Shown: positions 1 to 64,000 of the stretch, piece after piece
How the letters are laid out: every line of letters begins with the position of its first letter
How positions within the stretch are numbered: the first letter of the stretch is position 1
Assembly: GCA_965200315.1 (NCBI GenBank)
Contig: OZ241362.1
Coordinates: 576,001 to 640,000 of the forward strand
DNA length: 64,000 nucleotides
Reading direction: 5' to 3'
Origin: Candidatus Latescibacterota bacterium
Lineage (GTDB): Bacteria > Latescibacterota > UBA2968 > UBA8231
Notes under the pieces: model-generated
Seen by the model: the letters and a program-made list of their open reading frames with translations, nothing else
The model's database searches: none
What the model was told of the DNA's origin: nothing
Translations under genes and position numbers: made by a program

Positions 1-323
1 GTTCCCTTGGCGTCGGTGCTGAATTGGCCCCTGCCGCCGTTGTTAAACCAGACGATATGCCCAGTGTCGATTCCAGCTTCGCGCAGTTGGTTTTCGATGT
101 TGCGGCCGACCCCGTCGTCCACGAGAGCCGTAATGACAGCGGCGCGCAAACCAAAGCAATAACTCAAGCCCTCGGCGACATTGGTCTCGCCACCCCCGTG
201 CCAGATCCGGCCCGTCCGTGCCCGGGCCGTGGGCACTTGGCCGGGATCGATGCGCATGAGGACTTCGCCTAGGGCGATGGCGTCGTAGTGGGTCTGGTCG
301 GCTGATTTGAGTTGGATGGTCAT
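1..323 (-). CDS. PfkB-family sugar kinase (KDG kinase-like), partial, runs off window
   Basis: Manual translation from ATG 323 (SD AAGGAGG): MTIQLKSADQTHYDAIALGEVLMRIDPG...GGGETNVAEGLSYCFGLRAAVITALVDDGVG; not in ORF track. Confidence 0.8.
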   Translation of the reverse strand, partial: MTIQLKSADQTHYDAIALGEVLMRIDPGQVPTARARTGRIWHGGGETNVAEGLSYCFGLRAAVITALVDDGVGRNIENQLREAGIDTGHIVWFNNGGRGQFSTDAKG

Positions 324-353
324 GTACCTTTTTCCTCCTTAGTGTTGTTGACG

Positions 354-1173
354 TTATCGTGGGTTGCCCAATGCACAGAGCCGTTCGACAAAATAACGAG
401 CACTGGGGCACTGGTCGTGCTGAGCTGCTCGTCTGGCATCAAATCCGTGATTGCGGATGAATTTCCTAGCAAAAACGAATCCTTCTCTCCCCGGCCCTCT
501 GCCAGCCGACTTCATTGTAGTGCTACCATCAATTTTATCCACGAGAACGAATTCGCTAAGTTTAAGCGCTCGAACAACTGACTCGCTATGAGTGGTCAAC
601 CATATAGGATTTTCAAGCGAAGCCTGCTGCCGCATCCAATCTATCAACTTGCGGATAGCCTTGGGATGCAGCCCTCTTTCCGGCTCCTCAATCAGCGTCA
701 TTCCGCAACCTGTCGGTACACATTCGAATTTCTCAGGAGTTTGGTAAGCGGATGGTTTCGATGCTCAAGCGATGAATTTGGATAGATACGGTCCTCACTT
801 ACAACGAACCGTTCTCCCACGGCGTCGATCTCTCCCTTGTCCTCTTTTCCACTATATAGTTTGTTCCTCATTGAACTCCAAGCATTCTTTGATTCCGGGT
901 TCGCTGTCGAGGTTATCAATGCGCAACGAATAGTGAAATGCCGGCGGCGTTTCTTCCTCTTGTTCCAAAAGATCGCATTCGATTTCAAAGCTAAACGTTT
1001 TGGAATCTGTCCTCTCGCGTTTCTTTGAACGGATGCTGACAAAGTCCAGTGCCGCAAAGAAATTGCTCTTGCCCGACCGCGAATACCGAAAAAGGAGCAA
1101 GCTCCTTTACTTCCAAAGAGTCAATGCTCTTGAAGTTTTCGATCTTCAAGCGGCGAATGGTTTTCTCGGTCAT
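354..1173 (-). pseudogene. Frameshifted/deleted ABC-type AAA ATPase plus remnant of a possible partner gene
   Basis: Fragments in different frames: IRRLKIENFKSI, SGKSNF (Walker A), LIEEPERGLHP (Walker B), WLTTHS. Confidence 0.75.
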
Positions 1174-2036
1174 AGCTGCACTCGCACCCGGCTCTTTTTT
1201 GCCAGCGACTTCTCCAGCGCCTCCAGCACGGCCACCGGCCCCAGCATGGTCTGCACAGTCTCGTCGGTTTTGCCCGTGCGGAACATGGTGCAAAAATCGC
1301 GGATGCCGCTTAGATATGAGCTTTCGTCGAATGTGATCGGCTCGTCCATGCGGCCCTTTTCGCCGATGGCGCTCAGGTGGAAACCGGGCGCAGCACCACC
1401 CACCAAGTTCAGAGTAGCTACGCGGCCGTCGCGGTAGGTGAGGATAGCCGTGTGATTGGCCCCGGCCCCGCGATGGATTTCGGCCCAGCGTATGTCCGTG
1501 CCGAGCAGGCGCAGCACCATATCCACTTGGTGAATGCCGTAAAAAAAGACGCCGCCCCACTTCGACTTAATGTCGCAAGGGCCAGTGGAGACTACCGCCT
1601 GAATGGGGCCAAGCTGGCGCATCTTTTTGGCAAAGGCCCGGTACGAAGCCTGTTTGGGCAACGTGGAAAAAGAGCAAACCGGCACGCCCAACTCCTCGGC
1701 CCGCGCCAAAAAGCGCTTCCCCTCGGCTTGGCGGTAGCAAAACGGCTTGTCAATAAAAAGCGGAATTTTGGCCTCCAGCAACGATCGGGCCGCTGGCAGG
1801 TGTTCCTTGCCGTGGCGGTGATCGACCACCGCCCCATCGACTTGGCCGATCAGCTCTTCAGGCGTGCGAACGATGTGCGGGATTTGACCGGTGGCAGCAG
1901 CAGCTTGCGCGTATTGGGCCGTCTCGCCCCACACGTGGGTCACTCGCACCCCGCGCACTTTTTTTTCGACGTTGAGCACCTTGGCGATAGCGGCGGTGTG
2001 GCTGTTTTCCGCCCCGACGATGCCGATGTTTAGCAT
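1170..2036 (-). CDS. Gfo/Idh/MocA family oxidoreductase
   Basis: IGIVGAENSH Rossmann start, FIDKP motif, FFYGIH. Confidence 0.85.
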   Translation of the reverse strand: MLNIGIVGAENSHTAAIAKVLNVEKKVRGVRVTHVWGETAQYAQAAAATGQIPHIVRTPEELIGQVDGAVVDHRHGKEHLPAARSLLEAKIPLFIDKPFCYRQAEGKRFLARAEELGVPVCSFSTLPKQASYRAFAKKMRQLGPIQAVVSTGPCDIKSKWGGVFFYGIHQVDMVLRLLGTDIRWAEIHRGAGANHTAILTYRDGRVATLNLVGGAAPGFHLSAIGEKGRMDEPITFDESSYLSGIRDFCTMFRTGKTDETVQTMLGPVAVLEALEKSLAKKSRVRVQL

Positions 2037-2037
2037 C

Positions 2038-2862
2038 TTACTCTTCCCCAAAATTCCACAGCTTCAACACCGTCTTACCCAGCACCCACTCCAAGTCTTC
2101 CGGCGAGATGAACTTCATCTCGTCGCGCACCACCGTTAGGGGTTGGGAGTATTCGGCCAGCGACAGGCACACCGGCCAATCCGTGCCCCACATGATGCGC
2201 TGCGGCCCGAAGGTCTGATATACTTCCTCGACCATCTCGTGCGTATCGGCCCATGGATAGCCCTGCTTGGAGAGCGACCAAGTGTGGCTGATCTTGACGT
2301 ACACGCGCGGGTAGCGAGCCATATCCATCAGCAATTGCCGCTCGGCCGGGGCGTCGGGATGGGCACTGGCCATGTGGTCAATGCAGCAGTTCACCTCCGG
2401 GTAGCGGTCGAGGATCCGCGCCAAATCCGGCAGTCGGCGCGGCCCGGTCAGAATCAGCATTGGAATTCCCAAATTTTGCGCCCGCGCGAAAATTGGGTCC
2501 ATCCCCGGCCCCTTGAACCAATCGCCCGCCGCATCCTGCGACGGCGAGAGCCGCATCCCGTGCAGGCCGTGTTCCTCGGTCCACATCGACATGTGGTCCG
2601 GGGAGGCCGGGTCTTCGGGATTGATGCGCCCCACCGCCATGAAGCGGTCGGGATATTGCCTGATGACGTGGGCGACATAGCTATTGTCCCAGCGGTAGTG
2701 GATGACCTGCACCAGCACGGTCTTTTCCACGCCGTTGGCGTCCATCAGCGCTAGTAAATCTTCGGCCGTGTGGTCTTCGGCGGGCGGATTGGGGTTTTCC
2801 GCGGGCCAAGGAAAGGCCGGGTCGTTGATCCATACGTGGACATGCGGGTCGATAATGCGCAT
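2038..2862 (-). CDS. Amidohydrolase_2 family protein
   Basis: IDPHVHVW, IDHM, MWGTDWP motifs. Confidence 0.88.
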   Translation of the reverse strand: MRIIDPHVHVWINDPAFPWPAENPNPPAEDHTAEDLLALMDANGVEKTVLVQVIHYRWDNSYVAHVIRQYPDRFMAVGRINPEDPASPDHMSMWTEEHGLHGMRLSPSQDAAGDWFKGPGMDPIFARAQNLGIPMLILTGPRRLPDLARILDRYPEVNCCIDHMASAHPDAPAERQLLMDMARYPRVYVKISHTWSLSKQGYPWADTHEMVEEVYQTFGPQRIMWGTDWPVCLSLAEYSQPLTVVRDEMKFISPEDLEWVLGKTVLKLWNFGEE

Positions 2863-2894
2863 GAAGGGTTCCTTTCTGTGAAGTTTGAGATAAA

Positions 2895-3408
2895 ATGCTA
2901 AAAAGAGCCAACGCGCTCAAATGGGACAGACGCTACCTCGCCACTGAATATGTCCAATCCGCCACCACCTCTCTCCCAGCCCTCCGGCCGACCGACGCCG
3001 GTCACAGCCTGCTCGACCAAATCATCATCACCGGCACCAATGGCAAAGACCTTCTTGCAGAGTTGAGCTTTGAGCTCGACCTTCTGCATCTGTGGTTTCT
3101 GTATTACCTGTGGCCCCCATTTCTTAGGGATATTCTGTCCCGCCCTGACAACATGGTTGCTGGTCTATGGCATGGCGGACGCTTCGTACTGGATGTACAT
3201 TATCCACTATCCAATAACATTCTTGCTACCGACCTTGCTCACAAACTATCCCATCCCCGCCGTGGTGAAGTTCAGCATAGTGCTCGCGGGCACAACGGCC
3301 ATCACGCTGATCACCTACCACTACTGGGTACGAGCGACCTTCATCGGCGCCCGCCTGAACGGACGACGCTATCCGAGAGTCGTGCCGTGGCGGAATGAAA
3401 ACCACTAA
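2895..3408 (+). pseudogene. Remnant of acyltransferase family 3 (MdoC/OpgC-like)
   Basis: HLWFLYYL in one frame, then ASYWMYIIHYP...YHYWVRATFIGARLNG in another; most of gene missing. Confidence 0.65.
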
Positions 3409-3420
3409 CCCCTAACCACT

Positions 3421-4986
3421 ATGTTCGACTTCATCATTCGCAACGGCACTGTCATCGACGGCAACCGCGCCGAACGCTATCCCGCGGATATTGGCATTCG
3501 CGCCGACCGCATCGCGGCTATCGGCGACCTCGGCGGCACCCAATCCCAGCACAGCATCGACGCCCACGGCAAAATCGTCGCCCCGGGCTTTGTCGACGTC
3601 CACAACCACTCCGATGGCTGGCTCTTGCAAAAGCCCAACTTCCTCCCCAAAACCCTCCAGGGCTTTACCACCGAAGTCCTCATGGCCGACGGCATCTCCT
3701 ACGCCCCGGTTGACGCGGCCACTCGCGCTCACTGGCTCTACTACATGCGCGCCCTCAACGGCCTGATGCAAAGCCACTACTCAGGCTGGGAGAGCCTCGC
3801 CGACTACATGCAGCTACTCGACGGACGCACTGCGCAAAACACCATCACTCACCTCCCCTATGCTCACCTGCGGGCCATGGCCTGCGGCTGGGATCGCCGC
3901 GCCCCGGACGACGTGCAGATGGAGGAGATTCTCGCCGGGGTTGAGCGCGGCATGGACGAAGGCGCGGTCGGCCTTTCGACCGGACTCGACTACATTGCCG
4001 AATGCTTTGCCACCACCGGCGAACTCGCCGAAGCCTGCACCGCCATGGCGGCCCAACAGGGCCTCTACGCCACCCACGTGCGCTACAAAAAGGGCACCCT
4101 CGCCGGAGTGCAGGAGGCCGTCGAAATTGGCCGCCGCGCCGGCGTCCCAGTCCACATCTCCCACTTCAAGGGCACCTCACCTCAGCAAATCGACGAACTG
4201 CTATCATACGTGGATCAAGTCGCGGTCCACGAGGTGGACTTCAGTTTTGACGTGTACCCGTATCTGCCCGGCTCGACCATGCTCAACTTCATGTTGCCCT
4301 ATGAAGTGTGGGAGGATGGTCCGTTGGGCGTCTTGCCCAAGCTCAACGACCCCGCGCTGCGCCGCCGCTTCGCCCGCGTCCTCGACCGCTACGCCAACCC
4401 CCTCAGCCAGATGACCATTGCCTGGCTGCCCGGGCGGGACAACGCCGGCTTTATCGGCCGCACCTTAGCCGAGTATGTCCAACAGGCCGACGCATCCCCG
4501 GCCGACGCGCTTTGCGACCTGCTGATCGAGGAAAACTTGGCGGTTCTCCTCGTCTTCCACCACGGCGACGACGCCTTGGTGCATCCGTTCCTGTCGCACG
4601 ACAAATACATGATGGGTAGCGATGGAATTTACTTTCCCGACGGCGCGGTTCACCCGCGCTTATACGGATCGGCCGCCCGCCTGTTGGGGCCTTGCGTCCG
4701 CGACTACCAGCTCTTCTCGCTCGAAGACGCAGTGTACAAACTAAGCGGCCACCCCGCCGCGCGGTTTGGACTGACACAACGGGGCCGCATCGCCGAGGGG
4801 TTCTACGCAGACTTGGTCGTCTTTGACGCCGAGACTGTTGCGGATCGCGCCACGTACGCCGACCCCCACCAGCATTCGGTCGGCGTCGAGCACGTCCTCG
4901 TCAACGGGGTTCCCATCATCCGCAATGGCTGCGCGGCAGACTTGGGGCCGACTTGGCCGGGCCGCTATCTCAAGTTCCGCTCTTAG
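3421..4986 (+). CDS. N-acyl-D-amino-acid deacylase (D-aminoacylase family)
   Basis: PGFVDVHNHSD, GLSTGLDY, HPRLYG, ADLVVFD motifs; 521 aa. Confidence 0.88.
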   Translation: MFDFIIRNGTVIDGNRAERYPADIGIRADRIAAIGDLGGTQSQHSIDAHGKIVAPGFVDVHNHSDGWLLQKPNFLPKTLQGFTTEVLMADGISYAPVDAATRAHWLYYMRALNGLMQSHYSGWESLADYMQLLDGRTAQNTITHLPYAHLRAMACGWDRRAPDDVQMEEILAGVERGMDEGAVGLSTGLDYIAECFATTGELAEACTAMAAQQGLYATHVRYKKGTLAGVQEAVEIGRRAGVPVHISHFKGTSPQQIDELLSYVDQVAVHEVDFSFDVYPYLPGSTMLNFMLPYEVWEDGPLGVLPKLNDPALRRRFARVLDRYANPLSQMTIAWLPGRDNAGFIGRTLAEYVQQADASPADALCDLLIEENLAVLLVFHHGDDALVHPFLSHDKYMMGSDGIYFPDGAVHPRLYGSAARLLGPCVRDYQLFSLEDAVYKLSGHPAARFGLTQRGRIAEGFYADLVVFDAETVADRATYADPHQHSVGVEHVLVNGVPIIRNGCAADLGPTWPGRYLKFRS

Positions 4987-5101
4987 GCGGTCTCGTTCTT
5001 GGCGGCGAGCAGCGTCGCCGAGCGCTTGCCCCACATCCGCCAGTCCATTTGCTATGAGTTAATGCACGGCCCGAAACTCATTTCCCAAGGCGGTAGGAAC
5101 C

Positions 5102-5378
5102 ATGTCTGAACACGGCAGAGCACCCGGCGAGGAAATCCGCGACGCCGTCCGCGATGCAGTACAAGCCATTCGGGAAGAATAAATAAGAACCACTTCACTC
5201 GACGGGCTCCAGAGTGAAATGAACAAATCGAGAGGATATACAGGCCAACGCCGACAAAATCGAGAAACTCGCCGATAAAGTGAACAGCCTGCCGTGGTAC
5301 GTCGCGATCACCGGTGGCGTCATCATTGGTGCCTTGACCGCCATAAATACTTCGGCTAAAGCAGCGACATTCCGCTGA
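5102..5378 (+). pseudogene. Degraded small coiled-coil protein with C-terminal TM segment
   Basis: SD-ATG at 5102, internal stop and frameshift, then ANADKIEKLADKVNSLPWYVAITGGVIIGAL. Confidence 0.4.
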
Positions 5379-5383
5379 AACTC

Positions 5384-5420
5384 AGAAGCCCCGGTCGCCT
5401 TCTATGGGACCGGGGCTTCT
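5384..5420. terminator. Hairpin between convergent genes
   Basis: AGAAGCCCCGGTC...GACCGGGGCTTCT 13-bp inverted repeat. Confidence 0.65.
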
Positions 5421-5453
5421 AATCATGTGCCGGCCACTCGGTCAAATCCCTCG

Positions 5454-5813
5454 CTAGTACTCGCGCATCCGCCCGCCGTTCCAGCACTCGGCCATCTCGC
5501 CTTTGGGGTTGAGAAGCGTGGCCGAGCGCTTGCCCAGCTTGACCCACACCTTCTTACCGACATAGATCCAGCACCAAGAACAATGCTCTTTGGGGTCCAG
5601 CAACCAGACGGCCCCGTCCGGCAACCGCACCAACAAGAGCCCCTCGGCAAAGCGGCGCATCAAGTGCGCCTCCACATAGCCGCCAGCGGCCAAAAGCTGC
5701 GCGGCTTGGGGCGAGGGGCAAGGGGATGTATTAGGCGCGGCGATCAGCGCACATCCCCCAGCCAACACGGCGCAGACGACCGCCGCGCGCATCTTCGGGC
5801 GGAGGTTATTCAT
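5454..5813 (-). CDS. Small hypothetical secreted or lipoprotein-like protein, divergent from cas10
   Basis: SD GAGG before MNNLRPK, hydrophobic N-terminal signal with Cys, CSWC motif. Confidence 0.55.
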   Translation of the reverse strand: MNNLRPKMRAAVVCAVLAGGCALIAAPNTSPCPSPQAAQLLAAGGYVEAHLMRRFAEGLLLVRLPDGAVWLLDPKEHCSWCWIYVGKKVWVKLGKRSATLLNPKGEMAECWNGGRMREY

Positions 5814-5938
5814 ACGTTTTCCTCTCAACTTAAGGTTGACGCTGTTTTCCTGTCGTCGGTATTTAGTACACCTAAGTAATGACTTTGAAAATTAATCCAA
5901 CGAGACCCACTGCATGATGACCATGCGAAGATAATGCT

Positions 5939-8557
5939 ATGACCCAGACAGGCACCATTGAACCCACCGACTACGAGCGGTTGTTGCTGGTCTATCTCCA
6001 CGACCCGCTCGACAAGGCCCTCGACATCCGCGGACACGAAGCCCGCGCCGCCCGCTATGCTTCCTGCGCCCGCGGCTGGAGCGCGACTCGCGCTACCATA
6101 AAGCATGAGGCGCAATTAGCAGACCAACTCGCCGCCCGCGCCGAGCGCATCCCCATGCCGGCGGCAGGCTCCAAAGGAACGTGCGCCGTTGGTTTGGAAA
6201 ACGAGTGCATTGAGGTGCGCCATCCGGTGAGTGCCCAGTCCGCCGAGCTAACCGGGCTGGCCCTCAACGAGGACCGCATGATCGGCATCATCAACTCCAT
6301 CGTGGGCGACCTACCCGACGCCCCTCGTCCGCGCTTTCTCGCACTCTGGCGGCTGCTCCCCGCAAAGCTCGGCCCGCAGTTGGCGCGACTGCCAGCCGAC
6401 ACCCGCGTACCGGACCACACCCTGATCCAGCACACGGACATTACCAGCGGCCTGTGGGCCAGCCACCAAACTGTCCACGGAAGCGCGCTTTTGTCCTTGT
6501 CTCTAGGGCCAGTACAGACCTTCATCGAAGCGGCCCGCAGTGTGCGCGACCTGTGGACGGGTAGTGCTATTTTGTCGTGGCTGACGTTCCAAGGGCTGCG
6601 CCCGCTGCTGGCTGCCCTCGGCCCGACCGCACTCGTCTATCCGGCCCTGCGCGGCCATCCATTGATGGACCTATGGCTGCGCGAGCAGGGGTTAGAGCAG
6701 GTCGTGCCGCTTCCGTCCAAACAGGCCCTCCAGTCGCCCTCTATCCCCAACCGCTTCGTTGCCCTCGTGCCCAGCACCCAAGCCCAAAAGCTGGCGGACG
6801 CCTGCATCCAATCCGTTGAGCAGGCGTGGCGCGGCTTGGCGGACGATGTGAAAAAGTCCCTCGACCTCAAGCTATCGTCATTGGAGCCCGGTTGGGCCCA
6901 GCACTGGCAAGAGCAGGTAAACAGCTTCTTCGACATCCAAACCTCCATCCTGCACGAGCGCGACTTAGGCGACGCGGAACTGGCCCATCTAATCGGCGGG
7001 CACGGCTCGTTTGAGGCCGTGTGGCCTGAAGCGCACAAAGTTCGCCAGCTCGCCAACGCGATCCCAAAAGCAGAGCAACCCGGCTACGATCAAGGCTCAG
7101 CCGGCCGCTGGCAAGCCCAACTCGAAGCGTCGGCGCGGCTGATGGAAGCACAGCGGTCTATCCGCCACGTACCAGCCACTCCGATCGCAAGCCCCTCGCC
7201 CCCCAAGTGCAGCCTGCTCGGTTCTTACGAGCAAATGGGGCCGCCCGACCTAGCCGATTCTCGCCAATTCTGGGAAAAAGCCGCAGACAGACTCAAGCTC
7301 CACGGCGTCCGCCTGCGGCCCGGCGAGCGATTTTCCGCCATCGCCCTGTGCAAGCGGTTTGCCGCTCCAGCGTTTCTCGCCCGCGAACTTCGGCTCGAAC
7401 CGGCCGACCTGCGCTTCCCGGATACCGCCACGCTCGCGGCTGCACAATGGCTGGCGGAGGCCGACATTAACCCGGACGCCGTGCGGAGCGAGTACGGGGA
7501 CTGGAACGGCCGCTGGCTGCATCAGAATACCCGCGATGATGTGGACGAAGGCGACCAAGAGCCACCTCTGCCAATCTGGCAAAAGATCAAAAAAGCAAAA
7601 GAGCCCGAAAACGTGGGCGCACCCCCTGTTTACTACGCCATCCTAATGATGGACGCCGACGAGATGAGCCGTTGGCTGCGAGGCGACAACGCTCCACAGG
7701 TGCGTGAGGTTCTGCACCCGAAGATGGTTCGTTATTTCGAGGGGCTTGGGAGCCAAGGAGTGGGGGACGACCTCGACGCCAAGCGACCGGTCGGCCCAGC
7801 CCTACACGCCTCCATTAGCGAGGCACTCAACAATTTCGCCAGTCGCGTTGCCCCGAAAATCGTGCAGGACCAGCAGGACCACTACGGCACAACCATCTAT
7901 TCGGGCGGCGACGACGTCCTAGCTCTGCTGCCGATGCGCCAAGCGGTCGCCTGTGCGGTTGCCTTGCGCCGCGCCTTCCGCGGCGAGGAAGACACCCCCG
8001 GGGTGCCGCGTGGCTGGATCGAGCGCGATGGGCAACACCTGCTGACCATGGGCCACAAAGCCACGCTATCGGCCGGCATCGCCTTTGTCCATTACAAGGA
8101 GGATTTGCGCTTGGCCCTGCAAGCGGCCCGCGGCGCAGAAAAGACCGCCAAGAGCAGCGGGCGCAATCAGCTCGCACTCCGCTTCATGCGGCACGCTGGC
8201 AGCCACGACGAGGCCCTCGTGCCGTGGGCGTGGACGCCGCAGTTCCAATGCTTGGTCGAGACTTTTGCCAGCGGTGCGACTGACCGCTGGGCTTATCGCC
8301 TGAGAGCGGAATTGCCGACTTTGCAAGCGGACGCTCTGCCCGTCGCGGCTGTCAACGCCGAAATACGCCGGCTCGTCACGCGGACTGTTGACAATCCGTC
8401 CGATTCAAGTAGCCCGTCCGGCCAAGAAGTAGAGAATTGGTGGAAGGAGTTTTACACAGCCGGCAGCAAGCGTGGACGCACACACTCCGAGCTGCTTGAA
8501 GCCTTCACCTGCCTCTGCCAAGGGGCCTCTTTCGCCGCACGAGGTCGCGATGCCTAA
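5939..8557 (+). CDS. cas10: Type III-B Cas10/Cmr2
   Basis: LGPVQTFIEAARSVRDLWTGS, PNRF, MDADEM, intact YSGGDD cyclase motif; reduced HD-like N-terminus (LHDP). Confidence 0.97.
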   Translation: MTQTGTIEPTDYERLLLVYLHDPLDKALDIRGHEARAARYASCARGWSATRATIKHEAQLADQLAARAERIPMPAAGSKGTCAVGLENECIEVRHPVSAQSAELTGLALNEDRMIGIINSIVGDLPDAPRPRFLALWRLLPAKLGPQLARLPADTRVPDHTLIQHTDITSGLWASHQTVHGSALLSLSLGPVQTFIEAARSVRDLWTGSAILSWLTFQGLRPLLAALGPTALVYPALRGHPLMDLWLREQGLEQVVPLPSKQALQSPSIPNRFVALVPSTQAQKLADACIQSVEQAWRGLADDVKKSLDLKLSSLEPGWAQHWQEQVNSFFDIQTSILHERDLGDAELAHLIGGHGSFEAVWPEAHKVRQLANAIPKAEQPGYDQGSAGRWQAQLEASARLMEAQRSIRHVPATPIASPSPPKCSLLGSYEQMGPPDLADSRQFWEKAADRLKLHGVRLRPGERFSAIALCKRFAAPAFLARELRLEPADLRFPDTATLAAAQWLAEADINPDAVRSEYGDWNGRWLHQNTRDDVDEGDQEPPLPIWQKIKKAKEPENVGAPPVYYAILMMDADEMSRWLRGDNAPQVREVLHPKMVRYFEGLGSQGVGDDLDAKRPVGPALHASISEALNNFASRVAPKIVQDQQDHYGTTIYSGGDDVLALLPMRQAVACAVALRRAFRGEEDTPGVPRGWIERDGQHLLTMGHKATLSAGIAFVHYKEDLRLALQAARGAEKTAKSSGRNQLALRFMRHAGSHDEALVPWAWTPQFQCLVETFASGATDRWAYRLRAELPTLQADALPVAAVNAEIRRLVTRTVDNPSDSSSPSGQEVENWWKEFYTAGSKRGRTHSELLEAFTCLCQGASFAARGRDA

Positions 8558-9632
8558 CAGCGACATGCTCCTCCCTCTGCAACTTGCACCCGTCGACAGC
8601 CTCTTCTTCCGCGATGCACGCCCCTTTGAGGAGGCCAGTCGCGCCGCCTCTGGCCTGCCCATGCCCCAGACCCTCGCCGGTGCCTTGCGCACCCTGCTGC
8701 TGGAGCATCACAGCGTGGACTTTGCCCAGTTAGCGAATCAGATCAAGGCAGGCAAACCGTTCGCCGAAGCCCTCTCTATAATCTGCCCGGCCGCCGCTGG
8801 CGTGGCCGCAGTGCGCTTGCGCGGCCCCTTTTTCACGTTGTCCGGTGAAGTCTTGGTGCGGGTCCCAAGCACCCTAAAGCAAATCGAAAAAACCGAGCAA
8901 CTCGTGCGGCTCGATCCATTGCAAAAACCCCCGCCCGGTTGGCAACCCCAAGCACCGGGCATGGTGCCGCTGTGGAGGCATGGCCGCAAACCAGCCAAAG
9001 CAATCGACGGCTTCCTCAAGCCCTCGGGCTTGCACCACTTCCTCACCGGCGACGTACCAACGCCGGATGACGTGGTGGCATCTAACGACGTTTACGATTT
9101 TGACGACCGCACGGGCATCGGCCTAGACGAACAGAGCAACACCGCCCAAGAAAGCCTCATCTACGGCATCAAGATGCTCGCACTGTGCCCCAAAGCCGGT
9201 CTATACGCCGAAGTGCGGGGCCCGGCCGACGCCTTGGCACCGCTTGCCGCTCAGGACGAGCCGCTCCTCATGCCCTTTGGCGGCGAGGGTCGGCGCGTCG
9301 TCGTCCGTGCAGCAGAGCAAGCAACGAACTGGTCGCAAGTACCGGCCACAGCCGACAAGGGCCGGTTGGTGCTGCTGACGGCACCGGCCTACTTCAACGG
9401 CTGGAAGCCCCCAGCGCTGGAGCCGCTCGCCGCGGCCGTCGGCCAGTACCAAGCCGTTTCCGGCTGGGACTTAGCCCAAGGCGGCCCCAAGCCCAACCGC
9501 TTCATGGTCCCGGCCGGCTCGGTGTACTTTCTGCCACCCCATACCCATGTACCCAGCGCCCTAGTCAGCGAAGAAGATGACGCGCTCGGCTGGGGCAGCT
9601 TTCTAGAAGGAAATTGGACCTATGTCGGATAA
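8550..9632 (+). CDS. cmr3: Type III-B Cmr3 (Cas5 family)
   Basis: PVDSLFFRDARPF, FGGEGR, SGWDLAQGGPKP, VPAGSVY, LGWG. Confidence 0.95.
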   Translation: MPNSDMLLPLQLAPVDSLFFRDARPFEEASRAASGLPMPQTLAGALRTLLLEHHSVDFAQLANQIKAGKPFAEALSIICPAAAGVAAVRLRGPFFTLSGEVLVRVPSTLKQIEKTEQLVRLDPLQKPPPGWQPQAPGMVPLWRHGRKPAKAIDGFLKPSGLHHFLTGDVPTPDDVVASNDVYDFDDRTGIGLDEQSNTAQESLIYGIKMLALCPKAGLYAEVRGPADALAPLAAQDEPLLMPFGGEGRRVVVRAAEQATNWSQVPATADKGRLVLLTAPAYFNGWKPPALEPLAAAVGQYQAVSGWDLAQGGPKPNRFMVPAGSVYFLPPHTHVPSALVSEEDDALGWGSFLEGNWTYVG

Positions 9633-10518
9633 AACCCTGCTGTTCATGCACGCCCTGACCGGGTTGCACCCAGGCAGCGGCACGGCCCTCGGCGTAGTCG
9701 ATCTGCCGGTGCAGCGCGAACGCCATACCCACTGGCCGACCATCCCCGGCTCGTCGCTGAAGGGCGTCCTCCGCGCCGAATGCCGGCGGGTTCTTGGCCG
9801 GGGAGCCGAGGACCTGCTAACGGCTTTTGGGCCGGAGATGGGCAACGCATCGGACCACGCCGGGGCCGTCGCCTTTGTGGACGCCCGCATTCTCGCCTTT
9901 CCGGTGCGCTCGCTGACCGGGGTGTTTGCTTGGGTGACCTGCCCGGCGGTGCTGGAGTGCCTCGCCCGCGACTTGGGGCTTGTGAGCAGCAACAAGCTCC
10001 CCGCCTTCCCCACTCCGAAGAAAGACACCGCTGCCTGTGTGCCCAACAGCCCGCTAATCGCGCACGACGAGCACCTGCTGTTGGAGGAATTTGAATTCGC
10101 CCTCGCCCGTGCCGACGCCGACGCCGACGCCAGCAAGATCGCCGACTGGATTGCGTGTCATGCCGTGCAAGACGAGGGGACAAGGGGCCGGCTGCGCCGT
10201 CACTTGGCCGTTTTGCACGACGACGATTTCACGCACTTCGTCCGCAACGCCACCGAAGTCGTCGCCCGCGTCGGCTTGGACTACGAATCGAAGACCGTGC
10301 GTAAGGGGGCGCTCTTTTACGAGGAATACCTACCGGCCGAGACCTTGTTCTATTCGCTGGTGCTGTCTAGCGACAGCCGCCGAGAATCGAATTCCAAAAG
10401 TGCCGCCCAGATCTTATCGTGGCTCCGCGACAACGCACCCACCGTGATTCAGATCGGCGGCGGCGAGACCGTTGGCAAGGGGCTATGTGCGGTCCACTTT
10501 GCGGAGGACATGCCATGA
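9622..10518 (+). CDS. cmr4: Type III-B Cmr4 (Cas7 family RNase)
   Basis: LHPGSG, VDLPVQRE (catalytic Asp), IPGSSLKG, QIGGGETVGKG. Confidence 0.97.
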   Translation: MSDKTLLFMHALTGLHPGSGTALGVVDLPVQRERHTHWPTIPGSSLKGVLRAECRRVLGRGAEDLLTAFGPEMGNASDHAGAVAFVDARILAFPVRSLTGVFAWVTCPAVLECLARDLGLVSSNKLPAFPTPKKDTAACVPNSPLIAHDEHLLLEEFEFALARADADADASKIADWIACHAVQDEGTRGRLRRHLAVLHDDDFTHFVRNATEVVARVGLDYESKTVRKGALFYEEYLPAETLFYSLVLSSDSRRESNSKSAAQILSWLRDNAPTVIQIGGGETVGKGLCAVHFAEDMP

Positions 10519-10919
10519 GCACACTCGACCAGCGCCGGGCACAACACGCTTGGGACGCCGTAGAGCAAGCGGCCAAACTCAAAGAAGACGACAAGAAAAC
10601 CTTCGCCCGCGAGGCCAAGAAGCTCCCCATCCGCATCAAGACCGCAGGGCTTGGGCAAGCCGTTGCCTTTCTCCGTGCCAAGAAAGACAAGAAAAAGCGA
10701 GAAGATGAAGATCCTCGCATACGCCTACTGAGAGAGCTTGGCAACTGGCTCCTCGACGAGCGTGGCCTAGAGTCGCCTTCGCAGGATGAGGACGCCCTAA
10801 TCCAAGCCATCATCCGCGGCGACGCCGACCTGCTGCGCCGCGCCACCGAAGAGGCCCTGTTGTACTTGCAATGGCTGACGCGCTTTGCCGAAGCAGAAAT
10901 CGGGACCGGAGATGACTAA
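10515..10919 (+). CDS. cmr5: Type III-B Cmr5 (Cas11)
   Basis: TLDQRRAQHAW, LPIRIKTAGLGQAVAF, WLTRFAEA; ATGA overlap with cmr4. Confidence 0.93.
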   Translation: MSTLDQRRAQHAWDAVEQAAKLKEDDKKTFAREAKKLPIRIKTAGLGQAVAFLRAKKDKKKREDEDPRIRLLRELGNWLLDERGLESPSQDEDALIQAIIRGDADLLRRATEEALLYLQWLTRFAEAEIGTGDD

Positions 10920-13215
10920 AATTATGTCAGAGGTTCCGACCCTGCCGAAAACGACCCGCGACCTGCTCGCGGCTGTTGGCGTTAAAAAACGCCACCCCGG
11001 CCTCCAGCTAGACAAGCTATCGGCTGTCGGCAATATGGAAAGCCAGAAGCAGGCGTTGGAGAAAGTCACCGCTACGCACCGCGACAATCAGCTATTGCAA
11101 AAGCTACGCGACCGCCGCTGCGACACCTTAGACCAACTCTTGGCCCAGCGGCTGACGATGACCACGGGCGGTCCGCTGACCCTGCATCTGTCGCGCTCGG
11201 GCGCACTCGAAAACGCCGGTATCGCCCTGCACCCACTCTACGGCTTTGCATACCTGCCGGGCAGCGGCATCAAGGGGCTTACTCGGGCCTATGCCGAGAC
11301 TATATGGGCACCGGCTCAGCCCGACCCGGAAAAGGCGTGGCGGCAAATTGAAGGGGCATTTGGCTGGAGCAGGGGATCGGAACGCCACAAAGGGAATTGG
11401 CGGCCCCAAACAGTCGAGCCTCAAGCAGGAGCCTCGACCGGCCGCATCGTCTTTCACGACGCTTGGCCCCTGTGTTGGCCTAAGCTCATCATCGACATCG
11501 CCAACAATCACCATCCCGCCTACTACGACGGCCAAGACGATCCGGGCGACTGGGAAGACCCGACGCCGATCTACTTTCTCGCTCTCGGCGCGGGCGAGCA
11601 GTTCGACTTCGCCCTGTCAGACCGCAAGCGCGAAAACGACCGTCTGCTCAGCTTGGCCTGCGACTGGCTGAAAAGTGCCCTGACTATCGAGGGAGCCGGA
11701 GCCAAGACCGCCGCCGGCTACGGCCGCTTCAAGCCGAAGGAAGGAAAACGAGCCTCCATCCCGCAAACGCTATGTAGTGCGACCTATGATCTGCGGCTGG
11801 CATCGCCAGCTTTTCTCGCCGGTGCCAATCAGCAGCAAGAAGACTGCGATTTGCGGCCCGCCACCTTGCGCGGCCTATTGCGCTGGTGGTGGCGCACCAT
11901 GCATGCGGCCCACCTCGACCGCGCTACGCTCAAAAAGCTGGAAACCGCCGTTTGGGGCGACGCCGAGAGCGGCAGCCCAGTGCGGATTGCCGTGGAGCGA
12001 GAGGGAGACGAGAAGCCGACGAAGTACGACCACAAGGACGACAAGAAAAAGTTCCTGCCGGAATCCAATTTTAAGCGTCAGCATGACCTTCAAGCCCCTC
12101 CAGACAAGAAGACGACCCAAGGGCTATTCTACGCTTCCTACGGCATGGACGACGCAGGCAAGAAGCGTTGGTACCGACCCGCAGGGACACGGTGGTCCAT
12201 CCGCCTTGACGTCCGGCGCGGTCGCTTGCCAGTCAACACCCCACACATGCAACCGCTAAAAATTGAACCCGCCGACCTACTCGCTCAGGCTGAGGTCGCT
12301 CTCTGGCTGCTGTGCCGTTTTGGCGGCGTCGGCTCAAAAGGACGCAAGGGCTTCGGATCTTTTGCGGACATTGAAGTCGAGGGCATTGCCAACGCACAGG
12401 ATTGCCAAGACCGTGCTAGGGACTTCAGGAGGCATACATGCCAGCTTAGCGATCACCAAGGCAAGACAGGTTCGCCCGCGCTAGAGCAAATGAACACATG
12501 TGAGATTCTGACGCCTTGGAGCGACCCTTGGACGGTACTCGACCAACTTGGCTATGCGGTCCAAGGCTTCGCCCAGCAATATGCACATGACGAGCGCAAA
12601 AAAGCCCTCGGCCTGCCGCGGAAAATCCACGGTCCCCGATCTTTACCAATAGTTCATCAAAAACAAAATCCTCGCAACCACAAGCAGCCTAAGACGTTAT
12701 CCGCCGGCGGAATTAAGCGGCACACCGCGCCCATTCACTATCACTTAGCGACAACAGACGAGGGCAAGCTACTCGTCCGCGCAACCGCTTTCCCAGCGCA
12801 TCGGCTACCCAATTATCGGAAAAGCAAAGAGATGCTGGACAAACTGGTGGCCTTTCTCAAAGAGGATCTGAAGAAACGCGTAGAACAGAATCCCAACATC
12901 GGCCAAAACCAAGGTGGGAACAGCCCGGCGAAACCGGCGAAACCCCTCCCCCAAGCCCGCGACCGCGTTCAAGCCGAACTCTTAGACGAAAAGACGAAGA
13001 AAGGCCGTTGGAAAGCCAAGCTCTTAGATGGGGAACTACAAGGCCCGATACAAGACCACGAAAACGTGCCGGACGACGCTAAGCCGGGGCAGCGTGTCGA
13101 ACTGACGGTGGTCTCTGTTAGCGAGAGAGAGGTGCAGTTCAGATGGAAACCGCTTCCAACGCCCAAGAAAACATCCGGCCAGAACAATGAACAACGGCGA
13201 GGACGCCGACGATAG
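10912..13215 (+). CDS. cmr6: Cmr6-Cmr1 fusion with C-terminal S1/OB-like domain
   Basis: Cmr6 motifs (LHPLYGFAYLPGSGIKG, GAGAKTAAGYG), then Cmr1 motifs (LRGLLRWWWR, GGVGSKGRKGFGS, LGLPR), then a beta-rich basic tail. Confidence 0.9.
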   Translation: MTKIMSEVPTLPKTTRDLLAAVGVKKRHPGLQLDKLSAVGNMESQKQALEKVTATHRDNQLLQKLRDRRCDTLDQLLAQRLTMTTGGPLTLHLSRSGALENAGIALHPLYGFAYLPGSGIKGLTRAYAETIWAPAQPDPEKAWRQIEGAFGWSRGSERHKGNWRPQTVEPQAGASTGRIVFHDAWPLCWPKLIIDIANNHHPAYYDGQDDPGDWEDPTPIYFLALGAGEQFDFALSDRKRENDRLLSLACDWLKSALTIEGAGAKTAAGYGRFKPKEGKRASIPQTLCSATYDLRLASPAFLAGANQQQEDCDLRPATLRGLLRWWWRTMHAAHLDRATLKKLETAVWGDAESGSPVRIAVEREGDEKPTKYDHKDDKKKFLPESNFKRQHDLQAPPDKKTTQGLFYASYGMDDAGKKRWYRPAGTRWSIRLDVRRGRLPVNTPHMQPLKIEPADLLAQAEVALWLLCRFGGVGSKGRKGFGSFADIEVEGIANAQDCQDRARDFRRHTCQLSDHQGKTGSPALEQMNTCEILTPWSDPWTVLDQLGYAVQGFAQQYAHDERKKALGLPRKIHGPRSLPIVHQKQNPRNHKQPKTLSAGGIKRHTAPIHYHLATTDEGKLLVRATAFPAHRLPNYRKSKEMLDKLVAFLKEDLKKRVEQNPNIGQNQGGNSPAKPAKPLPQARDRVQAELLDEKTKKGRWKAKLLDGELQGPIQDHENVPDDAKPGQRVELTVVSVSEREVQFRWKPLPTPKKTSGQNNEQRRGRRR

Positions 13216-13233
13216 AACGCGTCCCGTTGAACA

Positions 13234-13255
13234 GCGGGCGAGACGCCCGCCCTCC
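13234..13255. repeat. REP-like palindrome GCGGGCGAGACGCCCGC
   Basis: Related copies at 25484, 28172, 37164, 58230, all intergenic. Confidence 0.7.
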
Positions 13256-13340
13256 TAAGTCGCAAAAAAGCATTGAGTCGGACCGCTAACCCTAGTCATA
13301 TTGAAAATCCACTTCAACACCGCAACCCCTTAGAAACGCA

Positions 13341-14045
13341 ATGGAAGTTTTGAACTCATTGGCCGCCAAACCAACGCGGCCCCTATTGGAAAACGGCGAC
13401 CGGCTCACGCGAGCGGAATTTGAGCAACGCTACGAGGCCATGCCCGAAGTAAAAAAGGCCGAACTCATCAATGGAGTAGTATATATGGGCTCCCCCGTTC
13501 GCTTTCGTGCCCACGGCCACCCACACGTATTGCTGCTCACTTGGCTAGGGACATATAGCGCATTCACCCCAGGGGTTCTTTGTGCGGACAACGCCACGGT
13601 GCGGCTCGGGGCCGATAGCGAGCTTCAGCCGGATGCCTTGCTGCGCCTAGAGTTAGAGGTGGGGGGAAAGTCGCGGATTAGCACCGACGATTACGTAGAA
13701 GGCCCTCCAGAGTTAGTTGCCGAAATCGCAGCTAGCAGCACCTCGTACGATATGCACGATAAAATGGACGTGTATCGCCGCAGCGGTGTGCCGGAATACC
13801 TAGTCTGGCGCGTGTACGACGAGCAACTCGACTGGTTTGCCTTGCACGACGGTGCGTATATCCGCCTACTGCCCGATACGGCGGGCGCGATTTCGAGCGA
13901 CATATTTCCGGGGTTGCGATTGTTCCCATCGGCCTTGTTGGCCCATAATGCGGCGCAAGTCGTGGCCGAATTGCAAAAAGGCCTGGCGACGACCGCGCAC
14001 ACCGCGTTTATTGATCGCTTAGGAAGCGAAAAACCCAATGCCTAG
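13341..14045 (+). CDS. Uma2 family (DUF820) PD-(D/E)XK endonuclease
   Basis: AELINGVVYM, QPDALL, GPPELVAEIA, GVPEYLVW, FPGL. Confidence 0.9.
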   Translation: MEVLNSLAAKPTRPLLENGDRLTRAEFEQRYEAMPEVKKAELINGVVYMGSPVRFRAHGHPHVLLLTWLGTYSAFTPGVLCADNATVRLGADSELQPDALLRLELEVGGKSRISTDDYVEGPPELVAEIAASSTSYDMHDKMDVYRRSGVPEYLVWRVYDEQLDWFALHDGAYIRLLPDTAGAISSDIFPGLRLFPSALLAHNAAQVVAELQKGLATTAHTAFIDRLGSEKPNA

Positions 14046-14103
14046 ACACACTCTTATATGCACCATTGGCACCCACAACGCGCGCAAGCGCAAGGAGAGC
14101 ACC

Positions 14104-15222
14104 ATGACGACAATGCCTAGACACACCCTCATCTGCACCATTGGCACCAGCTTGTTCTACCCCAACCTGTCCAAGCTCGCGCAAACGAATCCAACGAATC
14201 CGCTAGGCAAGGCGTATGCGGGGCAAAAATGGAAGAACGTAGCCAGCCAACTGCATCTGCTTGAACCTACTGATCGGCAGTGTGGAGCCGAGATCAACTC
14301 GGTAGCCGATCTCCTACGCCGCGAATACATCGACAAGGTTCACTTACATCTGCTGTATTCCGATACGTCGGATGGAGAGCACATTGCCGCTGTCTTGGAC
14401 GCGTACTTTGCGGACGATGGCTGGCAGGTGCAAACCCATAGAGTATGCGATTTAAGCGACCAAGATCCGAGGGCGTTTCGCACCCGCGGCTTGCGCAACC
14501 TAGCCAAAATTCTCGGCCAATTGGTGCGCGACGCCGGGCCAGACTACTGCGCCATCAACGCTACCGGCGGCTACAAGGCGCAGATCGCCATTGCCGTGCT
14601 CATGGGTCAAGCCCTCGGCATTCCGGTGTACTACAAGCACGAGCGTTTTGATGAAATTATTCCCTTTCCGCCCATGCCAGTGGCCCTCGATTTTTCGCTC
14701 TGGCTCCGGGCCAGCGGCATGTTTACAGCACTCAGCCAGCCCAACGCCTGCGTGCCGGAGGCGCAGTTCAGCGAGGACTGGGATGAGCGCTTTGAGCCGC
14801 TGGTCGAACGGGTATCTATCGACGGCGTAAACTACCTCGAACTCTCGGCGACCGGCCAGATTTTTCACGACACCTTCCGTTCGCGTTTTCAGCAGCAGCA
14901 AGCCGGCAGCCTGCCGCCCGAGTCAAGCAAAAAGGAGGACCCTGAGCTGGGAGCGCACAGCTACAAAAACGCACACGAAACCATTTCGCGCTTTTTGCAA
15001 AAAATCACCGATGAGCGGCCTTACGTCCGTTCCTGTCACTCAACGTACTGGAACCCGGACCTACCTGAAGCGAATCGATTTCGCCTGTCCGGCGGACAAG
15101 TCCAAGGCATCTACTCGAACAGAACTTGGTGCGTGAAGTTCACAGTGCTTACAACCGCCAGCGAGCAGGACGACTTAGGCGTTGTCGTGGCCGATCTCAA
15201 CGAGTGGCTTAGTGATCAATAG
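14104..15222 (+). CDS. CARF-domain type III ancillary protein (APE2256-like) with uncharacterised C-terminal domain
   Basis: LICTIGTSL, GAEINS, INATGGYKA, YYKHERF; SD AAGGAG before ATG 14104. Confidence 0.88.
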   Translation: MTTMPRHTLICTIGTSLFYPNLSKLAQTNPTNPLGKAYAGQKWKNVASQLHLLEPTDRQCGAEINSVADLLRREYIDKVHLHLLYSDTSDGEHIAAVLDAYFADDGWQVQTHRVCDLSDQDPRAFRTRGLRNLAKILGQLVRDAGPDYCAINATGGYKAQIAIAVLMGQALGIPVYYKHERFDEIIPFPPMPVALDFSLWLRASGMFTALSQPNACVPEAQFSEDWDERFEPLVERVSIDGVNYLELSATGQIFHDTFRSRFQQQQAGSLPPESSKKEDPELGAHSYKNAHETISRFLQKITDERPYVRSCHSTYWNPDLPEANRFRLSGGQVQGIYSNRTWCVKFTVLTTASEQDDLGVVVADLNEWLSDQ

Positions 15223-15239
15223 AGGCGACGCGCAACCGC

Positions 15240-16289
15240 ATGGCGACTTCATTGCTCACTCTCTACGTCACCGAACCGTCCGCTGTAGTTCGCCGCTCGG
15301 CTGGCTCCCTCATCGTCACCCTCGACGAAGACCCAGACGGCGGCGGCCCCTTGCCCGAGCGTCGCCATCGCCTCCTTGAGGTGGAGCCGCATCGCTTGGA
15401 GCTGATTGCGCTGGTTGGCCGCGCCCATATCACTTTAGACGCAACGCGGCTTTGCTTGGAGCAAGGCATTGCGGTCGCTTGGTTTCGCCGCAACGGCGAC
15501 TTTATCGGCCGCCTCGTGCCCGAGCTATCGCGCACAGCCGATCTGCGCTTGGCCCAGTTTCGCCTCGCCGACGACGAGCAGCGAGCACTGCCGCTAGCCC
15601 AAACCTTTGTCGCTGCTAAGCTCCACAATGCGGCCTCTGTGCTCGCGGCCCTGCGCTCCAACCGCCGTAACGAGCCGACCCTCGGACGCTCCATAAGTGA
15701 ACTCAAGGCCCTCGCCGCAACGGTTGACCAAGCATCCACCCGGGAAACTCTACTCGGGTTTGAGGGCGATGCGGCCCGCCGCTACTTTGCCGGCCTCAAA
15801 ATCGGCTTCACCAGCGACATCCGCTTTACTAGGCGCGCCCGCCGGCCGCCGCCGGACCCGGCCAATGCTCTGCTCTCGTTTGGCTACGTGCTGTTGGCCA
15901 ATGCCTTGGCCAGCCTACTGGAGGCCCGCGGCTTTGACCCGTATTTAGGCTTTATGCACACGGTGCGTTCCGGTCGGCCCAGTTTGGCTCTCGACCTGCT
16001 CGAAGAATTGCGGCATCCGGTGGTCGATCGCTTTGTCTTGCGGGCCTGCAATTTGCGCCAGTTGCGGCCCGCCCACTTTGAGACCGATCCAAAGCGGGGT
16101 GGTGTACGTCTTACACCCGCTGGGTTGCGCGTTTTCTTTCGCATTTGGGAAGCATTTATGGACGCGCCCCTACCCGGGACTGGAGACACTATTTCGCCGG
16201 AAGATTTGCTCCGCCGTCAAGCCGACCGCTTAGCCGATCACGTGAGGGGACGCCAGCCATACCAGCCCTTGCTTCTGCGCCACGTATAA
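15240..16289 (+). CDS. cas1: Cas1 (no RT or Cas4 fusion)
   Basis: GFEGDAARRYF, PPPDPANALLSFGY, GFMH, LALDLLEELR. Confidence 0.97.
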   Translation: MATSLLTLYVTEPSAVVRRSAGSLIVTLDEDPDGGGPLPERRHRLLEVEPHRLELIALVGRAHITLDATRLCLEQGIAVAWFRRNGDFIGRLVPELSRTADLRLAQFRLADDEQRALPLAQTFVAAKLHNAASVLAALRSNRRNEPTLGRSISELKALAATVDQASTRETLLGFEGDAARRYFAGLKIGFTSDIRFTRRARRPPPDPANALLSFGYVLLANALASLLEARGFDPYLGFMHTVRSGRPSLALDLLEELRHPVVDRFVLRACNLRQLRPAHFETDPKRGGVRLTPAGLRVFFRIWEAFMDAPLPGTGDTISPEDLLRRQADRLADHVRGRQPYQPLLLRHV

Positions 16290-16300
16290 GGAGCGTTGCC

Positions 16301-16588
16301 ATGTCTCATTATGTCGTCTGCTACGATGTGGTCGATAACCGCCGCCGCTACAAGGTGGCTGCTTGTCTGGATGCCTATGGCGACCGCGTACAGGACAGCG
16401 TGTTTGAACTGCCCGTGGATCGCACACTCTTGGATAAATGCCTCGTCGCGCTTGCAGATTTGATCGACCCAGACAAAGACAACATCGCTGTCTATCGCCT
16501 ATGCACCACTTGCGCGAGCGAGCGTTTCTATTTGGGAACGGGCGCAAGGGCTGGGCGCATCGGCGAGGAGCAGGTCTTTATTGCATAA
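16301..16588 (+). CDS. cas2: Cas2
   Basis: YVVCYDV...RVQDSVFE; SD AAGGAG. Confidence 0.96.
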   Translation: MSHYVVCYDVVDNRRRYKVAACLDAYGDRVQDSVFELPVDRTLLDKCLVALADLIDPDKDNIAVYRLCTTCASERFYLGTGARAGRIGEEQVFIA

Positions 16589-16784
16589 AGGACATTCGTA
16601 ACCTTCATTCCTCCTCCAAACGAAAGGGGATTACGAATTTGACTAAGCCTTTGAATTTCTTATCTTTACATGCCACGCACTCACACGGATGCCGCTGCGG
16701 TAGGCAGAGCTTATACGCTCCGCCATTGGGTTACGAAATTCGTCCAGCTAACTGCTTGTTAGACAAGCAAATAGCCGAGATGGA
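16589..16784 (+). promoter_or_regulatory. CRISPR leader
   Basis: Less GC-rich non-coding segment between cas2 and the first repeat; degenerate repeat lies at the opposite end. Confidence 0.75.
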
Positions 16785-19700
16785 GTGTGAAATGTTGCCC
16801 CGATTTCTAGGGGATTGAAACTTACGCCGACCTGGACCCGGCCGGTGGCCCGGGCCCGGCGTGTGAAATGTTGCCCCGATTTCTAGGGGATTGAAACGCT
16901 GGGTGCGGGGATACTGAAAAGTCGTCATTACGATCTCGTGTGAAATGTTGCCCCGATTTCTAGGGGATTGAAACTGCGGGGTGGGTGGAGCGGGGGGGGG
17001 GGGGTTAGGCGCGTGTGAAATGTTGCCCCGATTTCTAGGGGATTGAAACGCCGAAGCCAACGGTCACGCCAGGACAGCACTGCCCCCTCGTGTGAAATGT
17101 TGCCCCGATTTCTAGGGGATTGAAACTCCGACATGCCCGCCTGCCTGAGGGCGAGGCGGACGAAGTGTGAAATGTTGCCCCGATTTCTAGGGGATTGAAA
17201 CGATAACAACTATCCTCCGCCCGGAGGCGGGGGTTTGCCTGTGTGAAATGTTGCCCCGATTTCTAGGGGATTGAAACCTGCCGCACCGTGGTGGCGGGGG
17301 GAAGGTTGAGAATGGGGGTGTGAAATGTTGCCCCGATTTCTAGGGGATTGAAACCCGATGACCGCCATCGCTTCGAGGAATTCACGGAAGCGGGGTGTGA
17401 AATGTTGCCCCGATTTCTAGGGGATTGAAACTTGATGGCCGCAGGGGTCTTCGGCTCGAACCGGGGCGCGTGTGAAATGTTGCCCCGATTTCTAGGGGAT
17501 TGAAACACTGCTTCGATGGTGCTCATGATGATTCCTTTCTGAAAGGGTGTGAAATGTTGCCCCGATTTCTAGGGGATTGAAACCCGCCCGGTAGGCCGGC
17601 CCGCCCGTGGCGAGCAAGATAAAGTGTGAAATGTTGCCCCGATTTCTAGGGGATTGAAACTATAGGGCTTTTGGAGTTTACAAAAAAGTTAGGCACGGGT
17701 GTGAAATGTTGCCCCGATTTCTAGGGGATTGAAACCTTTGGTGGCCGCTGGCGCGCGCGCCTCGAACCGGGGCGCCGGCGTGTGAAATGTTGCCCCGATT
17801 TCTAGGGGATTGAAACTCCTTCTTGGAGGACACCGCGCCGATCGCCATCCCTATTGTGTGAAATGTTGCCCCGATTTCTAGGGGATTGAAACTGTGCTGC
17901 GGGGGTGGCTTGAGTCGTCATTGTAACAAGTGTGAAATGTTGCCCCGATTTCTAGGGGATTGAAACCGGGGGCGGTTTTCTGAGTGGTCGTCATAACAAT
18001 CTCCGTGTGAAATGTTGCCCCGATTTCTAGGGGATTGAAACCCTCCACCTGGTGGTAGGCGTGGCCGTAGCCATCGCCGTGTGAAATGTTGCCCCGATTT
18101 CTAGGGGATTGAAACCTTCTGCCTGGTAATGCAGGAAGGCCAACGTATGGCGGGTGTGAAATGTTGCCCCGATTTCTAGGGGATTGAAACTGCCATTGAT
18201 TGTGAGGGTGGCGGGGCCCTCGAGGGGTACGTTGTGTGAAATGTTGCCCCGATTTCTAGGGGATTGAAACAGGAGCTGCCGACAGCGGCTCACGACGAGA
18301 CCCGCTGCACGTGTGAAATGTTGCCCCGATTTCTAGGGGATTGAAACACAATCCCCTCTCCGCGAGGGGTTTCGGCGCGCGCCCCGACGATGGGGGCCGC
18401 GCCGACTTCCGTGTGTGAAATGTTGCCCCGATTTCTAGGGGATTGAAACCGCGACATAGCGGATGAGCTCCGCCTCTTTGGCAGGCTCGTGTGAAATGTT
18501 GCCCCGATTTCTAGGGGATTGAAACTGACCACCACCGCCTCAAGGAGTTCACGGCAGCGGGTCATGTGTGAAATGTTGCCCCGATTTCTAGGGGATTGAA
18601 ACAAGAAATACCAACCCGCGACTAACTCGCGCGGAACATCTTGTGTGAAATGTTGCCCCGATTTCTAGGGGATTGAAACGCGATAATAAAGCAATGCGTT
18701 TCATTTCAATCTCCTAATGGTGTGAAATGTTGCCCCGATTTCTAGGGGATTGAAACCTTCTTGGAGGTGGCCGTGGTGGTCATGCTATTCTCCTTCCCCG
18801 TGTGAAATGTTGCCCCGATTTCTAGGGGATTGAAACTCTCCTTGCCCCTGTGGGGCTATGAGAGTTAGTACAAAAAAGGTGTGAAATGTTGCCCCGATTT
18901 CTAGGGGATTGAAACCTTCTTGGAGGTGGCCGTGGTGGTCATGCTATTCTCCTTCCCCGTGTGAAATGTTGCCCCGATTTCTAGGGGATTGAAACTCTCC
19001 TTGCCCCTGTGGGGCTATGAGAGTTAGTACAAAAAAGGTGTGAAATGTTGCCCCGATTTCTAGGGGATTGAAACGCAGCTTCTCGAAGACCTCCCGCGAT
19101 GCTCTGCGGCGATGGTGTGAAATGTTGCCCCGATTTCTAGGGGATTGAAACATTGGGCAGTACGAAAGTTGTCATACGATTCTCCTTGCCCGTGTGAAAT
19201 GTTGCCCCGATTTCTAGGGGATTGAAACGGACGAGGGACGTGCGGGCGGTTAGGAGTTTCATTTTCAATGTGTGAAATGTTGCCCCGATTTCTAGGGGAT
19301 TGAAACACAGACGACGGCGACCAAGTGAATCGGCAGGGTGCCGATCAGTGTGAAATGTTGCCCCGATTTCTAGGGGATTGAAACTGCAATCTCCTCTAGT
19401 GCGGCCGTTATGGCCTCCGAGAGAGTGTGAAATGTTGCCCCGATTTCTAGGGGATTGAAACGCGATAATAAAGCAATGCGTTTCATTTCAATCTCCTAAT
19501 GGTGTGAAATGTTGCCCCGATTTCTAGGGGATTGAAACCTTCTTGGAGGTGGCCGTGGTGGTCATGCTATTCTCCTTCCCCGTGTGAAATGTTGCCCCGA
19601 TTTCTAGGGGATTGAAACTCTCCTTGCCCCTGTGGGGCTATGAGAGTTAGTACAAAAAAGGTGTGAAATGTTGCCCCGATTTCTAGGGGATTGAAACGCA

Positions 19701-22700
19701 GCTTCTCGAAGACCTCCCGCGATGCTCTGCGGCGATGGTGTGAAATGTTGCCCCGATTTCTAGGGGATTGAAACATTGGGCAGTACGAAAGTTGTCATAC
19801 GATTCTCCTTGCCCGTGTGAAATGTTGCCCCGATTTCTAGGGGATTGAAACGGACGAGGGACGTGCGGGCGGTTAGGAGTTTCATTTTCAATGTGTGAAA
19901 TGTTGCCCCGATTTCTAGGGGATTGAAACACAGACGACGGCGACCAAGTGAATCGGCAGGGTGCCGATCAGTGTGAAATGTTGCCCCGATTTCTAGGGGA
20001 TTGAAACTGCAATCTCCTCTAGTGCGGCCGTTATGGCCTCCGAGAGAGTGTGAAATGTTGCCCCGATTTCTAGGGGATTGAAACCCGCGCCAGCTTGTAC
20101 TTATACGTCATCATTGCGCGGCGGTGTGAAATGTTGCCCCGATTTCTAGGGGATTGAAACTTCCATTCTCCTTTTTTACGGTGCATGCCTTGACAAACCA
20201 GTGTGAAATGTTGCCCCGATTTCTAGGGGATTGAAACCCTTTCCCCCCAAAACGCACACGGCGCACGGCCGCTAAGTGTGAAATGTTGCCCCGATTTCTA
20301 GGGGATTGAAACCTCCTTGCCCCGTTAGGGGCTCTCTATGGAGTGAATACAAGTGTGAAATGTTGCCCCGATTTCTAGGGGATTGAAACTCGTCATCTTT
20401 CTCTTTCTCCTTCTCCTTTCTTTCTTGTGTGAAATGTTGCCCCGATTTCTAGGGGATTGAAACCTCCGCCTTATGGATTTGATGGCGGCGGCGGTCGGCC
20501 TCGTGTGAAATGTTGCCCCGATTTCTAGGGGATTGAAACTTGGGGGACAGCCGGACGGCGTTGTCGTACTCCTCAACGGGTGTGAAATGTTGCCCCGATT
20601 TCTAGGGGATTGAAACACGGTTTCGCGGACGGACTGGGACTGCTGGGTGCTGCTGGGTGTGAAATGTTGCCCCGATTTCTAGGGGATTGAAACGGGGCGA
20701 GCCCCCAGTTCCCGCAGAATATTGTCCACCATCCGTGTGAAATGTTGCCCCGATTTCTAGGGGATTGAAACGATGGCACGGGTTGAACTGGTGCTGCTGG
20801 ACTGCATGCTGCGTGTGAAATGTTGCCCCGATTTCTAGGGGATTGAAACCATGTGAAGAAGTAATAGCCTTCGGGGCGTGCTGCCCCGTGTGTGAAATGT
20901 TGCCCCGATTTCTAGGGGATTGAAACCTGCCGCGCCCCTTCATGGCTAAGGTCGCGGGGGGCTATGTGTGAAATGTTGCCCCGATTTCTAGGGGATTGAA
21001 ACCCAGGCCCGCGCGCCAACACTGTGCTCCTCTACATCTACGTGTGAAATGTTGCCCCGATTTCTAGGGGATTGAAACGCGAGACTGCTGGGTGCGGGGG
21101 TACTGGAACGTGGTCATGTGTGAAATGTTGCCCCGATTTCTAGGGGATTGAAACCGGCGGCGGCCTTCTGCCTCAGCCCAGGCGCGCAGCCCCCGTGTGA
21201 AATGTTGCCCCGATTTCTAGGGGATTGAAACCAACTTCGGCCATTCGGCCGCCTGAAAATATAGTTCAAGTGTGAAATGTTGCCCCGATTTCTAGGGGAT
21301 TGAAACGGCGGGAGGGGTGGGGCGGGGGGCTATGCGCGGCCGGCGGGTGTGAAATGTTGCCCCGATTTCTAGGGGATTGAAACATGCTTTTCTCCTTCTT
21401 TGGGGGTGAAAAAAACTGGTTTCGGTGTGAAATGTTGCCCCGATTTCTAGGGGATTGAAACTTGTGCAATACTTTTTTTCTCTTATTCCCCACTTTTCAC
21501 GTGTGAAATGTTGCCCCGATTTCTAGGGGATTGAAACATCCCGATGCGGGCGAAGCGCGTAAGGGTCTCGATGGTCTCGGTGTGAAATGTTGCCCCGATT
21601 TCTAGGGGATTGAAACTCATGGGTGGCCTCCTTGAGCTGGGCGAGTAGCTCCGGAGAGTGTGAAATGTTGCCCCGATTTCTAGGGGATTGAAACCCGCGA
21701 CATTCTCATCGCGGGCGGCATCGAGCCGCTCTTCGTGTGAAATGTTGCCCCGATTTCTAGGGGATTGAAACACCTCCCCAAGGATGAGCGTAAGGTGCAG
21801 GTACAGCGCTGTGTGAAATGTTGCCCCGATTTCTAGGGGATTGAAACAAGCTAGAGCGTTTTTTCGATAGTTCGTCGGGCACCTCCGGTGTGAAATGTTG
21901 CCCCGATTTCTAGGGGATTGAAACTATTTCTGCTGGCTTCAAGCTCGGCGTGGGCTGAGCCGCCCTGTGCGGCCTACGTGTGAAATGTTGCCCCGATTTC
22001 TAGGGGATTGAAACAGATCTACGGTTGCGCGGATGCGCGCATCGCGCTCCGCAGGTGTGAAATGTTGCCCCGATTTCTAGGGGATTGAAACGTCGTGCCC
22101 AGGACGTGGGAGGCTAACCGCTTTCGCGGCGTGTGAAATGTTGCCCCGATTTCTAGGGGATTGAAACGGAGTCGGAGTCGTAGCGGGACCAGTCCCTTAT
22201 GAGGACAGGTGTGAAATGTTGCCCCGATTTCTAGGGGATTGAAACCTGACCGACGCGGTGAAGTGCGACGTCACCTTGTCGATGTGTGAAATGTTGCCCC
22301 GATTTCTAGGGGATTGAAACACGTAGACTACCGTCGCCTTCTCCTCGCCGTCCGCCGACTCCGGTGTGAAATGTTGCCCCGATTTCTAGGGGATTGAAAC
22401 GTGGCGCGACACGAAGATATTCATTTCAATCTCCTTGGGAGTGTGAAATGTTGCCCCGATTTCTAGGGGATTGAAACGTGCTGCGAGACTGCGACTGCTG
22501 ATTGGGGTACTGAAAAGGTGTGAAATGTTGCCCCGATTTCTAGGGGATTGAAACTCAGTAACCTCTGGCGGCGCGAACTTCGGCGTCGCGCATGTGTGAA
22601 ATGTTGCCCCGATTTCTAGGGGATTGAAACAGGATTAGGTGGGTGTGGGGGGCTAACCCCACGGATTTGGAGAGTGTGAAATGTTGCCCCGATTTCTAGG

Positions 22701-25316
22701 GGATTGAAACCGCGTCCCCGGAGGGGTTTTAACGTGCAATTCCCAACCGTGTGAAATGTTGCCCCGATTTCTAGGGGATTGAAACTGCTGCTGGTTTGGC
22801 AGTACGAAAGTTGTCATGCGAGTGTGTGAAATGTTGCCCCGATTTCTAGGGGATTGAAACATCTTGTAGGTGGTCATAGTTCAATCCTCTCGGTTGGCGA
22901 GGTGTGAAATGTTGCCCCGATTTCTAGGGGATTGAAACGGAAATACAACTCTACTTCTACTTTCTTCATCTTCATGAGTGTGAAATGTTGCCCCGATTTC
23001 TAGGGGATTGAAACCATAGACATCGACGCGGTAGACCGCGACACCAACTTCAGTGTGAAATGTTGCCCCGATTTCTAGGGGATTGAAACTCTGCGAGAGA
23101 CTCGCGGAGCTCGTTTTCGCCCATGCCGAGTGTGAAATGTTGCCCCGATTTCTAGGGGATTGAAACGGGGATGCCGTTTGTCTCCAATTCGGCGCGGGCG
23201 CGGGTGTGAAATGTTGCCCCGATTTCTAGGGGATTGAAACACGGGTTGCGTGCGCGTGCCCACTACCTCGTACTAGGAGGTGTGAAATGTTGCCCCGATT
23301 TCTAGGGGATTGAAACACGCCGGTTGGCCGAGCCGGGGGCCTTGCCAGTGCGGCCGGGTGTGAAATGTTGCCCCGATTTCTAGGGGATTGAAACGAAAGG
23401 ATGCGCATGAGTGTTCGGGGGCCGGGCGTCATCGTGTGAAATGTTGCCCCGATTTCTAGGGGATTGAAACGGACCGGCGCGTGCGGGTTAGTGGGCGCTG
23501 CGCATGATCTCGTGTGAAATGTTGCCCCGATTTCTAGGGGATTGAAACGTGAATAACCACGCCTCCCTCTTCGGGGGCGGCGGCCTTGGGTGTGAAATGT
23601 TGCCCCGATTTCTAGGGGATTGAAACGCTACTGCGCTGTCGACCAATCCGAAGATGCGCGAAGGCGTGTGAAATGTTGCCCCGATTTCTAGGGGATTGAA
23701 ACACCAGTCATGTAGAGATGGCACGGAGTACTTCCCGTGAGGGTGTGAAATGTTGCCCCGATTTCTAGGGGATTGAAACTCTGCGAGAGACTCGCGGAGC
23801 TCGTTTTCGCCCATGCCGAGTGTGAAATGTTGCCCCGATTTCTAGGGGATTGAAACGGGGATGCCGTTTGTCTCCAATTCGGCGCGGGCGCGGGTGTGAA
23901 ATGTTGCCCCGATTTCTAGGGGATTGAAACACGGGTTGCGTGCGCGTGCCCACTACCTCGTACTAGGAGGTGTGAAATGTTGCCCCGATTTCTAGGGGAT
24001 TGAAACACGCCGGTTGGCCGAGCCGGGGGCCTTGCCAGTGCGGCCGGGTGTGAAATGTTGCCCCGATTTCTAGGGGATTGAAACGAAAGGATGCGCATGA
24101 GTGTTCGGGGGCCGGGCGTCATCGTGTGAAATGTTGCCCCGATTTCTAGGGGATTGAAACGGACCGGCGCGTGCGGGTTAGTGGGCGCTGCGCATGATCT
24201 CGTGTGAAATGTTGCCCCGATTTCTAGGGGATTGAAACGTGAATAACCACGCCTCCCTCTTCGGGGGCGGCGGCCTTGGGTGTGAAATGTTGCCCCGATT
24301 TCTAGGGGATTGAAACGCTACTGCGCTGTCGACCAATCCGAAGATGCGCGAAGGCGTGTGAAATGTTGCCCCGATTTCTAGGGGATTGAAACACCAGTCA
24401 TGTAGAGATGGCACGGAGTACTTCCCGTGAGGGTGTGAAATGTTGCCCCGATTTCTAGGGGATTGAAACGCGAGCTTCTCCGCCGCGGCGCGTTTCACGC
24501 CGGCCGCGGTGTGAAATGTTGCCCCGATTTCTAGGGGATTGAAACCGGCCGTGCTCGCTGGCGTCATACTGAAAGGATGCGCATGAGTGTGAAATGTTGC
24601 CCCGATTTCTAGGGGATTGAAACTAGTTCTCCCGGGGCTCGCTACGGGGCCATACAAAAACGGTGTGAAATGTTGCCCCGATTTCTAGGGGATTGAAACT
24701 CGGTGCGCTGCTCGGTGGTGCGGGTTTCTTTTTTAGCAGGTGTGAAATGTTGCCCCGATTTCTAGGGGATTGAAACCTGCTGCGCCCGCCGGTGGCGCCG
24801 CAGAGCAGCCCCCGGTGTAAAATGTTGCCCCGATTTCTAGGGGATTGAAACCGGACTATCCGGCGTCAAAAAGGCAACTAGAAGCTACAGTGTGAAATGT
24901 TGCCCCGATTTCGAGGGGATTGAAACAGTTTCCCCCCCCTCGAAGACGTGGTAATGAGCTAGGGGCTGTGTGAAATGTTGCCCCGATTTCTAGGGGATTG
25001 AAACGGCACTGTAGTGCTCGAAGGCTAGTTGGTGGCGGATGGCGTGTGAAATGTTGCCCCGATTTCTAGGGGATTGAAACTGCCAGCGCAAACAACGCGC
25101 TGGGGTGAAATGCAACTGCGTGTGAAATGTTGCCCCGATTTCTAGGGGATTGAAACCCATGCGCTGGGCCTCGTCGTAGACGATGAACGGGTAGGTGGTG
25201 TGAAATGTTGCCCCGATTTCTAGGGGATTGAAACCCTGGTAAGCGGTAAGGCTATCACACACTCGCTACTATTTAACCAGTATAAAATGTTACCCCCATT
25301 ATCAGGGAATCGACAC
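16785..25316 (+). CRISPR. CRISPR array, ~111 repeats / ~110 spacers (~91 unique)
   Basis: 37-nt repeat GTGTGAAATGTTGCCCCGATTTCTAGGGGATTGAAAC with CCCC/GGGG stem and ATTGAAAC 3' tag; spacers mostly 37-44 nt; degenerate last repeat at 25280-25316. Confidence 0.99.
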
Positions 25317-25356
25317 AAAAAAGGTCGGAAGCATAGATGACGCTCCGACCTTTTTT
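25317..25356 (+). terminator. Intrinsic terminator after the array
   Basis: AAAAAAAGGTCGGA...TCCGACCTTTTTT. Confidence 0.85.
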
Positions 25357-25519
25357 ATTTATAAAGTTGCGTCCACCGCCTGCTTGACGCTCTAAAAACA
25401 AAGGCATTATTTAGCGGCTGGGCGATCAGACTGAAGCTCTTTTGCTATGGATTGGCGCGAGCACCTCGACTACCCCCGGGTGCGCGGGCGTCTCGCCCGC
25501 TTTGCGTGTCACTTTTACT

Positions 25520-26347
25520 ATGGATTGGCGCGAGCACCTCGACTACCTACTCTCTTGCGTTCAGATACAGGCGCGGCTGTTGCTGCTAGACACGCCTCTA
25601 GTTGAAGCGACCACGCCCATGTTGCGGGGCGTCTGGGGGCGGGCACTGCGGCATTTGGACGAGGAGGCGTATCAGCAGGTGTTCGCAGGCGACATGCTGG
25701 GGCATCGGCGCGTCCCCCGCTACATCCTGAGGCCAGCACCCCCCGACCCAGCGACTGCACCGGCCATCGAATGGCTCTTGCTCGGAGTCCACGAAAATTT
25801 AGAAGAAGTATTGTGGCGGGCTTGGGACGTGGCCAGCGGCATGGGGCTGGGGCCTGAGCGCACACCCTTTCGCGTACGCGAATGGCGACCGCTGGGCGCG
25901 GATAAATGGGACTTATCCACTGCAACCTGGCCCCTGCCCGGCGACCCCGCCACTACGCCGTGCCGCCTGCATTTCCCTACATCCCTGCGACTGCTCCGGG
26001 GCGGCAAACTGCTTTCCACCCCAAACTTAGAGGATGTGGCGACAGCTACCACACGCCGCATCGCCACGCTAGCCGGCACAACCAGCGGAGAAACCTATCG
26101 AGATTTAATCCGAAATATCGGTCAGGTGGCCGCCGGGCTAGCGGGTGCTCCGTGGCGCGGGCGGCGGTTCGACTTTGTGCGCTGGTCCGGTGCCCAACAG
26201 CGCGAGCTAAACATGCGCGGCGTGACCGGCGACTTAGCCCTGCCCACAGGGCCCGGCCCACTCTGGCCGCTATTGGCCGCCGCTTGCTGGACCCATATTG
26301 GCAAAGGCACGGTCTTTGGGCTAGGCCAATTGCACATCACACCGTAA
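25520..26347 (+). CDS. cas6: Cas6 crRNA-processing endoribonuclease
   Basis: MLRGVWG, FPTSLRL, C-terminal G-rich loop HIGKGTVFGLG. Confidence 0.9.
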   Translation: MDWREHLDYLLSCVQIQARLLLLDTPLVEATTPMLRGVWGRALRHLDEEAYQQVFAGDMLGHRRVPRYILRPAPPDPATAPAIEWLLLGVHENLEEVLWRAWDVASGMGLGPERTPFRVREWRPLGADKWDLSTATWPLPGDPATTPCRLHFPTSLRLLRGGKLLSTPNLEDVATATTRRIATLAGTTSGETYRDLIRNIGQVAAGLAGAPWRGRRFDFVRWSGAQQRELNMRGVTGDLALPTGPGPLWPLLAAACWTHIGKGTVFGLGQLHITP

Positions 26348-26356
26348 CCGCCCGTC

Positions 26357-27646
26357 TCATGCCGCCTCCACCTCGACCCAAAGTTCCTCTACCCCGCGTA
26401 TCGTAATGCGCTTCATGCGCTTGGGCTCGCGCGCCAAGCGAATCGACCGAAACCGCCGCAGCAGGGCTCCGAACGCGATGCGGCCCTGCATTTCCGCCAA
26501 CGGCGCACCCAAGCAGTAGTGAATGCCGCGCCCAAATGAGAGATGGCTCTTGGCTTTGCGGCCAATGTCTAGCACGTCTGGGTTCTCAAAGACTTCCGGG
26601 TCGCGGTTCACCGCGCCGAGCAACGAAAGGACCATTTGCCCGGCGCGAATTTGCTTGCCGCCAATCTCCATATCTTCGAGCACCACCCGCCCGTCGATCT
26701 GGACCGGCGAATCGTAGCGCAGCAGTTCCTTGACGGCTGAATCCATCAAGTCTGGGTTGTCCCGCAGGCGTTGCAGTTGATCTGGGTTTGAAAGCAGCGC
26801 CAACATGCCATTGCTTATCATGTTCTGCGTCGTTTCGTTCCCGGCAATCAACAGCAGCATCAGCGTATGGATGAGTTCTTGGTGCGTGAGCTTGCTGCCT
26901 TCCTCTTCGGCGGCTAGCAGCAGGCTGATCAGGTCGTCCTGCGGCTGCCGACGCCGCACGGCGATGATGCCCTCAAAGTATTCGGTCAGCTCTTCTGCGG
27001 CACACCGCACGCGCTCGACTTCATCTTGCCTCACAAACGGCTCAATGGTGAGCGCGATTTCGTTGGACCAGACCTTGAAGCGATCCATGTCTTTGGGCGG
27101 AATACCCATCATGCCCGCGATGATTGTGACCGGCAAAGGGTACGACAAGGTGGAGACCAGATCGAAGCAGGGCTGGCCGGCGACCACGTCGAGGAAATGT
27201 TCGGTCGTCTGTTCAATTGCGGAGTAGCGCTTTCCAATGGCGCGCGGAGTAAACGCCTGCGAGACGAGTGCCCGCAGGCGCGTGTGGTCGGGCGGATCTT
27301 GATGTATCAGGCTGACGAGGCCCGTCTGGTCGCGGGCTTCATTGGGGACGCGATTTGAGAAGCGGACTTGGTCCCGCAAAACCGCGTCGCAATCTTTGTA
27401 GCGCGTCAAGGCCCATCCGTTCATCAGCCGCATTCGATGCACGGGATCTTTCTGCCGCATTTGGGCGTACGTTGGATACGGATCCGCCATGACCTCGGCC
27501 GAGCCGGGATGGTAGGCAACGCCCGATTCGAGACGCTCCCACGTGAGCAGGGCCTTGATCGCTAGCGGCTCTATGGCCTTGCGCGCCAACTCGGCGAGAT
27601 GGTTGGTCGAACTGCTTTTAGGCACGCGATGTAATCCTCCTATCAA
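26357..27646 (-). CDS. Cytochrome P450
   Basis: AGNETT I-helix, ELLR, heme motif [10 protein letters not shown]; start uncertain. Confidence 0.93.
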
Positions 27647-27709
27647 CTGTCGATTGAGTCAAAATGGACAATTCGGCCCCGTTTATCAAGAAAAACAAAA
27701 TCAGGGCCA

Positions 27710-28142
27710 GCAGCGGCTCGGGATACGCGCCGCCTCAATCGACTCGTCCAATCGCGAGGGCTGGGACGACACCATCAAGGACGTGATTAACGATCAGATT
27801 GACGCCTTGCTGATAACGCCCGAACGGCTCGCTAACGACGACTTTCGCCAGAACACGTTGACGAAAATCGCAAATCATATCGGCCTGTTGGTTGTGGACG
27901 AGGCGCATTGCATCTCCGACTGGGGCCATGACTTGCGGCCTGATTACCGGCGTCTGACCAACGTTTCGCACGACGCTTGGCAGCTAAGCTCCAGCTTCCG
28001 TTCCGCGTACAGCCCCAGTTCGACACTTGGATGAAGCAGGCTATCGAGCAAGGAGTGGTCATCAAGAAGTTGCGGCCGGTGCGTTTTGAACTGCCCGAGC
28101 ACACTAGTTTGAAGGAGGAACAGTTGTTCTTTCCCGATCTGA
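27710..28142 (+). pseudogene. Collapsed RecQ helicase fragment joined to other gene remnants
   Basis: [32 protein letters not shown], then [13 protein letters not shown] and [13 protein letters not shown] in another frame. Confidence 0.7.
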
Positions 28143-28245
28143 CTTGAACTCCCGTCGGACCGCTTGGCGGCGCGGGCGAGACGCCCTCGATCCCAGCGGT
28201 TAGAGAGACCCAACCCGGAGTTTTAAGAACGCTTCTGAATTCGCG

Positions 28246-29469
28246 CTACCGTCTTGGGATTTGCCAGTAGGTCAGCACCCGCCAACTCCATTCCAACGGG
28301 CCGTACCGGAAACGCCTCAGCAACAGCGGCGACCACCAGAGCTGGATGCCCCACACGGCGATGACAATGATGGCCTGTTGCCAGCGGTCAACGCGCCCGA
28401 ATAACCCAAATCCATGCCCATAAAAAATAGTCGTGCAGATCAGCGTCTGTGTGATGTAATTGGTAAACGCCATCCGACCCGCAGCGGCCAAGCGCATCTG
28501 TAACCCCAAAAACCAGCCGCGTCGAATCGCCAGCATAGCGAGGCCAACGTATCCAAATGCCATAGTAAGGCTACCCCAATAGCTGAATTGCGACCCCAGA
28601 AACATCGAGCGATCCCAGCTCCATCCGACCGCAAAATTCCACCATGCACCCACAGCAACAACCGGCACGCCAACACCAAACCCGACGAGCGCGAGATAGC
28701 AATAGAATACATCGCTTCGGACCGCGTTCAGGATCTGCCAGCGGTAGAGGGCCATACCCATCAGCATGATGCCCGCGGATTGCCAGAAAAGTCTGATTGG
28801 CAGGGCCGTCGTATGCATTTCCAGCGCATCGGTGCTCCGCTGCGCCTGCTGTGCGAACCATCCGCCGCGGTAAGCGAGCAACTCCGCATCAATTTGGGCC
28901 GCGTCCGGTGCCCAAAGCGCTACGATTTCCGCCACGCTTTTATCGGGGATAAACCCTGTCGTCATGCCTATTGCGATGTAGAGAGCACTCGTCCCGGAAA
29001 AGAACGCGAGGCCGCTGACCATCAGCGTACGCGGCGAGCGGTTCCAGAAAAAAAAGAGGATAGCACCGCAAAGCGCGTAAATGACCAATATATCGCCCGA
29101 CCACAGGAAATAGGCATGTACAAGGCCGAAGAGGAGCAGCCAGAACATGCGCCGGTAGTGCAAGCCGGCAGAGCGACCGCTGCGAGCCTCTACGCGATTG
29201 GTAAACAAGCAGATGCCGGCACCAAAAAGAAGCGCGAACATCGACAAAAACTTCTGGTCAACGAACAGGTAGCTAACCAGCCAAGTAAAAAAGTTGATAC
29301 CGCTGAGATCGCCGTATGCCGTGGGGTTAGAGTACGCGGCCATAGGCATTGCAAACGCCTGGATGTTCATGACCAGTATCCCAAGCACAGCAAAGCCGCG
29401 TAGCACATCCAAGCTGGCGATGCGATCTGGGGCCTCAACTGGACTATTTAGAGCGCGTTTGTTGTTCAT
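28246..29469 (-). CDS. DUF418/YeiB-like multi-pass membrane protein
   Basis: LDVLRGFAVLGIL, GRMAFTNYI, GPLEW. Confidence 0.88.
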   Translation of the reverse strand: MNNKRALNSPVEAPDRIASLDVLRGFAVLGILVMNIQAFAMPMAAYSNPTAYGDLSGINFFTWLVSYLFVDQKFLSMFALLFGAGICLFTNRVEARSGRSAGLHYRRMFWLLLFGLVHAYFLWSGDILVIYALCGAILFFFWNRSPRTLMVSGLAFFSGTSALYIAIGMTTGFIPDKSVAEIVALWAPDAAQIDAELLAYRGGWFAQQAQRSTDALEMHTTALPIRLFWQSAGIMLMGMALYRWQILNAVRSDVFYCYLALVGFGVGVPVVAVGAWWNFAVGWSWDRSMFLGSQFSYWGSLTMAFGYVGLAMLAIRRGWFLGLQMRLAAAGRMAFTNYITQTLICTTIFYGHGFGLFGRVDRWQQAIIVIAVWGIQLWWSPLLLRRFRYGPLEWSWRVLTYWQIPRR

Positions 29470-29616
29470 ATCATCCTCTTTGAATCGTGTAGAGAGGGCA
29501 TGTGCAAGGATCAAAAACAAAAGGGCGGTCATCTCGATGAGCTAAGATGACCACCCTCGCGTTAGTGCAGCATCAAATCCTGAGCAACCAAGGCGCGGAT
29601 AAGCATTCCTCGCCTC

Positions 29617-30813
29617 TCATATCACCCCCTCAGCCCGCAACGCCTCCAACTCCCCTTCCGTCAGCCCCAAGACGCCACTTAAAATCTCCTCGGTGTGCTG
29701 CCCCAGCAAAGGCGCTGGCCCGCGCAACTCGACCGGAGTCGCAGAAAACCGCAGCGGCGAGTTAGCCACTGTTTGCCGACCCGCAACCGGATGCTCCAGC
29801 TCGACGATCATATTCCGCGCCGCCACCTGCTCGTCGCCAAACACCTGCCCTACATCGCACAACGGCCCGCTCGGCACGCCGGCCGCCGCTAGTATGGCGC
29901 ACCATTCATCAACGGTTTTCTCCGCTAGCACGCGCTCCAAAATCGGCTCCAACGCCGCGTGATTCTCCGTGCGCAGCGCATTACTGGCAAAGCGCGGATC
30001 GTCGGCCAACGCGCCGAGGTCTAGCGAGTCGCACAACTTGCGCCAGAGCCGGTCGTTGCCCGCGGCAACAACGAGGTGCCCATCGCGAGCGGCAAAAAAC
30101 TGGAAAGGCGTAATGGCCGGATGCCGCGATCCGAGCGGCCGGGGCACTTCGCCGGATACGGCATAGCGGGCGAGGGCGTTTTCCAGCAGCGCCACCTGAC
30201 AGTCGAGCATGGAGATATCGACTTGCTGCCCCTCGCCGGTGCGCTGCGCCCGCTCTAAGGCCGCGAGGATGCCAATGGCCCCAAAGAGGGCCGCGCTCAA
30301 GTCGGCGATCGACGAGCCGACCCGCACCGGCGGGCCATCGGGCTGCCCAGTGATGCTGGCCAGCCCTCCCATCGCCTGAATGAGCACGTCGTACGCGGGC
30401 CGCTGCGCGTACGGGCCGGTCTGGCCAAAGCCCGAAATCGACGCGTACACCAAGCGCGGATACAGCGCGTGCAGGTCCGCGTATCCCAACCCAAAGCGGT
30501 CCATGCTGCCGGGGCGAAAGTTCTCAATCAACACGTCGCACTCGCCGGCCAAACGCCGCGCCAAGTCCTGACCGCGCGCCTGCCGCAAGTCGATTGTCGC
30601 GCTCTTCTTGCCGCGGTTGACGCTGGCAAAGTACGCGCTCTCGCCGTTTTGGAACGGCCCGAACCCCCGCGCCTCGTCGCCCGTTTCTGGCAGCTCGACC
30701 TTGATCACCTCCGCGCCCAAGTCGGCCAACACCATGGACGCGTACGGCCCGGCCAACACCCGCGTCAAGTCGAGCACCCGCACGCCGTCCAATAAAGGTT
30801 CCATCTCAATCAC
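29617..30813 (-). CDS. CaiB/BaiF family III CoA-transferase
   Basis: LDGVRVLDLTRVLAGP, NRGKKS, ENFRPG, PLLGQH. Confidence 0.93.
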   Translation of the reverse strand: MIEMEPLLDGVRVLDLTRVLAGPYASMVLADLGAEVIKVELPETGDEARGFGPFQNGESAYFASVNRGKKSATIDLRQARGQDLARRLAGECDVLIENFRPGSMDRFGLGYADLHALYPRLVYASISGFGQTGPYAQRPAYDVLIQAMGGLASITGQPDGPPVRVGSSIADLSAALFGAIGILAALERAQRTGEGQQVDISMLDCQVALLENALARYAVSGEVPRPLGSRHPAITPFQFFAARDGHLVVAAGNDRLWRKLCDSLDLGALADDPRFASNALRTENHAALEPILERVLAEKTVDEWCAILAAAGVPSGPLCDVGQVFGDEQVAARNMIVELEHPVAGRQTVANSPLRFSATPVELRGPAPLLGQHTEEILSGVLGLTEGELEALRAEGVI

Positions 30814-32530
30814 CTTGGGGCGCGGCGAGCAAACCGGCCCCTTCGCCGGGCACGGCCACGGCTAGCTCCGGCTCCTCGCCTAGCTCTGTTCGCAACATAT
30901 CTGCAAACGCATCGCGGCGTTCCCCATCGACAAAAGCACGGTGGACTAGCCCGCCGATGTTGCCGCCCCAGCCAGCACCCAGCCGCTGCACGGCTCCCGC
31001 CGTTGGGCCCTCAGCAGCGAGAAACCGATTGACTACCCGCACGCTCCGATCGTAGGCCGGCGTCATCCGTCCGTAGCCCCCGGGCAAAAAGCGCAGTTGC
31101 GCTCGCTCTTCCCCGCGCTCGGCCTGCTCTACAAGCTGCGCCAAGACCTCGTCCTCGACTTCTTGGTCCAAATCGCCATCGTGCGAGATGCGGATCAGCT
31201 CCAAGGCCGTGGCCATATCGCCCGCATTGAGGTATGCGAGCATACCGGCCACCCGGTCCTGCTCGGCCAAGCCATACACACAGCGCCGGCGAATAAACAA
31301 CGGCGTGTCCTCAGATAGGAGGTGGAACTTGCCGGCGACCTCGCGCTGACACATGGCGTCGAAATGCGCCCCGACCCCGGCTGTGTGCGCTTCGGCGGCT
31401 AACTGCGCCAGCGTGGTCTGCCGCGGCATCTGGCCCAAGACCCGGTACAGCTCCGCAAGAGACAGCCCTTCGGCTGAGCTCAGGTCGAAGCCCAGCGGCT
31501 CGGGCGCAATATCCCGCAGATAGCGGATGCGCTCGCGCACCGCGCGGTCTTGGCCCAGCCGCGGCAAAATCAGCTCGCGGGCGATAAACGCGCCGAGCGG
31601 ATAGGCGATGACCGTCTCTTCCTTGACAGCCTCGTCGTACTCGCGCACAACGCCGCTGTCGAGCACTAAAGCGGCGTACTCGTCGGGCAACGCGGCCTCG
31701 CCCTGTACGCGGGCCGGAAAGACGCCGACGCCGACCAGCTTGCCCGCCCGCCCCAAGATCATCCCACCGTGATCGGCCGTGCCGCCGCGCGTACCGCGCA
31801 TCCACTCGGAGGTGCCCAACCCATCGACTAAGTCCGCTTCGGGCATATCGCGGTGCGGTACCAATTCGTGTACTCCCATCGCCGCCAACGCGGTCGCCAC
31901 AACCAGCGCCGAGGACGAGCTCATGCCCCCACTGGGCGAGACATTGCTCCACACCAGCCCGTCGAAGCCGCCCAAGGCCAAGCGCCCGCGGAAATAACTC
32001 TCCAAGTACACGAGCTGCCCTTCGACCAGCACCGACCAGTCGCGGGCCAAGGCGCTACCTGTGCTCTCTAGGCGCTGGCGGCAAACTTGGCCGGCGTAGT
32101 CCATCAGCACCTGCCGCTCGGCCACGCGGGCTTTCGGCAGAATCGTCTCCAAGTCCAGCTCAATCGGCGCAAAGCGATCTACGGGCGCACCCGAGCTGCG
32201 CAGGAAGCTGGCCAACCGCACCCGTCGGCTGGCGGCCGCCCGCGCCACTACCAGCGTATCCACGCCGCGTACCGCCATCCGCACCGAGGGCATGCCTCCG
32301 TAGTCAATGTGCATACCCATGACGTTCATCTGCCCGGGGCAGCGGGCGATGACCACGCGGCCCTCGCGGCCGTAGCAAGCGGCAAAGTGCCGTAGAGCCT
32401 CTAAGTAGTTGGCGCGCCAAGCCGCCACCTGATCCCGCCCGTAGAGCCGCCCGAACTCGCAGTCGAAGCGGCCCTGCTCAATGGCGGCCTGCCACTGGAC
32501 TAGACTAGCTGTATAGGGGTTAGAGCGCAC
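30806..32530 (-). CDS. Galactokinase-like GHMP kinase
   Basis: MGMHIDY, PSGGMSSSSAL ATP motif, GAGWGG. Confidence 0.8.
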   Translation of the reverse strand: MRSNPYTASLVQWQAAIEQGRFDCEFGRLYGRDQVAAWRANYLEALRHFAACYGREGRVVIARCPGQMNVMGMHIDYGGMPSVRMAVRGVDTLVVARAAASRRVRLASFLRSSGAPVDRFAPIELDLETILPKARVAERQVLMDYAGQVCRQRLESTGSALARDWSVLVEGQLVYLESYFRGRLALGGFDGLVWSNVSPSGGMSSSSALVVATALAAMGVHELVPHRDMPEADLVDGLGTSEWMRGTRGGTADHGGMILGRAGKLVGVGVFPARVQGEAALPDEYAALVLDSGVVREYDEAVKEETVIAYPLGAFIARELILPRLGQDRAVRERIRYLRDIAPEPLGFDLSSAEGLSLAELYRVLGQMPRQTTLAQLAAEAHTAGVGAHFDAMCQREVAGKFHLLSEDTPLFIRRRCVYGLAEQDRVAGMLAYLNAGDMATALELIRISHDGDLDQEVEDEVLAQLVEQAERGEERAQLRFLPGGYGRMTPAYDRSVRVVNRFLAAEGPTAGAVQRLGAGWGGNIGGLVHRAFVDGERRDAFADMLRTELGEEPELAVAVPGEGAGLLAAPQGD

Positions 32531-34772
32531 CGTCCACGCTCAGGGAGATGCGGCGCAACGGGCGTACCTTGCGCTCGATCGTCATATAGTAATACTGGAG
32601 CGCGTTGTCCACTCGCAGGTTGAGCCGCACGGGGCCTAGCTGTCGGCCCACCTGTACATCGAGCAAGTAGATGGGCACATAATCGCGCCCGCACTCGGCG
32701 AAGATGCCGGACACCCGTTCAAAACGGCTGAGGTATTGGAAGTTTACCCGCCCGCTGGTGGGGCCGCGCGCCCCTTGCAGGCCCAGATTGAGAACGTGGC
32801 GCGACCGGTAAGGCAGCGGGGCTAGGTCGTCGTAGTCGCCGTGGCAATAAGGCGGCAGCACTTGGTCCGCATCGAGAAATTCCACGCCATCGATAAAGGT
32901 ATAAGCCGCCCTAGCCCCCAAGCCCAGTGGCAGGGCGGCTTGGACTTCGCCTTCAAACCCGGCGACCCGCGCCCGCGCCAAATTCAAAAAGCGCGCTACG
33001 GGCACAGTCCCTCCGGCATAGGGATCGGGACGCCCTTCAATAAGCCCGCGGTACTCGTTCCAAAACAGGGCCATATCCAAGGCCAGCCATCGGGCGAGCC
33101 CCTGTTTGATCCCGACCTCGCTGGACCAAGCCCGCTCGGGCGTTAAGGCGGGGTTGGGACAGACCCGGATACCAGAAACCTCGGCCTGAGAAAAGACCTC
33201 AAACACCGAAGGTACGCGAAAGCCGCGGCCCAGCGAAGCCCGCAGCGCGGTCTCCTCCGACAGCCGATAGGAAAAGCCGACTTGGGGGCTAAATTCCCCG
33301 CTGCTTCTACCGGCAACCGGCGGGGCCCCGCACGGCCCGTCTGTCAGCCCAGAGGCCGCAGAAAGCCGACTCCAGTCGTAGCGCAACCCGACCGTCCACT
33401 CGGCCAGCGGACTGAGTTCGTACACGCCTTGGGCGTAGCCAGAGGTGGTTATCAGGGAGCGCACACCGAGAAAATCGGTGGGCGAGCGCACCAGATCAGC
33501 TACCGAGGCCAGCCCCAACGTCCAGTTCCAACCGCGCAATCCCGTGTAGTCGAACTGACCTTCGCCCGAAATTTTGTGGCCAGCCGAGGCCAAGCCCCCA
33601 GCCGCCGCGTTGTTGGTAAAATCCGTGCGGTAATACCCTAATTTGAGCCGGTAACCCAAATCGCTGTGTGCCAAGTGGTAGTACTCGGAATTGAGATGCA
33701 GCTTCCAAGAGATAGTATGGGCCGGCGCGTCGTTTTCGGGCACGGACAGCGGCTGGCTGCGGCCGCGCCACTGGACGAAGACTCCGTGGTCGTCTAGCGC
33801 CCAGTTGCTCATCACGCGCCAATAGCTCGTCGGCGAAAAGCGATGCACTGCCTTGGCGTAGAGATGATAGCGGCGATTATCGCCGTTTTGGTGATAGCCG
33901 GTGCCCCGATTGTGCCCCCCGCTCAGCACCAAGCCGGTCCGATCCAAGACCCGATTGTGGCTTACGTCGAACCCGACAAAGTGCATCGGGGACTCGGTCC
34001 AGTGCCACTGGCGGTACGCCGGCTGGCTATACAGCCCGCTGAGCAGCCGAAAGCGGGTGCCCGGATCGTGCGCCGGATCGCGGGTAAGCACGTTGATTAC
34101 CCCGCCCAAAGCCCCGGTGCCGTACAGGGCTGAGCCCGCTCCTTTGACCACCTCCACGCGCTCGACTTGCTGTAGGGGCACGGCATCCCACTTGATGTCG
34201 CCCACATCCGACGACAGCATTGGAAATCCATCCACCAGCATCAACAACCGACTGCCCGTACCGCGACTGTAGCCGCTCGAACCGCGGACGACCGGCTCAT
34301 TCCCTACTTGGCTAACCCCCGCAACATAGCGCAGGGGACCTGTCAGCGAGAAGGCGTTGTGATCGGCGATGCGCCCGGCATCGGCTACTGAGATGCTAAT
34401 AGGAGCTTGGGCAAAGGTCTGGGAGCGGCGGGCAGCGGAAACGACTAGCTCGGGAACTTCAACAGCCGTAGGTTCGAGGGCGACGACATGCCCATCCTCC
34501 CCGGGCGCAACGCCGCGCAGGGTGTGCGAGCGATAGCCAATATGCGAACAAAGCAGGTCGTATTGGCCGGGCGGCAAGCCCTCGATGCGGCAATAGCCCT
34601 CTTCGTCGGCATATCCCCCGAATTCCGTCCCCAGCACCGCCAACGTCGTGCCGGGCAGTGGGGTTTGATCGCCAGCGTCGAGGACGCGGACAACGATATC
34701 AGCGGCCGAGCTCGGCCAGCAATTCAGCAGGCAAAGCGCGCTCGCATAGATCAGTGCTAAGCTCGGTTTCAT
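32520..34772 (-). CDS. TonB-dependent receptor
   Basis: N-terminal Ig-like domain, plug ERVEVVKGAGSALYG, beta-barrel; start uncertain. Confidence 0.9.
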   Translation of the reverse strand: MKPSLALIYASALCLLNCWPSSAADIVVRVLDAGDQTPLPGTTLAVLGTEFGGYADEEGYCRIEGLPPGQYDLLCSHIGYRSHTLRGVAPGEDGHVVALEPTAVEVPELVVSAARRSQTFAQAPISISVADAGRIADHNAFSLTGPLRYVAGVSQVGNEPVVRGSSGYSRGTGSRLLMLVDGFPMLSSDVGDIKWDAVPLQQVERVEVVKGAGSALYGTGALGGVINVLTRDPAHDPGTRFRLLSGLYSQPAYRQWHWTESPMHFVGFDVSHNRVLDRTGLVLSGGHNRGTGYHQNGDNRRYHLYAKAVHRFSPTSYWRVMSNWALDDHGVFVQWRGRSQPLSVPENDAPAHTISWKLHLNSEYYHLAHSDLGYRLKLGYYRTDFTNNAAAGGLASAGHKISGEGQFDYTGLRGWNWTLGLASVADLVRSPTDFLGVRSLITTSGYAQGVYELSPLAEWTVGLRYDWSRLSAASGLTDGPCGAPPVAGRSSGEFSPQVGFSYRLSEETALRASLGRGFRVPSVFEVFSQAEVSGIRVCPNPALTPERAWSSEVGIKQGLARWLALDMALFWNEYRGLIEGRPDPYAGGTVPVARFLNLARARVAGFEGEVQAALPLGLGARAAYTFIDGVEFLDADQVLPPYCHGDYDDLAPLPYRSRHVLNLGLQGARGPTSGRVNFQYLSRFERVSGIFAECGRDYVPIYLLDVQVGRQLGPVRLNLRVDNALQYYYMTIERKVRPLRRISLSVDGAL

Positions 34773-35211
34773 GATCCAATACAGCGAAATTGACCTCAAT
34801 ATCGATGTCAGGGACAACTTCCATAGAGCCGACTTCCACTGGCGAGGGGCGGTCGGCTCCAGGGAGGTGATAGCAACCCAAAAGCGAGGTAAGATCCCAG
34901 AACTGGTCCTCTTGGCGCCAAGCCACGACAATCCACTGATATACGCCTTCTCCATCTAAGGGAACGAAATAATCGGACGACTCGACCCTGAGCGCGACCT
35001 CGGTGTCCCAGCCGTTGATTCTGAAAAAATCGGCCAGCGAAGCCGGTGCCTCTCGATAGACGGCCACGGCCACCTGCCCCACGTTCGCCGGCCACTCGCC
35101 GACAAAGTGCAGCTGGCCAGCGATTCCGGTCTGCCCGGTGGCCTCGGCATCGAGCCCGCGATCGCAGCCCCAGCACCAAGCTAGGGCCGCGACCAAACAC
35201 CAAAACTGCAC
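34699..35211 (-). CDS. Hypothetical lipoprotein
   Basis: Signal ending CWGC; co-oriented with the receptor. Confidence 0.6.
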   Translation of the reverse strand: MQFWCLVAALAWCWGCDRGLDAEATGQTGIAGQLHFVGEWPANVGQVAVAVYREAPASLADFFRINGWDTEVALRVESSDYFVPLDGEGVYQWIVVAWRQEDQFWDLTSLLGCYHLPGADRPSPVEVGSMEVVPDIDIEVNFAVLDHETELSTDLCERALPAELLAELGR

Positions 35212-35217
35212 GGTCTG

Positions 35218-35733
35218 TTATCCAGCCGCCTCGGCCGCCGCGGCGGCCGCCGCCGAGACCTCAGCGACGTCAAATTCTGTGCCGTTAATGGTTATCATCC
35301 CGGTAGCAGAAAGGCCGTCGGCAGCGACCGAAAGCTGCATATCGAGTATCAGCTCGGCCTCATGCGATCCAGAAAGGGTCACCTCCCCGGTCAGTGGAAT
35401 GGGTTCCTGCGTCGCGTCGATGGTCAAGATACCGTTGGCTACCAACTCGCCATCGGGCGAATAATCCTGCAACGTCCAGTCCTTGCCGGCGATCTCCACC
35501 GAGCCGCCGCCTTCCCCCGGCACCGATGTCGTACCGGGAATCAGCGCGGCGAAGAAGATATTGGTAAAAGTGGAGACCAGCGTACCGTATAAGCCGATAA
35601 TCTCGGGCGTTAGCTCGGCCATCGGCTCCGGCTCTGGCTCTACGGGCGCGGGTTCGTCGTCGTCGCCACAGGCAGCCAGCACCAGAGTACTGCACAGAAG
35701 AAGGGCCGTAGTTTTATCCAGCCATTTGCGCAT
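35218..35733 (-). CDS. Hypothetical lipoprotein
   Basis: Lipobox LAAC-GDDD; SD AGGAGG. Confidence 0.72.
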   Translation of the reverse strand: MRKWLDKTTALLLCSTLVLAACGDDDEPAPVEPEPEPMAELTPEIIGLYGTLVSTFTNIFFAALIPGTTSVPGEGGGSVEIAGKDWTLQDYSPDGELVANGILTIDATQEPIPLTGEVTLSGSHEAELILDMQLSVAADGLSATGMITINGTEFDVAEVSAAAAAAAEAAG

Positions 35734-35807
35734 GATACTATCCTCCTAAATAAGGGATTTAAGTGCGCCGTGCTGTGCCCGACGCACAGGATAAAGGATT
35801 GCCGCGC

Positions 35808-36914
35808 TCAAGAAGCGGTTTCGCTTTCCCGAACGTAGCGCACCAAGGCTTTTTCGTCCAGCACGCAGCCCAAGCCCGGCTGCATGGGTGTGGGCACGTA
35901 CCCATCGACAAAAGGAATCGGCTCGACGATCAGGTCGTCCTCGCGGGTCCAGCTGCCGACAAAATCCGAAGCCATCGTGCAGTTGGGCGCGGCCGCAGCC
36001 GCGTGGACGTACGCGGTATCGACAATCCCTAGGTCGTTGCCCGAGCCGTGCCAGCAGCGCAGGCCCGCCGCGGCCGCTACGGCCGCGTTCTTCTGAAAGC
36101 CAACGAGGCTGCCGCCCAAATTCAGGCAATCGACGACCTCGGCCTTAATGGCGCGGATAATCTGCGGTCCGCTCCCCAAGTGCATGGCCACCGGCAGGTC
36201 AATCGCTTCGTGGATTTGGACGTACCCTTGTAAATCGGACTTGGGGATCGGGTCTTCAAAGACCTCGACATTGCCCACCGCCGCAAGCTGCTGCGCCAGC
36301 TCAATGGTCTGCGCGGCCGTGTGGAAGCGCTCGTTGGGATCGACCGTGACCTTGAAATCCACGCCGCCCACCTCGCGCATGGCCTGCAGCCGCTCGACCA
36401 TCGGCTCCTCAATTTTGCACTTGATCTTGACGCCCTTGAACCCGTGCGCGAGTGCGCGTTCGACCGCCCGCTTGCCGTCTTCAGGCGTCTGGTGCCCCAT
36501 CCAGTAGTCGGCGCGCACTCGGTCGCGCACCGCGCCGCCCAGCAGCGCGTGGACCGGCACTTGGCGGGCCTTGCCCACCAAGTCAAAAATCGCCATCTCA
36601 AAGGCGTCGTACGCTGGCCCAGCTCCCACCGTCGGCAGTTCCTCCGTACCGTCGTGTCGATCAGCGAAGATATCCTGCAAGGTCAGTTGCTCGGGATCTT
36701 TGCCCAAAAGCTGGGCCGCCCCTTCCTGAACCTGTTCTAACGGCACACCGCGCCCGGTCTCGCCCAAGCCCACCAACTCGGTATCCGTATTCAGGCGCAC
36801 GATGTGCTTGGGCACCCGGTCCCACCCGGTCTCGGCGACGCATTCTGGGCTATGCACCCGCCCGGGGATCGTCGGCACCACTACCGTCCAAATATCGACT
36901 GATATTATTTTCAT
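35808..36914 (-). CDS. Mandelate racemase/muconate lactonizing enzyme family
   Basis: GLGE, DLVGK, KIK, VDPNE, FEDP. Confidence 0.9.
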   Translation of the reverse strand: MKIISVDIWTVVVPTIPGRVHSPECVAETGWDRVPKHIVRLNTDTELVGLGETGRGVPLEQVQEGAAQLLGKDPEQLTLQDIFADRHDGTEELPTVGAGPAYDAFEMAIFDLVGKARQVPVHALLGGAVRDRVRADYWMGHQTPEDGKRAVERALAHGFKGVKIKCKIEEPMVERLQAMREVGGVDFKVTVDPNERFHTAAQTIELAQQLAAVGNVEVFEDPIPKSDLQGYVQIHEAIDLPVAMHLGSGPQIIRAIKAEVVDCLNLGGSLVGFQKNAAVAAAAGLRCWHGSGNDLGIVDTAYVHAAAAAPNCTMASDFVGSWTREDDLIVEPIPFVDGYVPTPMQPGLGCVLDEKALVRYVRESETAS

Positions 36915-37206
36915 ATCACATCCTCACGTGAACGCCGTTGGGCTATTTGCTGAAAAGCTGAAAGAGAATCCCTACCACAGAAACCAATGACGCCACCACA
37001 AACAGCACTTTTTCCGTGCCGCGACGTTCTTAAATAGAATCAATTTGTTTGTCTCGTAGAATCAATATTGTTTGTCTCGCAGTTCCTCAACAATTGCCAT
37101 TACCTTTCTCGCCTGATGTTCCGCACGGACTCCTTAGCTGTTTTAAGGCCGGCCGCATCCTTTGCGAGGCGGAGACGTCCTCGATCCCAGCCGCGTTGAG
37201 CCCCAT

Positions 37207-38271
37207 TCACGGGATAAAACTCGTCTTCTCATCAACGGTGAGCGCAAATTCGGCCAGCAGCCGGGCGGCTTGGGTCAGGTCCTCTAAGGACGCAATCTCA
37301 ACCGGCGTGTGCATGTAGCGCTGCGGCACGCTGACTAAGCCAGTGGCCACCCCGGCCCGGCTGAGCTGGATGGCGTTGGCGTCCGTGCCCGTGCCCCCGG
37401 GCTCGGCTTGGATCTGATAGGGAATTTTCTTCTTTTGTGCCACCTGCACCAGCCGCTCAAAGACCACCGGATTGATGTTGGCCCCTCGCGTGATCACTGG
37501 CCCCCCGCCCAGCTTGCACTCGCCGACTTGGCGCTTGTCCATGTCTGGATGGTCCGTTGCCCACGTCACATCCACGGCAATACCCACCAGCGGATCTACC
37601 CCATAGGCACTCGTCTTGGCTCCCCGCAGCCCCACTTCCTCCTGCACGGTGGCCACCGCATACACCGCGGCGCAGCACTGGCACTTGGCGCGGCTCACTC
37701 GCCGCAGCGCCTCGGCCACCACCCAAGCACCGGCCTTGTTGTCAATCCCCCGCGACACCACCAGCCCATTGCGCAATTCCTCAAAGTTGGCGTCGTAGGT
37801 CACCGGATCGCCGATGGCCACCAATTGCCGCGCCTCGTCCGCGCTGGCTGCGCCGATGTCGATCCACAAGTCGTGCTTGTCCGGTACTTTGGTGCGATCC
37901 GCTTCCTTCATCAGGTGAATGGGCTTTTTGCCCAACACGCCCAAGACCGGCCCTTGCGCCGCGTGGATACGCACCTTGCGGCCCGGCACGATCTGCAAGT
38001 CAAAGCCGCCGATGGTGTCAAAGTACAGATAGCCTTTGTCGTCGATGTAAACGATCTGGAAGCCCAACTCGTCGGCATGCCCGGCGAACATGATCTTGGG
38101 ACGACCAGCCTCGTTGTAGCAGCCAATGGTATTGCCGTGGACATCAACTTCGACGCGGTCGGCGTACTTTTTCACTGCGTCCTTCCACACCGCCCGCACC
38201 GGCCCTTCGTATCCCGAAGGACTCGGAGCGCTGAGTAGATCAACGAGAAACTGCTTGGATGCTGGACGCAT
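37207..38271 (-). CDS. M42 family metallopeptidase
   Basis: SPSGYE, GHADELG, IDNK, QEEVG, GTDA, YMHTP. Confidence 0.93.
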   Translation of the reverse strand: MRPASKQFLVDLLSAPSPSGYEGPVRAVWKDAVKKYADRVEVDVHGNTIGCYNEAGRPKIMFAGHADELGFQIVYIDDKGYLYFDTIGGFDLQIVPGRKVRIHAAQGPVLGVLGKKPIHLMKEADRTKVPDKHDLWIDIGAASADEARQLVAIGDPVTYDANFEELRNGLVVSRGIDNKAGAWVVAEALRRVSRAKCQCCAAVYAVATVQEEVGLRGAKTSAYGVDPLVGIAVDVTWATDHPDMDKRQVGECKLGGGPVITRGANINPVVFERLVQVAQKKKIPYQIQAEPGGTGTDANAIQLSRAGVATGLVSVPQRYMHTPVEIASLEDLTQAARLLAEFALTVDEKTSFIP

Positions 38272-38281
38272 ATATCTCCTT

Positions 38282-39736
38282 CTAGTCGGATGTCGCTGGT
38301 TTACAGCAGGCACCAATGGCGCAGACCGCCGCGTTGATGCCGAGGCCAATCACCCCGGCGTGAAAGCCCCAGATCATCGATTTACCCCCAAAAGTCAACC
38401 CCAGCGCCACTGCTAGCCCGCACACCATGCCGAGCAACGCCGTCTGCGCCGACAGCCGCTTCCAGTATAGCCCCAGAAAAAAGCACGGCACAACCTGGAT
38501 CAAAACCTCAAACTTCAGCTCCAGCAACCGCACCAAGGTCGCATCCGTGCCGATCGCCACCGCGACCAGCAAGGCGACGATGACCCACGAGCAGATCTTG
38601 CCCACCTTCGTCAGCTCGGACTCCTTAGCCTGCGGCCGGAAATACGGCAGATAAATGTCCTTGGTAAACATCGACGAGATCGACAACAGCGCCGAATCCG
38701 CAGTGGACATCAGCGCCGCCAGCACCGCAGCAAAAATCGCCACCACCAGCCAGTAGCCCAGCGCGGACTCGCCCATCACCAGCGCGCAGAGCCGGGCTAG
38801 CACTTGGTCGCTTTCGGCTTTGCTCAAATCCGGCAACACCACCGCGGCCGTCAAGCCGCAGATCAAAGCCACCAGCGTAGTAGTAAGCGGCATAAAGGCC
38901 ATCAGGATCAACGAACGCTTGAGCACTGCGACCGAGCGGCTCGCGTACAGCCGTTGGATTGCCTGCGGGTAAATGGCCGCCCCGCATCCTAACAGCAGCG
39001 CGTAGCTTATCCATTTGTTGGCCCCCTCCAGACTCGGCGCTTGCACCTTGGGAGGATCCATTTCGCTCAATTGGGCCACCACCTGCCCCAAGCCACCACC
39101 CAGCTTCTGAGGGATGAGAAAGGCCAGAATGCCAAAGCCCAACAGCAGCACACTCCCCTGCATGACATCCGTCCACGCCACCGAGCGCATTCCTCCCAAG
39201 GTCTCATAGATGACCATAATCACCGCCAAGCCGATAATGCCGTAGCTGCCGGGAATCGCGCCGTCGGTGATCCCCTCGACCGCCGCGCCCATTGCCTTGA
39301 GTTGGGCCAAGGCGTAGTTGCCCAGTGCGTAGATCATCAAGATCGTGCTCAAAAGCGTCAGCACCGACGAGCGGAAGCGGTGCGTAATGTAGTCGCCAGG
39401 GGTGATAAACCCTTCCTTGCGCGCCAGCGCGACCAAGCGCGGGGCAAAGAGCATGTAGCCGATGATGATCGAGAACATAAAGAGCACCGACACCGTCCAC
39501 TCAAAGCCGATGCGGTAGGTCTTACCCGTGTAGCCAAAGAGCGTATTGCCGCTGTATTGGGTTGCATAGAGCGTCAAAAAGAGCACCAGCAGGCCCATCG
39601 AGCGCCCCGCCAGATAGAAGTCAGCCATGCTGTTGGAGCGGCGGCGCGAACGCGCAATCCACCCCACGCCGATCATCGAAACCAGATATAGCCCCACCGC
39701 GATGAGCGCCCCCGGACCAAACACCATGCCGCCCAT
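38282..39736 (-). CDS. Sodium:solute symporter (PanF-like)
   Basis: Many TMs, GGMRSVAWTD, AALMSTADS. Confidence 0.92.
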   Translation of the reverse strand: MGGMVFGPGALIAVGLYLVSMIGVGWIARSRRRSNSMADFYLAGRSMGLLVLFLTLYATQYSGNTLFGYTGKTYRIGFEWTVSVLFMFSIIIGYMLFAPRLVALARKEGFITPGDYITHRFRSSVLTLLSTILMIYALGNYALAQLKAMGAAVEGITDGAIPGSYGIIGLAVIMVIYETLGGMRSVAWTDVMQGSVLLLGFGILAFLIPQKLGGGLGQVVAQLSEMDPPKVQAPSLEGANKWISYALLLGCGAAIYPQAIQRLYASRSVAVLKRSLILMAFMPLTTTLVALICGLTAAVVLPDLSKAESDQVLARLCALVMGESALGYWLVVAIFAAVLAALMSTADSALLSISSMFTKDIYLPYFRPQAKESELTKVGKICSWVIVALLVAVAIGTDATLVRLLELKFEVLIQVVPCFFLGLYWKRLSAQTALLGMVCGLAVALGLTFGGKSMIWGFHAGVIGLGINAAVCAIGACCKPATSD

Positions 39737-39975
39737 CACGCTTCCTCCTTGGCATCAATCCAGTAGCGGTGGATCACAAAGCCCGTCCAAGCAGCCAACA
39801 GCACGACCACCCCCAGCGATACCGCCACCCACAACGGAAAGCCCAACACCAGCGGCCCCCGATACCCTGCGGGCCAATACCAAGGAATGGCCAGCGCGTA
39901 GAGCAGCAAATAGACGATCCACACGTAGCCTATCTTGCGCGGCTCAGAGACGAGTTGTTCTTGGGACTCATTCAT
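39736..39975 (-). CDS. Small two-TM SSS-transporter partner protein
   Basis: IPWYWP...GFPLWV; directly upstream of the symporter. Confidence 0.7.
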   Translation of the reverse strand: MNESQEQLVSEPRKIGYVWIVYLLLYALAIPWYWPAGYRGPLVLGFPLWVAVSLGVVVLLAAWTGFVIHRYWIDAKEEA

Positions 39976-39985
39976 AAGCAGCAAA

Positions 39986-41188
39986 TCAAAGGGCTGACAC
40001 TGGAATTGACAAGGCCCCTTCTGCCAGCGGCAGCGAGTGTTCGGCCAAGCAGATCACGCCGCCACCGCCTACGGGCTGTTTTAATTTTTGTAGGGCTTGG
40101 AAGTGGCGGATGTGGTCTTTGTGGGGCGAAGCGGTCTTTTTGAATTCCAGCGGATAGAGCGTGCCGTCCTGCACGATGAGCAGGTCAATTTCCTTGCCGT
40201 CTCGGTTCCTGTAATAATAGAACGGGGCTAGGCGGCCGTTGTGCCGGTAGCTTTTCAGCAGTTCACTCACGATCCAAGACTCCAAGATGGGGCCGGACAT
40301 AGCCCCGGCTTCGAGTGTTTCGGGGCTAGCCCATTCGGTGAGGTAGGCGCATAGCCCGGTATCGACAAAATAGAGCTTGGGGCTTTTCACCAGCCGCTTG
40401 GTCAGATTTGTATAATACGGCTCCAACAGATAGACCACGCCCGAAGCCTGTAAAATCGACAGCCAGGTTTTGGCGGTATTGGGAGCGACATCCGCATCGC
40501 GTGCCAAGTCCGAAAAGTTTAGCATGTGCCCGGTCCGGGCCGCCGCCGCCCTAAGAAAGCGCAGAAAAGACAGCTCATCGCCCACTCGGGCGAGGTCGCG
40601 AATGTCGCGCTGGAGGTACGTCTGCAAATAGGCACTATAAAAAAGGCCCCAATCCATTTGCTCATCCAACGCAATGGCGGGAAAATCGCCGCGCCATATC
40701 AGCCGATAGAGTTCCTTTAAGCCGAGGGGTCTGCCTGCGTGGAGCCTATCTGGAGTCGGCAAAAACGGCCCCACCGCTCCCTCGCCCAGCCGCTCGCGCC
40801 GCGAAAGCCCCAAAAGCTGCACGAGGCCCACCCGCCCGGCCAAGGATTCGGATACGCCTTGCATCAGGTGAAATTGCTGAGAACCTATAAGCCAGAATTG
40901 ACCGGGTGTGCGCTCGCGATCTACGGCCATTTTGATATAGGGTAGTAGCTGGGGCGCGTATTGGATTTCGTCAATGAGCACTGGCGGCGCGAATCGCTGC
41001 ATGAACAGGGCGGGATCTTCTCGCGCCAAGCTCTGGAGGAGGGGATCGTCGAGGGTGACGTAGGTTCGGTCTGGTTTGCTTACCTGACGCAACAGAGTAG
41101 TCTTGCCGACCTGCCTAGCTCCACAGACCATGAGTACGGGAAATCGGCAAGACGCAACGAAGGCTTCAAGAGTTCGGGAAACGTACAT
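39986..41188 (-). CDS. AAA_14 ATPase with DUF4143 domain
   Basis: GARQVGKTT, IDEIQ, ESLAGR, PKLYFVDTGL, EIDL. Confidence 0.92.
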   Translation of the reverse strand: MYVSRTLEAFVASCRFPVLMVCGARQVGKTTLLRQVSKPDRTYVTLDDPLLQSLAREDPALFMQRFAPPVLIDEIQYAPQLLPYIKMAVDRERTPGQFWLIGSQQFHLMQGVSESLAGRVGLVQLLGLSRRERLGEGAVGPFLPTPDRLHAGRPLGLKELYRLIWRGDFPAIALDEQMDWGLFYSAYLQTYLQRDIRDLARVGDELSFLRFLRAAAARTGHMLNFSDLARDADVAPNTAKTWLSILQASGVVYLLEPYYTNLTKRLVKSPKLYFVDTGLCAYLTEWASPETLEAGAMSGPILESWIVSELLKSYRHNGRLAPFYYYRNRDGKEIDLLIVQDGTLYPLEFKKTASPHKDHIRHFQALQKLKQPVGGGGVICLAEHSLPLAEGALSIPVSAL

Positions 41189-41192
41189 ACGG

Positions 41193-41247
41193 CCTCTAAT
41201 TATCGGCTATTTTGCAATCGCACTGCAAGATAGCCGATAATTAGAGG
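41193..41247. promoter_or_regulatory. 24-bp inverted repeat directly upstream of the AAA_14 gene
   Basis: CCTCTAATTATCGGCTATTTTGCA / TGCAAGATAGCCGATAATTAGAGG, one mismatch. Confidence 0.7.
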
Positions 41248-41302
41248 ATGTCAAGGAAGCTGTAGCAAGGATTTCAAGGGCCGTATCTGTGGCGTCAGCC
41301 GT

Positions 41303-41851
41303 TTAGCATATATCGCCAATATTCAACGCCAAGCCCGGCAAGGTCGGCGAAGTCAAGGTCGCTCCTTGGCCATAGGTATCCACGCCCTCGTATCCGCACT
41401 CGCCCAGCAGCAGAACCGTTATGTCTTTTGCGGCAGGGTCCACTATCCAGTATTCGCTCACGCCGTGCTTGGCATACAGCGTACGCTTGAATTTCTTGTC
41501 GCGTTCAGCGGTGGAGGGAGACAGGATTTCGACGACTAAGTCCGGCCCCCCCTGAATGTTCGCCGGCGTGATGATGTGGACGCGCTCATTGGAGACGAAC
41601 AGCAGATCGGGCTGCACCACGTCCACGTCCGACAGCACCACGTCGAAGGGCGCGAGATAGACCCGCCCCAAACTGTTCTCAGACACGAATTGAACCAATT
41701 TCCACCCTAGCAGAGCGGAAATGCTCTGATGACGTTCACTAGGCGCAGGGGTCATAAACAACTCTCCGTCCAGCAACTCGTAGCGCTTGTCTTCCGGTGC
41801 GTTCAGGTAGTCTTCGTAGGTAAACTTGACTAGGGGATTGGGGATAGCCAT
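41303..41851 (-). CDS. Uma2 family endonuclease
   Basis: RYELLDG, VQPDLLF, PDLVVEILSPST, GVSEYWIVDP. Confidence 0.92.
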   Translation of the reverse strand: MAIPNPLVKFTYEDYLNAPEDKRYELLDGELFMTPAPSERHQSISALLGWKLVQFVSENSLGRVYLAPFDVVLSDVDVVQPDLLFVSNERVHIITPANIQGGPDLVVEILSPSTAERDKKFKRTLYAKHGVSEYWIVDPAAKDITVLLLGECGYEGVDTYGQGATLTSPTLPGLALNIGDIC

Positions 41852-42194
41852 GATTGCCGTCCTCTCTGGCGATGCGTTGCTTGCGCGGCGCAGGGCGCAT
41901 GGTCCAAAGCTGCTTGCGTCACTTTAGGGTCTTCATCCCGATAATCGCATATAATTTGCGCCTTCCTTCAGCGGCGATCCGTATTTATGCGTCAATAAGA
42001 CAGACGCTCTGAGCATTGTCAACTCAATAGCGGGGTTCTCGCGCATGCGGAGGCGGTCACCTGCACCAACAAGCTACGACCGACGGGCTGTACCGTTGCA
42101 GAGTACGCCGGTCTTGGCTATTGTGGGGCTTGCGTCTGTAGGCGTTTCGTAGTTCGTACCTGTTTGGACCTGTTCAAGAAATGGAGTTTTCTTT

Positions 42195-42440
42195 ATGGAC
42201 TACAGAGTACCCCTCGTCCTGACGCCACAGCCTGAAGGCGGATACACGGTGACCTCTCCTGTGTTCCCAGAATTGATAACAGAAGGGGATTCTATCGATG
42301 AGGCATTGAGAAACGTCGCCGATGCGTTTGCTGCCGTTATTGAGCTATATGAAGACCTAGGACGCTCACTCCCTCAGAATACCCAGATTCTCGATGCAAA
42401 TGGCCCCGTGTGGTTGGAAACGGTGGTATCCACCTCGTGA
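42195..42440 (+). CDS. hicB: HicB family antitoxin (short form)
   Basis: EGGYTVTSPVFPELITEGDSIDEAL. Confidence 0.85.
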   Translation: MDYRVPLVLTPQPEGGYTVTSPVFPELITEGDSIDEALRNVADAFAAVIELYEDLGRSLPQNTQILDANGPVWLETVVSTS

Positions 42441-42649
42441 AATATCGCGAAGTGGTGAGGAAACTATCAGTCTTGGGGTGTCGAGAACGTGTGCGTAAAG
42501 GGGGCGGTTCCCATCGGAAATGGATTGATCCTATTTCTCAACAAGCCACTGTTATTCCAGATTGGGGCAATCGCGATCTGAAATTGGGAACGATTCGCGC
42601 TGCGGTTCGACAATTGGGAATCGATTGGCAACGCTTCTTAGATGCCTAG
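42437..42649 (+). CDS. hicA: HicA family toxin
   Basis: GTG start overlapping hicB stop; GGGSHRKW, DLKLGTIRA. Confidence 0.85.
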   Translation: MKYREVVRKLSVLGCRERVRKGGGSHRKWIDPISQQATVIPDWGNRDLKLGTIRAAVRQLGIDWQRFLDA

Positions 42650-42945
42650 CAGCTTGTTGAAGGTTCTGTCCTAGCCTCTTTGATCCTCAGATCCCCTCTT
42701 GGGCGACGAGGTGCCGCTCCAGCCGATCAGTCAGCCCCATCAGCTCAGCGACCTTGGCGACGATGCGTTGCTTGCGTGACACATCCAAATCCGCTTGCAT
42801 CATTTTAGGTATTCATCCCGATAACCAGCGGTTGGCCAAGAAGAGAAATTTTGCCTCGCGCTTGGAAATAGCACGGGTTCCAAGCATTGTCAACTCGACA
42901 GCGGGATTCTCGCGCATGCCGAGGTCGCCTGCACCAATGTTCGCC

Positions 42946-42974
42946 TTGACATTGGAATATAAATACTATACTTT
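42946..42974 (+). promoter_or_regulatory. Sigma70-like promoter
   Basis: TTGACA-17 nt-TACTTT upstream of ATG 43008. Confidence 0.55.
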
Positions 42975-43007
42975 TGTTCAGTTATTTTATTCAAACAGGG
43001 GATTCCC

Positions 43008-44141
43008 ATGGCTCGCAAAAGCACCATCGAGTGGACCAACAGCACTTGGAACCCAGTTACCGGCTGCACAAAGGTTAGTGCCGGTTGCGACCATTGCTAT
43101 GCCGAGCGCCTTTCCGAGCGTTTCCGAGGCGTCGAAGGGCATCCTTTCGAGACCGGCTTTGACCTGACCCTACGCCCCAAGCGTCTCGAACAGCCCATGC
43201 ACTGGCGGCGTCCACAGCTCATCTTCGTCAATTCGATGAGCGATCTCTTCCACAGAGACATTCCCACCGAGTACATCGAGCGCGTATTCGACACGATGGA
43301 GCGCACCGATTGGCACATTTACCAAGTGCTTACCAAGCGGAGTTCGTTGATGCGCCGTTTCGTCCAGGGGCACTACCGGGGTCAAGCCGCTCCCCCGCAT
43401 ATCTGGCTCGGCGTGTCCGTCGAAAACCACGCGGCCTTGACGCGCCTCCGGCATCTGCAACAGACCAACGCCTCCGTCCGCTTCGTTTCCTTCGAGCCGT
43501 TGCTCGGTTCAATAGACGAGGTGGACTTGGAGGATATTCATTGGGTAATCGCCGGGGGTGAAAGCGGGCCGCGAGCACGGCCGGTGCGAGCAGAATGGGT
43601 ACGAGCCTTGCGCGACCAGTGTCAGGCTCAGCGCGTCGCCTTTTTCTTCAAGCAATGGGGCGGGCGCACACCTAAATCAGGCGGGAATACGCTCGATGGA
43701 CGCCAGTGGCTGGAGTATCCAGAAGTGGAGACCGGTCAGCAGCTTGGCAGGCCATTACAAGCTATCGGTGCGCCAGCCGATGCTGAAAATGAGCCGCAGG
43801 ATGTCGGCCCTTGGGCACGAGAGAAGCTAGAGTGCCTGCGCAAATATCTCCATGCCTACACAACCATTCTCAGTAAGCAGCCGAGGTTCAAGGGCTACTT
43901 CTACATCGATGCCTTTGCGGGACCGGGAACGCTTAAAATCCGCCGACAACAAACGGGCGATCCCGACCAGAAATTACTGCTTACTGTTTACTCATCGCAT
44001 ATAACCTCCGTTATCGTTCCGTTCTTCATCGCTGTTCTCAATGCTTTATTGTCGAGGACCAGCATCACACTGGCAAGTTTGCGAAAAGCCTGCAACTCGG
44101 CCCGTTGGATATTGGCCCGATCACCTTTAGCGAATCCATAA
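43008..44141 (+). CDS. Gp37/Gp68 (DUF5131) protein fused to a truncated three-Cys-motif-partner (TcmP-like) N-terminus
   Basis: WNPVTGCTKVSAGCDHCYAE, FVNSMSDLFH, GGESG, FFKQWGG; then VGPWAREKL...YIDAFAGPG; tail is antisense read-through of relE. Confidence 0.82.
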   Translation: MARKSTIEWTNSTWNPVTGCTKVSAGCDHCYAERLSERFRGVEGHPFETGFDLTLRPKRLEQPMHWRRPQLIFVNSMSDLFHRDIPTEYIERVFDTMERTDWHIYQVLTKRSSLMRRFVQGHYRGQAAPPHIWLGVSVENHAALTRLRHLQQTNASVRFVSFEPLLGSIDEVDLEDIHWVIAGGESGPRARPVRAEWVRALRDQCQAQRVAFFFKQWGGRTPKSGGNTLDGRQWLEYPEVETGQQLGRPLQAIGAPADAENEPQDVGPWAREKLECLRKYLHAYTTILSKQPRFKGYFYIDAFAGPGTLKIRRQQTGDPDQKLLLTVYSSHITSVIVPFFIAVLNALLSRTSITLASLRKACNSARWILARSPLANP

Positions 44142-44300
44142 ACGAAAAACGCCCTTTCGGCCATCCGGAAGAGCACAATGCTTCGGTATCCACCTGACTT
44201 GCCCTGCCCTTTCCGTGCCAGCCGCTGCTTGATTACGCCGCCGAAATCAGCATCGACGAGCCCCTTCTCGGCCTGCCAAACCGCTTTGCAAAGTATGGAT
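43988..44300 (-). pseudogene. 5'-truncated RelE/ParE family toxin
   Basis: GVIKQRLARKGQGKSGGYRSIVLF...FVYGFAK. Confidence 0.72.
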
Positions 44301-44339
44301 TAGGTTGATCGCACCTTGGGGCATCTCGCCGCGTGAGCT

Positions 44340-44753
44340 TTAACGCACTTTCGCCAATGCCCGCAAAACCGCTTGAGGCTCGCGAGCTACCACATACAGC
44401 AGCACCCGTGCTGGTCCTTGAGGCGTCCGATCTCCTCGCTCCCAGTGCCGCAGGGTGTTGAGGCTAATACCGAACGCGGCTGCAAAGGCCGTTTGCGTCA
44501 TCCCCACTTGCTCCCGAATGGCTTTTACATCCATGGTTCTCGGACCTGCCGCGTACTCGAGCATTTCAGTCAATCCTTGTTTGATACTCGCTAGCTGGTT
44601 CGCATTTTTGGCCCGAGTGATTACATCCAACGCATGGGCTATAAAAGCGGGATCATCTCCAGCTTCTTCAAGACTGGCTTCTAAGTATAATTGTATATCT
44701 TCTTCCGTTTTGAGGTACTCTGCTGAATCCCAGCGAGTAGTATTAATGGTCAT
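44340..44753 (-). CDS. Chimeric antitoxin: addiction-module antidote N-terminus plus Xre HTH
   Basis: WDSAEYLKTEEDIQLYL...ALDVITRAK joined to VKAIREQVGMTQ...WERGDRTPQGPA. Confidence 0.75.
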   Translation of the reverse strand: MTINTTRWDSAEYLKTEEDIQLYLEASLEEAGDDPAFIAHALDVITRAKNANQLASIKQGLTEMLEYAAGPRTMDVKAIREQVGMTQTAFAAAFGISLNTLRHWERGDRTPQGPARVLLYVVAREPQAVLRALAKVR

Positions 44754-45317
44754 AACTCAATTCTCCAGTTGCTTGGCCATCTCTTTGGCTTTGACAATAT
44801 CAACGAGACCAGGGCATGTTAGAACCGTCAGTACGCGCCCATAGCTTCCGAGGCCGATGACTTCCTCCCATGCGGTGATTGACCTTCGGCCCCCCAACCA
44901 AGTCGTGAGATCGGCCTCTTCCCGTCAAATGGAATTTGGTCTAAATGGCCGTCAATAAAGTAATGACCGAGTTCGTGGACAACGGCAAAGCAGGCACCTT
45001 GCCTATCCGCTCGTATCTCTCGTATCTTGAAAAATTCTTAGATGAGTACCGGCTGAAACGGCACTTTATTTTTTTTCCAAATCCTTCAAAGACATCTCAT
45101 CAATTTGCTGAGATTTCAATACGTATCCTTTGAATTCTTTTTTGAATTTTAGGAATTTACTATTTGGTATTTGTTCTGTATTGCTCATGCATCCTTTATA
45201 TTTTTCTTGTATATTGTATATCTTTTCGTTCGCCAAATCATCTGAATACTGAGCGATACGCTTCTCAAGAAAGTCTGCCTCCCTAATCCAATCTCCCCAA
45301 ATTGCTACTGATGACTG

Positions 45318-46181
45318 GTGTTGTGCTACTTTATGTGTCCACTTAAATATAGTGCTATCTTAGAGCAAATCCGTTGGGGCAATGATCCCTTTTGCCCACT
45401 ATACGGCGACCATGATGTAGCCCAAAAGGCCGAGAATCACCGCGTAGGCCGGTGGAATTGCCACGGCTGCAAATCCTCTTTTAATGTCCTGTCTGGGACC
45501 ATTTTTCAAAAGACGAAAATCCCCCTGCAAAAGTGGTTTTTGGCAATCTCTCTAATGGCCAACGCCAAAAAGAGCTTGTCGAGCTACCAGTTGGCCCACG
45601 ATCTGGAACTTAACCAGAAAGCCGCGTGGTTTATGCAGCAGCGCATCCGCGCCGCTATGGCATCCGACGAAGGGGCCTTGCTGCAAGGCATCATAGAGGC
45701 GGACGAAACCTACGTCGGGGGCCGCGCTCGTTCCCGCACGTCCAACAGGGGCAAAGGTCGCGGTCGCGGCTCTGGTAAAACGTCCGTAGTTGGAGCCGTC
45801 CAGCGCGAGGGCGAAGTCAAGGCCACTGTTACGGACGATACCAAAGGCCGGACCGTCTTAGGCTTTATCGAGCAGTCCGTTGACGTGTCTGAATCCTCGC
45901 TAATCACCGACGAGTACAAAGCCTACACCAACGCCTATAAGTTGATGCCGCACCGCACCGTCAACCACAGCGCCGAGGAATACGTTGACGCCAGCGACAA
46001 GACCCTACACACCAATACCATTGAAGGCTTTTGGTCGTTGCTCAAACGCGCTTGGTACGGCTCGCACCACAAGTACACGAAAGGCTGGTCGCCTTTGTTC
46101 GTCGCGGAAGCGGTCTGGAAGTACAACCACCGCAAAGACGCCGACGCCTTCAACGGTTTCCTCAAGGCGTGTTTCGTCTAG
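45318..46181 (+). mobile_element. IS1595-family transposase, 5' end degraded
   Basis: Zn-ribbon remnant (WNCHGC), EADETYVGG, LITDEY, VNHS, HTNTIEGFWSLLKR. Confidence 0.9.
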
Positions 46182-47568
46182 TCTGTCGCTCTAGCTCCGC
46201 AATTAACCACTCCATAGGCCGGTCGCCCTTCAAGCTGTTGCAAGCCCCGCAGAGTAGTTGAAGGTTGTCGGGGTGGTCTGTACCGCCTTTGGAGCGCGGT
46301 ACGATGTGGTCGATATGGAAGCTGTGGAATGGGAAGGCGAACCGGCAGCCGGTGCAGTGGCCTTTCTGCTTGCCGAATAGGGTTTGCCGGTGCGTCCTAT
46401 ACGGCACTAGCTTACCTTGATCGGTGCGACGCGGTTGATCGGTGCGGTGCGTTATGCGAAATAGGCCCCCAATTTCGCGTTCTTTTACCGCTCGCAATTG
46501 CACCAGCTCTGCTGCTTTTTCGCTTAGGTCAATCCCTACCCATTCACGGCCCCGCAATTCAGCCGCTACCAGTGTTGTAGCGCAGCCACAGAAGGGATCT
46601 ATCACCAGCATTGCTGCTAGCCTGAATAATCCAGTCCAATAAAGCGCGTGGTTTTTGAGTTGGATACCCTACCCACTCTTTGCCCTTGTTATAGTTAGTG
46701 AATCCTATCGGGTTTAATATCAGGCTTTGAGGCGGGTTGCCTTTATCTGAGGCTGCGTATCTCTTTAGGCCGGGCCATTTCCCTGTTGTTGGATGGTGGA
46801 TTAATCCAGCCGCATCTAGGGCGTCTAGACGCTCTTGGACACCTTTAATACTGCGATAGTTTGGGATAAAGTGCTGTTCGATGTACTCCGCATACGCACC
46901 CGTCTTAGGAGGTGACCAACAACGGCCTCGCGCGTACATATCATAGCCATTCCAAGGCTGGGTACTGGGCCGGATATGCCTTCTTAATTTCCTCGGTAGA
47001 CTTGGGCGTTGCGATAGCCGCACCGTTCCATGTCCAATTATCGCTATTGGTATAGAATAGGATGTGATCTAAGTTGCGGCCGTACCGCTTAGAATCGTTA
47101 TGAGCGGTTGCCCTTCGCCAGACGATATGATTACGAAATCGTCCTGTTCTAAACACAGCATCACATGTCAGCTTGAGATAGTGAACGACAATATCATCGC
47201 AATGCACGTACAGACTGCCCGTATCCTTGAGAACGCGCCGCATCTCTAGCAGCCGCGCCGCCATCATAATCAAGTACGATTTCATGCTCTTACCGTGCGC
47301 GGTGCTGGCGGCATCAATGACGGAATACAGGGCCGGTTCCGTCTCGGCTATAAGGCCGTGTAGAGCCTCGTCCACATCGTCCAGTGTCCAAGTATCCTTA
47401 GAACGCCGCGCCCGCAGCCTCAGAGCCTATCGGAGCCGAATAGGTGCGATTAGAGTTGAACGGTGGGTCGCAGTAAATCAGATCAACGCAAGCGGAGTTC
47501 ATTCCCCGCATAATGTCGGGTTTATCGCCCGTCCATATCGTCCGATTCTTCCAGTTAGGCGCACTCAT
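46162..47568 (-). pseudogene. N4/N6 DNA methyltransferase-HNH fusion, frameshifted
   Basis: MSAPNWKNRTIWTGD...DLIYCDPPFN, YPTQKP, DPFCGCAT, HIDHIVP...CGACN across four frame segments. Confidence 0.85.
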
Positions 47569-47810
47569 TAGGAGCCGTACTCCGTCCTATGGGCATCGCA
47601 CCACCGGCATCCTTCAAGGGAAATCCAGCCGTACGAGTGGCCCGTCATGAAACAACTGTGCCACTTGTGCTTACCTCTACGGCACAAGAGTAGTCGCGGA
47701 ATCCACAACCAGAAGGGCCGGACTCGACGTTTGAGCCGAGGCCATACACGCCAAGGCTTGACAGTCCAAAGCGCAGACAGTATCGTGCATGCAGCTATAG
47801 CTAGTTCCAT
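47568..47810 (-). CDS. Small hypothetical protein
   Basis: SD AGGAGG, N-terminal hydrophobic stretch, Cys/His-rich C-terminus. Confidence 0.5.
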   Translation of the reverse strand: MELAIAACTILSALWTVKPWRVWPRLKRRVRPFWLWIPRLLLCRRGKHKWHSCFMTGHSYGWISLEGCRWCDAHRTEYGS

Positions 47811-47869
47811 CTTTTTCCTCCTACGGTTATCAGCACCGTGCCATTAATGTAACCGTTATTACTTATCTG

Positions 47870-48256
47870 TTAAGCCCCTAAAGACTTATTGCCTTCTTTA
47901 AAGTCCGACTGGCCCGTGCGGTCGTGGAACAGAAAGGCGGCGCCATTGGACGAAAACACAAACGGCACGTCGAGAGCTTTGGCATAGCCCAGTGCCTGCT
48001 GCATCCCGCCGCCGACCGGGTGGCTGTTGTCCTTGGCTTCGACCACGGCGAGCGGAAGGTTGGGTTGATAAAACAATAAATAGTCAGCGCGCTTCTTCTT
48101 ACCCCGCAAGCCCAGCTTGCCCCGCACAATGACCCGGCCCTCAGTAAAGGTGTATTCGCGGCGAATTTGCGTACTCTGATTCCACCCGGCCCCGATGATC
48201 GCCGGGGTGATGCAGGCGTCGCATATCTCCGCTTCGTTCAGGAGCTTCTTGTTCAT
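47870..48256 (-). pseudogene. hsdR: Truncated type I restriction R subunit N-terminus (EcoAI/EcoEI-like)
   Basis: ITPAIIGAGW, RADYLLF, VEAK, QQALGYA, FSSNG; no helicase domain. Confidence 0.82.
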
Positions 48257-48344
48257 CCCTAGGGCTCAAATCGCATAATCGTGTATAACGGAGTCGATAC
48301 AAATTCGGCTAAGCACCCCATTTTTGCAAAAGGGCCGTCCTCCC

Positions 48345-50492
48345 TCACCCCAAAACATACACCGGACTCGACCAAGCCATCTGCCCGTCGCACTGGATGG
48401 CCTTGACGAAATAAGCGGCCGGCCCCTCCCCCGGCGGCTGATCCACAGTCTCCAACGCCAACTCCAGCGCATCCACCCGCTCGGGATAGCGCCGCACCAC
48501 CAACTGCATGTCCAAGCCACCGTAGTCGAAGCGCAGCGGCTCGTGGCCCAGCCCCGCCAGCTCAACCTCGGTCGTCCCCGCCGCCGACTCAAACACCACG
48601 CGGCCGACCTGCCCATCGTCCAACACCAGCTCAATCCCGTCGCAATCGCCCGTGGTCTGCGATTGAAACGCCACGGCCTGCGGCTCTATCGCAGTGAGCC
48701 CGTCGGCCGCGGAGTCAAAGCTAACCGGGATCGCCTCCAAGATAGTCGCCTGCGTGGTGCGGATAACCCCAGACCAATCCACCCGCCGGCCGCGCCCGCG
48801 CATCCGCGAGCCAGACCACAGCAGGCGTACCCTGTTGGAATGCCCCAAATCCCGGAACTCAGGCGGCTGCACCTCGGAGAGCAACGTCCGACCGCGATAC
48901 ACTTGTAGCGCCTCCAGCGGTGCCGCCCCCACCACCCGAGCGCGAATATCCACCGAGTCCACATCTTGCACCACCGCCCCCATGAGCGCACCAGCTATCT
49001 GTACATCGAGCAGTATGCGCACACCAGTCGTGCCGTAACAGCGCCGACTGCATAGAGCCTCCCACACGCCCGCGCGCGACAACTCGCCAGCCAACACGCA
49101 AGTCAAACCACCGGCCATGCCAAACTCGCCGGCTCCCGGCCCTTCGGCCCCGGGCCGCCCCTTGTGGCCGTCGCTGTTGCACATGACCCCGACCACGTGG
49201 CCGCAGTCCAGCGCGTCGAACAGCATCCACTCGAACATGCCCCAGCCCGAGACGATCTCCACCAGATTGTGCGCTTGCGGGTCGAAATACGCCTTGACAT
49301 CGGCCCAGCGCCCGCCCACGTGCGAACCGATAATCACTTGGTCGCGCGGTACCAAGCGAGCGAGGCGGGCGAACAACACATCGGCCGGATGCGCCGGCGA
49401 CACCGCGTCTTCGGGCACGTGCGGGATCTGCCAGTGGCTGTTGCGCACAATGGGCAGCCCCTCGGCCAAGTAAAAGACGTTGCGATCCCCGCCGGCCGGC
49501 GAATTGGCCGACCACTCGTAGCCGGGAAAGACGACAAACTCGCCGTCCCGGTGAAAAGCCCGCACCGTCTCGTTGAGCCGCTGCCAGTCCTCGTCGTCAA
49601 CCTGAAAATCATTGCCCTGATGAGAGGCAAAATCCACCCGCGCCCAGTCGCGGGCAAAAGCGAAGTACTCCTCTTCAGTGCCCACGCCGACCGTGGCGTC
49701 GGATTGGGCGTGCAAATCCCCCCAGTAGCGACGCCACTGAGGCGCGGCCTCAGAAACAGCAACTGGATTGCTGTAACAGCGCAAGCCCCCGGCGGCCGCC
49801 ATCAGCCGTCCACGACCCGCAGCGCAAAAGGACACCGTACACCCCTCGACCACGACCTCCCCTTCCCCTTCCCAGCCCAGTTCAACCGGACCTGTTACCG
49901 CCATCGGATTGCCCCACCTATCCTGCCCTTTGACAAAGACTTCGACCGCTTCCCCCACCACCGCCTCGCTCGGCGCGATGCACATCAATTTTACGGCCTC
50001 ACCCGCGACAATGGGAAACTTGGGCGAATCCGCCACGGCCCGAGCTACCGACGCATTAGTCGGATCGACGAAAACTCGGAACTCGTGGGCCGACTCGACA
50101 AAGGTCTGCACCCGAATCCCCGGCGAGCCGCCGCTGCGCTCGCCTAATACCAAGGTCACGGTATCGCCGGGCGCGAGAAAGCCGTCGTACACATCAATCA
50201 CCACGCACCAGCGCATCCACGGCCGCTCGTGTCCCTTGGGGGCAAAGCGCGGCGCTAGCTTGGCCGCTCCATTGGTCTGCACCGTGCAATAAGCTGGCGC
50301 GGCTGGATCGCTGAACTGGGCCGGCTGCATGTCGCAGGCAAAGCGCTGGGCGATCTTAATGGTGCCGCGCTCGTCAATGCCCAAGCTGCCCACGGTCAGG
50401 GTCAAGGTCCATTGCTGATAGCTGCCGGCCACCACCGGCGCGCAAGGTTCCAGCATCACCGTCCCCAGCCGTTGTCGCCATTGCTGACTCAT
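48345..50492 (-). CDS. DUF3604-like PHP metallohydrolase
   Basis: YWGDLHAQS, GYEWS, SDGHKGRPG, RRCYGTTG, WSSPV. Confidence 0.8.
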   Translation of the reverse strand: MSQQWRQRLGTVMLEPCAPVVAGSYQQWTLTLTVGSLGIDERGTIKIAQRFACDMQPAQFSDPAAPAYCTVQTNGAAKLAPRFAPKGHERPWMRWCVVIDVYDGFLAPGDTVTLVLGERSGGSPGIRVQTFVESAHEFRVFVDPTNASVARAVADSPKFPIVAGEAVKLMCIAPSEAVVGEAVEVFVKGQDRWGNPMAVTGPVELGWEGEGEVVVEGCTVSFCAAGRGRLMAAAGGLRCYSNPVAVSEAAPQWRRYWGDLHAQSDATVGVGTEEEYFAFARDWARVDFASHQGNDFQVDDEDWQRLNETVRAFHRDGEFVVFPGYEWSANSPAGGDRNVFYLAEGLPIVRNSHWQIPHVPEDAVSPAHPADVLFARLARLVPRDQVIIGSHVGGRWADVKAYFDPQAHNLVEIVSGWGMFEWMLFDALDCGHVVGVMCNSDGHKGRPGAEGPGAGEFGMAGGLTCVLAGELSRAGVWEALCSRRCYGTTGVRILLDVQIAGALMGAVVQDVDSVDIRARVVGAAPLEALQVYRGRTLLSEVQPPEFRDLGHSNRVRLLWSGSRMRGRGRRVDWSGVIRTTQATILEAIPVSFDSAADGLTAIEPQAVAFQSQTTGDCDGIELVLDDGQVGRVVFESAAGTTEVELAGLGHEPLRFDYGGLDMQLVVRRYPERVDALELALETVDQPPGEGPAAYFVKAIQCDGQMAWSSPVYVLG

Positions 50493-50627
50493 CTGCTAAA
50501 CTCCTGTATCTCCGCGTGGTCGAACCGTCCTCGTAAAAATTTCCGGCCGCTTTTCTCCACAGCCTCTTTTTTCGCTAACTTAATCGGCATTATAAATCGA
50601 AATCCGACCCCGAGAAAGGATCGCAGC

Positions 50628-51584
50628 GTGAAGGTAGTACTGAACTATGATATGGGGGAATCCTTCGCCGAAGAATTGCAGGCGGCGTTTCCCGAGCTGG
50701 ACTTTTGCCCGGCCTATGGCGAAGCAGAGCAGATGCAGGAGGTGGAAGATGCGGAGGTTGTGTTTGGGCTGATGAAGCGGCCTGTGTTTTTAGCGGCAAA
50801 AGAACTCAAGTGGTTCCACTTTGTCGGCATCGGCTTCGACCCGATTGCACGCGAAATACCGGAATTTCGCACGGGTGAGGTGGTGATGACCAATGCGCGC
50901 CAGACGCATGTCGTGCCCATGGCCGACCACGTCTTCGCCGCCATACTCGCGTACGCCCACCGGCTCCCCGAACTGCTCGAAGATCAGCGCAACCACCAGT
51001 GGAATACCAAACGCTATGTGCGGCGCATCATCGAATTGGCCGGGACCAAGATGGGGGTGCTGGCGATGGGAGACATTGGCCGTGGAGTGGCCACGCGGGC
51101 CGCCGCCTTTGGAATCGAGGTGTACGCGGTGGATATCCTGCCGCTGGAACCGCCGCCGGGGGTGTGCGCGGTGTGGCCGGTCGATCGGTTGGACGAGATG
51201 CTGGCGATGATCGACTGGCTGGTGGTGACGGCCCCGCGAACCGAGGCGACGGCTGGAATGCTCAATCGGCAGCGGCTTGCCCTGCTCAAACAAGGAGCGT
51301 TTGTGGTGGTCGTCTCACGCGGGGGCATCGTCGATGAGGAAGCGCTGGCCGAGGGCTTGCACACAGGCCGCATCGGCGGGGCCGCACTCGACGCGACCGC
51401 GGTCGAGCCGCTGCCGCCCGACAGCCCGCTGTGGGACGCGCCCAACATGCTGATCTCGCCGCACACCTCGGCCGAGTCCGTGCAACTGATCGAGCGCCGC
51501 AAGGCCATCTTCGTGGAAAATCTGCGCCGCTATCGGGCCGGCGAAACCCTATTGAACGTATGCGACCTAGACAAGGGATACTAA
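50628..51584 (+). CDS. D-2-hydroxyacid dehydrogenase
   Basis: GTG start with SD; MGDIG, SRGGIVDE, ALDA..EPL, SPH. Confidence 0.9.
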   Translation: MKVVLNYDMGESFAEELQAAFPELDFCPAYGEAEQMQEVEDAEVVFGLMKRPVFLAAKELKWFHFVGIGFDPIAREIPEFRTGEVVMTNARQTHVVPMADHVFAAILAYAHRLPELLEDQRNHQWNTKRYVRRIIELAGTKMGVLAMGDIGRGVATRAAAFGIEVYAVDILPLEPPPGVCAVWPVDRLDEMLAMIDWLVVTAPRTEATAGMLNRQRLALLKQGAFVVVVSRGGIVDEEALAEGLHTGRIGGAALDATAVEPLPPDSPLWDAPNMLISPHTSAESVQLIERRKAIFVENLRRYRAGETLLNVCDLDKGY

Positions 51585-52835
51585 ATGACAACAAAACCCC
51601 ACCTGCCCCCGTCCCCCATTGACGAGGGCAAAGTCACCGTAACTGCAATCGAATCCGTGCAGCCGCTCGACCTGTTCCCCGACTTGCTGCTGGTCCGCAT
51701 CCACACCGACGCCGGGCTCATCGGCCACGGCGAAACCTATTACTGCGCCGAGGCCGTGCAGGCCATGCTGCACGACTGGATGGCGCGCCGGCTGTTAGGC
51801 GAAGACGCGCTGGCCATTGAATCGCACTGGCGCTTCCTCTACGAGCGCGCCGCAAACTTCGGCGTCCGTGGCGCGGAGATCCGCGCTTTGTCGGCATTGG
51901 ACTTAGCACTGTGGGACATTCTCGGCCAGGTCTGCAACCAGCCGATCTATCGCCTACTCGGCGGGCCGGTGCGCGACAAAATTCTGGTGTACAATAGCTG
52001 CGGCAACCCGCAGTACGGGCCGAGTACCACCGGACGCAAGGGCTGGCCGGGCTTTGGCGCCATCGGCGAGCCGGGGCCGCTGGGCGATTCGTGGAAGCTG
52101 TTTCACGAGCCCGTGGCACTGGCCGAGGAGCTGGTCGCGCTGGGCTACAGCGGCCTAAAAGTCTGGCCCTTTGACCAAGCGGCCATCCAGTACGGCCCAG
52201 CGCGCATTCCGCACCGCGCAATCGAGGAAGGCGTACAGCCCTTGCGCGAGATCCGCGACAAGGTGGGCATGGACCTCGACATCTTCGTCGATGGCCACGC
52301 GCATTTCCAGCTCCCAGCGGCCCTGCGCATCGCCGAGGCATTGCGCGAGGTCGCGCCGCTGTGGCTGGAGGACGTGATCAAAATGGACAACCTCGACACA
52401 GTAGCCGACTTCCGCCGCCAGAGCCGGATGCCCATTTCCGCGAGCGAGATGCTGTTGAGCCGCGCCGATTACAACTATGTGCTGATGCGCCAAGCCGCCG
52501 ATTACGTGATGATCGATCCAACCTGGGTCGGCGGGATTTCCGAAACCGCGCGGATTGCCCATCTGGCTCAGACCTATAATGTGCCGGTCAGCATGCACGA
52601 CTGCACCGGCCCGCTGACGCTCTTTGCCGGCCTGCATGTGGGCGCGGCCGTAGCCAATTGCTGCTATCAGGAAACTGTGCGGGCGCAAATTCAGACGGTG
52701 TATCGAGAGCTGATCGACGTGGAGGTGGAAATTAGCGGCGGGTATGTGAACCTGCCCAAAGGCAGCGGTTTAGGGGTCAGGCTAAATCCCGATTTGTTCA
52801 AGCCGGAACGCCCGGGCTATCGGATTTCGAGGTAA
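51585..52835 (+). CDS. Mandelate racemase/MLE family dehydratase
   Basis: GHGE, LDLALWD, KVW, WLED, HDCTGP. Confidence 0.9.
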   Translation: MTTKPHLPPSPIDEGKVTVTAIESVQPLDLFPDLLLVRIHTDAGLIGHGETYYCAEAVQAMLHDWMARRLLGEDALAIESHWRFLYERAANFGVRGAEIRALSALDLALWDILGQVCNQPIYRLLGGPVRDKILVYNSCGNPQYGPSTTGRKGWPGFGAIGEPGPLGDSWKLFHEPVALAEELVALGYSGLKVWPFDQAAIQYGPARIPHRAIEEGVQPLREIRDKVGMDLDIFVDGHAHFQLPAALRIAEALREVAPLWLEDVIKMDNLDTVADFRRQSRMPISASEMLLSRADYNYVLMRQAADYVMIDPTWVGGISETARIAHLAQTYNVPVSMHDCTGPLTLFAGLHVGAAVANCCYQETVRAQIQTVYRELIDVEVEISGGYVNLPKGSGLGVRLNPDLFKPERPGYRISR

Positions 52836-52952
52836 TGTGTGTTCAAAGGTTCGATCACAGACCATTGTATGTTGGTCACATCGGTAGCATATTGTCCAGC
52901 AAGTGTATTCATCTGAGACCTTTTTGTGCAGAGTCAAAGACAGGAGATAATC

Positions 52953-53423
52953 ATGGGAAGCAAATTTAGCCCCGCAGAGATCCAGCAGATGAAGGACGAA
53001 GCACATGAAGATATGAAGGAGGCACTTGATGAGCTCCGCCGCGACGAACCAGAGATGGCCGATGCGGCTGGGGCGGCAGTAGGTATCACACTGGGTGGCG
53101 CAGCATCGTTCACTGCCCTCTATTTCGGAGGAGTGACGGGCCTATCGGCCGCCGGGATCACCTCTGGGTTGGCAGCGGCAGGTTTCGGTGCCGGAATGGT
53201 GGCCGGAATAGGTGTCCTAGCAGCACCGGTGGCCGCCTTGGCGGTTATCGGCTATGGCATCGCCAAGAAGCGGAGGAACGCGAAACTGGCGGCAGCCCTA
53301 GGTAGAGCTATTGAGAAGCTCTACAAAATCCAAGAGCGACTCATGGCAAACGCCGAGTACTTTCGCGAGGAACTGGCCGAGATTAAGGCTTATATCGACC
53401 AGTTTGAGCATCAAAGACCGTAA
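52953..53423 (+). CDS. Hypothetical glycine-zipper membrane protein with coiled coils
   Basis: SD AGGAG; ~70-aa Gly/Ala hydrophobic segment (GLSAAGITSGLAAAG). Confidence 0.8.
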   Translation: MGSKFSPAEIQQMKDEAHEDMKEALDELRRDEPEMADAAGAAVGITLGGAASFTALYFGGVTGLSAAGITSGLAAAGFGAGMVAGIGVLAAPVAALAVIGYGIAKKRRNAKLAAALGRAIEKLYKIQERLMANAEYFREELAEIKAYIDQFEHQRP

Positions 53424-53435
53424 AATGGTATAGTC

Positions 53436-54812
53436 ATGGACAGCAAGGACAAACAGCGAAATATCAAAGCCATTAGGCATCTGCAACGACGGTCCGATGC
53501 TATAGAGGAAGACCACGATGGCCTCAGTAAGGACCTTCGCGCTATCAAAAAGCGTCTGGCGGAACTAGGCGACGTAGACAAGGTGACGCCGGATTTTACG
53601 AAGAGGAAGCAGGCCCATCTTGATGCGATGAGCGAGCACAAGGAACTCCCAGATGTTGACTTGGAGACCATTTACAATGAGGCGGAGGCGAAATTCCCGG
53701 GGGATACTAACCTAGACGACATCCTAACTACCGACGATTGGGCAGTCGTGAATAAACGGATCGCGGTCCATATCAAGGATTTCAATGCCCGCTATGCTCT
53801 CGATAGGTGGGACTATGCCATTGCCGGAGGATGCGGCCTGTTCGCAGCGATGCTTGACTTGCTGTTTGTGAAGGCTCCTGCCAAGCCAACCACCGAGTGG
53901 ACGCAAGGGGTGGACGGCGTGTTCAACAGAGGAGTGCAACAGGCATTCAACCGCCTGTTACCTTCCGATGTGAGCGAGGAACTCAGTAGGTTGAACACCA
54001 TCGGTGGTGCAGACTCTAGCACAGTGGATCAGCTACTGGGAGCACCACCACGAACATTGAATCCCATGAACCATCGGCTGAGGTCATTATCCCACGATCC
54101 AATTCTGGGATTCCTGTTCGGCGTTTTGGACATGCAGCGCGGCACATGCACAGTAATTGGGAACGACGGCCTAAAGATATACCAGACTACTATGGAACCT
54201 ATGGACGGCGGCTTGTTCCCACTGCTTGGCCGCCTGTTCGGGCACCTTCTATCGGATGTTAATGCCCCCTCCGCAAGCGGCAATAGGGGCATGGGATTAC
54301 CCGCTCCCTTTATGGGGATTCTCCGCATGTTTGACAGCCTCCCAGCGGGAGACTCCGATCTAGGTAAGCAGATCGAGTATATGTACGTCAAGGGATATGA
54401 CTTTCGCCAGTTTGTCGTGACCAGTATTCCTGTGCTGATCATGGAGGTGATGATGCGCGTCTTCTATACCGTCAAACAGGTTAAGCTCTACGACTCGTCG
54501 CTGGGGGAAGCTCTGATCGACACGATGCCCCTGAAGATGAACCCTCGATTCAGAATGATGCTCGCTATGGCCTATGGAACGGTGGCAACAGTGAATGGGG
54601 CCAGAGTGTACATCACCGAAGACATTCTCAATCTGAACTACGCGGCGTGGCTTGGGCTTGTATGGAACGGTTTCCATGCTATAAAATGGGCACTGCTGGA
54701 CAGGAACCTGAAGCTCTGGGGAGAAGTCGAGCGGAAGGAGGTAGAGGCGCTGGAGCGCAGCGTGGATCAGATCGATGGTTTGGCTGACCGCGCAGGACGA
54801 TTACCTGTCTAA
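53436..54812 (+). CDS. Hypothetical 458-aa helical protein with coiled-coil ends and hydrophobic segments
   Basis: Long ORF 12 nt after the previous gene; HRLRSLSHDPILG, GLPAPF, GYDFR. Confidence 0.8.
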   Translation: MDSKDKQRNIKAIRHLQRRSDAIEEDHDGLSKDLRAIKKRLAELGDVDKVTPDFTKRKQAHLDAMSEHKELPDVDLETIYNEAEAKFPGDTNLDDILTTDDWAVVNKRIAVHIKDFNARYALDRWDYAIAGGCGLFAAMLDLLFVKAPAKPTTEWTQGVDGVFNRGVQQAFNRLLPSDVSEELSRLNTIGGADSSTVDQLLGAPPRTLNPMNHRLRSLSHDPILGFLFGVLDMQRGTCTVIGNDGLKIYQTTMEPMDGGLFPLLGRLFGHLLSDVNAPSASGNRGMGLPAPFMGILRMFDSLPAGDSDLGKQIEYMYVKGYDFRQFVVTSIPVLIMEVMMRVFYTVKQVKLYDSSLGEALIDTMPLKMNPRFRMMLAMAYGTVATVNGARVYITEDILNLNYAAWLGLVWNGFHAIKWALLDRNLKLWGEVERKEVEALERSVDQIDGLADRAGRLPV

Positions 54813-54828
54813 ATGTAGCGGATTGAGA

Positions 54829-55419
54829 CTACGAGGAAGTAGAAGGATGTGCGAGGGTACGGATTTCGCGTACGAATTTGTCGAACGAAGGGCACTGCTG
54901 CGCTTGCCCCAAGTCCATCCTGCTCGCAAATGCCGCTTGGTCAATGGTCTCGCGATACGTCAAACCTGTAGACATATTGTTCGATAGCCAACCTTTCGCG
55001 TCTCGAATGCGTTCAGCATTCGCAGGTGCTACGAGGCTGTCAGCAAGCCCTCTAAAGCCTGCCAGCGAATCGGCGGCTGCAACAAACCACGACTCAAACT
55101 CGCTTTTTGCAATGACGACCGAGATGCGTCTATCGGGCCGGCTTCCGGCTGCACGGGCCGCCATAGCAGGGGCCAACTCCGCAGGACAGTCGGCGGCATC
55201 GACCAGCACGACAATCCCGTCTGTTGTGGAGATGCGGCTTGCCGCTAAACTGACGGCTCTTTCCAACTCGCCCGGCTTGAGCAGCTTGCCCCTTGGTACG
55301 CGAATGGAACGCTCTACCGCAACATCGTAACGCTGCAATTTCTCTTGCAAGACTCGGCGCAATAGAACCCGTACTGCTTCGACATCGCCGTGGCCTTCTA
55401 CGATGGCGATCAATTTCAC
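54829..55419 (-). CDS. DUF4276-like (TOPRIM-like) protein
   Basis: IVEGHGD, VLVDAADC, EFESWF, YRETIDQ, SFDK. Confidence 0.8.
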   Translation of the reverse strand: MKLIAIVEGHGDVEAVRVLLRRVLQEKLQRYDVAVERSIRVPRGKLLKPGELERAVSLAASRISTTDGIVVLVDAADCPAELAPAMAARAAGSRPDRRISVVIAKSEFESWFVAAADSLAGFRGLADSLVAPANAERIRDAKGWLSNNMSTGLTYRETIDQAAFASRMDLGQAQQCPSFDKFVREIRTLAHPSTSS

Positions 55420-56609
55420 AGATCCAATCCGAACAGATTCAATTGTCTAACGCCAAGTTCTGTCGCTTGGGGATCCGGCCTAAGCTGGTCCATGCGGAGT
55501 AGCTCGCCAGCGGTATATAGATGATCGCGCAACGCTGCTCTCCCCGCTTCGTCCAAGGGACCAATTTTTGTATCGCCGTCCTCGGAAACGACAGCTTGTA
55601 TAGTGCTGTCGGGCAGTGATGCATCATCGAGCAAATCGGGACTGTGGCTGGTAATGAGCACTTGTCGGTGATCGCTCGCATCGCGCAGACTATCCGTCAA
55701 AACACCGACCGCGGCCGGATGCAGGGCGACCTCGGGTTCTTCAATGGCCACCAACCCCGCCGGGCCTTGGAACAAGGCCACGAGTACGCCGAGAGCACGC
55801 AGGGTCCCGTCTGACATATTGGTGGCGAGGAAGCGCCAAGGATGAGAAGAACCCCTGACGTCCTGCTTAAATTCGAGCATTTCGCGCGGGCCGACAGCCT
55901 TGGGGGCCACCGCATGGACGCCCGGCACGACCGTGGCGAAGTATTCCTCCACGCGGCGCTTCACCGTTGGGGCGTGGTCCTTCAGTGCGGCAAGAACGCT
56001 AGCCATGTTCGAGCCATCGCGGTTGAGTAGTTCGCCTGGATCGGGTGGCTGCGGCTCGCGGATGCGTTCGGGATTCAAATTATAGAAACCCATCGAAGTG
56101 AGAGCGTCATACAGAGGGCGAAACGCCTCTAGGCCGGAGACGTTGACTAGAAAGAGGCGATCTTTGGGAATGGCGGGGACGGGTTCAATACGGATGCGCT
56201 CAAGTGCGCCTTCCTTTATTCGGTAGTAGGCTTTACCCGTACCATCTGTCCCCGGATGAATTGCACATTCCTCTTCGGCAACTAGGTGGGCTCCCCGTTT
56301 CGCACCAATTCTGAAGGCATAGTGACCAAATCGGCCTTTGGACAACTGAAACTCAATGCGAATGGTAAAATGCGTGGGATGCCCACTCGACCGCCGGCGC
56401 ACCTCGTGGATACCTCCGCGATCGCGGAGGGCGTGGTCCAGCGAATAGCGGAGCGCGTCGGCGATAAACCGGAGCGCATCGACGAAGTTGCTCTTGCCGC
56501 TGCCGTTGGGTCCGACGAGAATCGACAGAGGGCCGAGGCTCACATTACACGCGCCGATGCTTTTGTAATTGCGGATGGCCACGCGGGTTATTAGACGGGT
56601 ATCTGACAT
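55416..56609 (-). CDS. ABC-type AAA ATPase (AAA_21-like)
   Basis: GPNGSGKSN, MSDGTLR, IEEPEVALHP, ITSHSP; 4-nt overlap with partner. Confidence 0.9.
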   Translation of the reverse strand: MSDTRLITRVAIRNYKSIGACNVSLGPLSILVGPNGSGKSNFVDALRFIADALRYSLDHALRDRGGIHEVRRRSSGHPTHFTIRIEFQLSKGRFGHYAFRIGAKRGAHLVAEEECAIHPGTDGTGKAYYRIKEGALERIRIEPVPAIPKDRLFLVNVSGLEAFRPLYDALTSMGFYNLNPERIREPQPPDPGELLNRDGSNMASVLAALKDHAPTVKRRVEEYFATVVPGVHAVAPKAVGPREMLEFKQDVRGSSHPWRFLATNMSDGTLRALGVLVALFQGPAGLVAIEEPEVALHPAAVGVLTDSLRDASDHRQVLITSHSPDLLDDASLPDSTIQAVVSEDGDTKIGPLDEAGRAALRDHLYTAGELLRMDQLRPDPQATELGVRQLNLFGLDL

Positions 56610-56727
56610 GTCTGGCTATGAACCGGATTTTGAGACATTGAAAAAAATAACAGCGTCCCTAGTATTAGCGGACAGTGAAGAGGCGTTTCAACATATCTTG
56701 ATTGCAAAACGTTGACGGAGAAAGTCC

Positions 56728-56904
56728 ATGGAAAAGGTCCGCTATGCCGATTTGCTGCCGTGGGAATTCCGCCAGCGGCTGGCGGCTAAGCCAGTTGCGT
56801 ATCTGCCGCTGGGCACACTCGAATGGCACGGCGAGCACTTGCCCTTGGGCAGCGACGCGATAACCAGCGACTGCAGTCGCCATCCGCGAAAGGACGACGC
56901 ATGA
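56728..56904 (+). pseudogene. Creatininase-family N-terminal stub
   Basis: MEKVRYADLLPWE...YLPLGTLEWHGEHLPLGSD, ends at 58 aa. Confidence 0.75.
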
Positions 56905-58037
56905 AAATCACCCAAGTAGAGACCATTCGCTTCAAAACCACCACCCGTACCGAAAGCGATTCCGATGGCCACGGCCATCCCGGCCCCGAGCGCGAAACCA
57001 CGCAGACCCTGCTGCAAATAGGCACCGACGAAGGCGTCTCCGGCTACTGGTTTGGCGCGAACGTTCAAGCCATAGACCGCCTCGTCAAACCCGCCATACT
57101 CGGCGAAGACCCCTTGTACCGCGAAAAAATCTGGCGCGACCTCAACCACCGCCAACGGCTCAATCTGGGCACCCTGTCCGACCAAGTGCTCATGGCCGTC
57201 GACTTAGCCTTGTGGGATTTGGCCGGACGCGCCCTCAATCAACCCGTGTACAAACTGTTGGGCGGCTTGCGCGACAAAGTGCCGGCCTACGCCTCCACCA
57301 TGTGCGGCGACGACCTCCAAGGCGGCTTGGCCACCCCCCAAGACTACGCCAACTACGCCCAATGGTGCATGGAGCGTGGATACCCCGCCTTCAAATTGCA
57401 CACTTGGCAACCGCCCTACGCCGGCGCACCCGACCCCAAACGCGACATTGAAGCCTGCGCCGCCGTGCGCGAGGCGGTCGGCCCGGACGTGCCCTGTATG
57501 CTCGACCCCTACCACTACTACGACCGCGAGGCCGCCCTATTCCTAGCCAAGGAACTGGAAAAGCTCGACTATTACTGGATGGAAGAGCCGATGGACGAAC
57601 ACAGTATGTCGTCCTACGTCTGGCTATGCGAACAGACCAGCTTGCCGATCTGCGGCCCTGAGACCTGCGAGGGCAAAATGTACGTCCGCGCCGAGTGGAT
57701 CAAAGCCGGTGCCTGCGACATCAGCCGCTGCGGCGTGGGCGACGTGGGCGGCCTCACCCCATTGATGAAAACCGTGCATTTGTGCGAATCATTTGGCATG
57801 CGCTGCGAAATCCACGGCGGCGGCCCGGGCAACCTGCACGCCCTGTGCGCCATGCACAACGGCGAATTCTACGAACGCGGCCTGTTGCACCCCTTCATCG
57901 ACTTCGACCAGCCTGCCCCTTGGCTGCACGAACACGGTGAGCCGATGGACGAACAGGGTTTTGTCCATGTGCCGCAACGGCCTGGGTTGGGGATGAATAT
58001 CAACTGGGATTACATCGAGAAAAACAAAATCGCTTGA
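56901..58037 (+). CDS. Mandelate racemase/MLE family enolase
   Basis: VDLALWDLAG, FKLH, MLDP, WMEEP, GPE. Confidence 0.9.
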   Translation: MKITQVETIRFKTTTRTESDSDGHGHPGPERETTQTLLQIGTDEGVSGYWFGANVQAIDRLVKPAILGEDPLYREKIWRDLNHRQRLNLGTLSDQVLMAVDLALWDLAGRALNQPVYKLLGGLRDKVPAYASTMCGDDLQGGLATPQDYANYAQWCMERGYPAFKLHTWQPPYAGAPDPKRDIEACAAVREAVGPDVPCMLDPYHYYDREAALFLAKELEKLDYYWMEEPMDEHSMSSYVWLCEQTSLPICGPETCEGKMYVRAEWIKAGACDISRCGVGDVGGLTPLMKTVHLCESFGMRCEIHGGGPGNLHALCAMHNGEFYERGLLHPFIDFDQPAPWLHEHGEPMDEQGFVHVPQRPGLGMNINWDYIEKNKIA

Positions 58038-58366
58038 GCTAATCGAGCGAAACAGGCCCCAGAGGGTGCTGTTGCCACCTTGTTTTGGTCGGGGGAAAAC
58101 GATGTATGATTACTGGTCTCGCCTAAAGTCGAGGAGAAGCGTCTCTGGAGGCCAGTATTGGCGCGGGAACGCCACCTCAACGGACGGGCATCAACGCCGG
58201 CGGCTAAATCTACTCGGTCAGTCTTAGCCGGGAGCGCGGGCGTCTGGCCCGCCCACCCGGCAGAAGGCTATCGCGCCTAACTCAAAGGTAAGGCGATGCG
58301 AAACGGCAGTTGATATATGGCGTTTAACATACACGGAGACAATGGGTTAGCTTTATTCGACAATTT

Positions 58367-59449
58367 TCAATCCGCGTCGCCAACTCGCTGCCGCTGCCAG
58401 TCCTTGCGTCCTCCATAGTAGAAGCCCTCGTCGAAGGGAGCTGCCGCTGTCTGCTCTAGGGTCCGAGTGTACACGATCATATCCACGAACCTCCCATCGA
58501 CCCGTAGCTGCTGCTTGAAACGCGCCTCGGCACCGAATCCCACTTTCGCAAGCAACTGCTTCTGATCGGCGTCGCAGTCCGCTAGATAGACATGCAGGAC
58601 CGCGATCCCCACAGCCGCGCACCGCTCAATGACCGCGCCGAGCAAATCCGCGGACTGGCCGCTGAAGGCCGGTACCACGCGAAAGCTCAATAGGCCCGTG
58701 TGCTGCTCGGCAAAAGTTCCCCGCCGTTCGACCGTGGCCAAGCCGACCACTCGGCACTTGGCGTTTTCCAGCGCGAGGCAGCACCCGCGCCGGCCCTCCA
58801 AGCGCCGGAGGGTTTTCACAAAGTGACTTTCGTAGCGGGTGTCGCGGAAACTTTGGCTCAGGTAGTCCTTCACGATCCACTTTGGCTCGGGGTGGTTGTA
58901 GAGCACCGAAGCCCTCGGCAGATCGGCCCAAGTGGCGTCGCGCACCTCGGCCGGGCCACCGCCATCGAGGTAGTCGCGGTCAAAGTCGCCAGCACCGGGC
59001 GCCAAGTAGCGCATCCCATCGCCGACGAAATAGCGGAATCCGTGCCGTTCGTACAGGCTACCAGCATGGGGATTGGCCGTACACAGGTAGAGGGCCAGCC
59101 CTCCGGCCGCGGCGAACTCCTCCACGAGCCGGCCGAGCAGGAGCGAGGCGATCCCCTTGCGCCGGTGTGCCTCGGCAGTCCAGACGAACTCCACGAGCCC
59201 CACATCGCGCGTATCGGCGGGAGTCTGGCAGCTCATGTAGCCGACCAACTCGCCATCGATCTTTCCCAAGTAGTAGGGAGTGTGCAGCCAAGGCCGCAGG
59301 TTTCCTGCCATCAAGTCGGCGGCAATATCCTGCCACCAGCAGAGGCTGTGCGCTCCGCCGGCAAAGGGCGGCTCGCACCCCTCGATCGTCAGCTTTTCTC
59401 CACCGCTGAGTTGAACTCTCGTCGTCTCGGTGCTGTTCATCATTTTCAC
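58367..59449 (-). CDS. Tandem GNAT N-acetyltransferase
   Basis: HRRKGIAS...LYERHGF plus a second GNAT-like half. Confidence 0.82.
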   Translation of the reverse strand: MKMMNSTETTRVQLSGGEKLTIEGCEPPFAGGAHSLCWWQDIAADLMAGNLRPWLHTPYYLGKIDGELVGYMSCQTPADTRDVGLVEFVWTAEAHRRKGIASLLLGRLVEEFAAAGGLALYLCTANPHAGSLYERHGFRYFVGDGMRYLAPGAGDFDRDYLDGGGPAEVRDATWADLPRASVLYNHPEPKWIVKDYLSQSFRDTRYESHFVKTLRRLEGRRGCCLALENAKCRVVGLATVERRGTFAEQHTGLLSFRVVPAFSGQSADLLGAVIERCAAVGIAVLHVYLADCDADQKQLLAKVGFGAEARFKQQLRVDGRFVDMIVYTRTLEQTAAAPFDEGFYYGGRKDWQRQRVGDAD

Positions 59450-59461
59450 CTCGCGGGATTT

Positions 59462-60781
59462 TTACTCCGCCGCGGCCAATTCCAAGGCCCGAAGCGCACC
59501 AGCGGTCAGAACCCGGTCCGCGTCGTCGCGCAAAAAGCGCCCCTGATGGCACGCCCTCGCATCGAGGACCTCGTACCCTCCGTAGGGCACCTCCTCACTC
59601 GTCGGCACGTAGCCGATGGCACCGTTGGCGTATCCCACGGGCAAGGTCCAAGAAAAGGGCGATGCTTCGGCAATGGCCAGCCCCGTCTCGACGAAAATTT
59701 CCCCGGGCAGGCCGATGAGGGCCACGTCGTCCAAGGCCACAACTTGTAGCTCTAGGGGCAGCCCCGTGGCCACCGAGCCGCTCTGACACGCCTCAAGCCG
59801 CTCCTTTGCAGCAAAGTAGCGGCGGCAAACATGCCAGTTCCGGTGGTGCTCGCCCGCCAGTTGGCGAAAGGCCAGCTCCCAGCGCGCCAGCTCGCGCTCG
59901 CACTCCTGCTGGGACGGCATGGGCGCAAGGGGCAGCTCAAAGGCGTGCTGGGCACAGCGCAGTCGGCCGCCCCGTCTCAGGTCGGCTCGGTCCGCCACCG
60001 TCTGCAGCACCGCATCACCAGCCCTAGTACCGTGGTGCTTGGCGAGGGCAAAGGTGCCGCGCGGATGGGGATTGATGTTGCCGGCACAGCCGTTGACGAA
60101 CAGCGCCGTCACACCCGGCAGTTGGGCCTCGATCAACTGCATGGCGCAGCCGATCCAGTCGGCTGTGAACAGGTAGTTGTTGCTCACCAGACAGGTCCCG
60201 TGGGCCGCGTGCTGATAGATCACCGCCAACGGACCGCCGCCGTCGCGCTCAAACCACACCACGTCGACCCAAGGGGCCACCGCTCCGTCGGGGTTGACGC
60301 CGATGCGGGTTGTGCCGTCCGCCTGTCGCTCCCGGCGGTTGACGCCGACCTGTAGCGGATGACGGCCCGTGCCCCAGCGCACGGGCACCGCCGCGGTGGC
60401 CGCCTGCAGGGCAGCACCGGCCATGTAGTGGCTCACCGCGTCGATGTAGGTAAGGGCCTGTTCCCCCAGTGCCGAAAAGTCAGAATACATCAGCGGACCG
60501 CCGTGCGTGTGGGAAAAGGCGAGGAATACGTGGGCCGCGGGCACCCCGGTCGCCGCGCACACCAACTCGCGCACCCGAGCGACCTGCTCAGCTCGCATGC
60601 CGATCAGGTCGCTGGCGATGATCACGGCTTGGGTCGAGCCGGCGTCGAGGAACAAGGTGTGGGTGTTGAGATGGTCGTGTACGCCCTCGGCTCCGCGGTC
60701 GCGGGCACCGTACCCGCCCATGGGAAAGCCGATCGGTGGAGTGATCCGGGCACCGCCGGTTCCGGCCAACAAGTCGTTCAT
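59462..60781 (-). CDS. Neutral/alkaline ceramidase N-terminal-domain family protein
   Basis: ITPPIGFPMGGY, SHTHGGP, GCAGNINP, PGEIF, GYANG. Confidence 0.8.
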   Translation of the reverse strand: MNDLLAGTGGARITPPIGFPMGGYGARDRGAEGVHDHLNTHTLFLDAGSTQAVIIASDLIGMRAEQVARVRELVCAATGVPAAHVFLAFSHTHGGPLMYSDFSALGEQALTYIDAVSHYMAGAALQAATAAVPVRWGTGRHPLQVGVNRRERQADGTTRIGVNPDGAVAPWVDVVWFERDGGGPLAVIYQHAAHGTCLVSNNYLFTADWIGCAMQLIEAQLPGVTALFVNGCAGNINPHPRGTFALAKHHGTRAGDAVLQTVADRADLRRGGRLRCAQHAFELPLAPMPSQQECERELARWELAFRQLAGEHHRNWHVCRRYFAAKERLEACQSGSVATGLPLELQVVALDDVALIGLPGEIFVETGLAIAEASPFSWTLPVGYANGAIGYVPTSEEVPYGGYEVLDARACHQGRFLRDDADRVLTAGALRALELAAAE

Positions 60782-60968
60782 GGTTCTATTCTCTTGCTCT
60801 CGTGGTTAAAGATTCCGCCTTACTACCCGACCCCTGATCTGAATGCGCGTTGTTTGGCGTCGCCTTGGGCGCACAGGCGGGACGCCCCTTCTTCAGTGGC
60901 CAGTGGCTCTGTCCAACGTCACCCCATGCTCCGACGCGGAGCGGGCTTCATCGCGCCTTTAGGCGTGG

Positions 60969-62264
60969 TTAGGGCCTCTTAGGGTCCCGCAGGACCTTGT
61001 CGATGGCAGCTCGCACGATTTTTTCCGCCCGGCCCGACACAAAGGCATCTACTGGTTCGTATCCCCCCTCGGCAAAGGAGCGGGCCAAGGTTATGTATCC
61101 GGTCCCCAAATCCCCGTATCCCGCCACCGCGACAAAGGCGTCCGGGCGACTTGCCTGCGCGTGCAGTTGGTATTCGATAAAGATTTCGCCCGGCAAATGG
61201 ACCACCGCCGCCCGGTCGTTGAGGTGCAAACAAGTGACGGGAATGGGCCGCTCGCGGCGGCGCAGATACGTCAGCATGAGGGCGGCTTTGCTGTGTACTT
61301 TGGCTCCGCTAACTGGCGAGGCGATTTGCGCCAGCAGGTTTTCCTCGTCCATATCTTCCCTCGGCGGCAGCCGCACCGGCGCGACCGTCCAGCGCAGATG
61401 CTCCAGCGGCTGCCGAGCACTTTGCTGCTCGGCTTCCAACATAGCCCGGTGGATGCGCTCGGTGAACAATTCCCGGTTGTCGGCCATACAGTCGTTGTAC
61501 TTGCCCGCAGTGACATTGCCCGCACAGCCTGTAAAGTATAGGTGCGGCACACCGCTTTCCGCCCGGCGGCGGTTGCGCGCCAAGCCGACGAACTCGGGCG
61601 TTACCAGGCCAGTGCCGTCCTCGCTGGTGGGATGGACGGCATAGTAGTGCAACAGCACCAAGGCCGTCTCCCCTTGGTAAAAGCCAATCGTCTTGAGCAT
61701 GGGGTCAATGACGCCTTCGGGCGCGGCCCGCGCTTGTGGGTCGCGGCACTGGGTCCAGCGCACCGCAGCCACCTTGCCGTCTGGCCCCATCACCCGCCGA
61801 TTGGAGGCGATCCGCTCGACCTTGGCCTGACCCACCGCCATATCCGTGCAGGGCTGTAGCTTGGTCATGGCCTGGCCTGCTGCTTGCGCCGCTCGCGCCC
61901 GCACCCTTTCGGCCCAAGCGCCGGCCATGATGATATTGGGACGGCCGTGGGCGTCGAGCATGTCTTGGGCATCGCGGTCGGGCCAAGGCGTATCGTGGGC
62001 GTGGATGCAATGCACGGCTACCCGCTCGGCCTCAGTCCCTACGGCTTGGGCCAGTTCCCCGCGCCAGCGGTCGTAATCGCCATTGCTCAACTCAGCCCAG
62101 TCCAAGGCGCACAAGACGATGGGCCGTTGATCGTCCGGCACCAAAATCAGCCCCAAGGCGGACAGCGGGTCGGCGATGCCTTTGGCCGGTGGATACCACC
62201 CCGCACAGAGCGGATGGCCCAGCGGCGGCGTGACGTCGGATTGGAACGTGGCGAGTTGGAGCAT
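60969..62264 (-). CDS. Ceramidase-like hypothetical hydrolase
   Basis: DVTPPLG, IHAHDTP, YAVHP, GCAGN, LPGEIF. Confidence 0.75.
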   Translation of the reverse strand: MLQLATFQSDVTPPLGHPLCAGWYPPAKGIADPLSALGLILVPDDQRPIVLCALDWAELSNGDYDRWRGELAQAVGTEAERVAVHCIHAHDTPWPDRDAQDMLDAHGRPNIIMAGAWAERVRARAAQAAGQAMTKLQPCTDMAVGQAKVERIASNRRVMGPDGKVAAVRWTQCRDPQARAAPEGVIDPMLKTIGFYQGETALVLLHYYAVHPTSEDGTGLVTPEFVGLARNRRRAESGVPHLYFTGCAGNVTAGKYNDCMADNRELFTERIHRAMLEAEQQSARQPLEHLRWTVAPVRLPPREDMDEENLLAQIASPVSGAKVHSKAALMLTYLRRRERPIPVTCLHLNDRAAVVHLPGEIFIEYQLHAQASRPDAFVAVAGYGDLGTGYITLARSFAEGGYEPVDAFVSGRAEKIVRAAIDKVLRDPKRP

Positions 62265-62392
62265 GGTTTTCTCAATGCGGGATGATGGCAGATATTCCGC
62301 GCCGCCCTAATATACGCGGCCACCGCCTTGACAGGCCACCACCCAAATCAATTATTGGAGGCCCATCAGTGCTTTTCCAAGAGGAGCTTCCC

Positions 62393-63616
62393 ATGAAAAT
62401 CGCCCACATCGAGCAAATCCCCATCGCCATGCCTCTAGCCAAGCGCTACGACAATCACGCCGGCCGCATGCGCATGTACGATATGGATCAACATCTAGTG
62501 GTTAAAGTCCACGCCGACAATGGGTTAGTCGGCTACGGTAACTACGAAGATAACCCCAAGCCCGTACCCCAAACCGAGATCGACGCGCTCGTTGGCACCA
62601 ATCCTTTTGACTATCTGCTCAACAATTTCCATGTAGCCTTGGGCATGGCGCTCTACGACCTGATGGGCAAGCACGTAGGCGTACCGGCGTACAAACTAAT
62701 GGGGCAAAAAGTGCGCGACGCCGTCCCTTGCGCCGCTTGGACCCGCCCCTGCCCGCCCGACGTTTTCGCCGGCGAGCTCCAGCGCGCTGTCGAGCAGGGC
62801 TACCGAGTCTTCAAGATGCACTCGGACGCCCGCTACGACGTCGTCGAGCAGACCCGAGCCGCGGAAAAGGTGGCACCGCCCGGCTTCAAACTGCACTGGG
62901 ATCTCAACCACAACCGCACGCTGGGCACAATCCTACCCATTATCGCCGAACTGGAAAAATCGCCGATCGTCGGATTTATCGAAGATCCGCTGGTGTGGAG
63001 CGACATCGACGGCTGGCGCACCCTGCGCGAGAAGACCAAAATCCCCCTCGTCATGCACGTCCCCCAATTGGGCGGCATCCAAGAAGTGATCCGCGGAGTC
63101 GCCGATATCTACATGATCGGCGGACGCATCGGCGACACCCTGACCTCGGGCTTTGCCTACGGCAAGGCCAATGTCCAGTGCCTGATCCAGCAATGCGGCA
63201 ATACCCTGATGAAGGCCCTCACCCTGCACCAAGCCGCAGTCCTGCCCACGGCCTCGGCCCATACCATCAACATAGACGACCAGTTCGAGTCCGACATCGG
63301 CGCAAAAATCCCGGTCGTCGAGGGTTTTTCACTTGTGCCCGAAGGCCCGGGGCTAGGCGTGGAAGTGGACGAAGAAGCCCTAACCCAAGCTGCCGCCCGC
63401 GCCCACCTGCCCAAGTACGACTACATCGGCGTACTGCACTTTGCCGGCGGCCACAAAGCCTACAGCTTGGGCAGCCCCAATATCAACTGCCTGACCGGCA
63501 CTGAAGAGGGCCGCCTTGAGGGCCTCAACTTCGAGTACTGGACCGACGACGGCTCAGCCGAATACGCCCGCGTCCGCAAGCGCTTGCAGGAAGAAGGGCC
63601 GTTTATCGAGGCTTAG
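62393..63616 (+). CDS. Mandelate racemase/MLE family protein
   Basis: SD GAGGAG; ALYDLMGK, FKMH, IEDP, GPGLG. Confidence 0.88.
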   Translation: MKIAHIEQIPIAMPLAKRYDNHAGRMRMYDMDQHLVVKVHADNGLVGYGNYEDNPKPVPQTEIDALVGTNPFDYLLNNFHVALGMALYDLMGKHVGVPAYKLMGQKVRDAVPCAAWTRPCPPDVFAGELQRAVEQGYRVFKMHSDARYDVVEQTRAAEKVAPPGFKLHWDLNHNRTLGTILPIIAELEKSPIVGFIEDPLVWSDIDGWRTLREKTKIPLVMHVPQLGGIQEVIRGVADIYMIGGRIGDTLTSGFAYGKANVQCLIQQCGNTLMKALTLHQAAVLPTASAHTINIDDQFESDIGAKIPVVEGFSLVPEGPGLGVEVDEEALTQAAARAHLPKYDYIGVLHFAGGHKAYSLGSPNINCLTGTEEGRLEGLNFEYWTDDGSAEYARVRKRLQEEGPFIEA

Positions 63617-63870
63617 GAATGCACAAATATACGGCGAGATTCGCCAGTATCGCTGGTTGGGTCTGGAGCTGGGTTGCTTAGCCGAGTGTTGTTTTAGAGG
63701 GCAGGATTCACGGAATCTATAAGGCGGATTCCATCGTTCAACACCGAGGTACGCCGGTCTTTCTTCCGCTCCAATCGATCATATCACGGAACGTCGGCCC
63801 CTGTTTTGCCACCTCTCGCAAGTCTGCTTTTCTGAGGATGGCATTAGCTATCCGTTATCTCACGCGCCGG

Positions 63871-64000
63871 CTATCCCCTGTACCAGTCCCGCAACGCCGG
63901 ATAGAGCGTCCGGTAGCGCTCAAAAGCTCGCCGGTAGTATTCGACCTGCGCCCGGTCGCAGCGCACGGTCTCGGCCAACTTGACCGTGCGCTGACAAGCG
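63871..64000 (-). CDS. C-terminus of an FGGY carbohydrate kinase (xylulokinase-like), partial
   Basis: ...YYRRAFERYRTLYPALRDWYRG*. Confidence 0.6.
   Translation of the reverse strand, partial: ACQRTVKLAETVRCDRAQVEYYRRAFERYRTLYPALRDWYRG

Follow-up and report, generated by a model that had tools for sequence, protein, structure and literature searches.

Spacers of the CRISPR array at positions 16785 to 25234 of the window (the whole 64,000-nucleotide stretch of Candidatus Latescibacterota DNA analysed here) repeatedly sample a few 5′ regions of their targets, and this repeated sampling is a stronger signal than the excess of spacers antisense to SD-ATG motifs. The direction of that excess is real, but its size is modest, and it is locally clustered, confined to this genome and dependent on gene density. 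The initial annotation, which had described crRNAs concentrated on ribosome-binding sites and start codons, is partly confirmed as an observation and partly supported in its interpretation. The best explanation, to which we give roughly an even chance, combines a transcription-linked bias in uptake with selection for antisense spacers against early transcripts.

The locus and the direction of its array

A complete Cmr locus with Cas1-Cas2 and Cas6 adjoins the array (Table 1). The genes cmr2-3-4-5-6/1, a CARF gene, cas1, cas2 and cas6 flank it on both sides. Profile matches for Cmr4, Cmr5, Cmr6 and Cmr1 exceed their cut-offs, the Cmr6-Cmr1 fusion ORF giving two RAMP matches, and Cmr3 is a near-miss. 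The GGDD motif of Cas10/Cmr2 is intact at residue 656, as seen in the translation, and the 5.36 Mb genome gave no hit to cas3 that passed the curated cut-off. Cas10, Cmr1/3/4/5/6 and Cas6 are found together with a tag-ending repeat and antisense crRNAs, and this is an ordinary, functional-looking type III-B (Cmr) locus with a very long array. The premise of the initial annotation that acquisition here proceeds without an RT is borne out within the searched sequence, as the plain 349-aa Cas1 matches Cas1 profiles only and a profile search of the 5.36 Mb genome gave 0 matches to RVT_1, the same search being positive in three of 14 control genomes.

Table 1. Features of the cas operon and array 1, with positions in the window.
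Feature	Position	Strand	Profile match or remark
Cas10/Cmr2, 872 aa	5939..8557	+	TIGR02577, E=7e-65, 219.8 bits (cut-off 79.4)
Cmr3	8472..9632	+	TIGR01888, E=1.7e-28, 99.8 bits (just below cut-off 100.4)
Cmr4, backbone RAMP	9622..10518	+	TIGR02580, E=1.4e-75
Cmr5	10419..10919	+	TIGR01881, E=7.5e-18
Cmr6-Cmr1 fusion ORF, 776 aa	10885..13215	+	TIGR01898 (residues 110-283), TIGR01894 (residues 308-493)
Uma2-family putative nuclease	13341..14045	+	PF05685, E=6e-30; within operon
CARF-family protein (Cas_APE2256)	14038..15222	+	PF09651, E=4.6e-33; TIGR02619; within operon
Cas1, 349 aa	15240..16289	+	TIGR00287, E=3.4e-71; without RT domain
Cas2	16145..16588	+	PF09827, E=3e-18; domain at residues 55-125 of listed ORF
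Leader	16589..16784	+	GC 47% (genome 59%)
CRISPR array, 110 repeats of 37 nt	16785..25234	+	
Spacer over hot-gene start	16898..16937	+	variant MTTFQYPR
Spacer homologous to 18526	17355..17394	+	shifted a few nt into coding region
SD-ATG spacer	17507..17546	+	MSTIEA
SD-ATG spacer	17967..18004	+	MTTTQKTAP
Spacer beginning at ATG of second repeatedly targeted gene	18526..18565	+	MTRCRELL
SD-ATG spacer	18680..18719	+	MKRIALLS; copy at 19462
SD-ATG spacer	18757..18799	+	MTTTATSKK; copies at 18916 and 19539
Spacer antisense to 5′UTR	18837..18878	+	GC hairpin, then AAGGAG
Spacer antisense to hot-gene SD and ATG	19152..19191	+	variant MTTFVLPN; copy at 19775
Probable homologous 5′UTR spacer	20313..20352	+	hairpin and AAGGAG; alignment score 13, near chance
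SD-ATG spacer	20390..20426	+	purine-rich, low complexity
Spacer over +1 to +39 of hot gene	21079..21117	+	same variant as 16898
SD-ATG spacer	22401..22440	+	MNIFVSRH
Hot-gene family spacer, about +7 to +46	22478..22517	+	weak link, alignment score 10
Second spacer on hot-gene start codon	22786..22823	+	diverged variant; 20/20 nt in common with 19152
SD-ATG spacer	22861..22901	+	MTTYK; homologous array 2 spacers at 134591, 146623
Exception, SD-ATG on spacer strand itself	23395..23433	+	overlaps 24546; copy at 24085
Second spacer of sense-oriented exception	24546..24586	+	
Last spacer and degenerate terminal repeat	25235..25316	+	trailer end
Cas6	25442..26347	+	PF10040, E=2e-10

The array (array 1) holds 109 spacers, of which 90 are unique. 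The earlier estimate of some 91 unique ones is right, since one further spacer precedes the degenerate last repeat. Duplicated blocks start at 18680/19462, 18757/18916/19539 and 23090/23780, and the 3′ end of the 37-nt repeat is ATTGAAAC, which we take to be the canonical 8-nt crRNA tag.

Array 1 is transcribed on the + strand. This orientation is supported by the placement of every cas gene on that strand and by the position of the only two variant repeats (24815 and 24890) and the degenerate repeat at the far end, and it also leans on ATTGAAAC being a typical 8-nt crRNA tag. It is further supported by homologous spacer pairs with a score of at least 15, which share orientation in 44 cases and oppose it in four, and by a codon model (78% accurate on host 40-mers) that calls the target-sense strand coding in 58/90 spacers. 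Together with the SD-ATG counts given below, pair orientation and codon model indicate that array 1 crRNAs are for the most part antisense to phage mRNAs.

Spacers at start codons and the weight of the excess

Using a loose pattern (GGAG, AGGA or GAGG, then 3-10 nt, then ATG), we find SD-ATG in 12 of the 90 unique spacers when the target-sense strand is read and in three when the spacer strand is read. At mid stringency the counts are nine and two, at strict stringency five and zero, and all 699 spacers pooled give 54 against 23 (p=5e-4). The scoring of both strands proposed in the initial annotation hence gives unequal frequencies, although such an asymmetry is expected of any type III array. 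SD usage in the host is itself strong, with a peak at -13 to -9 across 2710 long ORFs.

In a curated list, a likely start codon falls inside 16/90 unique spacers, about one in six, and at least 74 are without one. Eight are clear SD-ATG cases (17507, 17967, 18680, 18757, 19152, 20390, 22401 and 22861), all of them named in the initial annotation, whose count of about 14 was somewhat high: four of the 12 loose matches are rejected. These are 22015, with a stop seven codons past the ATG, 18450 and 25157, with the ATG at the extreme end and a weak SD before it, and 21617, which had been listed as an SD-ATG start and is internal, homologous array 2 spacers reading through the site as coding. Two further sites listed there are weaker cases, 20161 having one base between AAGGAG and ATG, and 21384 being placed such that the G of the ATG would fall beyond the spacer. 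About eight spacers beyond the clear cases cover a start codon with the SD outside the spacer. Among those previously proposed, 16898, 21079, 22786 and 18526 are backed by homologous spacers, while 17893 and 19229 are only plausible. Spacers 18680 and 22401 have a 16-nt ribosome-binding stretch in common, and the homologs of 18526 are 17355 and the array 2 spacer 129715. The suspected sense-oriented exception, 23395/24546, holds: the two spacers have 16 nt of overlap, and in each of them SD-ATG is found on the spacer strand.

How far these counts exceed chance depends on the comparison. The loose pattern occurs in 13.3% of array 1 spacers, 8.7% in the second array of the genome, 5.7% in the arrays of relatives and 1.1-7.5% on control phage sense strands. 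Array 1 differs from the relatives' arrays (12/90 vs 21/367, p=0.02), which range from 0 to 10% per locus at loci with at least 12 spacers and stand at 5.7% when pooled. The probability of at least 12/90 is 0.04 at the rate of T7 sense-strand 40-mers (7.5%), 3e-4 at that of D3112 (4.0%) and 4e-10 at that of phiC31 (1.1%). Over T7 sense-strand windows the excess is about 1.3 to 2 times, with p=0.04 to 0.33 according to how strict the pattern is and which part of T7 is taken. The curated 16/90 gives a p of 0.001 or less at a gene spacing of 500 bp or more and of 0.01 at 400 bp, within a full range of 2e-5 to 0.1.

A possible though less probable explanation is that there is no bias within genes at all: the targets would be gene-dense, with many short early ORFs and strong SDs, and the clusters would reflect the same few phages met again. 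The T7 rates speak for it, the early and middle region reaching 8.7% by the loose pattern, and with genes every 300 bp the curated 16/90 is no longer significant (p=0.1). Significance is lost if the targets resemble T7 in gene density or have genes about 300 bp apart, and the caveat of the initial annotation about short early genes is sound. The lack of a significant difference between array 1 and array 2 (12/90 vs 21/242, Fisher p=0.22) points the same way, as does the restriction of start-covering spacers to the younger part of the array, where the younger 70 unique spacers include all 16 and the older 20 include none (p=0.018). This confinement suggests a phage-specific episode and not a constant property of the uptake machinery. 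In array 2 and the relatives' arrays the start-site effect is weak or missing, and the low rates in the latter mean that it does not hold for this repeat family in general.

Several observations stand against that explanation, one being the clustering on start codons. In this genome, 68/332 spacers form 28 homologous-spacer clusters. Start codons are the site of six of these, and all six belong to the 17 clusters that include an array 1 spacer (counted from the cluster listing). Depending on the gene spacing assumed, finding at least six has a probability of 0.018-0.19 among the 28 and of 0.001-0.023 among the 17, the value of 0.023 being reached even with a 14% prior. A single hot-gene 5′ region of about 100 nt, approximately -47 to +46, draws at least six array 1 spacers and one array 2 spacer, so that seven or more tile the surroundings of one start codon, although several of these links score 10-13, as also occurs by chance. 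The spacers derive from at least two diverged variants and are scattered along the array. Within this family, the target of 18837 (copies at 18996 and 19619) overlaps that of 19152 by 11 nt, and 16898, the second spacer from the leader, has 23/23 nt in common with an array 2 spacer. This small region holds a disproportionate share of spacers and may lie close to a promoter. Two or three spacers (17661, 18837, 20313) extend some 45-57 nt to the 5′ side of the ATG and may enter untranscribed promoter DNA.

The gene-density explanation is also at odds with two properties of the protospacers. First, 17/90 in array 1 have a folding z below -2, compared with 4-9% among control 40-mers (p=1e-5 to 2e-3), an excess that bespeaks a preference for hairpin-forming DNA. 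Second, the start codon lies further to the 5′ side of the protospacer than expected, its mean index across the 16 curated spacers being 13, against about 19.5 if uniform (our own calculation), which fits a peak just inside the ORF. We further note that no clear base bias appears at twelve end positions of array 1 spacers (smallest p=0.036, uncorrected), which, judged from the spacer ends, fits PAM-independent uptake.

Uptake, selection and interference

In the explanation we prefer, a handful of promoter-proximal phage 5′ regions, each made up of the 5′UTR, the SD and the opening 40-50 nt of the reading frame, would have been resampled from diverged phage variants. The RT-less type III Cas1-Cas2 would take up DNA in a PAM-independent manner with a transcription-linked preference for sequence just past active early promoters, would also prefer hairpin-forming DNA, as in S. 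thermophilus III-A, and selection would then retain only spacers antisense to early transcripts. That about 16 of the 90 spacers cover a start codon would be due mainly to the repeated sampling of few 5′ regions. We infer a promoter-proximal, early position of the hot regions and an origin of the bias at uptake. The 5′-biased acquisition without an RT put forward in the initial annotation has experimental backing from another type III system, S. thermophilus, in the available text of PMC8860593 and PMC13575424, though that system is of subtype III-A and not III-B. No protospacer-bearing phage was recovered for the array spacers, and acquisition and selection are therefore inseparable here.

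An unlikely alternative places the whole bias at interference, with uptake being even and crRNAs protecting well enough to be retained only where they target the 5′ ends of early transcripts, which are made first and are free of ribosomes. Selection for the earliest target sites, also raised in the initial annotation, has a precedent in the Thermus thermophilus phage phiFa, against which, in the available text of PMC7515739, protection came solely from spacers targeting a 'hot' early region and others gave no immunity. The orientation of 44 pairs against four shows these arrays to be under selection. Early-transcript selection alone would not, however, concentrate spacers within the first 50 nt, and the upstream reach of 17661, 18837 and 20313 is easier to obtain by uptake than by RNA targeting. 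In S. thermophilus, moreover, the early-gene and start-proximal bias is reported to arise at uptake, independently of interference (PMC13575424, available text).

That Cmr-crRNA complexes mainly occlude ribosome-binding sites, favouring spacers over SD and ATG, is very improbable: only the co-location of spacers with these elements speaks for the translational blocking once proposed, whereas the GGDD Cas10 and the CARF protein in the operon make the usual signalling route available and occlusion unneeded, at least 74/90 unique spacers lie off starts, several hot-spot spacers fall entirely within the coding region or entirely upstream of the SD, and no such mechanism appears in the available text of PMC8860593, PMC13575424 and PMC7515739.

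Comparison with known type III systems

RT-Cas1 type III systems such as those of Marinomonas mediterranea acquire spacers from RNA (cited in the available text of PMC8860593), and would likewise yield transcript-derived spacers biased to expressed genes. Unlike in those systems, no RT is fused to or lies beside the Latescibacterota Cas1.

In the adaptation of Thermus thermophilus to phiFa, type III arrays are likewise served by a conventional Cas1-Cas2, and the spacers that are kept run antisense to transcripts and gather in the small early region (PMC7515739). In the available text, the bias is ascribed to the survival of protected cells and to a terminal repeat region that is injected first, rather than to gene starts, and the terms 'start codon' and 'promoter' do not occur.

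The closest published counterpart is the III-A system of S. thermophilus, for which RT-less start- and promoter-proximal uptake is already described in the available parts of PMC8860593 and PMC13575424. Spacers there peak 10-50 bp past start codons and just past an early phage promoter, the peak requires transcription and neither translation nor interference, and it is present in natural spacers too. Uptake peaks coincide with promoters, with attenuators in 5′UTRs, with the stretch 10-50 nt after start codons and with hairpin-capable DNA (PMC8860593, NAR 2021), and the hotspot downstream of the early promoter is lost with a -10 mutation, raised by a start-codon mutation and independent of interference (PMC13575424, NAR 2026). 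The Latescibacterota locus differs in being III-B (Cmr) in an uncultured host and not III-A in a firmicute, and in that promoter proximity, early expression and transcription dependence of array 1 targets are at most inferred. Its excess is modest and missing from most related arrays, and many array 1 spacers span the SD and ATG themselves instead of peaking 10-50 bp downstream. Both loci, on the other hand, have an RT-less Cas1-Cas2, and array 1 has no spacer-end motif, which fits the PAM-independent uptake seen in S. thermophilus. In both, spacers appear to gather at 5′UTRs, at start codons and in the first tens of nt of the ORF. They further share a single small 5′ region that draws a large share of spacers, an over-representation of hairpin-forming DNA, and a bias that shows in natural arrays.

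Two arrays with a common repeat half

The CRISPR array of the window (array 1) comprises 110 copies of a 37-nt repeat with the 3' end ATTGAAAC, separated by 109 spacers that are mostly 37-44 nt long. Two spacers are over-long, at 53 and 65 nt, and the latter folds as two strong hairpins (MFE -40 kcal/mol, z=-3.3). Because three blocks are duplicated, only 90 of the spacers are unique; these blocks, of two, eight and nine spacers, are present in two or three copies, which points to internal recombination or to a long-read assembly effect. Variant repeats occur only at 24815 and 24890, along with a degenerate last repeat at the 25.2-kb end.

The genome holding the window is a single contig of 5.36 Mb (59% GC), in which we find no RVT_1 match and no cas3 match over the curated cut-off. 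A larger second array in this genome (array 2) has the 3' half of its repeat in common with array 1, and at least five of its spacers share targets with array 1 spacers. Array 2 is neighboured by an AAA-ATPase/PD-(D/E)XK protein, Cas6, an HD protein, a CARF protein and Cas1, and also adjoins a CRISPR-associated primase-polymerase (PrimPol; NF040561, E=6e-107); no effector genes adjoin it. The RAMP gene cluster at 3.006-3.012 Mb, far from either array, is probably a second type III effector module. Spacer ends in array 2 and in the arrays of relatives (Candidatus Latescibacterota MAGs carrying the same repeat core) show a positional base bias (p down to 1e-5), with an excess of T/C at positions 1-2 and, in array 2, of C at -3; such a bias might reflect the PrimPol-associated Cas1 module, as a PAM-like mark or as a trace of processing. 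No clear base bias is seen at the spacer ends of array 1.

Features of the two arrays and spacers converging on 5' regions (window coordinates unless marked genome; spacers by start position)
Feature	Position	Strand	Description
cmr and adaptation genes	5' of array 1	+	cmr2/cas10 (GGDD present), cmr3, cmr4, cmr5, cmr6-cmr1 fusion, Uma2-family nuclease gene, CARF gene, cas1 (349 aa), cas2
cmr6-cmr1	10885-13215		one 776-aa ORF with both Cmr6 and Cmr1 matches, an apparent fusion
Uma2-family gene	13341-14045		putative restriction endonuclease, between cmr genes and CARF gene
Leader	16589-16784		47% GC
Array 1	16785-25234		beside type III-B (Cmr) locus
Repeated spacer blocks	18680-20047, 23090-24432		duplicated or triplicated
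Over-long spacers	18348-18412, 21925-21977		65 nt, 53 nt
Cas6	3' of array 1
Array 2	genome 129,082-147,678		246 repeats, 242 unique spacers
RAMP gene cluster	genome 3005896-3012114	minus	three more RAMP-domain ORFs
Spacer	18837		5'UTR with GC hairpin ending in AAGGAG; 11-nt overlap with target of 19152
Spacers	19152, 22786		SD and ATG of one hot-gene variant
Spacers	16898, 21079, array 2 130096 (genome)		start of second hot-gene variant
Spacer	22478		hot gene, on to about +46
Spacers	20313, 17661, 17893, 20617, 20772		possible hot-region members; alignment scores 10-13, chance level

Orientation and start-site motifs

Where two homologous spacers align locally with a score of at least 15, they share their orientation in 44 cases and are opposed in 4. 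Among these four are array 2 spacers 135868/136400, which match over 17/17 nt in opposite orientation, and the locus they target may be transcribed on both strands. In array 1, the sense-oriented exception suspected at 23395/24546 is confirmed. A codon model built from host ORFs, which classifies host 40-mers with 78% accuracy, scores the target-sense strand, the reverse complement of the spacer, as coding for 58/90 spacers in array 1, 149/242 in array 2 and 226/367 in the relatives.

The host uses Shine-Dalgarno (SD) sites strongly, and an SD-ATG motif is therefore meaningful in this organism. Gene starts in array 1 targets are defined here by SD-ATG motifs, short reading frames and spacer-spacer homology. 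With a loose pattern (GGAG, AGGA or GAGG, then 3-10 nt, then ATG), 12/90 spacers match on the target-sense strand against 3/90 on the spacer strand; the figures are 9 against 2 at middle stringency and 5 against 0 with a strict pattern. The initial annotation had counted about 14 spacers antisense to a clear SD motif. The count here is lower: four of the 12 loose matches are discounted, leaving eight clear cases. Rejected as start sites are 21617, where homologous array 2 spacers show in-frame coding sequence, 22015, where a stop lies seven codons past the ATG, and 18450 and 25157, where the ATG lies at the extreme spacer end. Eight more spacers contain a likely start codon with the SD cut off by the spacer boundary, and homologous spacers support four of them (16898, 21079, 22786 and 18526). 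We further note a GATTGAA stretch between SD and ATG that is common to 18680, 22401, 22861, 19229 and array 2 spacers 134591 and 146623; it resembles the 3' end of the repeat itself (GGGGATTGAAAC) and may be merely a common phage ribosome-binding-site context.

An SD-ATG strand asymmetry is expected of any type III array; what matters is therefore the rate. The loose pattern is found in 13.3% of array 1 spacers, 8.7% of array 2 spacers and 5.7% of 367 spacers from parts of the relatives' arrays, where the rate per locus (loci with at least 12 spacers) ranges from 0 to 10%. Array 1 differs from the relatives (p=0.02) and not significantly from array 2 (p=0.22). Sense-strand 40-mers from control phages with genes almost all in one direction give 7.5% for T7 (8.7% when restricted to the early and middle region), 4.0% for D3112 and 1.1% for phiC31. 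For the curated 16/90 spacers containing a likely start codon, a binomial calculation gives p of at most 0.001 at a gene spacing of at least 500 bp, rising to 0.01 at 400 bp and to 0.1 at 300 bp. All 16 are among the 70 younger unique spacers, the 20 older ones having none (p=0.018). Array 1 thus carries an excess of start codons that is modest and specific to this genome; its weight depends on how densely genes are packed in the targets, and it looks episodic.

Spacer clusters on a few 5' regions

Judged from spacer homology, array 1 appears to have drawn repeatedly on a few 5' regions, which is a stronger signal than the motif rate. When the 332 spacers of the genome are aligned all against all, 68 of them fall into 28 clusters, and six of the 28 clusters lie on start codons (probability 0.018-0.19). 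The same six make up 6/17 of the clusters with an array 1 spacer, as counted from the cluster listing (probability 0.001-0.023). The most densely tiled targets belong to variants of one hot gene, whose 5' region is covered by several spacers. These are scattered along array 1 and were therefore taken at different times from diverged phages. Protospacers predicted to form hairpins (z < -2) are also more frequent in array 1 (17/90) than in array 2 (9.9%), the relatives (6.5%) or controls (4-9%).

The target phage was not found in any collection searched, whether phage records, IMG/VR, metagenomes, or genomes of the genus and phylum. None of 50,697 phage records matched the whole of array 1 by megablast, and exact-pattern scans of IMG/VR were negative for a 20-mer, for a 21-mer and for a 30-nt degenerate pattern; four IMG/VR contigs matched by a 17-mer share only 17-20 nt with spacers, as expected by chance. 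The 30-nt degenerate pattern likewise had no match in a metagenome scan, and one metagenome contig, matched by a 21-mer that three array 2 spacers have in common, was rejected as a target on its 21-22 nt match to these and to no other spacer. When window positions 18600-20500 were compared by BLAST with 31 genomes of the genus, only related CRISPR arrays were recovered, and a degenerate pattern of the hot gene 5' region recovered only the array itself among 168 genomes of the phylum. A self-search revealed no protospacer in the genome itself, since the best match outside the arrays, at genome position 1,961,794, is identical over 21 nt and lies between unrelated flanks.

Comparison with known type III systems

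A current question is how those type III systems that target RNA but take their spacers from DNA obtain useful, transcribed, early targets. For S. thermophilus III-A, experimental work points to a coupling of uptake to early promoters (PMC8860593; PMC13575424). This system also operates without an RT, and its new spacers are described as independent of PAM and orientation and as enriched at promoters, at 5'UTR attenuators, in the stretch 10-50 nt beyond a start codon and at hairpin-capable DNA (PMC8860593). Under phage infection, a hotspot just downstream of an early promoter is reported to arise at uptake, to be abolished by a -10 mutation and enhanced by a start-codon mutation, and to be visible in natural spacers too (PMC13575424). 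A 'hot' early region in Thermus is attributed to survival of protected cells (PMC7515739).

A natural III-B array with repeated 5'UTR and start-codon matches, a hairpin excess and no RT found in its genome raises the possibility that the uptake rule may span subtypes and phyla. This is only a hint, since the excess is modest and genome-specific and no phage was found on which to map it. We consider it unlikely that the Cmr system is focused on the very region where translation initiates (5'UTR hairpin, SD and ATG) and not on 10-50 bp inside the ORF. If it were, start-proximal uptake would be a general trait of RT-less type III adaptation, whatever the subtype and even in a distant uncultured phylum, or Cmr immunity would benefit when crRNAs pair with early phage mRNAs at their ribosome-free initiation region. 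Translational blocking by Cmr, also suggested in the initial annotation, is unnecessary and unsupported.

Array 1 resembles S. thermophilus III-A in what may be a focus on 5'UTRs and starts, in its hairpin excess, in lacking a clear end bias and in that no RT was found, but differs in its subtype (III-B) and in its uncultured phylum. By analogy, the pattern in array 1 fits the S. thermophilus and Thermus precedents, to which it adds a III-B case from an uncultured phylum, and would be compatible with either uptake or selection.

What the first reader, a model, noticed from the sequence alone, without database searches (positions are those of the whole stretch)
16898..24662. About ten spacers tile one conserved leader and N-terminus across variants of an unknown element
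Seen (reverse complements). Leader variants: CTTTTTTGTACTAACTCTCATAGCCCCACAGGGGCAAGGAGA (18837), TTGTATTCACTCCATAGAGAGCCCCTAACGGGGCAAGGAG (20313), CTTTTTTGTAAACTCCAAAAGCCC (17661), TTTTTGTATGGCCCC...GGGAGAACTA (24624). Spacer 19152 bridges GGGCAAGGAGA to MTTFVLPN. Coding variants: MTTFVLPNQQ (22786), FQYPNQQSQSRS (22478), MTTFQYPRTQQSR (21079), MTTFQYPRTQ (16898), possibly STQQSQSV (20617). They run from old to newest array positions. Inference: a T-tract / GCCCC-GGGGC hairpin / SD leader drives a key early gene of a persistent, diversifying phage or plasmid family, an attractive anti-defence candidate reconstructed from the array alone.
Basis: partly seen in the sequence, partly recalled or inferred. 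Interest (0 to 1): 0.78.

Follow-up and report, generated by a model that had tools for sequence, protein, structure and literature searches.

The report
CRISPR spacers pile on one gene start
A bacterial RNA-targeting CRISPR memory bank has repeatedly stored guides against the leader and first codons of one gene of an unidentified phage or plasmid family, a natural example of a recently described hotspot effect.

Summary
Window 16785-25234 is one CRISPR array of 110 repeats and 109 spacers (90 unique), read on the + strand, beside a complete type III-B (Cmr) module. All ten quoted spacers are at the stated coordinates. Eight are firmly related and two are probable. Read as reverse complements, they cover a 5' leader (T-run, GCCCC/GGGGC hairpin, AAGGAG) and the first ~16-20 codons of one gene, MTTF(Q/V)(Y/L)P(R/N)..QQS, in at least six allelic forms. 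Differences inside each allele pair are all synonymous (4 of 4 and 2 of 2). A second array of 246 repeats in the same genome carries another allele. Related spacers in the two arrays are co-oriented in 25 of 26 pairs.

The best reading is a type III spacer hotspot at the 5' end of a promoter-proximal, probably early, gene of a diversifying mobile element. This effect was shown experimentally for type III-A in 2026.

The target was not found in any collection searched, so "early gene" is inferred and "anti-defence" is untested. I rate this a new member of a known kind, of moderate interest.

Side finding: seven solitary repeat-insert-repeat units with the geometry of a CRISPR unit. They look like ectopic spacer integrations.

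The parts
16785..25234 (+). CRISPR array D: 110 copies of a 37-nt repeat ending ATTGAAAC, 109 spacers of 37-65 nt, 90 of them unique. Internal block duplications: spacers 25-34 repeated as 35-42, the pair 26-27 present three times, and 82-90 repeated as 91-99.
16589..16784 (+). Array leader, between cas2 and the first repeat.
   Evidence: sequence; position inferred
25280..25360 (+). Degenerate terminal repeat (27/37 identical to the repeat, 25280-25316) followed by a hairpin and T-run terminator (25317-25360). This fixes transcription on the + strand, with the old end of the array here.
16898..16937 (+). Spacer D2. The reverse complement reads SD-like GAGA, then ATG and MTTFQYPRTQ.
17661..17698 (+). 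Spacer D12. The reverse complement is a leader variant (T-run, TTGTA, ACTCC, start of the hairpin).
18837..18878 (+). Spacer D27, with identical copies at 18996-19037 and 19619-19660. The reverse complement reads T-run, anti-SD-like UCUC, GCCCC-ACA-GGGGC hairpin, AAGGAGA.
19152..19191 (+). Spacer D31, with an identical copy at 19775-19814. The reverse complement bridges GGGCAAGGAGA to ATG and MTTFVLPN.
20313..20352 (+). Spacer D46. The reverse complement is a leader variant with the same hairpin stem, a different loop (TAAC), and AAGGAG.
20617..20656 (+). Spacer D50 (probable member). The reverse complement reads SSTQQSQSVRET and shares 13/14 nt with D74 in the same frame.
21079..21117 (+). 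Spacer D56. The reverse complement starts exactly at ATG and reads MTTFQYPRTQQSR.
22478..22517 (+). Spacer D74. The reverse complement reads (T)FQYPNQQSQSRS.
22786..22823 (+). Spacer D78. The reverse complement reads ACTCGC, ATG, MTTFVLPNQQ.
24624..24662 (+). Spacer D102 (probable member, oldest). The reverse complement is a diverged leader ending in GGGAGAAC.
5939..13215 (+). Type III-B effector genes: Cmr2/Cas10 (5939-8557, GGDD at residue 656), Cmr3 (8472-9632), Cmr4-like RAMP (9622-10518), Cmr5 (10419-10919), and a 776-aa protein with two RAMP stretches (10885-13215).
14038..16588 (+). CARF protein (Cas_APE2256, 14038-15222), Cas1 (15240-16289) and Cas2 (within 16145-16588).
25442..26347 (+). 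Cas6 endoribonuclease. The likely start is the ATG at 25520.

Best explanation
Array D belongs to a complete type III-B (Cmr) system, which recognises RNA.

Shown:
- Ten of its 90 unique spacers, and at least one spacer of a second array in the same genome, are antisense to a stretch of roughly 120 nt.
- That stretch comprises a leader of about 50-57 nt (T-run, 5-bp GC hairpin directly abutting an AAGGAG Shine-Dalgarno) and the first 16-20 codons of one protein-coding gene.
- The stretch was sampled from at least six alleles at different times in the array's history.

Inferred:
- The gene sits just downstream of a strong, probably early, promoter of a phage or plasmid family that keeps re-infecting this lineage.
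- Transcription-coupled adaptation oversamples such 5' regions. Selection then keeps only spacers whose crRNA pairs with the transcript.
- Binding of the crRNA to the nascent early mRNA would activate Cas10 (GGDD cyclase), and the CARF protein next door would amplify the response.
- The hairpin next to the SD is most simply a 5'-UTR or intercistronic stem that stabilises the mRNA or tunes its translation.
For: - Type III-B gene set with a GGDD Cas10, a CARF protein, Cas1, Cas2 and Cas6.
- Array orientation is fixed by a degenerate last repeat and a terminator.
- All ten spacers plus C14 share one orientation (chance about 0.001 under no strand preference).
- Coding is shown by substitution pattern: D2 vs D56 has 4 synonymous and 0 non-synonymous differences in 10 codons. 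D31 vs D78 has 2 and 0 in 8 codons.
- Leader continuity: exact 11-nt and 10-nt end overlaps of D27 and D46 with D31.
- No other cluster among the 412 spacers has more than 4 members.
- Related spacer pairs of arrays C and D matching over 15 nt or more: 25 co-oriented, 1 opposite.
- SD-ATG-open-frame motifs are commoner in the reverse complement than in the forward reading. Array D: 13 vs 5 of 90, shuffles 2.8±1.6. Array C: 20 vs 10 of 242. Together 33 vs 15, p 0.013.
- Precedent 1: type III-A acquisition peaks 10-50 bp downstream of an early phage promoter, independent of interference, and natural spacers show the same (PMC13575424; abstract and sections 21-22 read).
- Precedent 2: strand bias by selection, and early-region spacers, in Thermus (PMC7515739; abstract and outline read).
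Against: - The target was never found, so neither its mobile nature, its timing of expression nor a promoter is observed.
- No convincing promoter hexamers could be read from the four leader variants.
- Spacers D12 and D102 reach over the T-run in the same orientation. This suggests the T-run is itself transcribed, so the promoter may lie further upstream and the leader may be intercistronic.
- The start-site enrichment in the larger array C is weak: 20 of 242, against a shuffle mean of 10.4 with a maximum of 23.
- The hairpin stem does not vary between D27 and D46, so there is no covariation. Fold z-scores are only -2.3 and -2.0.
- The precedent concerns type III-A in a Firmicute, not III-B.
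Confidence: 0.6

Rival explanations
1. The hotspot is set by DNA ends rather than by transcription. The leader and gene would lie next to the genome terminus (cos/pac end, the first DNA injected) or another site of free DNA ends, from which Cas1-Cas2 preferentially takes fragments. Selection then only fixes the strand.
For: End-proximal acquisition is established for other CRISPR types (recalled, not read here). A first-injected end would also carry the first early gene, so it predicts the same picture. In one search, overlapping spacers elsewhere in array C (C172, C186, C171, C138) also form local pile-ups.
Against: In the one system tested, the type III hotspot disappeared when the -10 box was mutated, and it moved with the promoter on a plasmid (PMC13575424, section 21). 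Here several other recurrent targets are also gene starts (D15/D16, D14/D26, D25/D73, D8/D23/C9, C73/D79, C187/D80). One terminus cannot explain that.
Confidence: 0.15
2. The target is a small, high-copy plasmid or satellite with very few genes. Its single strong leader would then be hit many times simply because the element is tiny.
For: Ten of 90 unique spacers fall on about 120 nt. No phage hallmark is seen in these spacers.
Against: The other 80 unique spacers of the array show few mutual overlaps, which is not expected if the whole source were a few kb. One shared C cluster encodes a collagen-like GDK repeat of the kind annotated as tail fibre or minor tail protein in phages. That match is low-complexity and weak.
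Confidence: 0.1
3. The gene is a mobile promoter-plus-gene cassette (a moron, for instance an anti-defence gene) shared by otherwise unrelated elements.
For: The coding alleles differ sharply at residues 5-6 (QY vs VL) and 8-9 while keeping MTTF..P..QQ. The leaders differ just upstream of the ATG. In S. thermophilus phages the promoter-proximal variable region holds anti-CRISPR genes (PMC13575424, section 22).
Against: No sequence beyond about 20 residues is known. There is no family match and no neighbouring genes. Position alone does not separate an anti-defence gene from a cro-like regulator or any other first early gene.
Confidence: 0.12
4. The grouping is an artefact of low-complexity similarity (SD motifs, CAG repeats) and in-array duplication.
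For: SD contexts of different gene starts resemble each other: D26 is the second-best partner of D31. The 9-nt D78-D50 overlap is a CAG repeat that gives the wrong frame. D102 scores at noise level.
Against: Counts used unique spacers only. The core pairs match over 19-23 nt with E values of 3e-4 to 5e-9, and their differences are confined to third codon positions. An independent array carries a further allele.
Confidence: 0.03

Closest known systems
Type III-A spacer-acquisition hotspot at early phage promoters in Streptococcus thermophilus (Noble-Molnar et al., NAR 2026, PMC13575424)
   Same: An RNA-targeting type III array. Many independent spacers pile up on the first tens of bases of the gene next to a promoter. 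The same is seen in natural arrays across phage variants. The promoter-proximal region may hold cro-like or anti-CRISPR genes.
   Different: Here the system is III-B (Cmr) in an unrelated GC-rich genome. Promoter, timing and target genome are unknown. The pile-up includes about 50 nt of leader upstream of the start codon. The evidence comes from the array alone.
Type III spacer selection in Thermus thermophilus phage infection (Artamonova et al., NAR 2020, PMC7515739)
   Same: Cas1 has no reverse transcriptase. Surviving spacers are strongly biased to the strand that gives crRNA complementary to the transcript, and many come from the early region.
   Different: That work attributes the bias to selection after unbiased acquisition. 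It did not describe a single 5'-end hotspot recurring across alleles.
Intrinsic (rho-independent) terminator
   Same: A short GC-rich hairpin and a T-run lie close together.
   Different: The T-run lies 13-16 nt upstream of the hairpin on the sense strand, and there is no T-run after it on either strand. It is not a terminator.

Membership tests
Type III-B (Cmr) CRISPR-Cas system | Cas10/Cmr2 large subunit with a palm domain and GGDD motif | tested here: met
   Pfam Cmr2_N (1e-30) and Cas10-Cmr2_palm2 (4e-29). GGDD at residue 656.
Type III-B (Cmr) CRISPR-Cas system | Cmr3, Cmr4, Cmr5 and Cmr6/Cmr1-type RAMP subunits in one operon | tested here: met
   Cas_Cmr3 (2e-55), RAMPs (9e-23 and 1e-25, the latter with two stretches), Cas_Cmr5 (7e-28).
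Type III-B (Cmr) CRISPR-Cas system | crRNA-guided recognition of RNA | not testable with these tools
   Inferred from the gene set and from the antisense orientation of the spacers.
Type III early-promoter spacer hotspot | Many independent spacers of a type III array within the first tens of bases of one transcription unit | tested here: met
   Ten unique spacers of array D and one of array C fall on roughly 120 nt of leader plus first codons. The next largest cluster has 4 members.
Type III early-promoter spacer hotspot | A promoter immediately upstream of the pile-up | tested here: inconclusive
   The four leader variants share TTTTTGTA and a C(A/G)TAG block. No convincing -35/-10 pair with normal spacing could be read.
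Type III early-promoter spacer hotspot | The target gene is expressed early in infection | not testable with these tools
   Target element not found in any collection.
Type III early-promoter spacer hotspot | The bias arises at acquisition, independent of interference | not testable with these tools
   Needs an adaptation assay in an effector-null strain.
Anti-defence (e.g. anti-CRISPR) gene | Inhibits a host defence system; typically a small gene with an aca-type regulator nearby | not testable with these tools
   Only 16-20 N-terminal residues are known. Protein search tools need at least 40 residues.
Intrinsic terminator | GC-rich hairpin followed directly by a T-run | tested here: not met
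   In D27, D46 and D12 the T-run precedes the hairpin. What follows the hairpin is AAGGAG.
SD-sequestering 5'-UTR stem | An upstream anti-SD segment pairs with the SD, supported by covariation | tested here: inconclusive
   The MFE folds of D27 and D46 both pair UCUC/CUCC with GAGA/GGAG around the hairpin. However, z is only -2.3 and -2.0, there are two sequences, and there is no compensatory change.

The most novel reading that the evidence does not exclude
The pile-up may be one instance of a general rule in this organism. Its type III adaptation machinery would preferentially sample the untranslated leader and first codons of transcription units. One of its two modules carries a TPR-primase-polymerase next to Cas1-Cas2. 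If the rule holds, natural type III arrays could be read as maps of the 5' ends of the early genes of unknown phages.

Supporting hints:
- About 9 of about 23 recurrently hit sites in arrays C and D contain a start codon (my count).
- One solitary off-array integration unit, presumably not under selection for interference, also carries a hairpin-SD-ATG fragment.
Probability: 0.3. Interest if true: 0.6.

Novelty: new member of a known kind. Interest (0 to 1): 0.36.

Why it matters
If the reading is right, this is independent, natural evidence that the early-promoter hotspot of type III adaptation extends further than the one study so far. That study used type III-A of Streptococcus thermophilus. 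Here the effect would also hold for a type III-B system in a distant, GC-rich lineage, and would persist over many infections by diverging variants.

It also shows that the 5' UTR, ribosome-binding site and N-terminus of a gene of a virus nobody has sequenced can be reconstructed allele by allele from a host array. That gives ready-made primers and probes for fishing the element out of its habitat.

The gene itself, as the first product of a recurrent invader, is a reasonable place to look for a regulator or an anti-defence protein. Nothing yet says which.

Tried and rejected
**Search for the target (all negative)**
- A back-translated N-terminus pattern covering both allele classes found 0 stretches in viral contigs, metagenome contigs and genome contigs. 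In 76 genomes of the order it hit only the two spacers of the own genome.
- A looser QYP-only pattern found 0 in viral contigs.
- Back-translated patterns of four other recurrent targets gave 0, 0, 0 and 0 in viral contigs. One gave 2 stretches. Spacer blast showed matches of 17 nt or less, so these are chance.
- A gapped hairpin-SD-ATGAC pattern returned 83 stretches in metagenome contigs. In the 80 loci read, none encodes MTTF(Q/V)(Y/L)P, and spacer identity does not go beyond what the pattern imposes. A hairpin abutting AAGGAG is therefore a common arrangement and is not diagnostic.
- Whole array D against phages and plasmids: megablast gave no match. blastn gave only hits at E 0.6-0.7.
- Whole array C: plasmids gave none. 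Phages gave 9 records, all on one low-complexity collagen-like spacer.
- Own genome, six frames: only the spacers themselves.
- Arrays of relatives: 15 of 30 genomes of the genus have arrays with similar repeats, but none shares spacers with this genome.
- The exact repeat was not found in genome contigs.

**Ideas dropped**
- I first read the partial spacer matches at genome 130-148 kb as a resident prophage. One search showed they are a second CRISPR array.
- An open-reading-frame test for strand was uninformative in this GC-rich sequence.
- Rfam places the repeat only below threshold, in CRISPR-DR families on both strands, so it gives no orientation.

**Sequencing runs**
- The look-up of sequencing runs listed one DNA-type holder and no RNA holder.
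- Laying it showed short contigs identical to parts of the locus and gave nothing on the target.

**Closed or limited tools**
- Supplementary files of the two papers were not opened. Their spacer tables might refine the comparison.


Full report
**What is there**

Window 16785-25234 is a single CRISPR array: 110 copies of a 37-nt repeat and 109 spacers of 37-65 nt. Ninety spacers are unique. The rest come from internal block duplications: spacers 25-34 recur as 35-42, the pair 26-27 occurs three times, and 82-90 recur as 91-99.

Upstream on the same strand lie:
- Cmr2/Cas10, Cmr3, a Cmr4-like RAMP and Cmr5;
- a 776-aa protein with two RAMP stretches;
- an Uma2 nuclease and a CARF protein;
- Cas1 and Cas2.

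Cas6 follows the array. Cas10 keeps GGDD. This is a complete type III-B locus.

After the last perfect repeat come a 45-nt spacer, a degenerate repeat (27/37 identical) and a hairpin with a T-run. The array is therefore read on the + strand. The leader is at the cas2 side, and low-numbered spacers are the newest.

**The observation**

The coding group has five firm members:
- D2 (MTTFQYPRTQ)
- D56 (MTTFQYPRTQQSR)
- D74 (FQYPNQQSQSRS)
- D31 (SD, then MTTFVLPN)
- D78 (MTTFVLPNQQ)

D50 (SSTQQSQSVRET) is a probable member. It shares 13/14 nt with D74 in the same frame.

The leader group has D27 and D46. Both read ...CATAG.., a GCCCC-loop-GGGGC hairpin and AAGGAG. D12 has D27 as its best partner among 386 spacers. 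D102 is probable only: it scores at noise level, but is colinear with D46 in two blocks.

D27 and D46 end with the 11 and 10 nt that begin D31. This links the leader to the start codon.

Pairwise matches among all 412 spacers of the genome are significant: D31-D78 20/20, D2-D56 18/19.

The coding reading is secure. D2 and D56 differ at four positions in ten codons, all synonymous. D31 and D78 differ at two positions in eight codons, both synonymous.

**A second array hits the same gene**

Partial matches of spacers to genome positions 130-148 kb turned out to be a second array, not a prophage. Array C has 246 repeats with a different repeat that also ends ATTGAAAC.

Its 14th spacer reads TFQYPRTHEAPR and is identical to D2 over 23 nt. 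This is a further allele of the same N-terminus. In all, the genome has six arrays and 412 spacers.

Arrays C and D share many variant pairs of spacers. Among pairs matching over 15 nt or more, 25 are co-oriented and 1 is opposite. That is expected if only spacers giving crRNA complementary to transcripts are kept.

The largest other cluster has four members. The leader and N-terminus cluster has ten in D and one in C.

**Other gene starts**

Several other recurrent targets are also translation starts:
- D15/D16
- D14/D26
- D25/D73
- D8/D23/C9
- C73/D79
- C187/D80

A motif of SD, ATG and an open frame is commoner in the reverse complement than in the forward reading:
- Array D: 13 vs 5 of 90, with shuffles at 2.8±1.6.
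- Array C: 20 vs 10 of 242, with shuffles at 10.4±3.0.
- Together: 33 vs 15, p 0.013.

The enrichment is real but moderate, and it is weak in array C.

**The leader**

The T-run lies upstream of the hairpin and no T-run follows it, so this is not a terminator.

The folds of D27 and D46 both show the 5-bp GC hairpin, enclosed by pairing of an upstream UCUC/CUCC with the SD (z -2.3 and -2.0). The stem does not vary, so there is no covariation.

A hairpin abutting AAGGAG before ATGAC is common in metagenomes: 83 stretches were found, none related to this gene. It is a generic architecture.

I read it as a 5'-UTR or intercistronic stem that stabilises the mRNA or tunes translation. This is inference.

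**The target**

The target was not found. The searches were:
- patterns for the N-terminus and for five other recurrent targets;
- the whole arrays against phage and plasmid records;
- the own genome in six frames;
- 75 relatives of the order;
- relatives' arrays.

All gave nothing beyond chance. Protein searches could not be run because at most about 20 residues are known and the tools need 40.

One cluster in array C (C135/C160) encodes a collagen-like GDK repeat. It matches tail-fibre genes of actinophages only through low complexity. That is a faint hint of a tailed phage.

**Comparison with what is known**

Noble-Molnar et al. 2026 (PMC13575424; abstract and sections 21-22 read) showed the following for type III-A in S. 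thermophilus:
- Acquisition peaks 10-50 bp downstream of an early phage promoter.
- The peak is independent of interference.
- It is abolished by a -10 mutation and enhanced when translation is blocked.
- Natural spacers show the same hotspots, in a region that can hold cro-like or anti-CRISPR genes.

Artamonova et al. 2020 (PMC7515739; abstract and outline read) showed strand bias by selection in Thermus.

The present case fits both. It adds a type III-B example in a distant lineage, with allelic series over time. It is a new member of a known kind. The anti-defence idea remains an untested possibility.

**Verdict**

- Observation: confirmed.
- Interpretation: partly supported.
- Confidence that this is a genuine recurrent 5'-end hotspot on one gene: about 0.9.
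- Confidence that the gene is promoter-proximal and early in a phage or plasmid: about 0.6.
- Confidence that it is an anti-defence gene: about 0.12.
- Interest: 0.36.

Noticed in passing
window 14036-14148 and 25439-25547; also genome C1 near 1858064, 2346916, 2365232, 3176349, 5211926: Seven solitary units were found: a 35-39-nt direct repeat, a 33-44-nt insert, and the same repeat again (period 69-79 nt). This is the geometry of one CRISPR repeat-spacer unit. Among 30 isolated two-copy direct repeats at periods of 40-300 nt, 8 fall at 70-79, against about 1 per 10-nt bin elsewhere. Three of those 8 look like coding or REP repeats. Two inserts are exact copies of host sequence elsewhere (37/37 and 33/33). 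One is 24/25 identical to spacer C105. The one at window 14074-14110 is a hairpin-AAGGAGA-ATGACGA fragment like the phage gene starts in array D. The two units in the window sit at the 5' ends of the CARF gene (in frame) and of cas6. They look like ectopic Cas1-Cas2 integrations ('neo-CRISPR'; that term and its 2018 paper are recalled, and one search did not find it in the library).
   Followed up: partly
genome C1 129082-147678 and upstream (L001 2224-8823): There is a second array of 246 repeats with its own adaptation module: Cas6, an HD protein, a weak CARF-like protein, a 643-aa TPR plus archaeo-eukaryotic primase-polymerase (AEP-TOTE, 1e-42), Cas1 and Cas2. No effector genes are adjacent. 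The arrangement resembles CRISPR-associated primase-polymerases (PMC8211822; seen in a search listing only).
   Followed up: partly
window 18680-20047 and 23090-24432: Large internal duplications of spacer blocks occur inside array D: spacers 25-34 recur as 35-42, the pair 26-27 occurs three times, and 82-90 recur as 91-99. They may be real recombination or an assembly effect. The short contigs of run X1 could not tell.
   Followed up: no
window 18348-18412 and 21925-21977: Two spacers are unusually long (65 and 53 nt) in an array whose spacers are otherwise 37-44 nt.
   Followed up: no
genome C1 1-838, 7732-8194, 3780242-3782141, 4186939-4188014, near 4569429: Four further CRISPR arrays with different repeats (11, 7, 27 and 17 repeats) are present, plus a two-repeat mini-array with a GTGTTCCCCGCACACGCGGGGATGAACCG-like repeat. 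Two spacers of array E match array C spacers in the opposite orientation, as expected if E belongs to a DNA-targeting type.
   Followed up: no
window 25475-25511; genome-wide: A palindromic element of about 24 nt (core GCGCGGGCGTCTCGCCCGC) is dispersed in more than 50 copies over the genome, like a REP element.
   Followed up: no
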